DNA of 57,558 nt. Source: a virus. Lineage: Duplodnaviria > Caudoviricetes. The stretch is taken from positions 1-57,558 of IMG/VR virus record IMGVR_UViG_3300035670_009774; one strand, 5' to 3'. A program made the position numbers and the translations under genes. Under the pieces are notes generated by a model. It was not told the origin of the DNA, did not search any database, and saw only the letters and a program-made list of their open reading frames with translations. The stretch's first letter is position 1, and each line of letters opens with the position of its first letter. This document shows, piece by piece, positions 1 to 57,558 of the stretch.

Positions 1-63
1 GTAAAAGTAGTTCAAGTTGAATTCCGCGAACATGAAAAAAACACAGCATTTTATAAAGGTTAA
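1..63 (+). CDS. queD: 6-carboxy-tetrahydropterin synthase QueD, C-terminal end (partial)
   Basis: Frame 1 reads VKVVQVEFREHEKNTAFYKG*, like the QueD/PTPS C-terminal strand (V.V.E...N.A.Y); directly upstream of queE. Confidence 0.65.
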   Translation, partial: VKVVQVEFREHEKNTAFYKG

Positions 64-65
64 TT

Positions 66-848
66 ATGGCACTAAAAAGAATTGAAGATTATAGCAAAAA
101 GCTACCAATCGTAGAACTTTACACATGCGTACAATCAGAAGGCAGTAGGGCAGGTCGTCCTACTGTTGCTGTACGCACAACAGGATGTACCCACCGTTGT
201 TATTTTGGTGAAGGTGGATGGTGTGATTCTTGGTACACAAGTATTCACCCCGAAAAAGGTAAATATTCATTTCAAGACATTGTAGATGTTTATAATGCTC
301 ATCCTGAAATTACAGAGATGATGTTAACTGGAGGTTCACCGAGTATGCACCCAGCACTTGTAAATGAATTAACACACTTTGCTAATGAAAGAAATATTAT
401 TATTACTATTGAAACTGAAGGATCCCATTTCTTGGAAACAGATTATCCACTGGGTCTTATTTCTTTTAGTCCTAAGTTTAGCAACAGCCTTCCCGTACTT
501 GGTGTTTCTACACCTATGGGGAGTATTGTAGACCAAAAAATGATTGATCAACATAATAAATTTCGTTTGAATAAAGATGCTATTAAACAATCAATGGAAT
601 ACCATTCTGATTACCATATGAAGGTTGTAGTCAACCCAGTTGAAGATCCTGAAACGTGGAATGAAATTAAAACATTCCTTGATGAATTAGGAGTACCTAA
701 AAATAAAATTTGGATTATGCCTCCTGGAGATAATCGTCAAGAATTGATTCGAGTTTATCCTATGGTAATTCAATGGTGTACAGATAATTATTACAATTTT
801 ACAGGTAGAGAACATATTATTGCATTTGATACAAAACGTGAAGTTTAA
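66..848 (+). CDS. queE: 7-carboxy-7-deazaguanine synthase QueE (radical SAM)
   Basis: ELYTCVQSEGSRAGRPTVAVRTTGCTHRC...WCDSWYT, LTGG-P, IETEG and SFSPK motifs. Confidence 0.9.
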   Translation: MALKRIEDYSKKLPIVELYTCVQSEGSRAGRPTVAVRTTGCTHRCYFGEGGWCDSWYTSIHPEKGKYSFQDIVDVYNAHPEITEMMLTGGSPSMHPALVNELTHFANERNIIITIETEGSHFLETDYPLGLISFSPKFSNSLPVLGVSTPMGSIVDQKMIDQHNKFRLNKDAIKQSMEYHSDYHMKVVVNPVEDPETWNEIKTFLDELGVPKNKIWIMPPGDNRQELIRVYPMVIQWCTDNYYNFTGREHIIAFDTKREV

Positions 849-1237
849 TGGATATATTATCAACACACCCCGTTAAAAAATTAGATTTAGGTTTTCATGG
901 CAATCTATTTGGCGGCAAATTGCTTAGCTGGGTAGATGCCGCTGTTGCCGCTTATGCTATGGAACGTTGTCATAGTAAAAATATGATTACAGTAGCATTA
1001 GATAAATGTGTATTTGAGAAACCAGCTAAAGAAGGACAATTAGTAAAAATTTATGCTGATATGTCTAGAATAGGAACCACTTCAGCTACATTTGATGTAG
1101 AAGCTAGAAATTATAATGTTTTTAGAGGTGATGAGCAAATTATTTTAAAAACAAGTATGACTTTTGTTCGAGTAGATGATGAAGGTATTCCAATCCCTAT
1201 TTCAGAACAAGTAAAACGAGAATTTCAACATTTTTAA
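848..1237 (+). CDS. Acyl-CoA thioesterase (hotdog fold, YciA-like)
   Basis: DLGFHGNLFGGKLLSWVD motif; C-terminal TFVRVDDEGIPIP. Confidence 0.85.
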   Translation: MDILSTHPVKKLDLGFHGNLFGGKLLSWVDAAVAAYAMERCHSKNMITVALDKCVFEKPAKEGQLVKIYADMSRIGTTSATFDVEARNYNVFRGDEQIILKTSMTFVRVDDEGIPIPISEQVKREFQHF

Positions 1238-1243
1238 ATATAA

Positions 1244-1753
1244 ATGAAACTTCAAACACTATTTACAGAACTTGAAATTAAAAATAAAGTAGGTGAAATT
1301 GCTTATAAAATTTCAAAACAAAAACACAATTCACCTCCTGTTTTTATTTGCGTTTTAAATGGCGCCTTTATGTTTTTTACGGATTTAGTGAAACATATAA
1401 AAGAATGCGAAATAGACTTTATAAGTGCGAAATCCTACACAGGTACAACACAGGGTGAGATAAAACTTTTAAAAGATATTACTAGTAATATTGAAGGAAA
1501 AGATGTTTATCTTGTAGATGATATATATGATTCTGGAAATACTATTAAGTTTTTAACTGAGCATCTTGCTTGGAAAAACCCAAAATCTATTACTCCTGTA
1601 GTTTTATTTAAACAATTTTATTCACACAATCCTAATTTAATTTATGGTTTTGAATTAGAAAATGAAAGTTGGTTAGTAGGTTATGGGTTAGATGATGAAA
1701 AAGGTCTTCAAAGAAATCTTAAACATATTGTTGGAATTCCTAGAGAGGATTAG
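1244..1753 (+). CDS. hpt: Hypoxanthine/guanine phosphoribosyltransferase-like
   Basis: CVLNGAFMFFTDL, PRPP loop VYLVDDIYDSGNT, WLVGYGLD...RNL. Confidence 0.85.
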   Translation: MKLQTLFTELEIKNKVGEIAYKISKQKHNSPPVFICVLNGAFMFFTDLVKHIKECEIDFISAKSYTGTTQGEIKLLKDITSNIEGKDVYLVDDIYDSGNTIKFLTEHLAWKNPKSITPVVLFKQFYSHNPNLIYGFELENESWLVGYGLDDEKGLQRNLKHIVGIPRED

Positions 1754-1761
1754 TATATTAT
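1730..1761 (+). promoter_or_regulatory. Bacteroidota-type promoter variant (GTTG-N20-TATATTAT)
   Basis: Same spacing as the repeated promoter; overlaps the hpt 3' end, upstream of 1777. Confidence 0.5.
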
Positions 1762-1776
1762 ATAAAAATAAAAATC

Positions 1777-2205
1777 ATGAATGTATCTCAAGCATTAAAG
1801 CAAAAAAACAAATTAATTGTTGAATTAAAAAAGCAATATCAAATTGCACAAAAATTTAATTCTCAAGAAGAAGGGAATGTTAGACGCTATTCAGTGCAAA
1901 ACGCATTGGATAAAGCTGTTGAGTTAACTATAGAGTTAACTGATTTAAAAACCAAAATTCACTTGGCAAATGCCCCAGTATACGATAAGATTTTTCGTAT
2001 GGCTGAATTGAAAAACCGTATTAAGGAACTGAGAAAAATTCCAACGGACGAAGGAAAAGTAGAAGCACGATTCAGTTCAGTAGCATCTGTAAAAGAAGTG
2101 GAAATTAATATTGCCCAACTTGATGAAATGGTCCAAACATTGGAAGCAAGAATTGATGAAATTCAAGCTGAGTTGGACGTTCATAACGCAACAACACAAA
2201 TTTAA
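1777..2205 (+). CDS. DIP1984-family-like coiled-coil protein
   Basis: N-terminal MNVSQALKQKNKL, central IHLAN and C-terminal IQAELDVHNATTQI fit the DIP1984-like pattern; heptad-rich. Confidence 0.65.
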   Translation: MNVSQALKQKNKLIVELKKQYQIAQKFNSQEEGNVRRYSVQNALDKAVELTIELTDLKTKIHLANAPVYDKIFRMAELKNRIKELRKIPTDEGKVEARFSSVASVKEVEINIAQLDEMVQTLEARIDEIQAELDVHNATTQI

Positions 2206-2207
2206 TT

Positions 2208-2401
2208 TGAGTAGGGAGTGATGATAAATTGATTTTCGATGTCGTACAATTCTACTATGAGCCAAATAGCGGATAAGTGATAATGATAAGGTACGCCAAC
2301 ATCAAAATTTAAATACTCAAAACATCAATCCTCGCGCACTTTCAATAAATTTAAACCTCTTTGAACTGGACTAGATTATTGATTTTGATTCGCTCCCCTC
2401 A
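2208..2401 (+). ncRNA. Putative structured ncRNA or 3' UTR element (~195 nt)
   Basis: Closing stem 2208-2221/2390-2401, internal stems 2232-2247/2291-2308 and 2317-2329/2378-2388; no credible ORF. Confidence 0.55.
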
Positions 2402-2407
2402 TTTTAA

Positions 2408-2439
2408 TTTGGATATTTTAAATATCCTTTATACATTTA
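2408..2439 (+). promoter_or_regulatory. Promoter TTTG-N20-TACATTTA upstream of folE
   Basis: Matches the repeated motif; spacer holds the inverted repeat GGATATTT/AAATATCC. Confidence 0.65.
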
Positions 2440-2460
2440 AATACAAAATTAATTAGTTAT

Positions 2461-3156
2461 ATGGAAAACAAAAGACGAAAAAACCACACTGATTTAGAGT
2501 GTGTTAAAACAGGTTTCGCTAATGGAGTTGCACCTGGATTCCCCCTTACCGAGAAAGAAAAGTGGTCAATGGTAGATGAAGCAGAAGAAGCTTATGGTAA
2601 ATTTCTTGATGCTCTAGGATGTGACTGGAGAAATGATCCAAATTCAATGGAAACACCTCGCCGTGTAGCTAAAGCTTATGTATTTGATTTATGGAAAGGT
2701 CGTTACGATGCTATGAGTGATATCACTTCATTCCCTTCAGATGGTTATGATGGTATTGTAATTGAAAGAAATATTCCTGTTACTTCAATGTGTTCACATC
2801 ACCACCAAACAATTGGAGGAGTAGTTCATGTTGGTTATGTAGTTGGTAAAGAAGGTCAAGTAATTGGTTTATCTAAGTTAAATAGAATTGTTGAATTGTT
2901 TGGTCGTAGAGGAGCAATTCAAGAACAACTAACATCTGCTATTCATAATGCTGTTGATAAAGTATGTGAAGGTAATAAAGGTGTTATTGTTACTGTAGTA
3001 GCAACACATAATTGTGTATCTTGTAGAGGTGTAAAACATCAAGGTGCTTCAATGGTTACAACCAAAGCATCAGGTGTATTTATGGAAAATGATAATCAAG
3101 CACGTAAAGAATTTTTTGATTCATTGAAAATTAATAACGGAGGACACCAGATATGA
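2461..3156 (+). CDS. folE: GTP cyclohydrolase I FolE
   Basis: ETPRRVAK, SMCSHHH, GLSKLNRIV, IQEQLT, HNCVSCRGV motifs. Confidence 0.95.
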   Translation: MENKRRKNHTDLECVKTGFANGVAPGFPLTEKEKWSMVDEAEEAYGKFLDALGCDWRNDPNSMETPRRVAKAYVFDLWKGRYDAMSDITSFPSDGYDGIVIERNIPVTSMCSHHHQTIGGVVHVGYVVGKEGQVIGLSKLNRIVELFGRRGAIQEQLTSAIHNAVDKVCEGNKGVIVTVVATHNCVSCRGVKHQGASMVTTKASGVFMENDNQARKEFFDSLKINNGGHQI

Positions 3157-3770
3157 GTCTACTAGAACAAAAACAAGCTGAATTAATTGAATTATTAGCA
3201 GGTCAAGTAGTAGATTTATCTATGATGTCTAAAATTGAACTTGGAAATGATGTAATTCAAGAATGGTCTCGATTGAATCTAGAGATTAATAATCTAAAAG
3301 ACAATTATGTACCATTTGTAAGTGAAGTTGAAGATTTTAATTCCCTAATGAATAAACCTAACAACTATGAACCGACAATTCCAGAAAATAGATCAGAGTG
3401 GGAATTCGTTTATAACTTCATTCTTGAAGAGCTTGAAGAATATAAACATGCTTGTGAAACCGGAAACATCGTTGAAGTTTTGGATGCGTTGTGTGACATT
3501 ACTTACGTTTCCCTTGGGAACGGTGCTATGCTTCATGGTCTTAAGAATAAAGTTTGGCCCGCTTATATGGAAGTACAGGCGTCGAATTTATCGAAAGCTT
3601 GTAGATCTCAAGAAGAGGCAGAAGAGACTGTACAAGTACGTTCCAAAGAACAAGGCGAAACATGTCATTGGGAAAAGGTTGGTGACAATTATATTGTATA
3701 CCGTAGCCGTGATAGGAAAGTTATGAAAAATATCAATTATTTTAGACCTGATCTTAAAAAATTCTTTTAA
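3153..3770 (+). CDS. MazG-like all-alpha NTP pyrophosphohydrolase with N-terminal extension
   Basis: ILEELEEY...EVLDALCDITYV..G...EVQASNLSK...DRKVMK...PDL. Confidence 0.8.
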   Translation: MSLLEQKQAELIELLAGQVVDLSMMSKIELGNDVIQEWSRLNLEINNLKDNYVPFVSEVEDFNSLMNKPNNYEPTIPENRSEWEFVYNFILEELEEYKHACETGNIVEVLDALCDITYVSLGNGAMLHGLKNKVWPAYMEVQASNLSKACRSQEEAEETVQVRSKEQGETCHWEKVGDNYIVYRSRDRKVMKNINYFRPDLKKFF

Positions 3771-6373
3771 TGTATCAATCGATATATTACGACAGAGAAA
3801 GTTATCAATATTATTTAAGAGACGACAAGCGAGGTTGGAAGATATTTAATTATCAACCAACCTGCTATGTTGCTGATGTTGATGGTGAGTATGAAACATT
3901 AGATGGTACTAGAGTATCACCTGTTAAGAAAATTGACTGGAAAGATCCTAAATATTTTGAAAAAGACGTAGACAAAAATACTAGAGTACTAGTCGATTTT
4001 TATTCTGAATCAGATGATACTCCTTCTTATCACAATTTAGTTTACTTAGATATTGAGTGTGAAATTGCAGGAGCACTTACACCTGAAAATATTAAAGATC
4101 CTAAAGGTAAAATTACATCAATTGCTTTATATGATAATAATAGTAAAAAATACTACTGTTTGATTTTAGATGAAAAACAATTGATGAAAGATGCTACATC
4201 AGAAGGTAAAGAAGTAATCCCATATAAATCAGAAAAAGAATTACTTAGTGGATTTCTTGACATCTGGATCAAACTTGATCCTACTATCATTTCAGGATGG
4301 AATAGTGAATTTTTTGATATCCCTTATCTATACTATCGTATTTCTAAAATATTAAGTACAGAATTAGCTCAATATTTATCTCCTATTCAAAAAGTTAAAT
4401 CTACATCTATGTTTGATAGTGGAGTAATGACTGATTTTGTAGTAATAGGAGGTGTTAATCATTTAGATTATATGAACTTATTTAAAAAGTTCATTACTAA
4501 ACAAGAACCAAGTTATGCTTTAGGTAATATTGGAGAAAAATATGTTAAGTTAGGTAAAATTGACTATAAAGGATCTCTTGATAAATTATTTAGAGAAGAT
4601 ATAAATACATTTATCGAATATAATATTCGAGACGTTGAAATTATTGTTGAATTAGAAAAATCACTCAAGTTTATTGACTTAACAGTTACAATTGCTCACT
4701 TATGTCATACAACTTATGAATCAATTTATTACTCAACAGTATTAAATGATGGAGCTATTTTAACTTATCTAAAACGTAAGGGAATTGTATCTCCTAATAA
4801 ACCTACTACTTATAATCCTGTACTTAAAGAAATTAAGGAAGAATATGCTGGAGGTTATTTAAAAGATCCTGTACCTGGTTTATATGAATGGGTTATTGAC
4901 CTTGACTTTACTTCGTTGTATCCATCGATTATTCGTTCACTTAATATGGGTATTGAAACATTAGTAGGACGCGTTGTAAACACAGGTAAATTCGATAATC
5001 AATGGTCATTAAGGGAACTCAAAAAAATGGATCCTGAAAAATTTGTTGAAATTGAAAAGGTTAAAAAAGATAGAAAACTTATTCGTTCTGAAATTAAAGT
5101 AAAACATCTAATAGAACTTATTGAAGAAGGTGACCTACTCATTTCAGCTCCAGGAGTAATATTCCGTAAAGATAAGTCAAGTGTTGTTTGTGAAATTTTA
5201 GCTGACTGGTTTGCTAAACGTCAAGAATATAAGGCGTTAATGAAAAAAGCATATAAGGTTGATAACGATCCTGTAATGGGAGAATTTTATAACAAACGTC
5301 AACACGCGTATAAAATTAAATTAAATGATGTTTACGGGGTATTTGCTATTAATGGTTGGAGATACACTGATGGACACAAATTCATCAGTAAAGCTATTAC
5401 ACTTACTGGTCAAAGATTAACTCAAGAGTCAATTAAGTTTGTAAATGAATGGATGAATACAGAATTAGGAACTAAAGATAAAGATTATATTGTCACATCA
5501 GATACCGATTCATTATTTATTCAAACTAAAGAATTAATTCTTCAACGTAATCCTGAATTAGCAAATGGTACTCAAGATGAAATTGTAAAAGCGGTCCTTG
5601 AAGTTGCTACTGAAATTCAAAAATTAGCAAATGATCATTTACATGTTTTAGTACAAGAGTTATTTAATGTTAAATATCCTGACGAACCACATTACTTTGA
5701 ATTAAAACAAGAAGTTGTACTTGATAGAGGTTATTTTGCTGGTAAACGTAGATATGCAATGCATATTGTAAATAAAGAAGGTGTACCAACAGATGAGCTA
5801 GATATGAAGGGTCTAGATTTGATGAAATCAAATTTCCCTCCACTATTTAGAAAGTTTGGAGAACATATTTTAAATGAAATTATGTTTGGTACTTCTAAAA
5901 CTAGTATTGATAAACAGGTGCTTGAATTTAGAGAATCACTTAGAACAGTAGGTTGGGAACAAATCCTAAAACCTACAGGATTAAAGAAAATGAGTGAATA
6001 TATTGCTTCAGGCCCCACAGCAGGTGAAATATTTAGTAAATTAGGTTTAAAATGTCCTATTAATACTAAAGCAGCTATCTATTATAATGATTTACTTCGT
6101 TTTAAAGGATTAGATAAAAAACATCCAACTTTTCAAATAGGAGATAAAATGTACATTGGATATCTGAAGGAGAATCCGTATCGTATCGACGTGATAGGAT
6201 TTAATGGACATAGCGATCCTCCTGAAATTATGGAGTTTATTGAAAAATATATTGATAGAGATGGACTATTTGATTCTGTTATGAAAAATAAATTAGAAGG
6301 CATCTACAGTGACTTAGGTTGGGGTATGCCTGTATTTAATAAAAAAGTTAACAAATTCTTTACATTCGAATAA
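3770..6373 (+). CDS. DNA polymerase family B (T4 gp43-like)
   Basis: Exo motifs DIECE, GWNSEFFDIPY, YNIRDV; pol motifs DFTSLYPSII, KIKLNDVYG, DTDS, KRRYA, KGLD. Confidence 0.95.
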   Translation: MYQSIYYDRESYQYYLRDDKRGWKIFNYQPTCYVADVDGEYETLDGTRVSPVKKIDWKDPKYFEKDVDKNTRVLVDFYSESDDTPSYHNLVYLDIECEIAGALTPENIKDPKGKITSIALYDNNSKKYYCLILDEKQLMKDATSEGKEVIPYKSEKELLSGFLDIWIKLDPTIISGWNSEFFDIPYLYYRISKILSTELAQYLSPIQKVKSTSMFDSGVMTDFVVIGGVNHLDYMNLFKKFITKQEPSYALGNIGEKYVKLGKIDYKGSLDKLFREDINTFIEYNIRDVEIIVELEKSLKFIDLTVTIAHLCHTTYESIYYSTVLNDGAILTYLKRKGIVSPNKPTTYNPVLKEIKEEYAGGYLKDPVPGLYEWVIDLDFTSLYPSIIRSLNMGIETLVGRVVNTGKFDNQWSLRELKKMDPEKFVEIEKVKKDRKLIRSEIKVKHLIELIEEGDLLISAPGVIFRKDKSSVVCEILADWFAKRQEYKALMKKAYKVDNDPVMGEFYNKRQHAYKIKLNDVYGVFAINGWRYTDGHKFISKAITLTGQRLTQESIKFVNEWMNTELGTKDKDYIVTSDTDSLFIQTKELILQRNPELANGTQDEIVKAVLEVATEIQKLANDHLHVLVQELFNVKYPDEPHYFELKQEVVLDRGYFAGKRRYAMHIVNKEGVPTDELDMKGLDLMKSNFPPLFRKFGEHILNEIMFGTSKTSIDKQVLEFRESLRTVGWEQILKPTGLKKMSEYIASGPTAGEIFSKLGLKCPINTKAAIYYNDLLRFKGLDKKHPTFQIGDKMYIGYLKENPYRIDVIGFNGHSDPPEIMEFIEKYIDRDGLFDSVMKNKLEGIYSDLGWGMPVFNKKVNKFFTFE

Positions 6374-6376
6374 ATC

Positions 6377-7117
6377 ATGATAAACAAATTAGATCTTACC
6401 TCAGTTATTTCAAAATATTACCTAAATGGTATGATTGAAGCTGTTAAATGGGATATTCAAGATGAAAATATGGTAATTAAATTTAATGCACCTACTAAAG
6501 AAATGATTGGTCGTGTTGAGTTTAATGAAATGCCTCTTGAAGATTCAACAATTGCAATTAGTAATACTACTCAATTAAATAAATTAATTGGTATTACAAA
6601 TGGTTATTTAGATTTAAAATATGAAAAAATTAATAAATTTATTACTAAATTAATTATTGCTGATAATCAATTTACTCTTAATTATGCTTTAGCTGATACA
6701 ATGATTATTCCTAAAGCTGGAGAAGTAACAGGTGAAATGTCTTGGAATATTGAAGCACCTTTAGATAATGAAAGTATTAATGCCATTGTTAGAGCCAAAT
6801 CAGCATTAGCTGAAAGTGAAACAGTAGTAATTAAACCACATGAAAATGCTGATGGTGAATTTCAAATTGAAATGCAATTTGGAGGTAATGTAGAACATGC
6901 TAATAAAGTATCATTTTACATCCCAGGAGCAAAAACAACAGATCTACCAGATGATTTCAAAGAACATTACAATTCAAATATGATTAAAGAAATTATGTAT
7001 TGTAATAAAGATATGGTAGGTGGAACTATTAGTATCAATTTAGAAGGTATTATGAAGTTAGAATTTGAAAACGATTCTGTAAAAAGTACATACTATCTTG
7101 TATCAAAAGAAATCTAA
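6377..7117 (+). CDS. Probable DNA sliding clamp (gp45/PCNA-like)
   Basis: 246 aa acidic alpha/beta protein right after polB, ending LEFENDSVKSTYYLV. Confidence 0.7.
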   Translation: MINKLDLTSVISKYYLNGMIEAVKWDIQDENMVIKFNAPTKEMIGRVEFNEMPLEDSTIAISNTTQLNKLIGITNGYLDLKYEKINKFITKLIIADNQFTLNYALADTMIIPKAGEVTGEMSWNIEAPLDNESINAIVRAKSALAESETVVIKPHENADGEFQIEMQFGGNVEHANKVSFYIPGAKTTDLPDDFKEHYNSNMIKEIMYCNKDMVGGTISINLEGIMKLEFENDSVKSTYYLVSKEI

Positions 7118-7140
7118 CGTATATTTATAAATAAAATAAA

Positions 7141-7767
7141 ATGACACAAGAGCAACTTCGTATGCAAATGTTGGCGGGTATTATCACTGAAGGTCAATTT
7201 AAAGCAAAATTAAATGAAGAATTATCTGATGATGTTAAACAATATTTAAAAGATAACTTTGAAATGTATTTAGAAGGTGGAGATGAATTCGAAGAAGAAC
7301 CAGGAGAAACCCACACATTTACAATGGAAGCTGATGAATTTGGAAACCCAGAATATTATGATGATGCTGATACATTTAAAAAAGCAATAGAACAATTAAA
7401 AAGTTCATCTTTTATTCTTGATTCTGATAAAGAAGAAGATTTTGTTGGGGAAGGATATGGAAAAATTACTTTTACAACTGATGGAACTAATATAAAACTT
7501 TCTTTTACTGTCCCCAAATATGATAATAAAAATGATAATAAAAATGATGGTAAAAATAAATGGTCTAAAAGTTTTGAAAATCATATACAAGCATTAAAAG
7601 ATGAATTGGGTGATGAATATGAAGATGCTAAGATAAATTCAAGTTTGGAAGGTGATGGAAATAAACCTACTATATCTTCTAAAATAGATGGTAATCCTGT
7701 TAAAGTTTTTAAAACAATACATGATGAAGATGGAAATATAGAAGATCAAAAATTATACAATTATTAG
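7141..7767 (+). CDS. Highly acidic hypothetical protein with N-terminal RMQMLAGII motif
   Basis: ORF track; D/E-rich. Confidence 0.7.
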   Translation: MTQEQLRMQMLAGIITEGQFKAKLNEELSDDVKQYLKDNFEMYLEGGDEFEEEPGETHTFTMEADEFGNPEYYDDADTFKKAIEQLKSSSFILDSDKEEDFVGEGYGKITFTTDGTNIKLSFTVPKYDNKNDNKNDGKNKWSKSFENHIQALKDELGDEYEDAKINSSLEGDGNKPTISSKIDGNPVKVFKTIHDEDGNIEDQKLYNY

Positions 7768-7796
7768 TTAGTTTAAAAATAAAATAAACTTTACAG

Positions 7797-7823
7797 AAAA
7801 GCTTGTCTACCGACAGGCTTTTT
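7797..7823 (+). terminator. Intrinsic terminator, likely bidirectional, overlapping a CTTG-N20-TATCTTTA promoter
   Basis: AAAAGCTTGTC-TACC-GACAGGCTTTTT. Confidence 0.7.
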
Positions 7824-7850
7824 CTTATCTTTAATATATGTATATAAGAC

Positions 7851-7871
7851 AAAACCATGACTTTAGGGAGC
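7851..7871. repeat. Left arm of an inverted repeat flanking hsp20
   Basis: AAAACCA-tga-CTTTAGGGAGC, complementary to 8362-8381. Confidence 0.7.
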
Positions 7872-7926
7872 AAGTTTTGTTAATGTTTAACCCGCTGATC
7901 TTAGGACAGCACAAATTTAAAATGAT

Positions 7927-8355
7927 ATGAGTACATTATTTACCGAGAATTATTTCTCACCATTTGATTTATTATTCAAAGACTTTTTTAAGTCTGAATT
8001 AGATTTTCAACCGGCTAATCAAGCCAAATATTCCCACCCAGTAGACATCTTTGAAAACTCAGAAGGACTTCATTTTGAAGTTGCATGTACGGGTCTTGCT
8101 AAAGAAGATGTTGAACTTCATATTGAAGGAGATTTACTCGTTATTCGATATGATAAAAATTCTAAAGCACTTCAAGAAAAAGAAAGTCATAACTATATTC
8201 ATAGAGGTATAGCTAGACGTTCTTTTAGTCTAGGTTATAGAATTGCTTCTAAATTTAATCTTTCACAAGCAGAAGCAATAATGGAAAATGGATTACTTAC
8301 TATTGATATTCCATTTGCCGAAGAATCTAAACCAAAATTGTTGCAAATTAAATAA
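7927..8355 (+). CDS. Small heat shock protein Hsp20 (IbpA-like)
   Basis: PVDIFE, YIHRGIARRSF, AEAIMENGLLTIDIP alpha-crystallin motifs. Confidence 0.93.
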   Translation: MSTLFTENYFSPFDLLFKDFFKSELDFQPANQAKYSHPVDIFENSEGLHFEVACTGLAKEDVELHIEGDLLVIRYDKNSKALQEKESHNYIHRGIARRSFSLGYRIASKFNLSQAEAIMENGLLTIDIPFAEESKPKLLQIK

Positions 8356-8361
8356 TTAAAA

Positions 8362-8381
8362 GCTCCCTAAAGCTTGGTTTT
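8362..8381. repeat. Right arm of the inverted repeat flanking hsp20
   Basis: GCTCCCTAAAG-ct-TGGTTTT. Confidence 0.7.
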
Positions 8382-8404
8382 TTCAAGAATATTTCGTATA
8401 TTCA
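8373..8404 (+). promoter_or_regulatory. Promoter CTTGG...TTCG-TATATTCA
   Basis: Repeated motif, 20-nt spacer, upstream of the groES/groEL unit. Confidence 0.7.
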
Positions 8405-8424
8405 CGTTATAAAATATATAAAAA

Positions 8425-8720
8425 ATGAGTTATACTATTATTAAAGATCCGGCTATTGAGCCATTCCACATCTCTAAAGATCAATACTGTTACACAGTAG
8501 TGGAAACCATCACCCCAGATGAAAAGAATTTAGAAGCAGGAAGTGTAGGTAAAAATTATGAAAAGCCTTTAGGTCATTACACTAATTTATCCCATGCACT
8601 TAAAAAAATTGCTAAATCTAAATTAGACCTTAAATCTGAATATTCTACTATTATGGAGTATATTAATGAATGGCAACGCCAACAAGATGAAATGAATAAA
8701 CTATTAGAAAAAATTGGACT

Positions 8721-8724
<4 letters not shown>
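8425..8724 (+). CDS. Hypothetical protein
   Basis: ORF behind promoter, coupled to groES (ATGA overlap). Confidence 0.75.
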
Positions 8725-10626
<1,902 letters not shown>

Positions 10627-10637
10627 ATTTAGTTATT

Positions 10638-10835
10638 ATGAGAGATGCAGTAGGTCTTATAGGGAAAAAAGTTACAATCAAAGAAAAAACTTATATAATT
10701 CATGATATACATTTTCTCCCTCAACCAGCTCAACCATTAAATTATATTTGGTTTGGATTAAAAAATGGAGATGGAATATTAAATTATCCGTATAATGATC
10801 TACTGCCTTATCTTAAAGAACAAATTAAGTTATGA
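10638..10835 (+). CDS. Hypothetical protein
   Basis: ORF track, tight packing. Confidence 0.6.
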   Translation: MRDAVGLIGKKVTIKEKTYIIHDIHFLPQPAQPLNYIWFGLKNGDGILNYPYNDLLPYLKEQIKL

Positions 10836-11092
10836 AAACAGAAATTCAAGAACAATTAGTTGAATTTGCTCAACGTGTTCCTCCTGGAGATCGTTGGGAA
10901 GTAAATGGAGTTAAAGATATCCAAAAAGGATTAACAGAAGCATTAGAAGCTTATTATGAAGTATCTACTGTAAAACCTAAAGCATTTCGTTTAGATTTGG
11001 TTGTTGGAAAACTTTATGGTATATTCTCGACAGAGGTAGAAATTAAAGAACCTGAAATTAAAAAGTATAACATTTATGGGGAGCTCGAGTAA
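10832..11092 (+). CDS. Hypothetical protein
   Basis: ORF track, ATGA coupling. Confidence 0.7.
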   Translation: MKTEIQEQLVEFAQRVPPGDRWEVNGVKDIQKGLTEALEAYYEVSTVKPKAFRLDLVVGKLYGIFSTEVEIKEPEIKKYNIYGELE

Positions 11093-11999
11093 AAAAGCAC
11101 ATACACTTTGGGTTGAAAAATATCGTAGCTCTAATTTAGATTCATATGTTGGAAATGAAAATATTAAAAAAACTATCCAACAGTATCTAGACCAAAATGA
11201 TATTCAAAATTTTATTTTTTATGGTCCTGCTGGAACTGGTAAAACTACTTTAGCTAAACTTATTGTTAATAATCTTGATTGTGATTATCTCTATATTAAT
11301 GCTAGTGATGAAAGAGGTATTGACACTATTAGAGATAAAGTATCAGGATTTGCTTCAGTAGCATCTTTTAAATCACTTAAAGTTGTTATTTTAGATGAAG
11401 CTGATTTTATTACAATTCAAGGTCAAGCAGCACTCCGAAATGTAATTGAAACATATTCTCGTACAACACGTTTTATTTTAACTTGTAATTTTGTTGAACG
11501 TATTATTGATCCTCTTCAATCACGTTGTCAAGTACTTAAAATTGTTCCTCCTTCAAAACAGGATATTGCTAAACATGTTGCCGGAATATTAGAGAAGGAA
11601 GAAGTATCATATACTATGGATGATATTAAAATCCTAGTAAGCCAATTCTATCCCGATGTACGTAAAATGCTTAATACAGCTCAATTATCAAATCAAGAAG
11701 GCGAGCTTAACATTGATAAATCCGTAATTGTATCAAATAGTTATACAACCCAAGTAGTTAAAGAATTATCTAAACCTAAACCGAGTTTTAATGAAATACG
11801 TCAAATTATTGCAAATGCAAATGTCCAAGATTTTGAGGAACTTTATCGTTTCTTGTATGATAATGCTTCTGCATATGCAGCAGGCAGTGAAGGAATGGTG
11901 GCAATCTATATAAATGAATACTCATATCAAGCTAATTTTCGAATAGATAAAGAAATTAATTGTATGGCATTAATAGCTAGATTAATTGAGTTAAAATGA
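11076..11999 (+). CDS. Clamp loader AAA+ subunit (gp44/RFC small subunit-like)
   Basis: LWVEKYR, GPAGTGKTT, INASDERGID, ILDEAD, LQSRC. Confidence 0.93.
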   Translation: MGSSSKKAHTLWVEKYRSSNLDSYVGNENIKKTIQQYLDQNDIQNFIFYGPAGTGKTTLAKLIVNNLDCDYLYINASDERGIDTIRDKVSGFASVASFKSLKVVILDEADFITIQGQAALRNVIETYSRTTRFILTCNFVERIIDPLQSRCQVLKIVPPSKQDIAKHVAGILEKEEVSYTMDDIKILVSQFYPDVRKMLNTAQLSNQEGELNIDKSVIVSNSYTTQVVKELSKPKPSFNEIRQIIANANVQDFEELYRFLYDNASAYAAGSEGMVAIYINEYSYQANFRIDKEINCMALIARLIELK

Positions 12000-12199
12000 A
12001 ATATTTTATAAAATACACATTATCTTGGGTTTCACAGAATTTATCGGTACCATTTTGGATGGTGGGACATATACACTTAATGACCACTATATACGCAGAT
12101 ATACATGAGATACTAATGTCGTTAGGAATGAATATAATAGTCGCGGCTGGATTTATCCATGACTTTATAGAATATAGAAAAGAAAAATTAAATAAATAA
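11996..12199 (+). CDS. Small membrane protein
   Basis: Two hydrophobic stretches. Confidence 0.6.
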   Translation: MKYFIKYTLSWVSQNLSVPFWMVGHIHLMTTIYADIHEILMSLGMNIIVAAGFIHDFIEYRKEKLNK

Positions 12200-12201
12200 A
12201 C

Positions 12202-12447
12202 ATGAACCAAAAACCACAACTCAATGTCAATATTGACATTAAAAACACACAAGCAATTACATCATCTGATGGTAATCAAGTATTCCAAGAGGGAGTAATT
12301 TTACGTAAAGTATCTAAATTTGTAACAGGTACCCAAGAAGATGGAATTATTCCAGTTCCATGTTTTTTTGATGTAAAAACAGGTAAAGTATTAGTAGAAT
12401 TATTGCCTAAAGAATTAAGAGCAGAATTCGAAGATGACGCTATTTGA
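12202..12447 (+). CDS. Hypothetical protein
   Basis: ORF track. Confidence 0.7.
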   Translation: MNQKPQLNVNIDIKNTQAITSSDGNQVFQEGVILRKVSKFVTGTQEDGIIPVPCFFDVKTGKVLVELLPKELRAEFEDDAI

Positions 12448-12856
12448 TTGGCTAAATGAATTAACCTTTAATAAAAGGGAATGGTCATCTTTTTCAGAAG
12501 ATCAGCGAGAATCGTTCAATTCTTACATGATTCATAGATATGTATCGATGTATATAGGTTATGTAGAAATTGCAAATGTTGCACAAAAACTCCCGCTTAC
12601 TGAAAAAGAAAAAATTTATAACATTTATAAGACCATGTTACCAAAGAAAAAAATGTTCCTCAAGTATGTAAAAAAACAAAATAAAAACACATACGAAGAT
12701 TTATTACAATATGTAGCAGATTACTATCAATGTAGTCTTGGAGAAGCTGAAGAGTATATTGATATTATACGTGAATCCGGAGTAAGAGGAATCCTTTGGG
12801 AAATGGGAATTAATGAAAAAGAAACAGACAAGTTAATTAAAAAAGCAAAGTTATGA
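12434..12856 (+). CDS. Probable clamp loader small subunit (gp62-like)
   Basis: LFDWLN...FNSYMIHRYVSM...FLKYVKK...SLGEAEEY; near the gp44-like gene. Confidence 0.7.
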   Translation: MTLFDWLNELTFNKREWSSFSEDQRESFNSYMIHRYVSMYIGYVEIANVAQKLPLTEKEKIYNIYKTMLPKKKMFLKYVKKQNKNTYEDLLQYVADYYQCSLGEAEEYIDIIRESGVRGILWEMGINEKETDKLIKKAKL

Positions 12857-13080
12857 GTATGAGAAATACAATTTTATCAGCAGTATATAAACATGCCGAA
12901 GGGCATATTGCTAAACATAGAGCTAATATTGAAGTTTACCTCCACCAACCAGTTGGAATTGGAGAACATTCAGATATTGTAGAGGCAATTGAAATTGAAC
13001 TTAAAGCGATTGCTGAGTATCAAGATCAAATTGAGATTTTAAACAATTATTTTCCATTAGAAAAAGAAATACTTATTTAA
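12853..13080 (+). CDS. Hypothetical phage protein
   Basis: ORF track, coupled. Confidence 0.7.
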   Translation: MSMRNTILSAVYKHAEGHIAKHRANIEVYLHQPVGIGEHSDIVEAIEIELKAIAEYQDQIEILNNYFPLEKEILI

Positions 13081-13083
13081 GTT

Positions 13084-13458
13084 ATGATTACTGAAAATGG
13101 TTATGATCCTTCGGGAGCTCAGAGAGCAATTTCTGATTTTGAAAAAACTTATCCTTCACTTGCTGAAGCATTTAAAGAAAATCAACAAGAACAATACGAA
13201 TTATTTGCTCGTAAAATGATGGATTATGGTCTTAATAATATTTCTTTAGGGTCTACACTTGATGATCCTGAAGATATTAATCTTTCATTGACTGGTATTT
13301 GGCTGCGTTGTAACGACAAGATAAATCGCTTAAAAAACATGTTAAAACGTAAAGGACGTAACTACGTTCAAGACGAACCGATGATTGATAGTTTTATCGA
13401 TATTTCTAATTATGGTATTATTGCCCAATTAGTGATGAAGGGTAAATGGAAAAAATAA
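13084..13458 (+). CDS. DUF1599-like all-alpha (nucleotide-modification-associated) protein
   Basis: KMMDYG..NI, RCNDKINRLKN, DEPMIDSFIDISNYGIIA. Confidence 0.7.
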   Translation: MITENGYDPSGAQRAISDFEKTYPSLAEAFKENQQEQYELFARKMMDYGLNNISLGSTLDDPEDINLSLTGIWLRCNDKINRLKNMLKRKGRNYVQDEPMIDSFIDISNYGIIAQLVMKGKWKK

Positions 13459-13462
13459 ATCT

Positions 13463-14122
13463 ATGTTTAAATGGACCCACACCCCAGAATGGTTTAAATC
13501 TGTAGTTGAAGAAGAAATTTTTCAAAATAAAATCTATGAAAAATTATTTACTGTAGATGAAAATGATATAGTTTTAGATATAGGAGCTAGTGTAGGTCCT
13601 TTTACATATTCTATTCTTCCTAAAAATCCTAAACATGTTATTTGTGTTGAACCTAGTCCTAGCCAATTTTATACATTAGTAGAAAATACTCAACACGGAA
13701 ATGTTACTTGTTTAAATAAATCTATTACATATACCAATGAAAAAATATTCACAGATACTGTTTATGGATCTGAAGGAGTATTAACTGAAAGTTATGGGAT
13801 ATCATTCATTCAATTAATTAATCAATATAATTTAGATAAGATTGATTTTCTTAAAACAGATTGTGAAAGTGGAGAATATGCTATTTTTACTTCTGAAAAT
13901 CTAGTTTGGATAAAACAAAATGTTAAAAAAATAGTAGGTGAATGGCATTTAGGTAATCCTGAATTGAAGCAAAAATTTAGAGAATTTAGAGATACATATT
14001 TAAGAATATTTCCTAATCATCAAATATTTTCAACAGATGGTCATAGTATTAATTGGGATTTATGGAATGAACATTTTATTGAGTATTATAATGAAGTTAT
14101 AATTTATATAGATAATAGATAA
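13463..14122 (+). CDS. FkbM-family methyltransferase
   Basis: VLDIGASVG, CVEP, IDFLKTDCESGEY, EWH. Confidence 0.85.
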   Translation: MFKWTHTPEWFKSVVEEEIFQNKIYEKLFTVDENDIVLDIGASVGPFTYSILPKNPKHVICVEPSPSQFYTLVENTQHGNVTCLNKSITYTNEKIFTDTVYGSEGVLTESYGISFIQLINQYNLDKIDFLKTDCESGEYAIFTSENLVWIKQNVKKIVGEWHLGNPELKQKFREFRDTYLRIFPNHQIFSTDGHSINWDLWNEHFIEYYNEVIIYIDNR

Positions 14123-14835
14123 TGGAAAAATTAATTTCTGTATTAATTCCTAGTAGAAATAGACCTCAAGGTTTAAGAGAATTATGTGATTCTTTATTTA
14201 ATAATGCTAATAATCCTAATCAAATAGAAGTTATAGTTTACTTTGATTTAGATGATTCTTATATTCCTGAATATGTTGAATATTTTAATGAATTAACACT
14301 TAAATATACTAATCCTGTAAAAACTATAATAGGTCCTAAATTAGTTTTAAGTGATTATCCTAATAAACTTCTTCAAATAGCATCTTCTGATATTTTTATG
14401 AATTTAGGAGATGATATGAGGTGTAGAGCTAAAGGATGGGATGAGATTATAATAGAGGCTATAAATGAATATCCTGATAAGATTAATTTTGTTTATGTTG
14501 ACGATGGATACTGGGGACCTAATCTAGCTAGTCACCATATTATTCATAGAAATTATGTTGAATGTTTAGGTTACTTTTACCCTCCATTTTTTGATTTTGG
14601 CTACTCAGATGCATGGATGTTTCAAGTAGCTCAAAAAGTAGGAAGAATTAAATTTTTACCAATATTATTTGAACATATGCATTATAGTATAGGTAAAGGA
14701 AATTTTGATCAAACCTACCAAGATAAATTGGAAAAAAATCAAAATAATATTTATGGAGATTTATTTGTTTCAACAGAATATTTACGAGATCAAGATGTAA
14801 AAAAATTACAAAGTTATATAAAAAGTTTTGTCTAA
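14122..14835 (+). CDS. Glycosyltransferase family 2
   Basis: ISVLIPSRNRP, DLDD, NLGDD, YSD, EHMH. Confidence 0.8.
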   Translation: MEKLISVLIPSRNRPQGLRELCDSLFNNANNPNQIEVIVYFDLDDSYIPEYVEYFNELTLKYTNPVKTIIGPKLVLSDYPNKLLQIASSDIFMNLGDDMRCRAKGWDEIIIEAINEYPDKINFVYVDDGYWGPNLASHHIIHRNYVECLGYFYPPFFDFGYSDAWMFQVAQKVGRIKFLPILFEHMHYSIGKGNFDQTYQDKLEKNQNNIYGDLFVSTEYLRDQDVKKLQSYIKSFV

Positions 14836-15772
14836 AAAGAAAAAAATACCTCAAATTCTTAAACAAATTAAGAATCAACCATTAAGAGAAATGAATTATG
14901 CTTTTGAAAAAGCAATTTCATATAGCCAATTTTCTGTTTACCAAAATTGTCCCCGTAAATGGTCTTTACAGTATAAAGATGGTCATTATACTAGCGAATC
15001 ATCCATTCATATGACTTTTGGAACAGCATTACATGAAACTTTACAACATTATTTAACAACTATATATGAAGTTAGTGGTGCGGCTGCTGATAGAATTAAT
15101 TTAAAAGAATATTTTGAAGAACGTTTTCGAGAAACTTATTTAAAAGACTACAAATCCAATAATAATATCCATTTTAGCAACTCAGTTGAAATGAATGAAT
15201 TTTTTGAAGATGGAATTGCTATTTTAGAATTTGTAAAGAAAAAACGAGGTAGTTATTTTAGTAAAAAAGGATGGCATTTAGTAGGATGTGAAGTTCCTCT
15301 TATGGTTACTCCAAATCCCCAATATCCTAATATTTTATATAAAGGTTATTTAGATGTTGTTTTATATAATGAAACACTAAATAAATTTAAAATTTTAGAT
15401 ATTAAAACATCTACTAGAGGTTGGGGTGATCGAGAAAAAAAAGATGAATTAAAACAATTTCAACTTATTCTTTATAAAAAATATTATGGACAACAATACA
15501 ATATCCCTACAGATAATATTGATGTAGAATTTTTTATTGTAAAACGTAAAGTATGGGAGAATAGTGATTTTCCTATTTCACGAATCCAAGAATTTATACC
15601 AGCAAGTGGTAAAGTCAAATTAAATAGAGCAGTTACATCCGTAAACAATTTTATTGAAGAAGCATTTAACACAGATGGTTCTCACAAATCAGGAAGTTAT
15701 CAACCAAATCCATCTGCTCATAATTGTAGATTTTGTCCTTTTAAGGATAATAAAGAACTTTGTAATAAATAA
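14828..15772 (+). CDS. PD-(D/E)XK nuclease (Cas4/RecB-like)
   Basis: SYSQ...CP, FGTALHE, GYLDVV, LDIKT, QLILY, CRFCPF...C. Confidence 0.85.
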   Translation: MSKKKKIPQILKQIKNQPLREMNYAFEKAISYSQFSVYQNCPRKWSLQYKDGHYTSESSIHMTFGTALHETLQHYLTTIYEVSGAAADRINLKEYFEERFRETYLKDYKSNNNIHFSNSVEMNEFFEDGIAILEFVKKKRGSYFSKKGWHLVGCEVPLMVTPNPQYPNILYKGYLDVVLYNETLNKFKILDIKTSTRGWGDREKKDELKQFQLILYKKYYGQQYNIPTDNIDVEFFIVKRKVWENSDFPISRIQEFIPASGKVKLNRAVTSVNNFIEEAFNTDGSHKSGSYQPNPSAHNCRFCPFKDNKELCNK

Positions 15773-15782
15773 ATATTAAAAT

Positions 15783-16787
15783 ATGAATTCACACGAAGTA
15801 ATGCTCATAACAGCCCATACCCCAGATGAATATAGAATGGGTTTACTTAGAAATTTAGTAATAAAACTTAAAGAAAATAATAAAAAAATAGTAATTTCAT
15901 CCCATAGTAAAATAGATGATGATATTATTGATATGGTTGATTATTTTGTTTATGATTCTAATAATCAACTTTTAATATATAATGAACCTGAAGGATGGAT
16001 TAAAACAACAGCAACTATTCAATCTCAAACTATAGTTACTAAAGATTCCCTTTATTTAGGAAGTCCTGTTTTAGCTCATTGGAGAACTTTGAGTAATGGG
16101 TTAATGCTTTGTAAAAGTGTTGGTTTTAAATATGTTCATTATTTAGAATTTGATACTGAAGTTAAAAGTATTGTAGAAATAGATACTAATACAAAACTTC
16201 TTCAACAAGGAAATGCTAATGTAGTTTATACATTTCCTGAGGATATAGAAAATCCAAAAAAATATTTTAATTTAGAAGGGCATTATAATGTTTGGAATTT
16301 AGATTATTATTCATTTGAAGAACTTTCTTTTGATGAAAAAAAATCTCGTTGTATTCTCCAAGATAATCAAGGATGTTGTGAATGGGCTTATTATGATTTT
16401 TTTATAAAAAATAAACCTCATATAATAAAAAATCAATATATTCTTAATGATAAAGGTATAATTTTAGATTTACACCATAATACATGGAATTTATTATCTT
16501 CTAGAGGATTAATAGAACCTATACTATATGTAGAAAATAATATTATTTATGCTTATATTAATAATCCCTTTGATAAAGAATATCTTTTAACTTTAATAAT
16601 TAACAACGAAGAAGAAATCCACCAAACCTCAGAACCAGAACATTGGTTACGTTTTCCTATAGGTGATCTCCAGAATATAAATAATCTTAGAATTTATTTA
16701 AACGGAAACTTTTTAAGAGAAATAATTTTTGAAGATGATACTCAAAAAGAAACTTTTAAAAATAATAATTATATTTTAGTATTTTAA
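15783..16787 (+). CDS. Hypothetical protein, possibly GT-A-fold
   Basis: ITAH, ISSH, YLEFD motif; glycan-island context. Confidence 0.65.
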   Translation: MNSHEVMLITAHTPDEYRMGLLRNLVIKLKENNKKIVISSHSKIDDDIIDMVDYFVYDSNNQLLIYNEPEGWIKTTATIQSQTIVTKDSLYLGSPVLAHWRTLSNGLMLCKSVGFKYVHYLEFDTEVKSIVEIDTNTKLLQQGNANVVYTFPEDIENPKKYFNLEGHYNVWNLDYYSFEELSFDEKKSRCILQDNQGCCEWAYYDFFIKNKPHIIKNQYILNDKGIILDLHHNTWNLLSSRGLIEPILYVENNIIYAYINNPFDKEYLLTLIINNEEEIHQTSEPEHWLRFPIGDLQNINNLRIYLNGNFLREIIFEDDTQKETFKNNNYILVF

Positions 16788-16832
16788 AAGAATCCTAATA
16801 TATTTATATACAACAATTAAAAAATAAAATTT

Positions 16833-17024
16833 ATGAGTAAAAAAGAAATGACTCTCACTTCTGTAAAAGTGCAGAGTGAGTTATTTGAAGAATTCAAAAT
16901 TTCGTGTGTAAAATATAAATTTTCACTACAAAAGCTTGCTGATCGTACAATTCATTTGTATCTTACCGATGAAGAATTTAGAAAAAAAGTACATAATCAC
17001 ACAAATTTAGAAATCAACGGTTAA
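16833..17024 (+). CDS. Small ribbon-helix-helix-like DNA-binding protein
   Basis: LTSVKV strand followed by two predicted helices. Confidence 0.6.
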   Translation: MSKKEMTLTSVKVQSELFEEFKISCVKYKFSLQKLADRTIHLYLTDEEFRKKVHNHTNLEING

Positions 17025-17046
17025 AAATTAAATTAAATAAAGTTAC

Positions 17047-18489
17047 ATGAATAATAGTTTTGAATACCTGCCCCCAGAGCAGAGGAAAAAAATCTTACTA
17101 ATTTGCGATGACATTCGAGTCCACTCAGGAGTAGCAACTGTTGGTAGAGAAGTAGTAATTAATACTGCTCATCATTTTAATTGGGTAAACATTGCTGGGT
17201 CTCTTAACCACCCTGAAATAGGAAAACGTCTTGATCTTTCAAAATCAACAGATGAATCTGCAAATTTAACAGATTCCTCAGTTATCTTATACCCAGCAAA
17301 TGATTATGGTGGACCTGATATGCTCCGTCAAATTATTGAATTGGAAAAACCAGATGCTATCATGTTGATTACTGATCCTCGTTATTTCTTTTGGTTATTT
17401 TCTATGGAAAATGAAATTAGAAAAAATATTCCTATTACTTATTTAAATATTTGGGATGATTATCCGGCTCCACTTTATAATAAACCTTATTATGAAGCTT
17501 GTGATCTATTAATGGGTATTTCAAAACAAACAGTAAATATTAATAATATTGTTTTAGGTGAAAAAGCAAAAAACAAAATTGTTCGTTATGTTCCCCATGG
17601 CCTGAATGAAAAACTTATGCATCCTATTACTTCTGAGGATCCAAGTTGGGAAAATTTACAAACATTTAAAAAACAATTTTTCGAAGGAAAAGAATATGAT
17701 TTTGTTTTATTCTTCAACTCTAGAAATATTCGTCGTAAACAAATTCCTGATACCATGTTGGCTTATAAGTTTTTTATAGATCAACTTCCTGAAGAAAAAG
17801 CAAAGAAATGTTGTTTTGTACTTCATACTGAATTAGTAAGTGATCATGGAACTGATTTAGCGGCTGTACAAGAATTATTTTTAAATGAAGAAAAATATAA
17901 TGTTATTATTACAAATAGAATTTTTAACAACTATGAAATGAGTTTGTTATATAACATTACCGATGCTCAAATTCTTTTAACATCTAATGAAGGTTGGGGT
18001 TTAAGTTTAACAGAAGCTATCCTAACAGGTAATCCTATTATTGCTAATGTAACCGGAGGAATGCAAGACCAAATGAGATTTGAAGATGAAAATGGAAATT
18101 GGTTTACTCCTACTTTAGAAATTCCCTCTAATCATAACGGCACCTATAAAAAACATGGTGAATGGGCTTTCCCAGTATACCCAACAAATCGTTCAATTCA
18201 AGGTTCACCTCTAACACCTTATATTTGGGATGACAGATGTCGTCCTGAAGATGCTGCTGAGCAAATTATGGCTATTTATTCTTTATCTAAAGAAGAACGT
18301 AAAGCTAGAGGTTTAAAAGGTAGAGAATGGGCTTTAGGAGAAGCTGGATTTACTGGAAAAATTCAAGGTGAAAGAATTATAGAAGCATTTAAGGAATTAT
18401 TTAAAACTTGGAAACCAAGAGAAAAATATGAACTTATTAATGTAAATGAAGTTAAAGATAGAGTAAACACACATAAATTGTTATATTAA
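17047..18489 (+). CDS. Glycosyltransferase family 4
   Basis: SGVATV, VPHG, RNIRRKQ, SNEGWGLSLTEA, NVTGG. Confidence 0.9.
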   Translation: MNNSFEYLPPEQRKKILLICDDIRVHSGVATVGREVVINTAHHFNWVNIAGSLNHPEIGKRLDLSKSTDESANLTDSSVILYPANDYGGPDMLRQIIELEKPDAIMLITDPRYFFWLFSMENEIRKNIPITYLNIWDDYPAPLYNKPYYEACDLLMGISKQTVNINNIVLGEKAKNKIVRYVPHGLNEKLMHPITSEDPSWENLQTFKKQFFEGKEYDFVLFFNSRNIRRKQIPDTMLAYKFFIDQLPEEKAKKCCFVLHTELVSDHGTDLAAVQELFLNEEKYNVIITNRIFNNYEMSLLYNITDAQILLTSNEGWGLSLTEAILTGNPIIANVTGGMQDQMRFEDENGNWFTPTLEIPSNHNGTYKKHGEWAFPVYPTNRSIQGSPLTPYIWDDRCRPEDAAEQIMAIYSLSKEERKARGLKGREWALGEAGFTGKIQGERIIEAFKELFKTWKPREKYELINVNEVKDRVNTHKLLY

Positions 18490-19793
18490 TGAAACCATTA
18501 TTTATTATAAGTTCCCCTTTTGATACCTACTCAGGCTATGGAGCTCGTTCTCGAGACGTTATTAAATCTATTGTTCAATCGGGTAAATACAACGTACGTT
18601 TATTATCTCAAAGATGGGGAAACACACCCTTTGGATTTTGTAAAGATAATCCTGAATGGAAATTTTTATATGATTTAGTACTTCCTAATAATCAAATCCC
18701 AAAACAACCAGAAATTTGGGCTCAAATAACTATTCCTAGTGAATTTCATCCTGTTGGAAAATATAACATTGGATTTACAGCAGGAATTGAATCTACCATT
18801 TGTCCAGGTGATTGGGTAGAAGGATGTAATAGAATGGATTTAAATATTGTATCATCAGAACATTCTAAAAAAGTATTCCAAGAATCTCAATTTGAAAAGA
18901 GAAATAAACAAACCAATGCTTTAGAAGGTATAATAAAACTAGAAAAACCTATTGAAGTATTATTTGAAGGAGCAAATACTGAGGTTTATAAAGTAATAGA
19001 ACGTAATGAAATTAAAAATATTAATTTAAATTCCATTAAAGAAGATTTTGCATATCTGTTTGTAGGGCATTGGATGCAAGGTGAATTAGGTGAAGATCGA
19101 AAAAATGTAGGATTATTGGTTAAAGCATTTTACGAAACCTTTAAAAACAAAACTAAAAAACCAGCATTAATTCTTAAAACTTCTCAAGTAGGTTCTTCTT
19201 ATTCTGATAGAGAAGAAATTCTTAAAAAACTTAAAATTATTAGAAAATCAGTTAATTCTAAAAACTTACCAAATGTTTATTTATTACATGGTGAATTTAC
19301 TGATACTGAAATGAATGAAATTTATAATCATTCAAAAGTAAAAGCTATGGTTAGTTTAACTAAAGGTGAAGGTTTTGGCCGTCCTTTACTTGAATTCACC
19401 TTATCTAAAAAACCATTAATTACTACAGGATGGTCTGGGCAAATGGATTTTTTAAATCCTGAATTTACTAATTTAATTGGGGGTCAATTATCTAATGTTC
19501 ATCCAAGTGCTGCCAACCAATGGTTACTAGCAGATTCACAATGGTTTACTCCAGATAATGGACAGATAGGTTTTTATTTAAAAGATGTTTTTGAAAATTA
19601 TAAAAATTATATTGATAAAGCAAAACGTCAAGCTTATAAAAGCAAAAATGAATTTAGTTGGGAAAGAATGCAAGAAAAACTTAATACTCTTTTAACTCAA
19701 TCTCTTCCTAATTTCCCTGAAGAAATTGAATTAAAACTTCCTACTATTAAAAAGATTAATTTACCTAAAAAAGTTGAAATAAAAAATGGATAA
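18489..19793 (+). CDS. Glycosyltransferase family 4
   Basis: SGYG, RKN, KGEGFGRPLLEF, TGWSG. Confidence 0.9.
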   Translation: MKPLFIISSPFDTYSGYGARSRDVIKSIVQSGKYNVRLLSQRWGNTPFGFCKDNPEWKFLYDLVLPNNQIPKQPEIWAQITIPSEFHPVGKYNIGFTAGIESTICPGDWVEGCNRMDLNIVSSEHSKKVFQESQFEKRNKQTNALEGIIKLEKPIEVLFEGANTEVYKVIERNEIKNINLNSIKEDFAYLFVGHWMQGELGEDRKNVGLLVKAFYETFKNKTKKPALILKTSQVGSSYSDREEILKKLKIIRKSVNSKNLPNVYLLHGEFTDTEMNEIYNHSKVKAMVSLTKGEGFGRPLLEFTLSKKPLITTGWSGQMDFLNPEFTNLIGGQLSNVHPSAANQWLLADSQWFTPDNGQIGFYLKDVFENYKNYIDKAKRQAYKSKNEFSWERMQEKLNTLLTQSLPNFPEEIELKLPTIKKINLPKKVEIKNG

Positions 19794-20241
19794 TCTAATT
19801 AATTGCTCCCGTTGTGGTTCAGATGCGTGTTACGTAGAAGAAGTGAACCAAGATATTAAAACATATTTTTGTTACGGATGTGGGTTTCAAACTAATTCTT
19901 TAATGAAAGAAGGTGAAACTTTTTATGAAGAACAGATAAATATTTTACCTGAACTTTATAAAGATTTAGTTAATAAAGATGAAAACGGAATTATGTGGAT
20001 GCCTTCTACTGTTAATTTACCTCAACAAGGAATGATATTTGCTAATGGTCCTTCTAAAACGGATTGGGGTTGGGCCGCAGTAAAAGCAGTACCTGTTTTA
20101 GAGGAAGAAAAAGAAAAATACCCTATTCCTGGCAAAAATGGAGAATTTTACGAGTGGAGAATGGATATGACTACACTTCAAATGTTTCCTGAGCGTGATT
20201 TTATAGAAGCACTTTCGTATATTGGAGTATTACCTGAATAG
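19786..20241 (+). CDS. Zinc-ribbon protein
   Basis: CSRCGSDAC...CYGCG. Confidence 0.7.
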   Translation: MDNLINCSRCGSDACYVEEVNQDIKTYFCYGCGFQTNSLMKEGETFYEEQINILPELYKDLVNKDENGIMWMPSTVNLPQQGMIFANGPSKTDWGWAAVKAVPVLEEEKEKYPIPGKNGEFYEWRMDMTTLQMFPERDFIEALSYIGVLPE

Positions 20242-20247
20242 TATTTT

Positions 20248-20877
20248 ATGAAAATCAGTTATGCAATCACAGTGTGTAATGAGTTTGTTGAAATTCAACG
20301 ACTCATTACATTTTTGTTAAAAAATAAAAGATCACAAGATGAAATAGTAGTTTTAGTTGATATGACTAAAAATGAACCAACATCTGAGCTATTAGGATAT
20401 TTACATAGATTAAGTAGTAGTAATTATATCCTCTTATCCGAACAAAAATTTAATGGCCATTTTGCTGATTGGAAAAATTATTTAACTAGTTTATGTAGTG
20501 GTAATTATATTTTTCAAATAGATGCTGATGAAATCCCCCATGAAAATTTAATAAATTCCCTCCCAGAATTATTAGAAGAAAATTCAATAATTGATATGCT
20601 TCGAGTTCCACGAGTAAATACAGTTGAAGGTTTAACAGAAGAACATATAAAAAAATGGGGTTGGAATGTAAATGAAAAAGGTTGGGTAAACTGGGCAGAT
20701 TGGCAAATGCGAATCTATAAAAATACTCCTGAAATTAAGTGGATAAATAAAGTTCATGAAGTATTAGATGGATTTAAAACACATGGAATGCTTCCGGTAG
20801 ATGAAGAATGGGCTTTATATCATCCAAAAACAATAGAAAAACAAGAAAAACAAAACAATTATTACGATACGTTATGA
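20248..20877 (+). CDS. Glycosyltransferase family 2
   Basis: ISYAITVCNE, QIDADE, DWQMR, VHE. Confidence 0.88.
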   Translation: MKISYAITVCNEFVEIQRLITFLLKNKRSQDEIVVLVDMTKNEPTSELLGYLHRLSSSNYILLSEQKFNGHFADWKNYLTSLCSGNYIFQIDADEIPHENLINSLPELLEENSIIDMLRVPRVNTVEGLTEEHIKKWGWNVNEKGWVNWADWQMRIYKNTPEIKWINKVHEVLDGFKTHGMLPVDEEWALYHPKTIEKQEKQNNYYDTL

Positions 20878-21278
20878 GTGAAAGAAAATATTTACCTACA
20901 CTAAGTGAATTGATTGATCGTTTATCAATCACCCAATTAAAAGAAGTATTCATTACTGATCACAAATCAGAATATGCTGCTGAAATTGCTGATATTGTTC
21001 ATGATATCCAATTACATTTAAATGAATGTAAAGAACCAATTACTGCTGAAACTATTAGAGCAATTGTAGTTTTATCCCAAATGAATCTTCATATTTGGCA
21101 CAATGAATCAAATGTTAGAAGTGGAAAATCAGGACCAAATGCATTAGCATTAACTCATGGATTAAATGGTATTCGTAATACTGCTAAAAACCAGATCCAA
21201 GAAATAATGGGGGGTCGTAAAGATTATAAAATTGATTGTTTAGCAGCAGATTTTAAAGATTGGGAAATATCATGGTAA
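20874..21278 (+). CDS. Hypothetical helical protein of glycan clusters
   Basis: TLSELIDRLSITQLKE...N..IWH.E...LNGIRN; start moved to the coupled ATG at 20874. Confidence 0.7.
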   Translation: MSERKYLPTLSELIDRLSITQLKEVFITDHKSEYAAEIADIVHDIQLHLNECKEPITAETIRAIVVLSQMNLHIWHNESNVRSGKSGPNALALTHGLNGIRNTAKNQIQEIMGGRKDYKIDCLAADFKDWEISW

Positions 21279-22177
21279 AAAAAGTATTAATAATTGGTGG
21301 TAACGGATATATCGGTTCTAGATTATATAGTCACCTTGTAAATTTAGGATATAACGTTACTAATATAGATTTAGGATGGTTTGGTATTACCCATACAGAT
21401 GCAATTCAAAAAGACTATAGAGATTTAACAAAAGACGAATTAAGTGAATACACACATATTATTCTTTTAGCAGGTCATTCAAGTGTTTCTATGTGTGGAG
21501 GTGAATTAACATCTTGTTTTAACAATAATGTTTATAATTTTGTAAATTTATTAGATAAGATAGATGATAATCAAACTTTAATTTATTCAAGCACACTTGC
21601 TGTATATGGAAATAATCCTAAATTAGTAACAGAGGAAGATCCAATTAAAAAAGCATTAAACGTTTATGATTATACTAAAATAGCTAGAGAAAATATTGCT
21701 GATCTTTATCCTAATAAAAAATTAGTAGGATTAAGATTTGGTTCTGTATCTGGATTTTCATCTAATTTTAGAAATGAAAATCTATTAAATTCATTAACCA
21801 TGTCTTCAGTAAATAAACTTCCACTTACAATTTCTAATGGAGATGCTTATAGATCTGTTTTAGGTTTAAATGATTTATGTCGTGCTATAGATAAAATCAT
21901 AGAAGTAGATATTATTAAAAACAAAATCTACAATTTAACCTCAGTAAGTGATAAAATTATTAATTTTGGTTACGAAGTTAAACGTTTAACAGATTCTGAA
22001 TTAATAGTTAATGATTCTTTTAAAACAGATTACAGTTTTAATTGCTCGGCTGAGTTGTTTGAAAAAGATTATAATTTTAAGTTTGGAGATACTATAGAAT
22101 CTATATATAATGACATCATTATAAATTACGATAATATATTATTTAATACTAAACGAGAAAAAGTAACATATGAATAG
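21272..22177 (+). CDS. NAD-dependent epimerase/dehydratase (extended SDR)
   Basis: GGNGYIG, YSST, YDYTK, LRFGSV. Confidence 0.88.
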   Translation: MVKKVLIIGGNGYIGSRLYSHLVNLGYNVTNIDLGWFGITHTDAIQKDYRDLTKDELSEYTHIILLAGHSSVSMCGGELTSCFNNNVYNFVNLLDKIDDNQTLIYSSTLAVYGNNPKLVTEEDPIKKALNVYDYTKIARENIADLYPNKKLVGLRFGSVSGFSSNFRNENLLNSLTMSSVNKLPLTISNGDAYRSVLGLNDLCRAIDKIIEVDIIKNKIYNLTSVSDKIINFGYEVKRLTDSELIVNDSFKTDYSFNCSAELFEKDYNFKFGDTIESIYNDIIINYDNILFNTKREKVTYE

Positions 22178-23387
22178 AAATACATGTAGAAGTTGTGAAA
22201 GTACTAACTTAAAACCAGTAGTTTCATTAGGTTTATCACCATTAGCAAATAATTTATTAAATTCTAATACTGAAGAAGATAAATTGTATCCTTTAGAAAT
22301 GGTAATATGTTCTGATTGTCATAATTGTCAACTTTCATATTCTGTTCCTTCTGAGGAAATGTTTGATCATTATTTGTATGTTTCTTCAACAGCACAAAGT
22401 TTTAGAGATCATTTTCAAAAGGCATCATTACAATATATTAAAGAGTTTAATTTAAATGATAATTCATTAGTAATAGATATTGGTTCCAATGATGGTATTG
22501 CTTTAGTACCATTGAAAGAAAAAAATATTAAAGTACTAGGAGTAGAACCTGCAAAAAATATTAGTGCAATTGCCTTAGAAAAAGGAATCCCAACAATTAA
22601 CAATTATTTCACCTCAGAAATTGCGGATACAATTCTTCAAGATTATGGTTATGCAGATGTAGTAACAGCATCTAATGTATTTGCTCATGCAGATGGTTTA
22701 AAAGAAATAGCAAATTCCGCATTTAAAATTTTAAAAAACGAAGGAACTTTTATTGTTGAAGTTCAGTATTTGTTAGATACTATTAATGATTTAACATTCG
22801 ATAACATATATCATGAACACGTTAATTATTGGAGTGTAACGTCTATAGTTAATTTCTTTAATAATCTTGGATACAACGTTGTTAAAGTAGAACATATTGA
22901 TACACACGGTGGTTCAATTAGGGTATATGTTCAAAATCAAGGATATAAAATTGATTCTAGCGTAGGATTATTCCTTAATAAAGAAGATGATTTTGGTTTA
23001 ACAAATTATGATACTTATTTAGGTTTTGCTAAACGTGTAGAACAAATAAAAACTAATGTTTTAAAAAATATTAAAGCATTAAAATATCAAAATTTAACCC
23101 TTGTTGGATATGGATCCCCAGCGAAGGCAACAACTTCCTTAAATTATTTTGGTATTACTTCAAACGAAATATCTTATATTGTTGAAGATAATCCTTTAAA
23201 ACATAGTAAACTCCTCCCAGGAGTAAGAATTCCAATTTATTCTAAAGAAAAAATCTATGAAAACCTTCCAGATGTAATTATTGTTATGGCTTGGAATTTC
23301 TTTGAATATATTAAACAAAACAATCAAGATTTAATAGATAAAGGAGTTAAATTTATTAGTATTAAAGATCTTCAGAATGAAAATTAA
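22170..23387 (+). CDS. NDP-hexose C-methyltransferase
   Basis: Zn motif CRSC...CSDC, DIGSNDG, NVFAH, IYHEH, THGGS, GYGSPAK, AWNF. Confidence 0.9.
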   Translation: MNRNTCRSCESTNLKPVVSLGLSPLANNLLNSNTEEDKLYPLEMVICSDCHNCQLSYSVPSEEMFDHYLYVSSTAQSFRDHFQKASLQYIKEFNLNDNSLVIDIGSNDGIALVPLKEKNIKVLGVEPAKNISAIALEKGIPTINNYFTSEIADTILQDYGYADVVTASNVFAHADGLKEIANSAFKILKNEGTFIVEVQYLLDTINDLTFDNIYHEHVNYWSVTSIVNFFNNLGYNVVKVEHIDTHGGSIRVYVQNQGYKIDSSVGLFLNKEDDFGLTNYDTYLGFAKRVEQIKTNVLKNIKALKYQNLTLVGYGSPAKATTSLNYFGITSNEISYIVEDNPLKHSKLLPGVRIPIYSKEKIYENLPDVIIVMAWNFFEYIKQNNQDLIDKGVKFISIKDLQNEN

Positions 23388-24294
23388 GATTACATACCAT
23401 ATAATGCCTTGGGAGATTGATTTTGCATTAATATCTTTTTTACAATTAAAAAAATCCAAATATCATATTGATCCTACAGTTGATGTTAAAATCACCGCTG
23501 TATTAAACATGTCTGACTATTTAATTGATTGGGATAATACAAAATTGCCAAAAGAATTATTTAAACAAAAATTCAAAGATTTAGGAGTTTTATTAAAAGA
23601 TTATGAATATGATCCTGTTATAATTGAAGGCCCAGAACAATATGGAATCCTAGATATGCAGAAAAATAGCTATGAACCTGATGTTGATTATTATATTAAT
23701 ATAACTCAGGATATGTATTTTAGTGAAACTTTATTATCTAATTTAATTGAAGCTACTAAATTAATAAAAAATAAATATTTTGTTATTACCCCTGAAATAT
23801 ATAAAATGTGGGATAATACTTGGGATGAAATTGTAAATGAAAAATACCTAAGTGTTCCTTATAATGATTGGGATAAAGCAGATATTTTTGATATTAGACA
23901 TGATTTAAAAACCTCAGATGATGAATTGTATTTGTATCCTACAAAACGAAGTAAATGGGCTTGGTGGTTAGATTTATATAGTAAAGCATTTTATGAAGAA
24001 TTTGCTCCTGTTCAAGATGATATGAAAGGATACGGTGCTTGGGATTTTTATACATTACTGTTAACAGAACAAGCTAAATCTAGAGGAGCAGATTTTCAAC
24101 AATATGTTTTAAAAGGTCAAACAATATTTGAATATCCTATAGGTTCTTTAAAAGAAAGAGGGTTTACTGGGTATTATAAGGATTATTTTAGTATTAAGGT
24201 TAATGCTTTAGATCAAAGAAAAGTATTTGAAAGTAAAATGGCTCAATACTTACAACATGGAATTAAAGAATTAGAATTAAAAAATATAATATAA
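23377..24294 (+). CDS. Hypothetical protein, probable glycosyltransferase
   Basis: GT-A-like pattern (ITQD, GYGAWD) inside the glycan island. Confidence 0.55.
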   Translation: MKIKITYHIMPWEIDFALISFLQLKKSKYHIDPTVDVKITAVLNMSDYLIDWDNTKLPKELFKQKFKDLGVLLKDYEYDPVIIEGPEQYGILDMQKNSYEPDVDYYINITQDMYFSETLLSNLIEATKLIKNKYFVITPEIYKMWDNTWDEIVNEKYLSVPYNDWDKADIFDIRHDLKTSDDELYLYPTKRSKWAWWLDLYSKAFYEEFAPVQDDMKGYGAWDFYTLLLTEQAKSRGADFQQYVLKGQTIFEYPIGSLKERGFTGYYKDYFSIKVNALDQRKVFESKMAQYLQHGIKELELKNII

Positions 24295-25178
24295 TGGATA
24301 TAATTGCTAACTTTAGAGATCCTAATACTGATCCTTATTTATTATTTATTAAAGAAAAATATAAAGATAAACCTTTTACTTTTTGGTATGATAAATTACC
24401 TAATAATTTTCATGAATTACAATTAAATCCTTATAATTTTTTATTTCTTCATGAACCCGATGAATTTTTTAGTTTTCACACTAATACTTTAAATTTAAAT
24501 AATTATTTTACAGCTATATTAACTTGGAACGAATCCCTATTAAATCAGATGGATAATGCTGTTAATTTTACTTATAATGGGCAAACTTTAGATTTTGATT
24601 ATATTAATAATATTAAACCTAAAGAATTTAATATTTCTTTTTTGTGTGGAACTAAAAGTTTAGTTGAAGGACATGTTTTGAGACAAAATGTTTATAAATT
24701 AAAAGATAAAATTACTATTCCTAATAAATGGTATTATGTTTTAGAAGATTATGATCCACAAACAAACTCACGCCCAGGTTATGCAGAATATTCAAAAGAT
24801 TTATCCCATATACCTCAAGGAGTAGATCCTGTTGGTTTTGGTAGAAGAGTTTTATTTGATAATTCTATGTTTAATGTGGTCATAGAAAATGTAAATTATA
24901 ACAACTGGTACAATAAAATAGGAGATGCATTTTTATCTAAAACTATTCCAATTTATTGGGGATGCTCAAATATAAGTGAGTTTGGTTATGATGAAAAAGG
25001 TATTGTTAGATTTAAAACAACTGAAGAACTGTTAGATATAATTAATAATTTAACTCCTGAAGTATACAATCAAATGCTTCCTTACATAGAGTATAATTAT
25101 GAATTAGCTAAACAGGATACTTTTGAAAACAATATAAGTCAATTTTTTGATAGTTTTATAGAATTAAACAATTTATGA
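24294..25178 (+). CDS. GT10 (fucosyltransferase)-like glycosyltransferase
   Basis: FNVVIEN...KIGDAF...TIPIYWGCSNI. Confidence 0.75.
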   Translation: MDIIANFRDPNTDPYLLFIKEKYKDKPFTFWYDKLPNNFHELQLNPYNFLFLHEPDEFFSFHTNTLNLNNYFTAILTWNESLLNQMDNAVNFTYNGQTLDFDYINNIKPKEFNISFLCGTKSLVEGHVLRQNVYKLKDKITIPNKWYYVLEDYDPQTNSRPGYAEYSKDLSHIPQGVDPVGFGRRVLFDNSMFNVVIENVNYNNWYNKIGDAFLSKTIPIYWGCSNISEFGYDEKGIVRFKTTEELLDIINNLTPEVYNQMLPYIEYNYELAKQDTFENNISQFFDSFIELNNL

Positions 25179-25666
25179 AAATCACAACCCACCCAGACGT
25201 AAAAATTTACACACATGATGTTTATTATGATTTTAGAGGAGAATTATGGACCGTATGGAAACAAGATGAATTTAATCCTCAATTAAATTTTAATCATGAT
25301 AAAGTATCTACTTCTAGAAAACATGTTTTAAGAGGTATTCATGGTGATAGTAAATCTTGGAAATTAATTGAATGTCTATATGGTGAACTTTATTTTGTAG
25401 TAGTTGATAATAGACCTGAATCACCTAATTATAAAAACTGGACTAGTATGATGCTCTCAGATAAAACTAGACAATCAGTTTTATTACCTCCTGGATTTGG
25501 AAACGGATTTTGTGTAATGAGTGATCATTCTATATTTCATTACAAATGGTCTTATCCAGGTGAATATCCTGATGTTAAAGATCAATTTACACTTAAATGG
25601 AACGACCCTGAATTAGGAATTGAATGGCCTATTAACAACCCTATTTTACAGGGACGTGATAAATAA
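25175..25666 (+). CDS. rmlC: NDP-4-keto-6-deoxyhexose 3,5-epimerase (RmlC-like cupin)
   Basis: DFRG, VLRGIHG, PPGFGNGF, WNDPELGIEWP. Confidence 0.88.
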   Translation: MKITTHPDVKIYTHDVYYDFRGELWTVWKQDEFNPQLNFNHDKVSTSRKHVLRGIHGDSKSWKLIECLYGELYFVVVDNRPESPNYKNWTSMMLSDKTRQSVLLPPGFGNGFCVMSDHSIFHYKWSYPGEYPDVKDQFTLKWNDPELGIEWPINNPILQGRDK

Positions 25667-25702
25667 CTTGGAAACCCAAATAATTTTAATTAAATTAGTA
25701 AT

Positions 25703-26329
25703 ATGAATATACCGAAACATTACACCAAAGTTCGAGATGTAAACATTACACCTGAAGAACTTATAGCCTTTGAAGATAGAGTAAAAGATGCTTATGAAGC
25801 TGGACAAATTAAAGGACCTGTCCATTTATCTAAAAATAACGAAGAACAACTAATTAATCTCTTCCAATACATTCACCCAGATGATTGGGTTTTTTCAGCT
25901 TGGAGAAATCACTATCATGCTTTACTACATGGAGTTGATTCTGAAAAATTGTTTGAATGGATTAGTGAAGGTAGAAGTATGGGAACAAATAATTTAAAAC
26001 CTAATTTCTATGCTTCATCTATTGTAGGAGGTATTGTCCCTTTATCTTTAGGTGCTGCTATGGGTTTAAAACGTTCTAATTCTCCTCGTCGTGTTTGGTG
26101 CTTTATTGGAGATATGACAATGGAAACAGGAGTATTCCATGAAGCATATAAATACTCCCAAAACTTTAATCTTCCACTTCAGTTTGTAGTTGAAGATAAT
26201 AATTTAAGTGTTCATACACCAACAGATGTAGCCTGGGGTAAACGAATGGATGCTCCAGAAAATGTAATTTACTATCAATATAAAATGTCTTATCCACACC
26301 ATGGAACAGGCAAATGGGTTAACTTTTAA
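25703..26329 (+). CDS. TPP-dependent E1 alpha-like subunit (short)
   Basis: GPVHLS, WRNHYH, SIVGG, TPP motif GD...EDNN. Confidence 0.88.
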   Translation: MNIPKHYTKVRDVNITPEELIAFEDRVKDAYEAGQIKGPVHLSKNNEEQLINLFQYIHPDDWVFSAWRNHYHALLHGVDSEKLFEWISEGRSMGTNNLKPNFYASSIVGGIVPLSLGAAMGLKRSNSPRRVWCFIGDMTMETGVFHEAYKYSQNFNLPLQFVVEDNNLSVHTPTDVAWGKRMDAPENVIYYQYKMSYPHHGTGKWVNF

Positions 26330-26333
26330 TAAT

Positions 26334-26864
26334 ATGAAATATAAAGACGAATTAATTAGAGCAATGGAATATCTGGCAACCAAACCAGATACCGTATTTA
26401 TGGGACAAGCTATTGGAATGAGTGGTCATGCCATTTCAAATACAGTAGCTACAGTTTCCCAAGATAAACGAGTTGAACTTCCTGTATTTGAAGAAACACA
26501 AATGGGAATAGCTACAGGAATGGCTATGACTGGTTGGGTACCTGTTACAGCATATCCTCGTTTTGACTTCTTTATTTTATCACTTAATCAATTAGTTAAC
26601 CATCTTGATAAAATGAAAGATATGTCTAAAGGTGAAATGAATCCTAAAGTTATTATTCGTGTAGCTGTAGGTTCTAAAGTACCTTTTAGTGCTGGTCCTC
26701 AACATACTCAAAACCATACCGAAGCAATGCGTAAAATGCTTACCGAAGTAGAAGTAATTGAATTAATAGAACCAGAAGAAATTTTCCCAGCATTTGAAAA
26801 AGCTTATAATAGTGACAAATCATTTTTAATTATTGAACATAGCGAATTTTATGGCAGCAAATAA
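26334..26864 (+). CDS. TPP-dependent E1 beta-like subunit (pyrimidine-binding domain only)
   Basis: ELPVFEETQMGIATGMA, NQLVNH, GPQHTQ; start moved to 26334. Confidence 0.85.
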   Translation: MKYKDELIRAMEYLATKPDTVFMGQAIGMSGHAISNTVATVSQDKRVELPVFEETQMGIATGMAMTGWVPVTAYPRFDFFILSLNQLVNHLDKMKDMSKGEMNPKVIIRVAVGSKVPFSAGPQHTQNHTEAMRKMLTEVEVIELIEPEEIFPAFEKAYNSDKSFLIIEHSEFYGSK

Positions 26865-28023
26865 TTATACTTGGCCTCTCATTAATGATAACATTACTAA
26901 AAGTGATAGAGAAATTTTAGCGGATTTTTGTATAAATGGTGAACGTTTTACAAATGGTCCTAAAGTAAAAGAATTTGAAAAAATTTGGTCAGAATGGCTA
27001 GGAGTTAAACATTCCGTAATGGTTAATTCAGGAGCATCTGCTAATTTTATTTCCATAGCAATGGTTAAAGAGTTAGTTGGTATTGGAGAAGTAATCGTTC
27101 CCCCAATTGGTTGGGTTTCAGATATATCTTCAGTAGCTCAGTTAGGTATGACTCCTGTATTTGTGGATGTTTCAATAAATGATTTTAATATCACTTTTGA
27201 AAATATAAAAAATGCTGTTACCCCAAACACAAAAGCTATTGTATTAGTTCATACATTAGGTTTTAATGGTATTAGTGATGAATTAATCCAATTTGCTAAA
27301 GAACGTAATATTATCTTAATTGAAGATTGTTGTGAAGCTCATGGAGCTACTTATAAAGATAAAAAAGTCGGTTCATTTGGTGATATTTCATTATTTTCAT
27401 TTTATTTTGGACATCATATTACTACTATTGAGGGTGGTACGGTTTGTGTAAATGATGATAAATTATATGATTTAGCTAAGTTGTTCCGTTCGCATGGCAT
27501 GACTAGAGAGGCATCACAAGAATTACAACGTGATTATCAATTAATGTGTCCGGATTTGAATCCATTGTTTACATTCGCTGTAGCTGGGTTTAATATGCGA
27601 AGTAGCGAATTAAATGCGGTACTAGGTATTGAGCAAATGAAACGCATTGATAACAATGTAAAACGTAGAACCGAAAATTTACATATTTGGTTAAATAACC
27701 TAGATTCTACCAAATTTATTACAGGTTTTAAAACATCCGGAAGTAGTAATTTTGCTTTACCTCTTGTAATGCAAGGAAATACTCGTGATAAACTTAAAGA
27801 TGTTTGTTCTATCTTAGAAAATGAAGGTGTAGAATATCGTTTAGGTACAGCTGGTGGTGGTAACCAAGCTCGTCAACCTTATTTGAAAAAATTTAACTAT
27901 AGAATAAATGGAACATTAGCTCAAGCTGATTATATTCATGATAATGCTCTTTATATTGGTAATCATACTGATTTAAATGAAGAACAAATTGTTAATCTTT
28001 GTAAAAAAATAAATAATGTTTAA
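26851..28023 (+). CDS. PLP-dependent NDP-4-keto-6-deoxyhexose 3-dehydratase (ColD-like, DegT family)
   Basis: VNSGASAN, EDCCEAHG, SFYFGHHITTIEGG with His in place of the Schiff-base Lys. Confidence 0.85.
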   Translation: MAANNYTWPLINDNITKSDREILADFCINGERFTNGPKVKEFEKIWSEWLGVKHSVMVNSGASANFISIAMVKELVGIGEVIVPPIGWVSDISSVAQLGMTPVFVDVSINDFNITFENIKNAVTPNTKAIVLVHTLGFNGISDELIQFAKERNIILIEDCCEAHGATYKDKKVGSFGDISLFSFYFGHHITTIEGGTVCVNDDKLYDLAKLFRSHGMTREASQELQRDYQLMCPDLNPLFTFAVAGFNMRSSELNAVLGIEQMKRIDNNVKRRTENLHIWLNNLDSTKFITGFKTSGSSNFALPLVMQGNTRDKLKDVCSILENEGVEYRLGTAGGGNQARQPYLKKFNYRINGTLAQADYIHDNALYIGNHTDLNEEQIVNLCKKINNV

Positions 28024-28987
28024 AAATCAAAAAGTTTTAGTTACTGGTGGTGGTGGAATGATAGGACGTTCATTAGTAAAATTCCTATTAGAAAAAGGAG
28101 CACTAGTTACAATAGCCGATTTAACAGTCCCTACAGATCTTCCTAAAGGTGTTGAATTTATTAAAGTAGATTTACGTTACTTTGATCAATGTGAAAATAT
28201 CTGTAATGGAATGGATTATGTATTTAATCTTGTTGGCGTTAAAGGATCTCCTAAAATGTGCGCTGAACAACCTGCTGACTTTATGGTTCCTATGCTCCAA
28301 TTTAATACTAATATGATGGAAGCAGCACGTCGAGCTAATGTAAAATGGTATCTTTATACGAGTTCAGTAGGTGTTTATGCTCCTGCTGAAGTGTTTGTAG
28401 AAGATAGTGTATGGTCAACAGTTCCATCACCAAATGATCGTTTTGCTGGTTGGGCTAAGCGTATGGGAGAATTACAGGCCGAAGCATATTCAATTCAATA
28501 TGGTTGGGATAAAGTATCAATTGTAAGACCAGCTAATGTATATGGTGATTATGATAATTTTAATCCTGCTAACGCAATGGTAGTACCTTCACTTATTCGT
28601 AAAGCACAAGAAAATGATGTACTTGAAGTTTGGGGTGATGGTTCTACAATTCGTGATTTTATTCATGCTGATGATGTTGCTTTAGGTATGTTATTTACTG
28701 TTGAAAATTCAATCACCCAACCAATCAATTTAGGTTCAGGTAAAGGATATTCAATTAAAGAAGTAGTAGATATGGTTGTTAAACACTCAGGTAAAAATCT
28801 TGAAGTAAAATGGTTAACAGATAAACCAGGTGGGGATGCTATTCGTTTATTTGATATGACACGAGCCAAATCTTACGGATTTGATATTTCAGTTTCTTTA
28901 GATGAAGGAATTAAAAATACTACAGAATGGTTCTTAAATAATAAAGAAATTTTAGATAAACGTTATAACGCTTTTGTACATCATTAA
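28016..28987 (+). CDS. GDP-sugar epimerase/reductase (Fcl/GME-like SDR)
   Basis: TGGGGMIG, RPANVYG, VWGDGS..RDFIHADD. Confidence 0.85.
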   Translation: MFKNQKVLVTGGGGMIGRSLVKFLLEKGALVTIADLTVPTDLPKGVEFIKVDLRYFDQCENICNGMDYVFNLVGVKGSPKMCAEQPADFMVPMLQFNTNMMEAARRANVKWYLYTSSVGVYAPAEVFVEDSVWSTVPSPNDRFAGWAKRMGELQAEAYSIQYGWDKVSIVRPANVYGDYDNFNPANAMVVPSLIRKAQENDVLEVWGDGSTIRDFIHADDVALGMLFTVENSITQPINLGSGKGYSIKEVVDMVVKHSGKNLEVKWLTDKPGGDAIRLFDMTRAKSYGFDISVSLDEGIKNTTEWFLNNKEILDKRYNAFVHH

Positions 28988-29673
28988 TGGCACGATTTTT
29001 AGTAACTGGAGTTAATAGTGGGTTGGGTAAATATTTGTATGAAAATTTACCTAACTCATTAGGATTAAATAGAGACAATTTTAATCTTATTAAAAACGAA
29101 GAGTATGATACTATAATCCATTGTGCTTTTAATAAAGAAAATATTATTACTGACTATGAAAAGTATTTAGATGATAATATTTTTCTTACTCAACGTCTTA
29201 AAAAATTAAATTATAAAAATTTTGTATACATTTCAACAGTAGATGTTTATCAAGAAAATCCTTCAATGTATTCTCATTTTAAAAGATTTTCGGAAACATT
29301 ATTAGATGAAAATGATTTAATTTTAAGATGTCCTATGATGTTGGGAAATACTATGAAACCTAATCATGCTACAAAATTAATATCTAATATTGATTCGTTA
29401 GGATTATCAAAAGACTCTACATTTAATTATATTTTAATGGATGATTTAATTGAGTTTTTTAGTAGTAAAGATTATAAACAACATAACGGAATTATCGACT
29501 TTGTATCTAATGGTTTGGTAAGATTAGAAGAAGTAAAAAAATATTTTAACTCAACTACAAAATTGGGTGAATATACTTACCAAAATAATGTGGAATATCC
29601 AAACCCTATATTTAAATTAGATGAAAAGTATAATAAGTCATCATTTGACAAACTAAAACAATATTTTAAATGA
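28987..29673 (+). CDS. Short NAD(P)-dependent SDR
   Basis: TGVNSGLG, HCA, YISTVDVY, YSHFK. Confidence 0.75.
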   Translation: MARFLVTGVNSGLGKYLYENLPNSLGLNRDNFNLIKNEEYDTIIHCAFNKENIITDYEKYLDDNIFLTQRLKKLNYKNFVYISTVDVYQENPSMYSHFKRFSETLLDENDLILRCPMMLGNTMKPNHATKLISNIDSLGLSKDSTFNYILMDDLIEFFSSKDYKQHNGIIDFVSNGLVRLEEVKKYFNSTTKLGEYTYQNNVEYPNPIFKLDEKYNKSSFDKLKQYFK

Positions 29674-30617
29674 AACGTATATTAATTTGTGGAGCAACCG
29701 GTTTTATTGGTAGGAACTTGTTGGATTTTTATCACCAAAAAGGTAATTATAATATTAGAGCAGTTCATTTCAATCGCCCTGCAATCGAAGGATATTATGG
29801 AGTTGAATGGATTAAAGCTGATTTGCGTAATCCTGAAACAGTAAAACAGGTGTTACAAGATGTAGATATTGTTTTACAATTTGCAGCAACAACCTCAGGA
29901 GCTAAGGATATTATGACTCGTCCTTATATTCATGTTACAGATAATGCTGTGATGAATAGTTTATTGTTACGTGAATGTTATGAACAAAGTATCGAACATT
30001 TTGTATTCCCTAGTTGTACAGTAATGTATCAACCCTCTTCATGTGCTTTAGCAGAATGTGATTTTAATGGAGATGAAGAATTATTCCCAACATATTTTGG
30101 TGTAGGTAATACTAAAGTTTACATTGAAAAGATGTGTGAATTTTTTTCACGTTTAGGAAAAACCAAACATACTGTAATGAGACATTCAAATATGTATGGA
30201 CCTTATGATAAGTATGATTTAGAACGTTCTCATATGTTTGGAGCTACTATTACAAAAGTAATGACATCTGAAGATGGTAAAGTTAATGTTTGGGGAACTG
30301 GTGAAGAATCTAGAGATTTACTTTATGTAGAAGATTTAGTCAATTTTGTTGATGCTGCTATTGAAAAACAAACCACTCCTTATGAATTATTTAATGTTGG
30401 TGTCGGTAAAGCTATTAGTGTTAAAGATGTAGTCAATAAAATTATTACCCACTCAGGACGTGATTTAGAAGTAGTTCATGACTTATCTAAACCAACAATC
30501 CCTACTTCATTATTTCTAGATTGTACTAAAGCTAAAGAAATGTTAGCTTGGGAAGCTAAAACAGATTTAGATACGGGAATTATTAAAACATTAAATTGGT
30601 ATAAAGAAAACATATGA
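29670..30617 (+). CDS. GDP-fucose synthase/ColC-like reductase (extended SDR)
   Basis: GATGFIG, RHSNMYGPYD, VWGTGEESRDLLYVED. Confidence 0.85.
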   Translation: MKRILICGATGFIGRNLLDFYHQKGNYNIRAVHFNRPAIEGYYGVEWIKADLRNPETVKQVLQDVDIVLQFAATTSGAKDIMTRPYIHVTDNAVMNSLLLRECYEQSIEHFVFPSCTVMYQPSSCALAECDFNGDEELFPTYFGVGNTKVYIEKMCEFFSRLGKTKHTVMRHSNMYGPYDKYDLERSHMFGATITKVMTSEDGKVNVWGTGEESRDLLYVEDLVNFVDAAIEKQTTPYELFNVGVGKAISVKDVVNKIITHSGRDLEVVHDLSKPTIPTSLFLDCTKAKEMLAWEAKTDLDTGIIKTLNWYKENI

Positions 30618-31624
30618 TTAACGCTTTTATTACAGGTATTACAGGAATGGTCGGTTCACATTTAACCGACTTTCTTTTAGAAAACACAGATTGGAAAATT
30701 TATGGTTTAGCTAGATGGAATGATTCCCTAGAAAATATAGAACACTTATCAGAAGAAATTAATAAAAAAGAACGTATTGAACTTATTTATGGGGATTTAA
30801 ATGACTTAGCTTCTCTTATTACAGCTGTTAATAAATCAAAACCAGACTATATATTTCATTTAGCGGCTCAATCTTATCCACAAACAAGTTTTGATGCGCC
30901 TATAGAAACGCTTCAAACTAATATATTGGGAACGGCTAATTTATTAGAGGCATTGCGTAAATCCAATTATAGAAACGCTATAACGCATGTGTGTGCATCA
31001 AGTGAAGTATTTGGTCGTGTTCCTAAAGAAAAACTTCCTATTAATGAAGAATGTTCTTTCCACCCAGCGTCACCTTATGCTATTTCTAAAGTAGGTACTG
31101 ATTTGGTAGGTCGTTATTATGCTGAAGCTTATGGAATGACTATTATGACTACTCGTATGTTTACACATACTGGTCCTAGAAGAGGTGATGTGTTTTCGGA
31201 ATCAACATTTGCTAAACAGATAGCTATGATTGAAGCAGGTTTACAAGAACCTAAAATTTATGTAGGTAATTTAGATTCACTTAGAACTTATGCTGATGTA
31301 AGAGATGCTGTAAAAGCATATTATATGTTAGTTACTAATAATCCAACATCCGGTGAATATTATAATATTGGTGGTACTTATACTTGTAAAATTGAAGAGA
31401 TGCTTAATTATCTAATTAATCAATCAACAGTCAAAAACATTGAAATCATAACAGACCCAGAACGTCTAAGACCTATCGATGCTGATTTACAAATCCCCGA
31501 TACTACTAAATTTCAAAACCATACTGGTTGGAAACCAGAATATACCTTTGAACAAACTATGAATGATCTCTTGCAATATTGGAGAGACAGAGTTAATTCA
31601 GGACGTAAATTTTTAAGACGATGA
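30614..31624 (+). CDS. gmd: GDP-mannose 4,6-dehydratase
   Basis: ITGITGMVGSHL, HLAAQS, SSEVFG, PASPYAISK, GNLDSLR. Confidence 0.88.
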   Translation: MINAFITGITGMVGSHLTDFLLENTDWKIYGLARWNDSLENIEHLSEEINKKERIELIYGDLNDLASLITAVNKSKPDYIFHLAAQSYPQTSFDAPIETLQTNILGTANLLEALRKSNYRNAITHVCASSEVFGRVPKEKLPINEECSFHPASPYAISKVGTDLVGRYYAEAYGMTIMTTRMFTHTGPRRGDVFSESTFAKQIAMIEAGLQEPKIYVGNLDSLRTYADVRDAVKAYYMLVTNNPTSGEYYNIGGTYTCKIEEMLNYLINQSTVKNIEIITDPERLRPIDADLQIPDTTKFQNHTGWKPEYTFEQTMNDLLQYWRDRVNSGRKFLRR

Positions 31625-32352
31625 AAATATTAGTTATAGGAGATAGTTGTGTAGATATCTTTAGATATGGTAAAGTAGAAAGAATAGCCCCTGAAGCTCC
31701 AGTCCCTATTATAGTACCTGAAAGAGAAACCTCCAATCCAGGAATGGCAGGAAATGTAGTAGCTAATTTAAAAGCATTAGGAGCTGAAGTAGATTTTATT
31801 ACTAATAAAACTGAAATTCGTAAAATAAGATATGTTTGTTCTAAATACAATCATTTACTTTTACGAGTAGATGAAAATGATACTTGTGAAAAAATAGATA
31901 TAGTTCCCTTTAAAACAGAAATTTATAATGCTGTTATCATTTCAGATTACTGTAAAGGATTTTTAACTGAAGAAGATATAGAAAACATTTCCAAAAGTTT
32001 TGATTGTCCTATATTTTTGGATACTAAAAAAATATTAGGTAATTGGGCTCATAATATTGATTTTATTAAAATTAACTATCATGAGTATGAAAGGAATAAA
32101 GAAATATTAAAAAATGATCTTATTCTTAACAATAAAACAATTGTAACTAGAGGTAAATATGGTTGTGATTACCAAACTAAAAATTACCCTACAGTTGATG
32201 TCCCTGTAAAAGACGTTTCAGGAGCAGGTGATACCTTCCTTTCAGGTTTAGTAATAGAATATGCTCGTTCTAAAGATATAGATAAAGCAATTCAATTTGC
32301 TCAAGAATGTACAACAATAGTAATTCAAAAATCAGGAGTATCAACAATATGA
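31621..32352 (+). CDS. RfaE/HldA-type PfkB sugar kinase
   Basis: IGD, RIAPEAPVP, GMAGNV, ISDYCKG, DVSGAGDTF. Confidence 0.88.
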   Translation: MKILVIGDSCVDIFRYGKVERIAPEAPVPIIVPERETSNPGMAGNVVANLKALGAEVDFITNKTEIRKIRYVCSKYNHLLLRVDENDTCEKIDIVPFKTEIYNAVIISDYCKGFLTEEDIENISKSFDCPIFLDTKKILGNWAHNIDFIKINYHEYERNKEILKNDLILNNKTIVTRGKYGCDYQTKNYPTVDVPVKDVSGAGDTFLSGLVIEYARSKDIDKAIQFAQECTTIVIQKSGVSTI

Positions 32353-33203
32353 AAACAGCAGCTTTATTGTATGTAAGAAATGATGGGTATAAAGAAGATG
32401 AACGTGTCTTAGTATGTTTAAAATCAATGCTTGATACTTTTGATGAAGTTTTTCTTTTAGATTGGAATTCACCTGAGGGAAAAAATCCATTATTATGGGA
32501 TATTGAGGATAAACTTCCAAAAACAGGTAAACTTAAACATATGGTTATTCCTCCAAATGTTGCTAAGATGTTAACTAACTATGATCCTAAAGCTCAAGTA
32601 TGTACTCAAGTAATTTCATCTAATTTAATGTTAAGACGATGTGATGCTGATTGGATTGTTGCTACAACTATTGATATTATAGCTCCTAATAAAGATAAAT
32701 TCCATGAATTTTTATCAAAAGCAGATAAAAATACTTTTTATACAGTATCTAGAAGAGATTTTGAAATTCAAGATCTTGAAAAACATGGATTTGAAAATTG
32801 GAAATCATATAGAGATATTTTAGATTCTACTTCCCAAGAACGTAGACTCCCAGCTATGGTTACACCTAATGACCATTATAGTTTAATAAATTGCTGTGGG
32901 GATTTTCAATTAGCTCATAGAGATTTATGGAATGATATTAAAGGATTCGAAGAAAAAATGCTTTATGCTTGTTTTCAAGATACTAATGTGCAAAAAAAGG
33001 CAATATTAAAAGGTTATAATTTAGAAGCTATTTATGATTTACCACTATACCACATGTCCCATAAAGGAATGGGAAATGATGGTAGTTCACCCTCAAAGCA
33101 AACCTATAATGATGCTTGGGAATGGATTGAATGGTTTGAAGAATCAAAAAATCCAAACAATTGGGGATTCTCAGATATTGATATTGAATATGAAACTTTG
33201 TAA
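32349..33203 (+). CDS. Probable glycosyltransferase (GT-A-like)
   Basis: RNDGY, LDWNS, TTIDII, GDFQL, GFEE, YH; start moved to the coupled ATG. Confidence 0.6.
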   Translation: MKTAALLYVRNDGYKEDERVLVCLKSMLDTFDEVFLLDWNSPEGKNPLLWDIEDKLPKTGKLKHMVIPPNVAKMLTNYDPKAQVCTQVISSNLMLRRCDADWIVATTIDIIAPNKDKFHEFLSKADKNTFYTVSRRDFEIQDLEKHGFENWKSYRDILDSTSQERRLPAMVTPNDHYSLINCCGDFQLAHRDLWNDIKGFEEKMLYACFQDTNVQKKAILKGYNLEAIYDLPLYHMSHKGMGNDGSSPSKQTYNDAWEWIEWFEESKNPNNWGFSDIDIEYETL

Positions 33204-33208
33204 ATAAG

Positions 33209-33240
33209 TTTGGAAACTCAAATAATTATTATTAAATTTA
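33209..33240 (+). promoter_or_regulatory. Promoter TTTG-N20-TAAATTTA
   Basis: Repeated motif. Confidence 0.6.
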
Positions 33241-33247
33241 CAATAAG

Positions 33248-33406
33248 ATGGTATTTGGATATTATTCACGAACAGATAAAACAGAAGAAATTGTTAATAA
33301 AACAGTAGGATTTTCACGTTTACAAGCCGCTAAACATTTTGCCGCTCGTAAACAGTTAGATATTAAAACGTTTCTAAAACTATATGCTGTAAAAACAATA
33401 GTATGA
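33248..33406 (+). CDS. Small hypothetical protein (52 aa, absent from ORF track)
   Basis: MVFGYYSRTDKTEE...AVKTIV*, behind promoter, ATGA-coupled to next gene. Confidence 0.7.
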   Translation: MVFGYYSRTDKTEEIVNKTVGFSRLQAAKHFAARKQLDIKTFLKLYAVKTIV

Positions 33407-33774
33407 ATCCTTTCGGTAAAAATTTAAACATAAAAAAACGTAATCCTGAATATACTGAAAAGGAAATATTCTTAGATATTGTTTTAACGGTTGATGAGTG
33501 TTGGAAACGAACTCGCCATATGGAGGAAGAAATGGAAATGGGAATGTCTTCATATGAAGAACCATTTTATTTAGTTATCGAAAATCTAGTATTTTTACAT
33601 TATGGTGAGTGGAAAGGACATATAATTTTGTGGTGGTTGTTTGAACGTTTTAGTGAAGAAGGTGAATTATTACCTATTACTCTTAATGATGATGATGAAC
33701 AAACCTCAGAAGACATTTTAATAAAAGACCCAGAGGAACTTTGGGCATTAATTAAAAAAATTGAATTAAAATAA
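33403..33774 (+). CDS. Hypothetical protein
   Basis: ORF track. Confidence 0.7.
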   Translation: MNPFGKNLNIKKRNPEYTEKEIFLDIVLTVDECWKRTRHMEEEMEMGMSSYEEPFYLVIENLVFLHYGEWKGHIILWWLFERFSEEGELLPITLNDDDEQTSEDILIKDPEELWALIKKIELK

Positions 33775-33789
33775 AAGTTGTAGATAATT

Positions 33790-34104
33790 ATGGTTATGGC
33801 AAAGTATTGTATTGGATGTGGTGAACAAATTCACCCAAAGCGTGTAGAAATTCTTCCAAACACAAAAACATGTGTAGGATGTTCAACAACAGGAGCAAAA
33901 CGAGGTATTCCTGTTTTACATGGTAATGTTGATAAAGATGACACTTGGGTAGATATGGTGTTTATGGAAGCAGACGAATATGAAAGCTACATGGAACAAG
34001 AAGGAAAATTAAAACGTATTGTATCTAATGCTCCTAAAGCCGAATATCAGAATTATGATACTGATGTTGAAGAATCAACTCATCCAACATTTGAAGAAGA
34101 GTAA
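33790..34104 (+). CDS. DksA/TraR C4 zinc-finger protein
   Basis: CIGCGEQIHPKRVEILPNTKTCVGC. Confidence 0.75.
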   Translation: MVMAKYCIGCGEQIHPKRVEILPNTKTCVGCSTTGAKRGIPVLHGNVDKDDTWVDMVFMEADEYESYMEQEGKLKRIVSNAPKAEYQNYDTDVEESTHPTFEEE

Positions 34105-34748
34105 TGCCTAAAGCTAAACCACTAGGAAAAGAACTTATTTTAGCTGCTATGGCTAAAACTAAATCAAATAAGGCCGCTGCTCGTTATTTGAATTGTTCTT
34201 ATATCCATTACAAAATGTGGGCTAAAAGATATGACGCTACTGAACCTGGGTATCCTGATTTATTTGAACAACATAAAAACCAATCTGGTAAAGGTATCCC
34301 TAAATTTTTAAGTAATGGTAATCCAAGAAAGGATTTTGCATTACTTGATTTAATTGAAGGTAGAATTGATCCATCTTCATTTAATCCTAATAAAATCAAA
34401 TATAGATTGTTACAAGAGGGTTATATGAAGGAGGAATGTTATTCGTGTGGATTCCATGAGCATCGCTTACTAGACTATAAAATGCCGCTTTTAATGCATT
34501 TTAAAGACGGAAACAAACAACACTACCGTCTTGAAAATCTAGAAATGTTATGTTACAATTGTTATTTTCTCCAAATTGGAGACATATTTAGTGATAAACA
34601 ACTTGAAGGTTTAGAAGAACATTTAATCAAAAATGAATCTAAAGTTGATTGGGAAGTAGATGATTATACTCAACAACGTTTAAGAGAATTAGGATTATAT
34701 GACCCCAAACCAGTTGATGATGGTAGTGAATTTGTATCAAGATTATGA
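34104..34748 (+). CDS. HTH plus degenerate HNH-like protein
   Basis: SNKAAARYLNCSY (HTH); CYSCG...HFKDGN...LENLEMLCYNC. Confidence 0.7.
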   Translation: MPKAKPLGKELILAAMAKTKSNKAAARYLNCSYIHYKMWAKRYDATEPGYPDLFEQHKNQSGKGIPKFLSNGNPRKDFALLDLIEGRIDPSSFNPNKIKYRLLQEGYMKEECYSCGFHEHRLLDYKMPLLMHFKDGNKQHYRLENLEMLCYNCYFLQIGDIFSDKQLEGLEEHLIKNESKVDWEVDDYTQQRLRELGLYDPKPVDDGSEFVSRL

Positions 34749-34933
34749 GTAAAAAACGAGTACCATTATTAAAAAAAGGCAAGCATAAAAAACATGATGC
34801 TATTGTAAATGATTTTGATAATCAAAAAACAAAACATCTTGAAAAACTTGCTACTAAAATGCTTAAAGATCAAGATAAAATAGATCAACTAAAATCAAAA
34901 AACATTAATACAGACTTTTTAAATTTATTTTAA
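34745..34933 (+). CDS. Small basic hypothetical protein
   Basis: ORF track. Confidence 0.6.
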   Translation: MSKKRVPLLKKGKHKKHDAIVNDFDNQKTKHLEKLATKMLKDQDKIDQLKSKNINTDFLNLF

Positions 34934-34934
34934 T

Positions 34935-35276
34935 ATGGCAGTAGAAATCACAGTACAGAACTCAGATGAATTTCAAGAAATGGTAGATACTAAAGACTTT
35001 CGTATTTCGGAAGCAGTTGTATCCGGTATTTTAAAAAATATTGATTCAAAGAAAAAACATATTCATGTATTATCTATAGCTTGTATAGAAGACGATGCTA
35101 TCTACGATATTACAGTTGAACGTAAACATTTTGCAGAAACATTAGAAGAAAATTTACCTTATTATGTTCAAGAAGAACGTTATGAAGATTGTAGGGTAAT
35201 AGCTGATACTATTAAAAAACTAAAAGACCAAGAAGTTGGAACTTTAGTAGATAGTCTCAAAAAATCTAAAAAGTAA
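34935..35276 (+). CDS. Hypothetical protein with UVR-like motif
   Basis: EERYEDCRVI. Confidence 0.65.
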   Translation: MAVEITVQNSDEFQEMVDTKDFRISEAVVSGILKNIDSKKKHIHVLSIACIEDDAIYDITVERKHFAETLEENLPYYVQEERYEDCRVIADTIKKLKDQEVGTLVDSLKKSKK

Positions 35277-35308
35277 TTTGGTTCCCTGAAATAGGATACT
35301 TATATTTA
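35277..35308 (+). promoter_or_regulatory. Promoter TTTG-N20-TATATTTA
   Basis: Repeated motif. Confidence 0.75.
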
Positions 35309-35330
35309 CGGAAACAAAAAAATAAAAGTT

Positions 35331-35663
35331 ATGAAAGAAAACAAAATGTTTACCCAACAAACAATTAATTTTGTTAAAAAGCATGTTAAAAATGCTTTGA
35401 GTATTGTAGTAGTAGCATCTGTTGCTACAGCATCCTTTAAGTTAGGAGCTAAGTATGGTACTCCTGAAGAAAAGCAAGTTGAAAATCCATATGCTCATGC
35501 TTTTTCCCCTGAAGAAATTTCTATTGCTGTTAATGAGAGTAACGAATTGATTATGATTGAGAGAGCTACAGGTGAATATATCGTTTACAGCGATAAGATT
35601 GGACAAACAATCTTTGGTATGTATGCTAACCGTATTAGTCAAGAAATCAATGCTAGTAAATAG
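35331..35663 (+). CDS. Membrane-anchored hypothetical protein
   Basis: One N-terminal hydrophobic segment. Confidence 0.65.
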   Translation: MKENKMFTQQTINFVKKHVKNALSIVVVASVATASFKLGAKYGTPEEKQVENPYAHAFSPEEISIAVNESNELIMIERATGEYIVYSDKIGQTIFGMYANRISQEINASK

Positions 35664-36168
35664 TCTTAAAATCGGTATTGCAGTGGGAGCATTAGCTGTC
35701 GCTGCATTAACCGTTACTAGTAAGGAAAAAGATACACTCACAGATGTAAGAATTCCTGATAGTATCGATCAATCATCTCCTGTAAGTTTACAAATGTATC
35801 AACATATTAAGGAATATGCTGATTCATTTAATATTCCTTTAAAATATGCTTTTGGTGTTGCAAATACTGAAACAGGATATAGAGGCCCATTTCATTGGAA
35901 ATACAACCCAGCTCAAACATCTTCAGCAGGTGCTGTAGGTCCAATGCAAGTAATGGTATCAACTGCTCGTTGGATTAATAAAGATAAAGTATCTAAAGAA
36001 CGATTAAGAACTGATATTGAATATAATATCTATACTTCAATGAAACTTTTACGTATTTTATTTAACAAAAATAGAGATTGGAAAGTAGCATTTGGAGAAT
36101 ATAATACTGGTCGTCCTTGTATTAATGGATATTCACATAAAGTTTACAATTACAACCCAAATTGGTAA
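35650..36168 (+). CDS. Lytic transglycosylase (SLT domain) with N-terminal signal-anchor
   Basis: VANTETGY, SSAGAVGPMQV, YNTG; start moved to ATG 35650. Confidence 0.85.
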   Translation: MLVNSLKIGIAVGALAVAALTVTSKEKDTLTDVRIPDSIDQSSPVSLQMYQHIKEYADSFNIPLKYAFGVANTETGYRGPFHWKYNPAQTSSAGAVGPMQVMVSTARWINKDKVSKERLRTDIEYNIYTSMKLLRILFNKNRDWKVAFGEYNTGRPCINGYSHKVYNYNPNW

Positions 36169-36213
36169 AAAAATTGCGATATGTATTAGGGTACGTTTTA
36201 ATCCTAATAAGTA

Positions 36214-36357
36214 ATGGCAAAATTAAAATCTCAATCAGTAACCCTAAAAAAAGATTCATCTAAAGTAAGCAGACCAGGTGTTCATGCTAAAACAAAAACA
36301 AGTAAATTAAAATCAAGCAAAAAATATCGAAAATTATATAAAGGTCAAGGAAAATAA
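36214..36357 (+). CDS. Small very basic protein ending YKGQGK (47 aa, absent from ORF track)
   Basis: MAKLKSQS...RPGVHAK...KYRKLYKGQGK*. Confidence 0.7.
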   Translation: MAKLKSQSVTLKKDSSKVSRPGVHAKTKTSKLKSSKKYRKLYKGQGK

Positions 36358-36377
36358 AATTATAAATTATAAAAGTT

Positions 36378-36515
36378 ATGAGTAAAACAAGCAATCATGC
36401 AAAACTAGAATGTCTAAAAGCTTGGACTGAAAATCGTAAGTTTAAAGCTAAAAGAAAACCTAAAAAACAACCTCTTTGGTTAAAAGATATGCATCGTGAA
36501 GAAGATGAAGATTGA
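36378..36515 (+). CDS. Small hypothetical protein (45 aa)
   Basis: AAAAGTT-ATG start context; MSKTSNHAKLECLKAW... Confidence 0.55.
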   Translation: MSKTSNHAKLECLKAWTENRKFKAKRKPKKQPLWLKDMHREEDED

Positions 36516-36678
36516 TGGTAATACTATTGACTTTTTCTCCTCTATCCCAGATGATGTTTTAGCTAAAGTAGCATTTTATGATTGGAAAGCTTTAGAGAGA
36601 TTGTGTATTGCTTTAACTTTAGATCTCCAATTAATATATGAATCCATCCCAGAATCTGATGTAGATTATGTAAATTAA
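36505..36678 (+). CDS. Hypothetical protein
   Basis: ORF track. Confidence 0.55.
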   Translation: MKIDGNTIDFFSSIPDDVLAKVAFYDWKALERLCIALTLDLQLIYESIPESDVDYVN

Positions 36679-36698
36679 TTTTTTTTTTTATAAAAATG

Positions 36699-36730
36699 TT
36701 TGGAGGAGCGAAAGCTCCTTCGTATATTTA
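36699..36730 (+). promoter_or_regulatory. Promoter with internal hairpin GGAGGAGC-GAAA-GCTCCTTC
   Basis: TTTG-N20-TATATTTA, spacer forms an 8-bp stem. Confidence 0.85.
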
Positions 36731-36748
36731 TCACATAAAATAAAGGTT

Positions 36749-37210
36749 ATGGCACTTTGGAGATTTAGCAATTTAAACAAGTATGGTAATTGGAGGTATA
36801 GGATTATTTCTTGGCCTGATAATAAACCATTTTCACATGGTCCTGGTTATGGTAAAGCAGTTGGAGTACAACGTTTTAAATATGAGTATGAACATGCTTA
36901 TATAGCTCCTGCATTATTTACTTCACCTCGAGATGGACAAAAATATATCATCCCAGGTTGGATAAAAGTACATCCTGATACTCAATTAAAGGATATTAAT
37001 TGGATTAAACCTGAACCTAAAGTAGTTGCAAAACAAGATGCTCCTACAACTCATGAAGAATTTAAATTCGAATCCAAAAGCGAACCAGGTAGTTTTTATG
37101 TTGTTCGAGTAATAGGAGATAAAGTAAAATGTAATTGTGCTGGTCAATATCGAGCTAAAGATAGACAATGTAAACACATGAAAGAAGTTAAACAGAAATT
37201 AGGTCTATGA
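36749..37210 (+). CDS. SWIM zinc-finger protein
   Basis: YVV...KCNCAG...QCKH. Confidence 0.75.
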   Translation: MALWRFSNLNKYGNWRYRIISWPDNKPFSHGPGYGKAVGVQRFKYEYEHAYIAPALFTSPRDGQKYIIPGWIKVHPDTQLKDINWIKPEPKVVAKQDAPTTHEEFKFESKSEPGSFYVVRVIGDKVKCNCAGQYRAKDRQCKHMKEVKQKLGL

Positions 37211-37599
37211 AGTGTAGAGTAGAATGGTGTAATCATGAAACAGAGTTTTATAACAAAAAACAACGTTACAAATACTGCTCTACCCATATTCAGTATAAAC
37301 AATATGCTTCTAATGCTCCTGTACGTCCTTGGTTGATGTATAAAGTAGAAAAAGTAGTAAATAATGATTTAGTTTGTGAACACTGTAGTTTAGATATGGT
37401 TAAACATTATAAAAATACTAATCTAAAAGCCATACTTACAGCAATGGATGTTGACCATATTGATTCAGCTATTAAAGGTACTCCTGAAGGTGAACAACCA
37501 AACAACTACCAATTACTTTGTAAAATGTGTCACATTATTAAGTCATATGATGAAGGTGATTATGTAAATAAAAAATACAAAAAAGATTTGGAATCCTGA
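37207..37599 (+). CDS. HNH endonuclease
   Basis: CEHC...DVDHID...NYQLLCKMCHIIKS. Confidence 0.82.
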   Translation: MKCRVEWCNHETEFYNKKQRYKYCSTHIQYKQYASNAPVRPWLMYKVEKVVNNDLVCEHCSLDMVKHYKNTNLKAILTAMDVDHIDSAIKGTPEGEQPNNYQLLCKMCHIIKSYDEGDYVNKKYKKDLES

Positions 37600-37618
37600 G
37601 ATCCTGTTCGTATATTCC
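37587..37618 (+). promoter_or_regulatory. Promoter TTTG-N20-TATATTCC
   Basis: Repeated motif overlapping the HNH stop codon. Confidence 0.75.
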
Positions 37619-37637
37619 CCATATAAAGATAAAGGTT

Positions 37638-38066
37638 ATGACAGAAAAAACAGAACGTAGAGGTAGACCAGCAGAAACTCCATTCGAAAAACCAGAAAAA
37701 TGGACTCGTGAATTTTATGAAGTACCAACTAAACCTGAGTTGGGTTATAAAATGACTTATTATTACGACATTAATAAGAGTGTTAATGGTCCGTATAAAA
37801 CAGAAATTGTTTATCCTAAAGGTTATAAACATGATAAATTTAAGGTTGAAAAAGGTAAAGCATATAATAAACAACCTGTTGTTTTAGTATTTAAAACATC
37901 AAATCGTTCAAATGCCCAAACCAAAATGAAGGTATTTGCAAATGAAAATATTGACTACATAATGTCAGCTGATAAATTAGTAGGTGTACCTGAAACAGCA
38001 ATTATTTTAGAATGTGGAGTAGGTGAAAGCTTTATTGAAGCTTGGAAATCTAAATACTCTCTTTAA
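37638..38066 (+). CDS. Hypothetical protein (N-terminal RRGRP AT-hook-like)
   Basis: ORF track, AAAGGTT-ATG start. Confidence 0.7.
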   Translation: MTEKTERRGRPAETPFEKPEKWTREFYEVPTKPELGYKMTYYYDINKSVNGPYKTEIVYPKGYKHDKFKVEKGKAYNKQPVVLVFKTSNRSNAQTKMKVFANENIDYIMSADKLVGVPETAIILECGVGESFIEAWKSKYSL

Positions 38067-38093
38067 TATTTATAACATATAATTTAAAATAAA

Positions 38094-38822
38094 ATGGCTA
38101 CAAGAGCATTAATTGGATACATTGAAAACGGGGTTTTAACTTCAACATACAACCACTATGATGGTTATCCTGAAAATTTGGGTAAAGCATTAGAGAGTTT
38201 TTATAATACCCCTGAAAAAGCAAAAGAGATTGCTAATAAAGGATATGTTAGTTATATTTCTCCTGAAACTGGAGAAATTGAAGCAAACAACAAACAAGCC
38301 CCAGGTAAAGTTAAGTTATCTGCTAATTTTTTAGATGCTATGGATGAAATAGCTGAAGAAATTGATTCTTATGGTGGTGATTATGGATACATTTGGGATA
38401 ATTCAAAAGGTGAATGGATTACTATTGAAAATGAGGGTATTGGAGAAATGTCCCAAGATTTAGAAATGCAATTAGCTCACTTAAAAGATGAATTTGATGC
38501 TGAAGAAGTAGATGAAGCTTATCACGTTGGTGATAACAAAGAAGTAGTTACTAAAGAAGCTGAAGATAAAGTAGATTCACAAGAATCATTTGCTAAAGTA
38601 TTATCTCAAGCAATTTTTAAATTACAAGACGAACCTAAAGATATGCTTAGCGCTTATAAAGATTCGGTAGCTAATGATGTTCGTTTAAATGGTGTTGAAC
38701 AGTATGCTGATTATACAGTAGAAGATTTTATCGAAGATTATAATAATTATATCCAAGATAAAATGGAATTAGACGAAAACTTTATTCGTCAAATGAAATA
38801 TAAAGCAGGTATTATTAAATAA
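38094..38822 (+). CDS. Acidic phage protein (MATR...HYDGYP...G family)
   Basis: Common phage N-terminal motif; C-terminus RQMKYKAGIIK. Confidence 0.75.
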   Translation: MATRALIGYIENGVLTSTYNHYDGYPENLGKALESFYNTPEKAKEIANKGYVSYISPETGEIEANNKQAPGKVKLSANFLDAMDEIAEEIDSYGGDYGYIWDNSKGEWITIENEGIGEMSQDLEMQLAHLKDEFDAEEVDEAYHVGDNKEVVTKEAEDKVDSQESFAKVLSQAIFKLQDEPKDMLSAYKDSVANDVRLNGVEQYADYTVEDFIEDYNNYIQDKMELDENFIRQMKYKAGIIK

Positions 38823-38840
38823 TTTAGAATCATTCTAAAT
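38822..38840. promoter_or_regulatory. Perfect 9-1-9 palindrome, Fur-box-like
   Basis: ATTTAGAAT-C-ATTCTAAAT. Confidence 0.6.
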
Positions 38841-38850
38841 GACGAAGGGA

Positions 38851-38882
38851 TTTGGCTTTGCCGGATCCCTTTCGTATATTTC
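38851..38882 (+). promoter_or_regulatory. Promoter TTTG-N20-TATATTTC overlapped by a hairpin
   Basis: GAAGGGAT...ATCCCTTT stem at 38844-38872. Confidence 0.75.
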
Positions 38883-38886
38883 CGAC

Positions 38887-39024
38887 ATGATGAAAAAGTT
38901 AGAAAAGATAGAATTGACAATCCACGAGTGGAACGAAGCTATGCGTATGCCAACTCCACATCGCAACAAAAAGAAATACTACAGAAAAGAAAAGCACAAA
39001 GATGCTTGGAAATCTGAAAAATAG
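38887..39024 (+). CDS. Small basic protein (KKKYYRKEKHK)
   Basis: Start moved downstream of the promoter. Confidence 0.6.
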   Translation: MMKKLEKIELTIHEWNEAMRMPTPHRNKKKYYRKEKHKDAWKSEK

Positions 39025-39036
39025 TTCGTATATTTA
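39005..39036 (+). promoter_or_regulatory. Promoter CTTG-N20-TATATTTA
   Basis: Repeated motif. Confidence 0.8.
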
Positions 39037-39059
39037 CCGAGTAAGAAAAAATAAAGGTT

Positions 39060-39407
39060 ATGGAAAATAAAAATTTGTTTATTGAGTTAGCTAGAGTATT
39101 AAATGCTAAAGGTGCTAACATTGAAATGGAGTATTGTTTTATTGGTGAAGAGTGTGTCCCCTCTAATACCCCAGTAGTTCGTGGTTATATGGGTCCTGAA
39201 GGTGAGGGATTTTATTTCCGTGCCAATCGTAATTATTTTGGAATTAGCGAATCAGAAATAGCTAGTGTATTCCCAATTTCAATTGAAGATCATGATGTAC
39301 GTATGGTAAGCTTCAGTGAATATGAAGTTGAGTTTGATAATGATCGCTCATACCCAGAATCATTTTCATTTATTATTGAAAAAAATGGCCAAAACATTTT
39401 AAAATAA
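39060..39407 (+). CDS. Hypothetical protein
   Basis: ORF track, AAAGGTT-ATG. Confidence 0.7.
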   Translation: MENKNLFIELARVLNAKGANIEMEYCFIGEECVPSNTPVVRGYMGPEGEGFYFRANRNYFGISESEIASVFPISIEDHDVRMVSFSEYEVEFDNDRSYPESFSFIIEKNGQNILK

Positions 39408-39412
39408 AAGTT

Positions 39413-39550
39413 ATGTTATTAGAAGATTTAACCTGTATTGATGATTTGTATTATATTGGCGATATTGCTGATGTAGACGGTAGTCCTTGGGTTGATCAAG
39501 CAACTGCTGAATTAATTCTTTTAGAATTTAATGCAGGAATTCAAAAATAA
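39413..39550 (+). CDS. Small acidic protein (45 aa)
   Basis: AAAAGTT-ATG; MLLEDLTCIDDLYYIGD... Confidence 0.55.
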   Translation: MLLEDLTCIDDLYYIGDIADVDGSPWVDQATAELILLEFNAGIQK

Positions 39551-39551
39551 A

Positions 39552-39583
39552 TTTGGCTCCCCGAAATTTCGTTCGTATATTTA
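39552..39583 (+). promoter_or_regulatory. Promoter TTTG-N20-TATATTTA
   Basis: Repeated motif. Confidence 0.8.
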
Positions 39584-39607
39584 CACATAAGATAAAAGAT
39601 AAAGGTT

Positions 39608-40000
39608 ATGAAAAACACACAAAAATCAATTTTGACAGCAGAGTGGCTTACAATTAAATCAATGTATGAAGCCAACACAAATGGTTCAAACAAATATGGT
39701 ACTAATTTTCCAATCAATGGTGAATTAGACCAATTATCATTAGACTTTATTGATAAATTGGGTGTCTTGACAACACAATTAGGCTTTGAATGTACTGTAG
39801 ATGGTGTTCATATGAATTTGTGGAAAGAACGTATTTGGTCACTTGTTGAAAATGCTGGTCTTCTCCAAGACATTGCCTGGAAAACAGATCTGGAAGACGA
39901 AGAGGCAGAAATTCAAGACAACTGGTATTCAGTTGAAGATGAGTTTGATGCTGATATGGAAGCTCAAAGTTTTGAAGTATTTGGTCTTAATAAAATCTAA
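39608..40000 (+). CDS. Hypothetical protein with acidic tail
   Basis: ORF track. Confidence 0.7.
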   Translation: MKNTQKSILTAEWLTIKSMYEANTNGSNKYGTNFPINGELDQLSLDFIDKLGVLTTQLGFECTVDGVHMNLWKERIWSLVENAGLLQDIAWKTDLEDEEAEIQDNWYSVEDEFDADMEAQSFEVFGLNKI

Positions 40001-40003
40001 GAT

Positions 40004-40138
40004 ATGACACCCGAACTAAAAGAACGTTTGTATAGAGAATTGATGCAAATATTAATGTCCCTTGAAGAAAGTGATTTTAATGGAGCAACAATGGAACTTG
40101 AAGATTTAATTAACCGTTTAAAATACGATAAACTATGA
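40004..40138 (+). CDS. Small hypothetical protein (44 aa)
   Basis: Fills the gap; ATGA-coupled to 40135. Confidence 0.55.
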   Translation: MTPELKERLYRELMQILMSLEESDFNGATMELEDLINRLKYDKL

Positions 40139-40359
40139 AATTTTTGAAACTAACAGGATATGGAAATAGTCATTCACATCTAATTCCCCTAAAATCAATT
40201 ACTGATATTGAATTTGAAGTTAATTATACTTCGGTTACTCTATCTAGTGGTCGCAGTGTAAACGTAGTAGAAACTGAAGAAGATTTTGAAAAAATCATTA
40301 ATTTTTCTGGAGGATATATTATAAATGAAAATTCAATTAATAATGATTTGCCTTTTTAA
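40135..40359 (+). CDS. Hypothetical protein
   Basis: ORF track. Confidence 0.6.
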   Translation: MKFLKLTGYGNSHSHLIPLKSITDIEFEVNYTSVTLSSGRSVNVVETEEDFEKIINFSGGYIINENSINNDLPF

Positions 40360-40587
40360 ATGAAACCAAAGCTTACCTTAGATCTACATGGTATTAAACA
40401 TCAAGATGTAGAACTTATGTTAGAAAATTTTTTTCTATGGGAAAATAATATTGTAAAACAAACAGTCCAAATTATTTCTGGCAATTCTACTGATATGAAA
40501 AGAATTGTTTGTAAATGGCTTGATTCTAATGAATTTTCTTATTACATTCCCTCAAATAATTTAGGCACTATTTATGTAAATGGATAA
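40360..40587 (+). CDS. Stand-alone Smr-domain-like protein
   Basis: LDLHG...IISG...NLG. Confidence 0.7.
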   Translation: MKPKLTLDLHGIKHQDVELMLENFFLWENNIVKQTVQIISGNSTDMKRIVCKWLDSNEFSYYIPSNNLGTIYVNG

Positions 40588-40636
40588 ACTCTAAATATTT
40601 ATTATCACATTAGTTTTATAAAATAGTTTACATATA

Positions 40637-42295
40637 ATGAAGTTAATAAAAAATTCTCCATATAAGATATTAAGTATTATAGGTGGTCTTCACTCATGTG
40701 GTTTAACTTATTATGAAAATGGAGAAATAAAAGTTGTTCTAGAGGAAGAACGATTAGTTAGAACTAAACCTTACGTTGATTTACATAATGATTTTTTTAG
40801 ATATCCTTTAGAATCTCTTAGAGAACTTATTTTTAAATATAATGTTAATTTAGAATCTATAGATTATTTTACTAGTTTTTATGAATATGAAACTATAAAA
40901 ATAATGTTAAATGAAACTTGTAACTATTCTTTACCTCCTCACAAATATATTAAAACAGAGCACCACGAAACACACTGTGCTCTAGCTTATTACCTTTCAG
41001 GATTTCAAGAAGATACATTAGTAATAGCAATTGATGGCAGTGGAGAAGAACATTCAGCTAAATATTATTTAGGTACTAACGGTGATTTAAAATACATTGA
41101 TGGAATTGGTATTGATAGGCATTCTATAGGAATGTATTATTGTGCTCTTACGGAATTATTAGGTTTTAAACGTTTAAAAGATGAAGGTAAAATAGTTGGT
41201 TTGGCGGGTCATGGAGAATATATTCCTGAATTTTATAATGTTTTTAAAAAGGTTTTATTATTAGAAGATGGTTTAAAAACTAAAAAATCAACATTTGAAA
41301 ATCAACAAGATTTAGCAGGTGGTGGAGTTTATCAAGAATTATTTTCAAACTTTTTTAATTTTATGGGAAGTAATATCTCTTGGAGATATGAAAACCAACG
41401 TAAAAACATAGCTTATTGTGGTCAATTAGTTCTTGAAGAAACAATCCTCGAAATATTACACACACTTCATATAAAATATCCTCATGTTAAAAAATTAGCC
41501 TTATCCGGAGGTGTATTTGCTAATATAAAAGTAAATAAAAAAATAAATGAACTTAAATGGGTTGATGAAGTATTTATTACTCCCCCTATGGGTGATGAAG
41601 GTTTACCTTTAGGTTCATTATTACTTGTATTAAAAAAATTATATCCCGAATTTAAACCAATTCGTTTGGAAAATGTTTTTTTAGGATTAGAATATACAAA
41701 TGAAGAAGTAGATAATGCTGCTAAGTGTATAATGGAGGAGTATATTAAAATTCCTTATAATGTTGATTATGTGGGTGAATTACTTAAATCTAAAAAAATA
41801 TTAGGTTTATTCAATGGTCGATTTGAACACGGACCTAGAGCATTAGGTAATCGAACAATTACTTGTGATCCAACACATCTCGAAACTTATGATATAATTA
41901 ATGGTAAACTTCAACGTAATGATTTTATGCCATTCGCTCCTGCAGTTTTAGATGAAGATGCTAATCGTTTATTTAAAGTAGATAAATCTCAATATACAGC
42001 TGAGTTTATGACTATGTTATATGATACTAGGGATGAATTTAAAGATATGTTACCCACAGTAACACACCCTGTTGATAAAACAGCTCGTATTCAAATTGTA
42101 ACAGAACAATCAAACCCATTCTTTTATAATATCCTAAAAAAATATAAAGAATTAACAGGTATTGGATGTTTAGTAAATACCTCATTTAATGTTCATAACG
42201 AACCAATTGTAAATAAACCTGAAGAAGCATTTATGCATCTCAAAAATGGAATAATAGATTTTTTAGTAACCCCTTATGGAATTTATTCAAAATGA
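40637..42295 (+). CDS. O-carbamoyltransferase (NodU/CmcH/TobZ family)
   Basis: EEER..R.K, HHETH, DGSGE, EGKIVGLA, SGGVFAN, GPRALGNR, PFAP, NTSFN. Confidence 0.93.
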   Translation: MKLIKNSPYKILSIIGGLHSCGLTYYENGEIKVVLEEERLVRTKPYVDLHNDFFRYPLESLRELIFKYNVNLESIDYFTSFYEYETIKIMLNETCNYSLPPHKYIKTEHHETHCALAYYLSGFQEDTLVIAIDGSGEEHSAKYYLGTNGDLKYIDGIGIDRHSIGMYYCALTELLGFKRLKDEGKIVGLAGHGEYIPEFYNVFKKVLLLEDGLKTKKSTFENQQDLAGGGVYQELFSNFFNFMGSNISWRYENQRKNIAYCGQLVLEETILEILHTLHIKYPHVKKLALSGGVFANIKVNKKINELKWVDEVFITPPMGDEGLPLGSLLLVLKKLYPEFKPIRLENVFLGLEYTNEEVDNAAKCIMEEYIKIPYNVDYVGELLKSKKILGLFNGRFEHGPRALGNRTITCDPTHLETYDIINGKLQRNDFMPFAPAVLDEDANRLFKVDKSQYTAEFMTMLYDTRDEFKDMLPTVTHPVDKTARIQIVTEQSNPFFYNILKKYKELTGIGCLVNTSFNVHNEPIVNKPEEAFMHLKNGIIDFLVTPYGIYSK

Positions 42296-42489
42296 CAAGA
42301 GAACAACGACTTGAAGAAATGTTACATCATGCTCATGAAAGAGGATATTATGAGCAAGTAATTAAAAAAGCAAAAGAACTAGAAATATATAATCCCCGAA
42401 TGGAATTTTACGAACGCTGGGAAAAAGCCTATCACATAAGTAAATCAGAATTTTATGATATTAAATTTACAGAACAACTCCCACGCTAA
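42292..42489 (+). CDS. Hypothetical protein
   Basis: ORF track. Confidence 0.6.
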   Translation: MTREQRLEEMLHHAHERGYYEQVIKKAKELEIYNPRMEFYERWEKAYHISKSEFYDIKFTEQLPR

Positions 42490-42907
42490 TATTTCTTTTA
42501 CTAATTTAGTTAAAGTATCTATTAGAGGTGAACATAGCTATAATGTATCTTGGTATAAAGATGAAATATTTATAGGTCAAATGGAACTTCATTCGGGTAC
42601 TTGGGGTGGTTTCGAAAATGAATTAGGAAATTGGAGATTAGAATTTTGGCAAAATGAAATTTTAGTTAATTCAATTACATTTAATTTAGAAAATAAAAAC
42701 GTATTGTTTATCTATACTCTCCACACAGAAAAAGGTAAATTACCTAATATTAATTCAATTATTGAATATATCAGTGATGTTAAAAATAGATATAATTTTA
42801 TTCCCTATGTTTATTTTAAAGGAAGTGAAAAATATAACATTCCTTTTAATACTTTAAAGTTAAATGATTCTGTAAATTTTGACCTTATATTAGAAAAAAA
42901 TGGATAA
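42455..42907 (+). CDS. Hypothetical protein
   Basis: ORF track. Confidence 0.6.
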   Translation: MILNLQNNSHANISFTNLVKVSIRGEHSYNVSWYKDEIFIGQMELHSGTWGGFENELGNWRLEFWQNEILVNSITFNLENKNVLFIYTLHTEKGKLPNINSIIEYISDVKNRYNFIPYVYFKGSEKYNIPFNTLKLNDSVNFDLILEKNG

Positions 42908-43562
42908 TCTAATTAAAATTTATAATAACTCCCTAAACCCAGAGATTTGTCAGTTTATTATTGATAAATTTGAATCATCCCAAAATCTAATAGAAGGAAT
43001 GTCAGGTGGTGGGGTAAAGAAATCAGTTAAAGCATCTACTGATTTGATGATTCATAGTGAACGTCATACCGATAAAGATTGGGATTATATATATAATTAT
43101 TTGATGGAAAATTTATTATCCCATTTAGTAGATTATCTTGAACATAATGATTTTCCTATTTTATCAAGTAATTTCTCCAGTAAATCTAGTATTGTTAGAA
43201 CAGCTCAATCATGTTTTATGAGTAGTAACAATAATATTCCTCATATCCAAATGCAAAGATATATTGGGGGTGAAGGTTATTACGCTTGGCACCATGAAAA
43301 TGAAGGTGGTAGTACTTCTAAACGAGAATTATTTTTTATATATTATTTAAATACTCTTAATACTGGGGGAACAGAGTTTAAATATAATCCTCAAATAGTC
43401 TATCCAGAAACTGGGAAACTTATAATGGCTCCGGCATATTGGACTCACAAACATAGAGGAAATGCTCCTGGTGAAGGGAATACAAAATATATCTTAACAG
43501 GTTGGATTGAAAGTAAACCTAATACAATTAGTGAAGAATTTGAACAAGATTATTTAATATGA
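42900..43562 (+). CDS. 2OG-Fe(II) oxygenase (P4H-like)
   Basis: WHHE, YYLN, GGTEF, WTHKHRG, KYILTGW. Confidence 0.88.
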   Translation: MDNLIKIYNNSLNPEICQFIIDKFESSQNLIEGMSGGGVKKSVKASTDLMIHSERHTDKDWDYIYNYLMENLLSHLVDYLEHNDFPILSSNFSSKSSIVRTAQSCFMSSNNNIPHIQMQRYIGGEGYYAWHHENEGGSTSKRELFFIYYLNTLNTGGTEFKYNPQIVYPETGKLIMAPAYWTHKHRGNAPGEGNTKYILTGWIESKPNTISEEFEQDYLI

Positions 43563-44509
43563 ATCTAAATATAAATTTTACCCCGGATAATATTGTTATT
43601 TGGAATCATGAACCCGAAAATATTGAATTAGAAGGAATCTATATAGATATTGAAACAAATTTAATAATTTTTAAAAATATATTATATTTACCACCTTATG
43701 ATGGTTATGTAAATATTTCTTTAGATCACGATAATTTTAGGTATTGTAAAGGATTTGAGGTAAAATTATATTATAAAGGTGAATTAGTTAAAACAGCTAC
43801 TCATATATATGATAATAAATTAGATAGTCGTTTATATTTTTATCGAAGTGATAATGCCTCAAACTATGGTTCTTGGTTAAGTTTATTTCATCAAAATGAA
43901 TATGGTAATAAAATTAATATAAGTCCAAACGATATTGTATACGATTTAGGAGCTAATATTGGAGCTTTTACAAAATGGGCAACTTTTTATAACCCAAAAT
44001 CGATATATAGTTTTGAACCAACTCCATCTTTATATAAAGATTTATTAAAAACATTTGAACATAATTCTAATGTTAATGTTTTAGATTTAGCAATAACTAA
44101 TACTAATAAATTAATTAACTTTTATTCTTTTACTGAGGATACAAGTAATACTTTAATAGAAACTCCTATAGAAAACATAATTCCTGAAAAATTTAATGGG
44201 ATTATTGAGGTACAAGGAATTAATTTAGAAGAGTATGTAAAAAAACATAATTTACCTTTACCTACATTATTAAAAATAGATATTGAAGGTAGTGAATATG
44301 ATTTTTTTGAAAATACAAGTAATGATTTTTTTATTAATATTTCACAAATGATTATAGAATTTCATCATAATAGTAGTGGGATTGAAAAATTAGATAAAAT
44401 TAATACAATTATAAAAAGATTTTTAAATTTAGGTTATAAAATTCAAGTAAAAGAAGGTGATTCAATAGATAATTATATGTTTACTATTCTTATTACTAAA
44501 TTTGGTTAA
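43559..44509 (+). CDS. FkbM-family methyltransferase with N-terminal domain
   Basis: DLGANIG, SFEP, LKIDIEGSEY, IEFH. Confidence 0.88.
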   Translation: MNLNINFTPDNIVIWNHEPENIELEGIYIDIETNLIIFKNILYLPPYDGYVNISLDHDNFRYCKGFEVKLYYKGELVKTATHIYDNKLDSRLYFYRSDNASNYGSWLSLFHQNEYGNKINISPNDIVYDLGANIGAFTKWATFYNPKSIYSFEPTPSLYKDLLKTFEHNSNVNVLDLAITNTNKLINFYSFTEDTSNTLIETPIENIIPEKFNGIIEVQGINLEEYVKKHNLPLPTLLKIDIEGSEYDFFENTSNDFFINISQMIIEFHHNSSGIEKLDKINTIIKRFLNLGYKIQVKEGDSIDNYMFTILITKFG

Positions 44510-44536
44510 TTAGTTTTAAGTTATTATATTATATAA

Positions 44537-44743
44537 ATGTCAAAAGGTTTAAAATTAACTAAAGAAGATTACCATGAAATAACTGATCGTTTACATGTGA
44601 TTAGTTGTATGGTGAATGATCATTTAATCCAACATAAAGTAAGTAAACTAGACAAAGAAATCAACCAACCAATTGAACAAGCATTAAATTTACTATTTGA
44701 TGCCTATCAAACCTCAGGAAAAAAACTATTTGAAAATGAATAA
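44537..44743 (+). CDS. Hypothetical protein
   Basis: ORF track; promoter variant at 44501-44532. Confidence 0.65.
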   Translation: MSKGLKLTKEDYHEITDRLHVISCMVNDHLIQHKVSKLDKEINQPIEQALNLLFDAYQTSGKKLFENE

Positions 44744-45359
44744 TACAGCAGAATTACTAGGATATTACGGTGATGATTTAACTCATGCTTGTTCAGCTTG
44801 GACAAGTACATCACGTGAATTAACTGATGAAAAAATTGCTCGAGTATCTAAATTGTTAACAATGTTAGCAACTGAAGGTCATCATACTCCATTTGAAAAA
44901 TCGGGATTACATTTTCTAGTAACGGTAGACCAAGCAACACACATACATTTGTTGAAACACCGTATTGGAGTAAGTATAAACGGTGAAAGTGCTCGTTATA
45001 AGGAACTTAAAGAGGATAAAATGTACATCCCAAATGATTGGAGTAATACTTGGCATTTTAAACTTGAAAAATTTGCTGAAGAGGGAAATAAATTGTATCA
45101 TGAAGCCCTTGAATATTTTACTCCTATTTTAGGTCGTAAACGTGCTAAAGAATCTGCTCGTTTCTTTAAAACATTCAATTCCCAAATTACTATGGATATT
45201 ATGTTTAACTGGAGAAGTTTTGCTCATTTTCAACAACTTCGAAACAGTGAACATGCTCAAAAAGAAGTTAAATTTTTAGCTCAAGAAATGCTTGATTTAG
45301 TTAAAAATATTGAAGGTAATCCATTTGAACACACAATTAATGCTTTTGGACTTAATTAA
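44736..45359 (+). CDS. thyX: FAD-dependent thymidylate synthase ThyX
   Basis: GHHTPFE, KHRIGVSINGESARY, KESAR, NWRS, LRNSEHAQKE. Confidence 0.92.
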   Translation: MNNTAELLGYYGDDLTHACSAWTSTSRELTDEKIARVSKLLTMLATEGHHTPFEKSGLHFLVTVDQATHIHLLKHRIGVSINGESARYKELKEDKMYIPNDWSNTWHFKLEKFAEEGNKLYHEALEYFTPILGRKRAKESARFFKTFNSQITMDIMFNWRSFAHFQQLRNSEHAQKEVKFLAQEMLDLVKNIEGNPFEHTINAFGLN

Positions 45360-45365
45360 TTTAAT

Positions 45366-45737
45366 TTGAAAAAACCTGATAATGTAGCAGATAGTCCTGG
45401 GTTATTACCTTATGCTTCAAATGTTGGAGCCCCAGTGATTAAAGTAGAGGATATTTCCGCTTGGAAAGCGGTTAATGCTATTAAGGTAAACCATCAGTTA
45501 CAAACCAAATTTAATGAATTAAAAGAAGAGTATAAAAAACTAGTAGAAGAATACAAATGGAATGAGTTAGTTTATAATGCTAAATTTTCATTTGAACCTG
45601 TTATTGGTCAAACTTATCATTTGTATATTGGTAGAGATAAAAATATATTTTTATCAATGGTAAATCCTGATGAATGGTCATATGAATGGGTAGGTAGTTT
45701 TACATTAGATTCAAATAACAAATGGAACAAAATATGA
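45366..45737 (+). CDS. DUF2452-like protein
   Basis: LPYASNVGAP, AKFSFEPVIGQTYHLY, FLSM..P.EW. Confidence 0.7.
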   Translation: MKKPDNVADSPGLLPYASNVGAPVIKVEDISAWKAVNAIKVNHQLQTKFNELKEEYKKLVEEYKWNELVYNAKFSFEPVIGQTYHLYIGRDKNIFLSMVNPDEWSYEWVGSFTLDSNNKWNKI

Positions 45738-46090
45738 AACGAGTTGTAGCAGGTATTGTTGAAAAAGATGGTAAATTACTTATGTTTCACAGTAAAAAAC
45801 ATAACTTATGGGAATTTCCTGGAGGTAAAGTTGAAGAAGGTGAAACTGACGTTGATGCTTTAAAACGTGAATGGAGAGAAGAATTAAATTGTGAAATTAT
45901 TATTGATCAATATTTTGATTACCATTACAGCGAAACAGATGGTTGGGAAATAAATTATTATTTAATTACCCCAATTACAAATTGGACCTTTAAAGAACAT
46001 ACCGAAGCTAAATACCTACCCCCAGATGAAGCAATGTTATTAGAAATGTGGCCTAGTGATTGGTTAATGGTTGGTGAATTTTATGAATAA
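45734..46090 (+). CDS. NUDIX hydrolase (MutT-like)
   Basis: WEFPGGKVEEGETDVDALKREWREEL. Confidence 0.9.
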   Translation: MKRVVAGIVEKDGKLLMFHSKKHNLWEFPGGKVEEGETDVDALKREWREELNCEIIIDQYFDYHYSETDGWEINYYLITPITNWTFKEHTEAKYLPPDEAMLLEMWPSDWLMVGEFYE

Positions 46091-46298
46091 TATATACTAT
46101 CATAACGGACAACCTTATAAAGTTTTAAGGGTACTTAAATCACACAATGTGTCTCCTAAAGGGTATTTAAACATGGAATTACTTAAGGAATGGAGAGATT
46201 ATATTGGTGCGGATCATGTTTTACAAAAACAAGATGAATTTTGGCTCTGTGAAACAATTAAAGAGGCTGAAGTTGTGGAAGAAAATTTGGTTTCCTAA
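46083..46298 (+). CDS. Hypothetical protein
   Basis: ORF track. Confidence 0.6.
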   Translation: MNNIYYHNGQPYKVLRVLKSHNVSPKGYLNMELLKEWRDYIGADHVLQKQDEFWLCETIKEAEVVEENLVS

Positions 46299-46317
46299 AA
46301 TCCATTTCGTATATTTA
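46286..46317 (+). promoter_or_regulatory. Promoter TTTG-N20-TATATTTA
   Basis: Repeated motif. Confidence 0.8.
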
Positions 46318-46336
46318 CGTATAATAAATTAAAGTT

Positions 46337-46537
46337 ATGGAAAAAATAGGTGAAATTTTAGGAACAGTAGCAGTAGCATTGGTTGTTATCTTTGTATTAG
46401 CATTTCCTGTTCAATGGTTGTGGAATAATTGTTTAGTACCCGCCGTTAACGGTATTAATTACATTGGGTTTTGGCAAGCATTAGGTCTTACAATTCTTTC
46501 AAATGTATTGTTTAAATCTAATGTAAATAAAAAATGA
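46337..46537 (+). CDS. Small membrane protein
   Basis: Two TM segments, WLWN...FWQALGL. Confidence 0.7.
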   Translation: MEKIGEILGTVAVALVVIFVLAFPVQWLWNNCLVPAVNGINYIGFWQALGLTILSNVLFKSNVNKK

Positions 46538-46947
46538 TACATAAATTTAAACGTTACATTCAACGAGTTGCTATTAAAACAATTCGTATGATGAATCCTG
46601 GGATTGATAGGCATGCTAGTGATTATGATCATGAAGCGTTTTCAATTTCAAAACGATTGATTTCCAAACGAGAAACAACACTATTGATCTCCCCAATTTC
46701 CGGAAAACGATATATTAAAAGTGATGATAATCAATTGTTTATCATTATTGAAAGTCATCAAATGACTATTGTTAATCACCAATACAGTTATAATATTGAT
46801 ATTGCTGGAAAATCATTTGAGAAAATATCTCAAGTGTTTGATGCTGAAGTTGAAAAACGTAGGGAAGATATGGAAGCAGAAATACGTTCAAATGTAAAAC
46901 ATTCCTTATCAAACATTTATAAAAGTTTATTGAATGAAAAAATTTAA
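46534..46947 (+). CDS. Hypothetical protein
   Basis: ORF track. Confidence 0.7.
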   Translation: MIHKFKRYIQRVAIKTIRMMNPGIDRHASDYDHEAFSISKRLISKRETTLLISPISGKRYIKSDDNQLFIIIESHQMTIVNHQYSYNIDIAGKSFEKISQVFDAEVEKRREDMEAEIRSNVKHSLSNIYKSLLNEKI

Positions 46948-47188
46948 AAGTTTATGGTACACAGGATTAGCCATTGTTGGTATTCCTGCTGTTATAGTTG
47001 TTATAGCTACTTTTTTTGTAATATTAAATCAAACTAAAACAATAATTTATCCTGCAGAAAAATCACAACAAGAAAAACCAAAAGTTGACACAGTAGTTGT
47101 AGAAAAGCGTGTAGTAGTAAGAGATACTGTGTATATTAAACCAAAACCAACCCCAAAATCAGTAGCAACAGTACAAGATACATTATGA
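46934..47188 (+). CDS. Membrane-anchored protein with DTV repeats
   Basis: TM segment then VDTVV...RDTVYI. Confidence 0.65.
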   Translation: MKKFKSLWYTGLAIVGIPAVIVVIATFFVILNQTKTIIYPAEKSQQEKPKVDTVVVEKRVVVRDTVYIKPKPTPKSVATVQDTL

Positions 47189-47892
47189 GAATAACCTTTA
47201 TTTCAGATACTCACACTAAACATGCTCAAATTACTCAGGATTTACCTGGTGGTGATTTGCTCATTCATGCTGGTGACTTGATGAATTCAGGTTATTATTG
47301 GGAAGAAGTATATCCATTTTTAGATTGGTTTAATAATTTAGGTAATTACGATCATAAAGTATTCATTGCTGGCAATCATGATAGATTGTTTGAAGATAGA
47401 CCAGAAGAAGTAAAGGGTTTACTTACTGGTTATAAAAATATTGATTATTTACGAGATGAATGGATTATAGTTGGAGATGCAGATCCACATAATCCAAATG
47501 TAAAAACTGCTAGAATATACGGTTCACCTTGGCAACCTGAGTTTTATAATTGGGCATTTAATCTACCTCGTAATGGAGTTGATTTAGAGGAAAAATGGTT
47601 TAATATTCCTAATAGTACTGATATTTTAATTACACATGGTCCACCTTGGGGGCATTGTGATGTTACTCCTTATGGTAATCTAAATGTTGGTTGTGAATTA
47701 TTACGTGTACGAGTAGATGAATTAAAACCTAAAATCCATGTATTTGGACATGTCCATTCAGGTTATGGATATAAGTTTCATGAAGGTACTCATTTTATTA
47801 ATGCTGCTGTGTTGAGTGAGCGTTACCAATATAGTAATAAACCAATTACAGTTGATTGGAATCCCGAAACAAACGAATTAGAATTTATATAA
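47185..47892 (+). CDS. Metallophosphoesterase (calcineurin-like)
   Basis: SDTH, HAGD, AGNHD, THGPP, FGHVH. Confidence 0.92.
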   Translation: MRITFISDTHTKHAQITQDLPGGDLLIHAGDLMNSGYYWEEVYPFLDWFNNLGNYDHKVFIAGNHDRLFEDRPEEVKGLLTGYKNIDYLRDEWIIVGDADPHNPNVKTARIYGSPWQPEFYNWAFNLPRNGVDLEEKWFNIPNSTDILITHGPPWGHCDVTPYGNLNVGCELLRVRVDELKPKIHVFGHVHSGYGYKFHEGTHFINAAVLSERYQYSNKPITVDWNPETNELEFI

Positions 47893-47894
47893 TT

Positions 47895-48527
47895 ATGGAA
47901 ACAAATTTTGCACCTACATTCTTTGATAGTGTCAAACGAATGGTTAATAGACAAAGATGGTATTGGAAAACATGGGATTTCCTAAAATATGACATGCCTA
48001 ATTTCTTTAGAAACCTATGGTTATTTAGAAAAGATCTATATAACTATCATTGGTACTCAGGTCAACATGCTGTACTTCCGTTTATGAAAACAGCTTTAAA
48101 TAATATGGCTACTAAAATTGATGAACGTGGAATTGAAATAGAATATTCTAAATCTAAAAAATTAGATAAAATGCGTCGTGCTGTTTATCTTATGGAACGT
48201 TTTATCGAAGATGATTTTATTGATTTAGCTGAAAAAGAATTAGGTGAAGTAGTGTGTCATGGATTTGCATTTGAACCTGTACCTGATAAACCAGGTTATA
48301 GTCAATTAGTAGATAAAGAAACACCTGAAGAAAGAGAACACAACAGTAAAGTATATACTCGTGCTCGTGAAATTGAAGAACAGATGTGGAATGAATTATG
48401 GATTACTTTAAAGGGTCAAGATTATTCTGATTTTGATAAAATCAAAGGTGATGCCAAATGGAAAGAGCAAGACGAATTGTATAAAAACTGGTTTGATGGA
48501 TCAGGTTTGCGAGGATGGTGGGATTAG
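47895..48527 (+). CDS. Hypothetical phage protein ending GWWD
   Basis: ORF track, start moved to ATG 47895. Confidence 0.7.
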   Translation: METNFAPTFFDSVKRMVNRQRWYWKTWDFLKYDMPNFFRNLWLFRKDLYNYHWYSGQHAVLPFMKTALNNMATKIDERGIEIEYSKSKKLDKMRRAVYLMERFIEDDFIDLAEKELGEVVCHGFAFEPVPDKPGYSQLVDKETPEEREHNSKVYTRAREIEEQMWNELWITLKGQDYSDFDKIKGDAKWKEQDELYKNWFDGSGLRGWWD

Positions 48528-48559
48528 TTTGGAGAACTGAAATAGGATTCGTATATTTA
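48528..48559 (+). promoter_or_regulatory. Promoter TTTG-N20-TATATTTA
   Basis: Repeated motif. Confidence 0.8.
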
Positions 48560-48573
48560 CACAAATAAAAGTT

Positions 48574-49203
48574 ATGAGCAAAATAAATAAAAACAGTAAA
48601 TTCTACAAACCACCGACGTTCAAAGAACGTATGGAAAATCTTAAATACACAATCCTGTTTTGGAAAGGACGTAGTAAAGGAAGGATTTATACCCGTAATA
48701 TTGAGTTGGATGATTTCAGATATATCTTCTTTCCCAAAGGATTTGAGAAATATGGTTATTTAGGAACACAAATATGGGGTGAAGATAGTGATTATTTTAA
48801 AGCATTATATCCATTAGTACTTGCTTTAGATTATGAGGCAAAACCTAAATTATGTCCAAGATGGTTTTTACGCTTCTTACATGTGTTTGGTAGTGATAAA
48901 TCAATTGTTCGAGTTCGTAATTGGACTTTACATAACTTACATCGTAAACTAACTAAGGGTATTGCCTTTGTAGATTGGAAAACTAAATGGTCAGATTACG
49001 ATCTACGTATCTCAATTCACGGACCTAAACATTTACAAGATTTAGCTGATGATATTGAGCATGGATTTTATTCTAGAGGTAGACAAAATGAATTAGTTGA
49101 ACAAATCAAAGCAATAGACCCAGATGCTTCAATCATTTGGGGCAGTATTGAACGCTTTGAAAAACAATTAGAAGAATTAGAAAATAAAAATGAACAAGGT
49201 TAA
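48574..49203 (+). CDS. Hypothetical protein
   Basis: ORF track. Confidence 0.7.
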   Translation: MSKINKNSKFYKPPTFKERMENLKYTILFWKGRSKGRIYTRNIELDDFRYIFFPKGFEKYGYLGTQIWGEDSDYFKALYPLVLALDYEAKPKLCPRWFLRFLHVFGSDKSIVRVRNWTLHNLHRKLTKGIAFVDWKTKWSDYDLRISIHGPKHLQDLADDIEHGFYSRGRQNELVEQIKAIDPDASIIWGSIERFEKQLEELENKNEQG

Positions 49204-49396
49204 TATTTGGGTAGTAACAGCCCATCGCACTACTTTAAGTGAACATTCTTATGTAGTTGGATTGTATGAGAATTTTGAAGATGCTAAAAAAGCAGCTAAT
49301 ATTGAACAATACAATAGAGGAGGCAAATATAATATGGATATTAATGGATACATTCTTAACAAACTCCCAGAAGAAATAATTAATAACGAAATATGA
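49190..49396 (+). CDS. Hypothetical protein
   Basis: ORF track. Confidence 0.6.
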   Translation: MNKVNIWVVTAHRTTLSEHSYVVGLYENFEDAKKAANIEQYNRGGKYNMDINGYILNKLPEEIINNEI

Positions 49397-49746
49397 GTAA
49401 ATTAGGAAGTAGAGGAATTCCAATAACATTAACGGAAGATAATGTATTGAAGATTGCTATTGAGCAAGGAGTAATTGAAAACGAATTCAATTGGAAATTA
49501 GTTCGTGAACATGATGGATTAACTAAACAATCAAAGGAGGTAATGTGGATTGAATTTAATGATGAAGGTCGTTTTAAATCAAAACATGATGAACCTGCTG
49601 TTGATAGAAGTTTAATGATGTCTCCTTTTACATTTTCATTTACTTGGCAGACAACTCCTGTTACAGAAATATTGGAGGAGCGAAAAGATTATATTAAATT
49701 TAAGACACGAAATAGTGTTTACGAATTATTTAAATTAAATGTTTAA
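49393..49746 (+). CDS. Hypothetical protein
   Basis: ORF track; WQTT...FKTRNSVYEL. Confidence 0.7.
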   Translation: MSKLGSRGIPITLTEDNVLKIAIEQGVIENEFNWKLVREHDGLTKQSKEVMWIEFNDEGRFKSKHDEPAVDRSLMMSPFTFSFTWQTTPVTEILEERKDYIKFKTRNSVYELFKLNV

Positions 49747-49821
49747 CTTATTATTAAATATTTTATTAATAATTTGGACATTATTGATTTCATGGTTAAT
49801 TTATAATATCATAAAACATAT

Positions 49822-50115
49822 ATGGAAACTAAACGCAAACGATTAACTCGAGAACAAAAACGCGAAAAAGCAGTTGTAGATCTAATAAATCAAATGTTTA
49901 TTATTGCTGGTCATCAAGTTACTTATGATGATATCAAGGATCGTAAAGATAATTGGTTTCAACAATGGGAAATGACTGTTGAACAAGCAGATGAATGGAA
50001 AAAATGGGGTGTAAAATACTTACGTGAAAATCTTAAAATAAACAAAGCATCAGCTGAACGAGAAATGTTATGGGTTAATTTACAATGGGGCTTGAAATAT
50101 AGTAATTGGGAATAA
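49822..50115 (+). CDS. Hypothetical protein
   Basis: ORF track. Confidence 0.65.
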   Translation: METKRKRLTREQKREKAVVDLINQMFIIAGHQVTYDDIKDRKDNWFQQWEMTVEQADEWKKWGVKYLRENLKINKASAEREMLWVNLQWGLKYSNWE

Positions 50116-50116
50116 T

Positions 50117-50338
50117 ATGGAACTACAGAAGCTTGAGAAAATGATTAACACTTATCTAAACGATATTCAAGCGTTTGGAGAAGATAATGAATATGATAAT
50201 GCTAAAGAAGTATTAATTGATTTTCTATTATACTTTCAGAGTATAGATGATGAAGATTTTATAGATAGTATAGATGAGTATTATGAAAAAATAGATACTG
50301 ATTTAGGCTATGATTTTGACGATGATGATGAAGATTAA
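50117..50338 (+). CDS. Very acidic small protein
   Basis: ORF track. Confidence 0.6.
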   Translation: MELQKLEKMINTYLNDIQAFGEDNEYDNAKEVLIDFLLYFQSIDDEDFIDSIDEYYEKIDTDLGYDFDDDDED

Positions 50339-50681
50339 TTATATAGCATTACTGATAGGAATAGTATTTGGATTTTTAGCTCAAATTGCAACCTTTTTTC
50401 AATTACAAGGATCACTTAGATATGAGTGGTTTAAGAATAATTACTGGTTTGCTGTACTTATGGGGATTCCTATTTCAATGTTATTTATGGAATCTGTTAA
50501 ACAAATGGTTACTGCTTATAGTGGACAACTATGGCCTTCACGCTTAATTGGGTTTTCAATAGGTGCAATAGTATTTACTTGGTTAAGTTGGTGGTTATTT
50601 AAAGAACCAGTAACAATGAAAACAATGGTAAGTTTATTATTTGCAATTGGTATTTTAGGTGTTCAAATATTTTGGAAATGA
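50310..50681 (+). CDS. Four-TM small membrane protein (DMT/SMR-like)
   Basis: Four hydrophobic segments, LFKEP.T.K motif. Confidence 0.65.
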   Translation: MILTMMMKINYIALLIGIVFGFLAQIATFFQLQGSLRYEWFKNNYWFAVLMGIPISMLFMESVKQMVTAYSGQLWPSRLIGFSIGAIVFTWLSWWLFKEPVTMKTMVSLLFAIGILGVQIFWK

Positions 50682-50971
50682 GTTGGTTAAAAAAATTATT
50701 TAAATCAAAACTACAACCACAACCTGAAATTATTAGGGAAATTGTTCATATTCCTTATGAAACTTTAGTACTTAAAGCACGTATTAGTGAACCTGAAATG
50801 CCTAGGTATGCAATAGTTGATCCTAACTATGCAATGAATCAAGTAAAAAGCCAACTAGCAATGGAATTATTAGAACAAATAGTAAACCAAGATCTAATTA
50901 AATTTGAAAATATTCAAGATTTTGGTCATAATATAGTTGAAGCAACAATATTAGTATCAATTAAAAAGTAA
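50678..50971 (+). CDS. Hypothetical protein
   Basis: ORF track. Confidence 0.6.
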   Translation: MSWLKKLFKSKLQPQPEIIREIVHIPYETLVLKARISEPEMPRYAIVDPNYAMNQVKSQLAMELLEQIVNQDLIKFENIQDFGHNIVEATILVSIKK

Positions 50972-51071
50972 GATATGGAACAATTTATTTGGGGAGTATT
51001 AGGAGTAATGTTAGTCGTAGGTATTTCTTATTTATTTAGTGAATGGGAAGATAAACAAAAAAAGAAATAAT

Positions 51072-51284
51072 ATGAGATTATCAATAGATGAACAAACAGA
51101 ACACCTACTCAGGAAAATGACTGTTGATATGCAAATGGATTTTTGGCAATCTCAACAATGTGCTATTGCTGCTTGTGATGAAATTATAGACGAAATTAGA
51201 TATATAGCAGATGAGGAAATAGTAATTCCAACTATTATTTATTGGGAAAAAGTAAAACATAAACTAGAAAATTATAAAAAATGA
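51072..51284 (+). CDS. Hypothetical protein (CAI...DEI...YW.KVK family)
   Basis: ORF track. Confidence 0.6.
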   Translation: MRLSIDEQTEHLLRKMTVDMQMDFWQSQQCAIAACDEIIDEIRYIADEEIVIPTIIYWEKVKHKLENYKK

Positions 51285-51529
51285 CAGAACAAACATTTAT
51301 TGATTTAGGTTTTGAACGCAATGATGTTCCAATGGTAGAATCAGGTGATGACCATGATTTCTATTATTACACACTTGATATTGGAGATATTTGCTTAATG
51401 TCCTCTTCAGATGATGATGCCGAGAAAAAAGGTTGGAGTGTTACCATTTTTGATTCAGAAACTTGTGAAATTAAAGGTGCAGGTGATTTAGAAGATTTGG
51501 TAAGAATTTTAAAAAATAACATGATATAG
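51281..51529 (+). CDS. Hypothetical protein
   Basis: ORF track. Confidence 0.65.
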   Translation: MTEQTFIDLGFERNDVPMVESGDDHDFYYYTLDIGDICLMSSSDDDAEKKGWSVTIFDSETCEIKGAGDLEDLVRILKNNMI

Positions 51530-51538
51530 TAAAAAAAA

Positions 51539-51570
51539 TTTGGAAGGGCGAAAGCCCTTTCGTATATTTA
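51539..51570 (+). promoter_or_regulatory. Promoter with internal hairpin GGAAGGGC-GAAA-GCCCTTTC
   Basis: TTTG-N20-TATATTTA. Confidence 0.85.
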
Positions 51571-51589
51571 CCATATAAAGATAAAGGTT

Positions 51590-51880
51590 ATGAAAAAAGC
51601 ATTTTCAACACACGTAGCAAAAGACATCAATCACGATGGTTTTCACATGACATTTGATAACGGTACAACTGTTAGTGTAATGTTTGGTAAATACAGTTAT
51701 AGTGATCAAGGCGAAACAACCGCCGAGGTTGCTGTTTGGGATCAAAATGGTGATTGGTATATTCTAAATGAAGATGACAACCATAATAGTTTGATCAAAT
51801 ACCCAGATGGTACTGAGGTAATAGGTCATTGTACTTCAAACATGGTTGCTCACATTATAAACTTAGCTAAAAATCTATAA
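51590..51880 (+). CDS. Hypothetical phage protein
   Basis: FDNGTTVSV...AEVAV. Confidence 0.7.
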   Translation: MKKAFSTHVAKDINHDGFHMTFDNGTTVSVMFGKYSYSDQGETTAEVAVWDQNGDWYILNEDDNHNSLIKYPDGTEVIGHCTSNMVAHIINLAKNL

Positions 51881-51881
51881 T

Positions 51882-52298
51882 ATGAATATTCAAAATTTAA
51901 ATGCAGATGAGTTAAAGCAACTACAATCGTTGCTTAATAAAATGAACCCGAATCCAACTGAAAAGGTGTATCTAGATCCAGTTAATAAAATGATTGATGA
52001 CATTATGGATGAATTTAACTTTGCTAAAGTTCAAAGCGCAATGTATCATTTGGATTGGGAATGGGCTAGTGTTGGTATTCCTACAATTGATGATTTGAGA
52101 AATGAAGCAGAACGATTACTTCGTGGAGCTGCTGAAGCTAGATTAGGTCAATTTAAAGATACACATTGGGAACAAGGTATTATTAATGGTACAGGTGGAT
52201 TTCAAGCAATGGCTTTCTGTAATGAAGATAAAACCAAAATTACAGGATTGGATTTGAAATTTGTGTTAGCTGAGTGGGACGAATCAATTGAAGATTAA
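51882..52298 (+). CDS. Hypothetical protein
   Basis: ORF track. Confidence 0.7.
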   Translation: MNIQNLNADELKQLQSLLNKMNPNPTEKVYLDPVNKMIDDIMDEFNFAKVQSAMYHLDWEWASVGIPTIDDLRNEAERLLRGAAEARLGQFKDTHWEQGIINGTGGFQAMAFCNEDKTKITGLDLKFVLAEWDESIED

Positions 52299-52299
52299 T

Positions 52300-52539
52300 A
52301 TGAGAAACTTTACCATACATAAATTTGAACCAGATAACGAATGGGTTACTATTGAGGTAACAGATATTTTTAATAATCCCCATTTAATGGATGTTAAAAT
52401 GATTGATTTGGGTGCTTATGAAGACGGAGAATTAATCCAAAATGCTTTTCCCTATTTAACTAATGAGCAACGTGAATTAATGTTGACTGGATTAACAGAT
52501 GATGTGTGGGATGAAGTATTTGGTGATGAAGAAGAATAA
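52300..52539 (+). CDS. Hypothetical phage protein (LIQNAFPYL...RELMLTG)
   Basis: ORF track. Confidence 0.7.
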   Translation: MRNFTIHKFEPDNEWVTIEVTDIFNNPHLMDVKMIDLGAYEDGELIQNAFPYLTNEQRELMLTGLTDDVWDEVFGDEEE

Positions 52540-52567
52540 AAATTTCTCAAAAACTTTTGCGAAGATA

Positions 52568-52599
52568 TTTGGAGGGGCGAAAGCCCCTTCATACATTTA
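52568..52599 (+). promoter_or_regulatory. Promoter with internal hairpin GGAGGGGC-GAAA-GCCCCTTC
   Basis: TTTG-N20-TACATTTA. Confidence 0.85.
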
Positions 52600-52630
52600 T
52601 GGGGTAAGATTGATAATTAAAATACAGGTT

Positions 52631-52867
52631 ATGATTTCAAATGTTGATTATTTAGTTCAAAAGTACGCTGAGGCGAGAGAGAAAATGTTAGATGCTGCTA
52701 ATGAGGCAGGTAACAATTATTGGAGAGGTGCAATGGATACCTACCATAATTTATTGTGTACAGCATTTGATGGTTGGGCTGATCGTGGTACAACAGGTTG
52801 GTATGTGTTTTATGAGCAAATGACTTATGATGAAGCACTTAATCAAGTTACAGGAATTTTAAAATAA
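52631..52867 (+). CDS. Hypothetical protein
   Basis: Start moved to AGGTT-ATG behind the promoter. Confidence 0.65.
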   Translation: MISNVDYLVQKYAEAREKMLDAANEAGNNYWRGAMDTYHNLLCTAFDGWADRGTTGWYVFYEQMTYDEALNQVTGILK

Positions 52868-52878
52868 TTGCGAGGAAA

Positions 52879-52910
52879 TTTGGAGAACTGAGATCCGGTT
52901 CGTATATTTA
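52879..52910 (+). promoter_or_regulatory. Promoter TTTG-N20-TATATTTA
   Basis: Repeated motif. Confidence 0.8.
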
Positions 52911-52952
52911 CAGGGTAAGATAAGATAAGAAAAACAATTAAAAATTAAGGTT

Positions 52953-53684
52953 ATGAAAAATGTAGGACAACAATTAGATTTATTTGCAGGTGTTTTATTT
53001 ACTGAAGAGCAAGAGCAAATGATTGCTGATTATAAAGAGCGTTGTGCAAAAAATGCTTTGTATTATAAAAATCAAAATGATAGTCTTGAGCAATTATTGC
53101 TTGATAATGGTTTTGTTAAGGATGTTAACTTTGTAAATAATTTTACAACTAAAACCGAAACTAAAGAAGTATCATTAGGTAGTGATTATAGAAACAATCG
53201 TTTTGAGACAGAAATTACCTATGAAACATATGAAGGTGATCTTCGTCTTAAAGGTTTCTCATTTTATAATGGTAATCTTGAACAAAAACAATTCTCAATT
53301 GGTTTAGAGAGAGGGTTAGTTCAATGTAGTGCTATCCAAGATCAGTATCGTTACATTAAACCAGCTACAATGTTAAATAAATTGATTCAACACAATGCTC
53401 AGCAAGTAGAAAATTATGAATTCTATGTTAAGAAAAATGCATTGAAGATTGAAATCATCAACAAATATAAAGCGTTGTACCCAGATGCAACAGTTGAGAT
53501 GAAACAAGATTGGAGTAAATACAGTGGTTCATTTGATGTGCTTGAGGTGAAATTTAAATCAGGTAGTTACATTCAGTTCCAATTGAACACTTACCAAAAC
53601 AAAGAAGTATTTTACAAAAAGTATGATGCTGAATTGGAAAATATGAGTGTAGAAGAAGTATTAAATAAATTCAACAATCAATAA
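52953..53684 (+). CDS. Hypothetical protein
   Basis: ORF track. Confidence 0.75.
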   Translation: MKNVGQQLDLFAGVLFTEEQEQMIADYKERCAKNALYYKNQNDSLEQLLLDNGFVKDVNFVNNFTTKTETKEVSLGSDYRNNRFETEITYETYEGDLRLKGFSFYNGNLEQKQFSIGLERGLVQCSAIQDQYRYIKPATMLNKLIQHNAQQVENYEFYVKKNALKIEIINKYKALYPDATVEMKQDWSKYSGSFDVLEVKFKSGSYIQFQLNTYQNKEVFYKKYDAELENMSVEEVLNKFNNQ

Positions 53685-53692
53685 TAAAAGTT

Positions 53693-53929
53693 ATGAATAC
53701 TCCAAGTCAAGAAATTTACAACGAAATGAAGTCAATTGCGACATCAATTTGGTCAAGTTATGATAACACTTATGGTTATGTAACGGAAAAACTAAATTAC
53801 ATTAACCGCATTGAAAATATTGAAGATAATGCTATGGTGTTTTATCGAATGTTTGATGATAATAATCAAGAAACATTTAGAACAAATGCATCAAACGAAG
53901 TATTAAATTATATTCAAAATAATAAATAA
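53693..53929 (+). CDS. Hypothetical protein
   Basis: ORF track. Confidence 0.65.
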   Translation: MNTPSQEIYNEMKSIATSIWSSYDNTYGYVTEKLNYINRIENIEDNAMVFYRMFDDNNQETFRTNASNEVLNYIQNNK

Positions 53930-53930
53930 A

Positions 53931-54077
53931 ATGAAAAATACATTAATAATAACAGGTGGAGTAATATTATCAATTGCATTAATATTAACATTACCAAAAT
54001 TTGTTTTAGGGTTAATTGGATGTTGGCAAATAGGTAGTTGGATAGGTGATATTACTATCAGGCTAATCAAAAAATAA
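53931..54077 (+). CDS. Small membrane protein (48 aa)
   Basis: MKNTLIITGGVILSIALIL...; fills gap. Confidence 0.5.
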   Translation: MKNTLIITGGVILSIALILTLPKFVLGLIGCWQIGSWIGDITIRLIKK

Positions 54078-54084
54078 GATAATC

Positions 54085-54225
54085 ATGAAATATATTTTAT
54101 TATTTATTCCGTTTATGTTTATCCATTTAGGTTATTTTATATGGTACTTTAAAAAGTGGGATAAGACATTTAAACAGTATGTTAAAGATATAGATGATTA
54201 TGAACCACCAATGGACTTTCATTAA
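54085..54225 (+). CDS. Small membrane protein (46 aa)
   Basis: MKYILLFIPFMFIHLGYFIW...; fills gap. Confidence 0.5.
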   Translation: MKYILLFIPFMFIHLGYFIWYFKKWDKTFKQYVKDIDDYEPPMDFH

Positions 54226-54304
54226 AAATAAGCAGCAAAGCTTTCGCTACCACACCTCATACAGAAATACGTATATACGATAAAAATACATTTTTACTTA
54301 CGAA

Positions 54305-54580
54305 ATGATAGAATTATTTGAATTAATGGATGATGCATTTGCAGATGAATTAGGTGTTGATCTAGAAACATATGTGGATGTGATTGAAAACAGATGTACA
54401 TTAGAGGAAGCCGATTTCATTATTGATCAATTGTTTAATGATGGAGATATTGATGCAGCAAAGCAAATGTTTAATAGTAAATTAACAAAACAACGTGGTT
54501 GGACAGGTGATGGTAGTCCTACGGGTACTTTAGCATTATCGGGTTCAGTAAGAATAGGTTCATATAAACAAGAAGAATAA
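54305..54580 (+). CDS. Hypothetical protein
   Basis: ORF track. Confidence 0.6.
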   Translation: MIELFELMDDAFADELGVDLETYVDVIENRCTLEEADFIIDQLFNDGDIDAAKQMFNSKLTKQRGWTGDGSPTGTLALSGSVRIGSYKQEE

Positions 54581-54604
54581 TATAAAAATATATTTTTATT
54601 TATG
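54578..54604 (+). repeat. Palindromic leader repeat (copies near 54280 and 55364)
   Basis: TAATATAAAAATAYATTTTTATTTATG, 26/27 identical at 55364-55390. Confidence 0.65.
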
Positions 54605-54814
54605 GAAGATCAAAAAGTAGTAATGGTAGACTATAGTAAATTGAATAACGCATTGGAGATTCTAGATGAATTATCTAAATTATTTGATGATAGGATTTCA
54701 GATTTGTATCAAGTAAAAGGTGGAATGGAAGCGAGACATGCTTTTATGTTTTATAGAGACAGGGTATGGGGTGCAATGCATTTAATACAAAATGTTAAAC
54801 AACAAGAACAATGA
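54602..54814 (+). CDS. Hypothetical protein
   Basis: ORF track. Confidence 0.6.
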   Translation: MEDQKVVMVDYSKLNNALEILDELSKLFDDRISDLYQVKGGMEARHAFMFYRDRVWGAMHLIQNVKQQEQ

Positions 54815-55047
54815 CAGAAGATCAACTAAGAGACGAATTAGACAATTGGGAAAGGGTTCGTTACAGAATGGATGAGGAAGGAATGGAATATTGCTTTAGA
54901 CATTACTCCAGTTTTCCAGAAGTTAAGGATGAAGAATTCCATTTGAAACGAGAAAAACTAGTTGCACTAATGAATGAAATAGAGCAATACGTTGAGGATA
55001 AAATAACAGAAGTAGAAGATAAAATAATTGAATTAGATGAGCAATAA
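54811..55047 (+). CDS. Hypothetical protein
   Basis: ORF track. Confidence 0.65.
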   Translation: MTEDQLRDELDNWERVRYRMDEEGMEYCFRHYSSFPEVKDEEFHLKREKLVALMNEIEQYVEDKITEVEDKIIELDEQ

Positions 55048-55363
55048 GAGATTTATGGAAATAGATCCAATAATGATAAAAGTACCGGAGACACCTAATG
55101 AGTATGCTCGAGTAATAGTACACAGATATTATTATGCATTGCCAAATAATGGTTCACATGATCACGGAATTAATAATTGTGGAGCGCGTTATAAAGAAGC
55201 TATCAAATGTGCTTTAATTGAGGTAGAAAACATTATTGTGGAATTGGAATTCATTATTATTAAAATGATGGAGAAGGGGAATGAATTGGAAGGATACATC
55301 ATGGAGAAAATAAACATGTATGATACAATCCAGAGTGAATTAATTAAAATCCAATCAAAATAA
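55037..55363 (+). CDS. Hypothetical protein
   Basis: ORF track. Confidence 0.6.
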   Translation: MSNKRFMEIDPIMIKVPETPNEYARVIVHRYYYALPNNGSHDHGINNCGARYKEAIKCALIEVENIIVELEFIIIKMMEKGNELEGYIMEKINMYDTIQSELIKIQSK

Positions 55364-55387
55364 TAATATAAAAATACATTTTTATTT

Positions 55388-55942
55388 ATGAAAGATTTAG
55401 ATTGGAATATGTTTACATTTTTGTCTTGGCTAGAACGCAATAAAGAAGCTCACACATTAGATGGATTAATGATGAGTGATGGTTATGGATGGTATAACGA
55501 ACAATGGAAATCTTGGTTGCACAATAGTGATGCCGGTAAACAAATCCTAAACCAAAGCGGAGAAATAACATGGTGGGGAGGCAATACGAGTAATAATCCA
55601 GATGATAAGAATAACGTGACGGGGGAGACAACGATCGAATTTCCAAAACGTCAAGAACAAAATAAACCAAAACCGTATAATCCGAATCGAGCACAACTGG
55701 ATACAATGACGTTTAGATTTTATCAAGAGGCAAATTGTGTAGATGGTGGAGAGAGTGAACAGTTGATTGTTGAGGCAAAATCGTCTCTAGGAATAGATGG
55801 TGACGGGGGAGCATTTTTTGTGTTGAGAACAAAACAATGGGCTTTTGATGATATGAATGATTTTGAGGAGTTTGTATCGTTGTTGAGACGGGTTGAGGCG
55901 GCTGTGAATGCAACTAACCCAACGTCTATACACGTTAAATAA
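55388..55942 (+). CDS. Hypothetical protein
   Basis: ORF track. Confidence 0.65.
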   Translation: MKDLDWNMFTFLSWLERNKEAHTLDGLMMSDGYGWYNEQWKSWLHNSDAGKQILNQSGEITWWGGNTSNNPDDKNNVTGETTIEFPKRQEQNKPKPYNPNRAQLDTMTFRFYQEANCVDGGESEQLIVEAKSSLGIDGDGGAFFVLRTKQWAFDDMNDFEEFVSLLRRVEAAVNATNPTSIHVK

Positions 55943-55964
55943 ACGTTATTAACGTATTAGAAAA

Positions 55965-55990
55965 TAGGGTCGTGGAATGCTACGACCCTA
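55965..55990. terminator. Strong stem-loop, terminator-like
   Basis: TAGGGTCGTGG-AATG-CTACGACCCTA; T-tract only on the minus strand. Confidence 0.55.
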
Positions 55991-56179
55991 AATTCATGTT
56001 TATATAAACGGTATAAAATGTGACAAACAATCCCTATATGGATATAAAAATATTGTGATATTTGTATTGTATGTGAAAAATGGATGACGCGATGGGTAAT
56101 ATAGAAGTGATGGTGGGTTAACCCCTTTTCCCCGCTCCCCCAAGTTTTTTACTAGAGGTAAAAAGTATATATGAACCGC

Positions 56180-56251
56180 AAATTGTTCACAACTCTTCAT
56201 GGTTCAATTTGGATCCCCGAGATGTTCATAAATTGTTCATAACCGTTCATG
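56180..56251. repeat. 22-bp direct repeat and TGTTCATAA boxes
   Basis: AAATTGTTCACAACTCTTCATG (56180) vs AAATTGTTCATAACCGTTCATG (56230). Confidence 0.65.
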
Positions 56252-56269
56252 ACTGTTTTTGCAATAAGG

Positions 56270-56301
56270 GTTGGAGGAGCGAAATCCCGTTCGTACATTT
56301 A
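56270..56301 (+). promoter_or_regulatory. Promoter GTTG-N20-TACATTTA
   Basis: Repeated motif; 56294-56318 is identical to 52592-52616. Confidence 0.8.
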
Positions 56302-56331
56302 TGGGGTAAGATTGATAAGAAAATAAAGGTT

Positions 56332-56907
56332 ATGAAAGCATTAGAAAACATCCAAAACGAAGCCAAGCAGATTGTTGAACAATTAGCTGACCGTCAAATT
56401 AATAACATGAAGGAACGTTACAATCAATTCCAGGAATGGATGAAGATTGAAGGCAATACGCTTTACCATCATTATTACCAAGATAAAATTGACATGTATC
56501 AATCAGCTCACAAATATGTTTACATGACCCAATATAAAAAATATAATAGAGAGTTGGGTACATATGAAGCCCCAGTTGCTTATCCTAGTGATTATAAGGG
56601 TCGTGCTGAGATTAATCACCTTAAGGGTTTGATGTTCCAATTGTTTGAATTGAGATTGCAGATACCTGAAAAATGGGAAAACAGTTACCGTGAGGATTTT
56701 ATTAATCAAAACATGGTTAAATTGAATCGTGCCTTGGTTAAACACCTCAACGATGAAATGACTGCTAAGGATATTAAAGTTAAAGTTGGTGGTGACGGAG
56801 CTGAGGTGTTAGCCGATGTGGATGGTAAATTATTCAAAACATTCGGAACCTTGTGTGGTGGGTATGTTCAGTGTTTACATTACCGTTACAGAAGTTCATT
56901 AAAATAA
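56332..56907 (+). CDS. Hypothetical phage protein (C-terminal GGYVQCLHYR)
   Basis: Start moved to AAAGGTT-ATG. Confidence 0.75.
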   Translation: MKALENIQNEAKQIVEQLADRQINNMKERYNQFQEWMKIEGNTLYHHYYQDKIDMYQSAHKYVYMTQYKKYNRELGTYEAPVAYPSDYKGRAEINHLKGLMFQLFELRLQIPEKWENSYREDFINQNMVKLNRALVKHLNDEMTAKDIKVKVGGDGAEVLADVDGKLFKTFGTLCGGYVQCLHYRYRSSLK

Positions 56908-56918
56908 TTGCCAATAAA

Positions 56919-56950
56919 TTTGGATCCCCGAAAAATTGTTCGTATATTTA
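56919..56950 (+). promoter_or_regulatory. Promoter TTTG-N20-TATATTTA
   Basis: Repeated motif. Confidence 0.8.
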
Positions 56951-56971
56951 CCGTATAAAGAAATTAAGGTT

Positions 56972-57172
56972 ATGAAAAATATAGTATTACATTTATTAGC
57001 ATCAATTGGTTCATTTGGTATTGCCGTTGGTTTGATGCAAGGATTTATTCAACAGTTTATCTCATTTGCTGATCCAATCAACGAAATGGGAATGTGTGTT
57101 CTTATGTTAATGGCTGGAACAGTGTTCATGGGTGTGGTTGTAAGTGAAGTCAAAGAACAATTAAGTAAATAA
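56972..57172 (+). CDS. Small two-TM membrane protein
   Basis: Start moved to AAGGTT-ATG. Confidence 0.65.
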   Translation: MKNIVLHLLASIGSFGIAVGLMQGFIQQFISFADPINEMGMCVLMLMAGTVFMGVVVSEVKEQLSK

Positions 57173-57178
57173 TAATAT

Positions 57179-57251
57179 AGTCAGGTAGCTCAATGGTGAG
57201 CGGGTCCGTAAAAGGAGTTGCCGTATGCAGGTTCGAATCCTGTCCTGACTA
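57179..57251 (+). tRNA. tRNA-like element with non-canonical anticodon arm (isotype undetermined)
   Basis: Acceptor AGTCAGG/CCTGACT, D arm GCTC-AATGGT-GAGC, T arm GCAGG-TTCGAAT-CCTGT. Confidence 0.65.
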
Positions 57252-57329
57252 CAGACGGTCCCAACCCGGAAACATTGAAAGACAAAGTTGGTGACAATTG
57301 GAAAGACAATAATATGGGTCTGCAGGCCC

Positions 57330-57385
57330 GAGGGTTCCAAGGCGGCAGGCAGCCAAAATGGGGGTTCGAGTCCCCCGCCCTCACA
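57330..57385 (+). ncRNA. Truncated tRNA-like element (acceptor stem plus T arm)
   Basis: GAGGGT/GCCCTC, T arm GGGGG-TTCGAGT-CCCCC, only 24 nt in between. Confidence 0.5.
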
Positions 57386-57404
57386 AATTAAAAATTGAAA
57401 TAAC

Positions 57405-57558
57405 ATGAGTGAGGAATTATACAACTTTGCCTACGACAAGGCTATGCAAGTGGGGAAATTACAGGGTGCAATTGGAGCATTGATTAAATATAATAATCCA
57501 GAAATGTCCAATACCGATTTTAAAATATTAGCCCAAACATACATTGAATGCTCCACCG
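57405..57558 (+). CDS. Hypothetical protein, partial (runs off the window)
   Basis: MSEELYNFAYDKAMQVGKLQG... open to the end. Confidence 0.55.
   Translation, partial: MSEELYNFAYDKAMQVGKLQGAIGALIKYNNPEMSNTDFKILAQTYIECST

Follow-up and report, generated by a model that had tools for sequence, protein, structure and literature searches.

Organization of the locus

The window (the whole stretch of DNA that was analyzed) is an entire IMG/VR virus record of 57,558 bases, with an estimated completeness of 35%, and 97 of its 100 accepted ORFs lie on the + strand. The closest named phages have Cellulophaga and Flavobacterium as hosts, and the match to them is confined to the folE gene (73%). The ORF considered here encodes a protein of 142 residues. 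It is preceded by a radical-SAM QueE-like gene, a 4HBT thioesterase and a phosphoribosyltransferase, and followed by folE, a MazG-like pyrophosphatase and an ORF of the family-B DNA polymerase type (Table 1). An earlier note on this DNA had described a non-coding block between the 142-residue ORF and the next gene of an otherwise gene-dense genome; the block is indeed there, but the gap that houses it is one of seven in the window longer than 150 nt. The sequence details listed in that note, i.e., the complementary ends of a stem, the letters of two internal arms and the GATAA and TCAA repeats, are all present.

Table 1. Features of the locus and their positions in the window
Feature	Positions	Strand	Remarks
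Radical-SAM QueE-like gene	66-848		
4HBT thioesterase	848-1237		
Phosphoribosyltransferase	1244-1753		
Promoter-like site before the ORF	1731-1761	+	TTGG at 1731, TATATTAT at 1754-1761
Indel cassette	1765-2444	+	ORF, RNA element and following promoter-like site
142-residue ORF	1777-2205	+	Stop TAA 2203-2205; DIP1984 (3KDQ) fold, predicted homodimer; codon conservation, AlphaFold, structure match
Conserved non-coding RNA element	2206-2405	+	Covariance-model match spans 2196-2409
P1 closing helix, 5′ strand	2208-2221	+	TGAG, TA bulge, GGGAGTGA; pairs with 2390-2401; columns covary
P1 inner continuation, 5′ strand	2222-2235	+	TGAT facing TGAT (possible tandem G.A), then AAATTGAT; register uncertain
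P2 hairpin	2255-2269	+	CTAT / loop GAGCCAA / ATAG; 2255-2258 with 2266-2269; covaries
GATAA ×3 repeat (GAU boxes)	2272-2290	+	Conserved columns in alignments A3 and A5
G-poor stretch	2299-2330	+	TCAA units ~8 nt apart (2302, 2317, 2325)
Possible P4 hairpin TTCAA/TTGAA	2341-2365	+	Encloses the AAACCTC box (2353-2359)
P1 3′ strand	2378-2401	+	ATTGATTT, TGAT, TCGCTCCC, CTCA
T-run TTTT	2402-2405	+	Directly past P1; possible RNA 3′ end
Promoter-like site for folE	2408-2439	+	TTTG, 20 nt, TACATTTA; inside the cassette; read by eye
Gap between the 142-residue ORF and folE			255 nt; folE ATG at 2461
GTP cyclohydrolase I (folE)	2461-3156		
MazG-like pyrophosphatase	3153-3770		
Family-B-type DNA polymerase ORF	3770-6373		

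The ORF and its RNA element belong to an indel cassette of ~680 nt that splits an otherwise compact operon. The cassette was recognized with contigs from four runs, whose libraries are recorded as RNA or guessed to be so; these contigs show presence, and neither transcription nor RNA ends. One of them (X8) joins position 1764 to 2445, skipping 680 positions, while a second (X1) joins 1759 to 2451, skipping 691, with seven other letters in between. Relatives therefore exist without exactly the ORF, the element and the promoter-like site that follows, and the description of the unit as a self-contained insert, already given in the earlier note, holds. The junctions lie just past the two promoter-like sites, with AAAAT on both sides. 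A third contig (X2; 922 nt, 52 differences) covers positions 1777-2597, from the ATG through the element into folE; this RNA-library contig, running into folE, marks no transcript end.

The 142-residue protein

Between the window and eight relatives, identity at the first, second, and third codon positions of the ORF amounts to 0.94, 0.97, and 0.82, respectively, a pattern that identifies it as a real coding gene. The AlphaFold model of the product (pLDDT 96.8) comprises three helices (residues 3-27, 40-85, and 112-139) and a β hairpin (residues 93-106). Structure comparison reports 3KDQ as the best match (Z 12.9, rmsd 2.5, 140 of 142 residues; runner-up Z 9.0), and Foldseek returns the same structure with a probability of 1.00 (TM 0.82/0.76, E 0.003-0.004). 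3KDQ is a protein of Corynebacterium diphtheriae with no known function, whose crystal structure has been available since 2009. The NCBIfam model of the DIP1984 family, NF038048, aligns over positions 3-148 of its 149 and gives 17.4 bits (E 0.0038), far short of its cut-off of 70 bits; homologues of the protein score 21.9-26.1 bits against it. The assignment as DIP1984-like, initially made from the letters of the sequence, is thus borne out by the fold, with a sequence score below the family cut-off.

Other sequence searches return little. Pfam analysis of the protein reports nothing at E < 0.01, no RNA-binding domain of a known type, and no PF20935 (DUF6847) even at E <= 10, and a PDB sequence search gives only coiled-coil matches at chance level. 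Its Atlas neighbors are viral clusters; PF20935 is found in 19% and 100% of the members of neighbor clusters, one being named 'putative Septicolysin'. The protein family is large, with matches at E <= 0.001 to 1659 clusters (50% identity); where sources name its members, the name given is 'hypothetical protein', except for one 'DUF1015 family'. In the family to which one MAG host belongs, NF038048 matches one genome out of 81, and that match is the locus itself. To our knowledge, no function has been assigned to the DIP1984/DUF6847 family, which is often annotated 'septicolysin'. The part of the literature brought up by our searches held nothing of relevance on DIP1984, DUF6847, PF20935 or 3KDQ, and in the matches seen there 'septicolysin' is a mere annotation label, mostly on Acinetobacter plasmids.

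Prediction of the protein as a homodimer gives a score of 0.58, as compared with 0.00 for the best of three controls; among proteins with solved structures, 20 of 30 pairs and one of 23 single chains reach this mark, and the pass may reflect memory of the solved relative 3KDQ. Contact agreement between the runs is at least 98%, the partner pLDDT is at least 89, and the invariant N28-S29 falls within the predicted dimer interface. The protein is hence predicted to pair with itself, in line with the oligomer that had been postulated. It is neutral, with a pI of 6.8 and 22 lysines and arginines for 22 aspartates and glutamates.

Conservation of the block and its linkage to the gene

A protein search provided 13 IMG/VR loci, and a six-row profile then reported 252 stretches encoding a relative; the 80 best of them were retained. 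In all of the first 13 loci, at least 250 nt after the gene are free of any + strand ORF of 60 residues or more. The block aligns with 91% identity between the window and eight relatives (91-93% protein identity), with long invariant runs and 1-nt indels. The identity of positions 2206-2405 is 0.92, as compared with 0.82 at the third codon positions of the ORF in the eight close relatives, and a sliding comparison reports a conservation island at positions 1745-2414. A coding sequence in the block was considered and rejected, as it holds tiny frames only and relatives carry 1-nt indels. An identity exceeding that of third codon positions, together with these indels, indicates that the block is constrained yet not coding.

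Inspection by eye of 68 distinct loci reveals a common plan downstream of the gene: a G-rich 5′ strand pairs with a C-rich 3′ strand ~190 nt further on, and the plan also includes a small hairpin, GAU boxes, three to five UCAA units, and an AAAACUC box. In the distant members, a canonical GC hairpin and a T-run come after the element. To follow this plan across the loci, 27 elements were aligned, a 29-pair structure was set by hand, and a covariance model, R1, was built. R1 was searched against both strands of the window and 81 loci (473 kb); 27 of these 82 sources are the training set, window included, and the E-values of the model are rough. R1 matches directly after the gene, on the + strand, in 72 of the 82 sources, down to about 45% protein identity. 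All 72 matches start 0-25 nt past the stop codon, in locus L093 past a small inserted ORF, and a single other match is found in the 473 kb (E 0.84). The remaining ten sources have no R1 match at E <= 1; elements of similar appearance are visible there by eye. In the 39 untrained sources (L055-L093), R1 matches 14 times at E <= 0.01 and 32 times at E <= 1, always directly after the gene. A match right behind the gene is also found in eight of ten MAG contigs at E <= 0.008. In the 57.6-kb record, the only match is at the block, with an E-value of 1.6e-34 for a sequence that was among those used to build the model. The converse search points the same way: a sequence pattern drawn from the RNA only matched 23 IMG/VR contigs, and the gene is present in all 23, each previously found via the protein. 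The element thus recurs downstream of homologues of the protein, where the earlier note had proposed to look for it.

Fold of the RNA

The ends of the element form a closing helix, P1, in which TGAG (2208-2211) pairs with CTCA (2398-2401) and GGGAGTGA (2214-2221) pairs with TCGCTCCC (2390-2397), including one G-U pair. Further inside, the register of P1 is ambiguous in the window because TTGAT recurs: read by eye, 2226-2233 pairs with 2378-2385, whereas the model alignment pairs 2226 with 2385 and 2231-2235 with 2380-2384. The columns of this inner part are 73-91% paired, and many are changed on both sides.

Covariation was scored on alignment A5, which comprises 61 distinct rows and, being model-fitted, leans toward the hand-set structure. 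In A5, 81.7% of the P1 and hairpin cells are paired, as compared with 66.5% in shuffles (none of 500 reaching the observed value, in a test inflated by the kinship of the rows) and 33-50% when the partners are slid by one to three columns. Cells changed on both sides number 244, against 96 in the shuffles, and the covariation score is 0.329, against 0.145 for shuffled and 0.06-0.11 for slid partners. The signal is carried by P1, in four segments, and by the 4-bp hairpin P2, whose pairs are changed on both sides in 7, 4, 16, and 6 rows, with 82.8% of cells paired; the MAFFT alignment gives a like result for P2. Compensatory changes above those of controls, the general mark of a structured RNA, are therefore found for P1 and P2, and the MAFFT alignment shows such changes as well. 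The possible hairpin P4 is conserved with little covariation (83.8% paired; both-side changes in two of five pairs, in six rows and one row).

Because A5 favors the hand-set structure and its rows are related, an alignment-free test was added, in which duplex energy was computed between the first 45 nt past the stop and nt 110-300, with controls taken 320 nt further on. The elements have a median z of -3.14, and 49 of 78 distinct ones lie below -2, as compared with a median z of -0.13 and six of 75 below -2 for the controls. That the ends of the block pair, as first proposed, is therefore upheld by both approaches.

The interior of the multi-stem drawing in the earlier note fared otherwise. 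The arm 2232-2247/2291-2308 is paired in 48.9% of cells, against 50.6% in shuffles, and the arm 2317-2329/2378-2388 is marginal (57.2% against 55.2%, with 28 of 500 shuffles as high); the 3′ strand of the latter is instead taken up by the extension of the closing helix. An alternative 8-bp pairing of 2206-2213 with 2314-2321 is weak (64.6% against 59.5%). The closing helix of that drawing is thus retained, its two inner arms are dropped, and the covarying P2 was absent from it. Pairings of the GAU boxes with AUC/UCAA and of the P2 loop with the segment after P4 were also dropped, as by eye they are not kept across subfamilies, and when every pair of columns in A5 was examined for additional covarying stacks, nothing convincing emerged in the core.

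Folded as a single sequence, the + strand reaches -37.6 kcal/mol (z -1.07, 28 of 200 shuffles as good) with a minimum free energy structure that uses the closing stem, and the minus strand has a z of -0.34. By this energy, a measure proposed in the earlier note, the block is no better than shuffled sequence. RNAalifold reports no pairs on the plain MAFFT alignment A3, while sub-alignments did fold; this null counts against the structure, though part of its cause is that A/U-rich helices were aligned without taking structure into account. It is the comparative evidence that rescues a structure that single-sequence energy alone would fail. Overall, the analysis supports a conserved, structured, non-coding element tied to the DIP1984-fold gene over wide divergence.

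Coding strand, promoters, and 3′ end

In the paired columns, G-U or U-G cells number 107 and A-C or C-A cells 43; this excess, together with terminators on the + strand, indicates that the folding RNA is the + strand. The same figures bear on whether the element might instead act as DNA, i.e., as a recombination or replication site, for example a folded single strand, that moves the cassette. Such a site would suit an indel cassette placed between similar promoter-like sequences, flanked by AAAAT, and found in many different genomic contexts. It is nevertheless highly improbable: the excess of G-U over A-C pairs fits the + strand only, the junctions fall in the promoter-like flanks, outside the element, and the element keeps to a single gene family, whereas general cassette sites are not so restricted. 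Moreover, no recombinase gene was seen among the flank ORFs tested (128 ORFs, 39 loci).

The promoter-like site before the ORF is a weakened copy of a sequence seen before homologues, TTTGG-N19-TATATTTG, and a sigma-70 consensus scan upstream of the ORF reports TTGGAA-17-TATATT. Of 68 distinct loci, 24 have TTTG-N17-23-TAnnTTTG, the Bacteroidetes promoter consensus, in the 120 nt preceding the gene, with at most one mismatch in the second box. The folE site also appears to resemble this consensus, and its TTTGG is invariant in nine close relatives. A promoter of its own in front of the unit and a further one right after it, both claimed from the start, thus correspond to a conserved promoter-like site, present in the window as a weakened copy, and to a site read by eye. 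An inner promoter serving the RNA was rejected, as synonymous conservation in the last 20 codons is not above that elsewhere. The simplest reading is therefore that the RNA is made as the 3′ portion of the mRNA that encodes the protein.

Of 59 distinct elements, 22 have a run of at least four Ts where P1 ends, and 12 have a GC hairpin followed by a T-run within the next 70 nt, plus two by eye; a T-run or a terminator comes after P1 in 33 of the 59. A scan of the + strand of positions 2206-2460 for an intrinsic terminator (GC-rich hairpin, 3-8-nt loop, T-run) found none in the window, where the stem ahead of the T-run encloses ~170 nt. These 3′ ends would be accounted for by a tail that acts only in cis on its mRNA, by guarding the 3′ end, by terminating transcription (with the helix and T-run, or with a G-poor stretch loading Rho), or by insulating the cassette from the next promoter. 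The G-poor, C-containing core, the new promoter-like site directly after the element, and the splitting of a compact operon by the cassette all agree with this role. However, terminators and stabilizers have no need for 130 nt of conserved unpaired sequence, or for repeats fixed to about 35-45% protein identity, and the element is retained by members with a separate strong terminator, so that we consider a purely cis-acting tail quite unlikely.

Unpaired core and gene neighborhood

On the evidence above, the RNA consists of a long, irregular helix enclosing some 130 nt of core, most of it unpaired, which is poor in G and conserved in sequence. GATAA is present at positions 2223, 2272, 2279, and 2285, as noted earlier, and Tandem Repeats Finder reports for the block a sole tandem repeat, with a period of 6-7 nt and 2.9 copies. 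In A3, the TCAA columns show little or no variation, and the units are still present in distant members. The short repeats of the unpaired stretches, GAUAA and UCAA, are therefore conserved family-wide.

The surroundings of the unit vary. In 22 of 80 loci, many of them close kin, tRNA genes lie within 1.5 kb, the nearest being tRNA-Ser in most and tRNA-Leu in four. In locus L009, the unit is embedded in an array of 24 tRNA genes, with the end of a tRNA-Ser gene 62 nt before the ORF and the start of a tRNA-Glu gene 5 nt past P1. The flank scan covered 128 of 170 flank ORFs, from 39 of 43 chosen loci, and reported RNA ligase in two loci, an AAA_33 kinase-like domain in one, HAD_SAK_2 in one, a metallophosphoesterase (Metallophos) in eight, DNA ligase in two, Band_7 in four, and sugar enzymes. 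The RNA-repair and tRNA flavor of these neighbors is a weak hint, since flanking genes differ greatly from locus to locus.

Several of these observations would be expected of an RNA acting alone, a small RNA derived from the 3′ UTR that could titrate a host RNase or RNA-binding protein as a sponge or decoy, or regulate by base pairing, with the protein in the same pathway and no binding between the two. These are the strong primary-sequence conservation of unpaired stretches (UCAA repeats, AAAACUC box), the tRNAs flanking the unit in L009, which would allow release by RNase P, the non-basic character of the protein, and the RNA-repair and tRNA genes close by in some loci. The linkage data make an RNA of this kind unlikely: the RNA is never found apart from the gene, as illustrated by the 23 pattern matches that all carry it and by the one match in the record, and an independent RNA would have no need to start within 25 nt of the stop in all 72 matches.

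Proposed role of the unit

The locus is very probably a + strand unit that forms a movable cassette of large Bacteroidota phages. It would consist of a promoter, a short A-rich leader, the gene of the 142-residue DIP1984-fold protein, and, 0-25 nt further on, an RNA of 190-200 nt, most simply the 3′ tail of the mRNA, in which a long irregular helix joins the ends of a mostly unpaired, G-poor core (one hairpin, GAUAA/UCAA repeats, AAAACUC box), followed by a T-run or terminator. The evidence comes close to showing a new family of structured RNAs, produced together with the DIP1984-fold gene and linked to it in a single movable unit.

As for what the unit does, we tentatively favor a protein-RNA particle, a reading to which, taken as a whole, we give somewhat less than an even chance. 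The protein would form a symmetric dimer that, while being made, might bind the repeated single-stranded motifs held out by the long helix on its own transcript. The resulting particle would be the working product, and the mRNA might in addition be subject to feedback from the binding. Genes nearby, for tRNAs, RNA ligase, kinase, and phosphoesterase, hint at a part for this particle in RNA or tRNA metabolism during infection. The linkage of RNA and gene, the constraint on the RNA and its structure, the + strand polarity, the co-transcription, the predicted dimer, the conserved repeats, and the tRNA/RNA-gene context all speak for such a particle. The absence of basic character and of an RNA-binding domain in the protein, the ordinary single-sequence fold, the lack of pairs in RNAalifold on alignment A3, the ten sources without an R1 match, and the varied flanks speak against it. 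Rather unlikely, in our estimation, is a further step in which the unit would represent a new class of phage ribonucleoprotein, with the DIP1984-fold dimer sitting on a 200-nt RNA scaffold that is cleaved out of the protein's own transcript, and with the particle serving during infection as a decoy, a sponge, or a tRNA/RNA-repair helper against host RNA-targeting defenses.

If the ribonucleoprotein reading is true, it would provide the first function for the DUF6847/DIP1984 fold as well as a new RNA family. A covarying scaffold of 200 nt with fixed single-stranded repeats, traveling with a fold that has no function assigned, offers a lead to the function of DUF6847, and the element at positions 2206-2405 is a defined candidate for a new Rfam family. 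The protein family is large, with 1659 clusters and 252 IMG/VR stretches encoding a relative. Moreover, the unit is compact (~680 nt) and self-contained, and close relatives differ in having or lacking it, so its effect is directly testable by adding or removing it.

Comparison with known systems

A search of Rfam 15 at the gathering threshold reports only tRNA, in the window and in 20 diverse loci, and hence no known family covers the block. Its best sub-threshold match is snoZ122 (18.9 bits against a threshold of 38, E 8.5), which is due to GUGAUGA. In box C/D and k-turn RNAs, a C box RUGAUGA and a D box CUGA lie by the terminal stem with a 3-nt bulge. This class was rejected, because GUGAUGA is present but the opposite strand is UUGA in a symmetric UGAU/UGAU loop devoid of a 3-nt bulge; GUGAUGA is also missing from many family members. 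By title and abstract, the literature searched contains neither a phage structured RNA of this kind nor such a protein-RNA pair.

Type III toxin-antitoxin pairs such as ToxIN have an RNA upstream of the protein gene, with long tandem repeats (~36 nt), and an endoribonuclease toxin. The present unit resembles ToxIN as a mobile two-part system in which a protein gene adjoins a non-coding RNA with short repeats. It differs in that its RNA is downstream and that the only tandem repeat has a period of 6-7 nt and 2.9 copies. With no long tandem repeats and no PADLOC match to a toxin family, the type III layout was rejected, and PADLOC analysis reports only weak coiled-coil matches to LmuB and similar proteins.

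Among phage structured RNAs, T4 species 1 and 2, GOLLD, and ROOL have no known role and often occur in or beside tRNA clusters; we know of none that is tied to one protein gene. They are comparable to the present element as phage-borne structured RNAs located by tRNAs, and differ from it in size; the present element has no Rfam match. Ro (Rsr) proteins associate with Y RNA or YrlA, RNAs with paired ends, a long stem, and a large loop, and are found in phages near RNA ligase and tRNA genes. The likeness here is in the end-paired stem around a large loop, the occurrence in phages, and the RNA ligase and tRNA neighbors. In contrast, the 75 window ORFs examined hold no TROVE domain, Rfam reports no YrlA or Y RNA, and ARAGORN no tRNA-like module. 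Promoter-flanked shuffling cassettes occur in T4-type phages, and the junctions of the window, just after promoter-like sites, recall those.

On the protein side, the 142-residue protein and DIP1984/DUF6847 (3KDQ) are alike in length class and fold, i.e., two long helices, a β hairpin, and a third helix, with a faint sequence likeness and a present branch that is viral. A parallel in layout is found in the omega RNAs of TnpB and IscB, which measure ~150-250 nt, lie at the end of the protein gene on the same transcript, and form a particle with the protein. Instead of a nuclease, the present unit encodes a small bundle of helices; neither transposon ends nor a guide segment were seen, and the RNA has no Rfam match. 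As in TnpB and IscB, the RNA lies directly at the end of the gene. The omega RNAs were themselves orphan motifs before their function was found, and they are the best known example of how RNA motifs of this sort, each linked to a single protein family, have repeatedly proved to be new machines.

Presence of the unit and details of its sequence

Contigs from two sequencing runs connect window positions 1759-1764 to 2445-2451, so relatives exist that are free of the unit formed by the 142-aa DIP1984-fold ORF and its conserved RNA element, 680-691 nt being absent. The junction is flanked on both sides by AAAAT, and each of its two points is placed just after a promoter-like site. The spacer of the site preceding folE, the GTP cyclohydrolase I gene, holds an inverted repeat (GGATAT-TTTAA-ATATCC); in relatives its sequence differs, yet it is palindromic there too.

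Among close relatives, synonymous sites are nearly fixed in the first 10 codons of the ORF (0.94 vs ~0.65 elsewhere), which suggests that constraint acts on the mRNA start. At one homologous locus (L093), the sole such case seen, the RNA element is set apart from the gene by ~190 nt that look like a small ORF.

Other features of the window

The window also encodes consecutive chaperone genes, an extended series of sugar-modifying genes and a tRNA-Phe with an unusual anticodon. Its six further gaps of >150 nt between accepted ORFs returned no Rfam match at the gathering threshold.

Features of the window and of loci of homologues of the 142-aa protein (L numbers; coordinates per locus)
Feature	Location	Details
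First 10 codons of ORF	window 1777-1806
Inverted repeat	window 2411-2427
Phage chaperone genes	window 7927-10623	Hsp20, GroES (Cpn10), GroEL (Cpn60)
Sugar-modifying series	window 13463-32349	glycosyltransferases, epimerases/dehydratases, aminotransferase, C-methyltransferases, PfkB kinase
Carbamoyltransferase	window 40637-42292
tRNA-Phe	window 57179-57252	anticodon AAA (ARAGORN); 43.3 bits with Rfam tRNA
Gaps >150 nt	window 7768-7926, 33204-33402, 35277-35556, 36169-36495, 39408-39607, 53930-54304
Region with gene and RNA element set apart	L093 2939-3316
tRNA array	L009 1072-5820	contig shared with L037
RNA ligase region	L030 890-2440; L041 981-2135	RNA ligase with PHA02142 OB domain

tRNA genes and RNA-repair-like neighbours

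On a phage contig of 160 kb (L009), the unit sits inside an array of 24 tRNA genes in 4.8 kb, with tRNA-Ser on one side and tRNA-Glu on the other. The closest tRNA gene in L030-L054, L062-L064 and L013 is mostly tRNA-Ser and in a few loci tRNA-Leu, two types that have a long variable arm in common. This proximity was seen in at least three distinct arrangements, many of these loci being related. In L030 and L041, an RNA ligase gene stands directly 5' of the unit. L030 also has a kinase-like gene (AAA_33) ahead of the ligase gene, the two together looking like a tRNA-repair pair.
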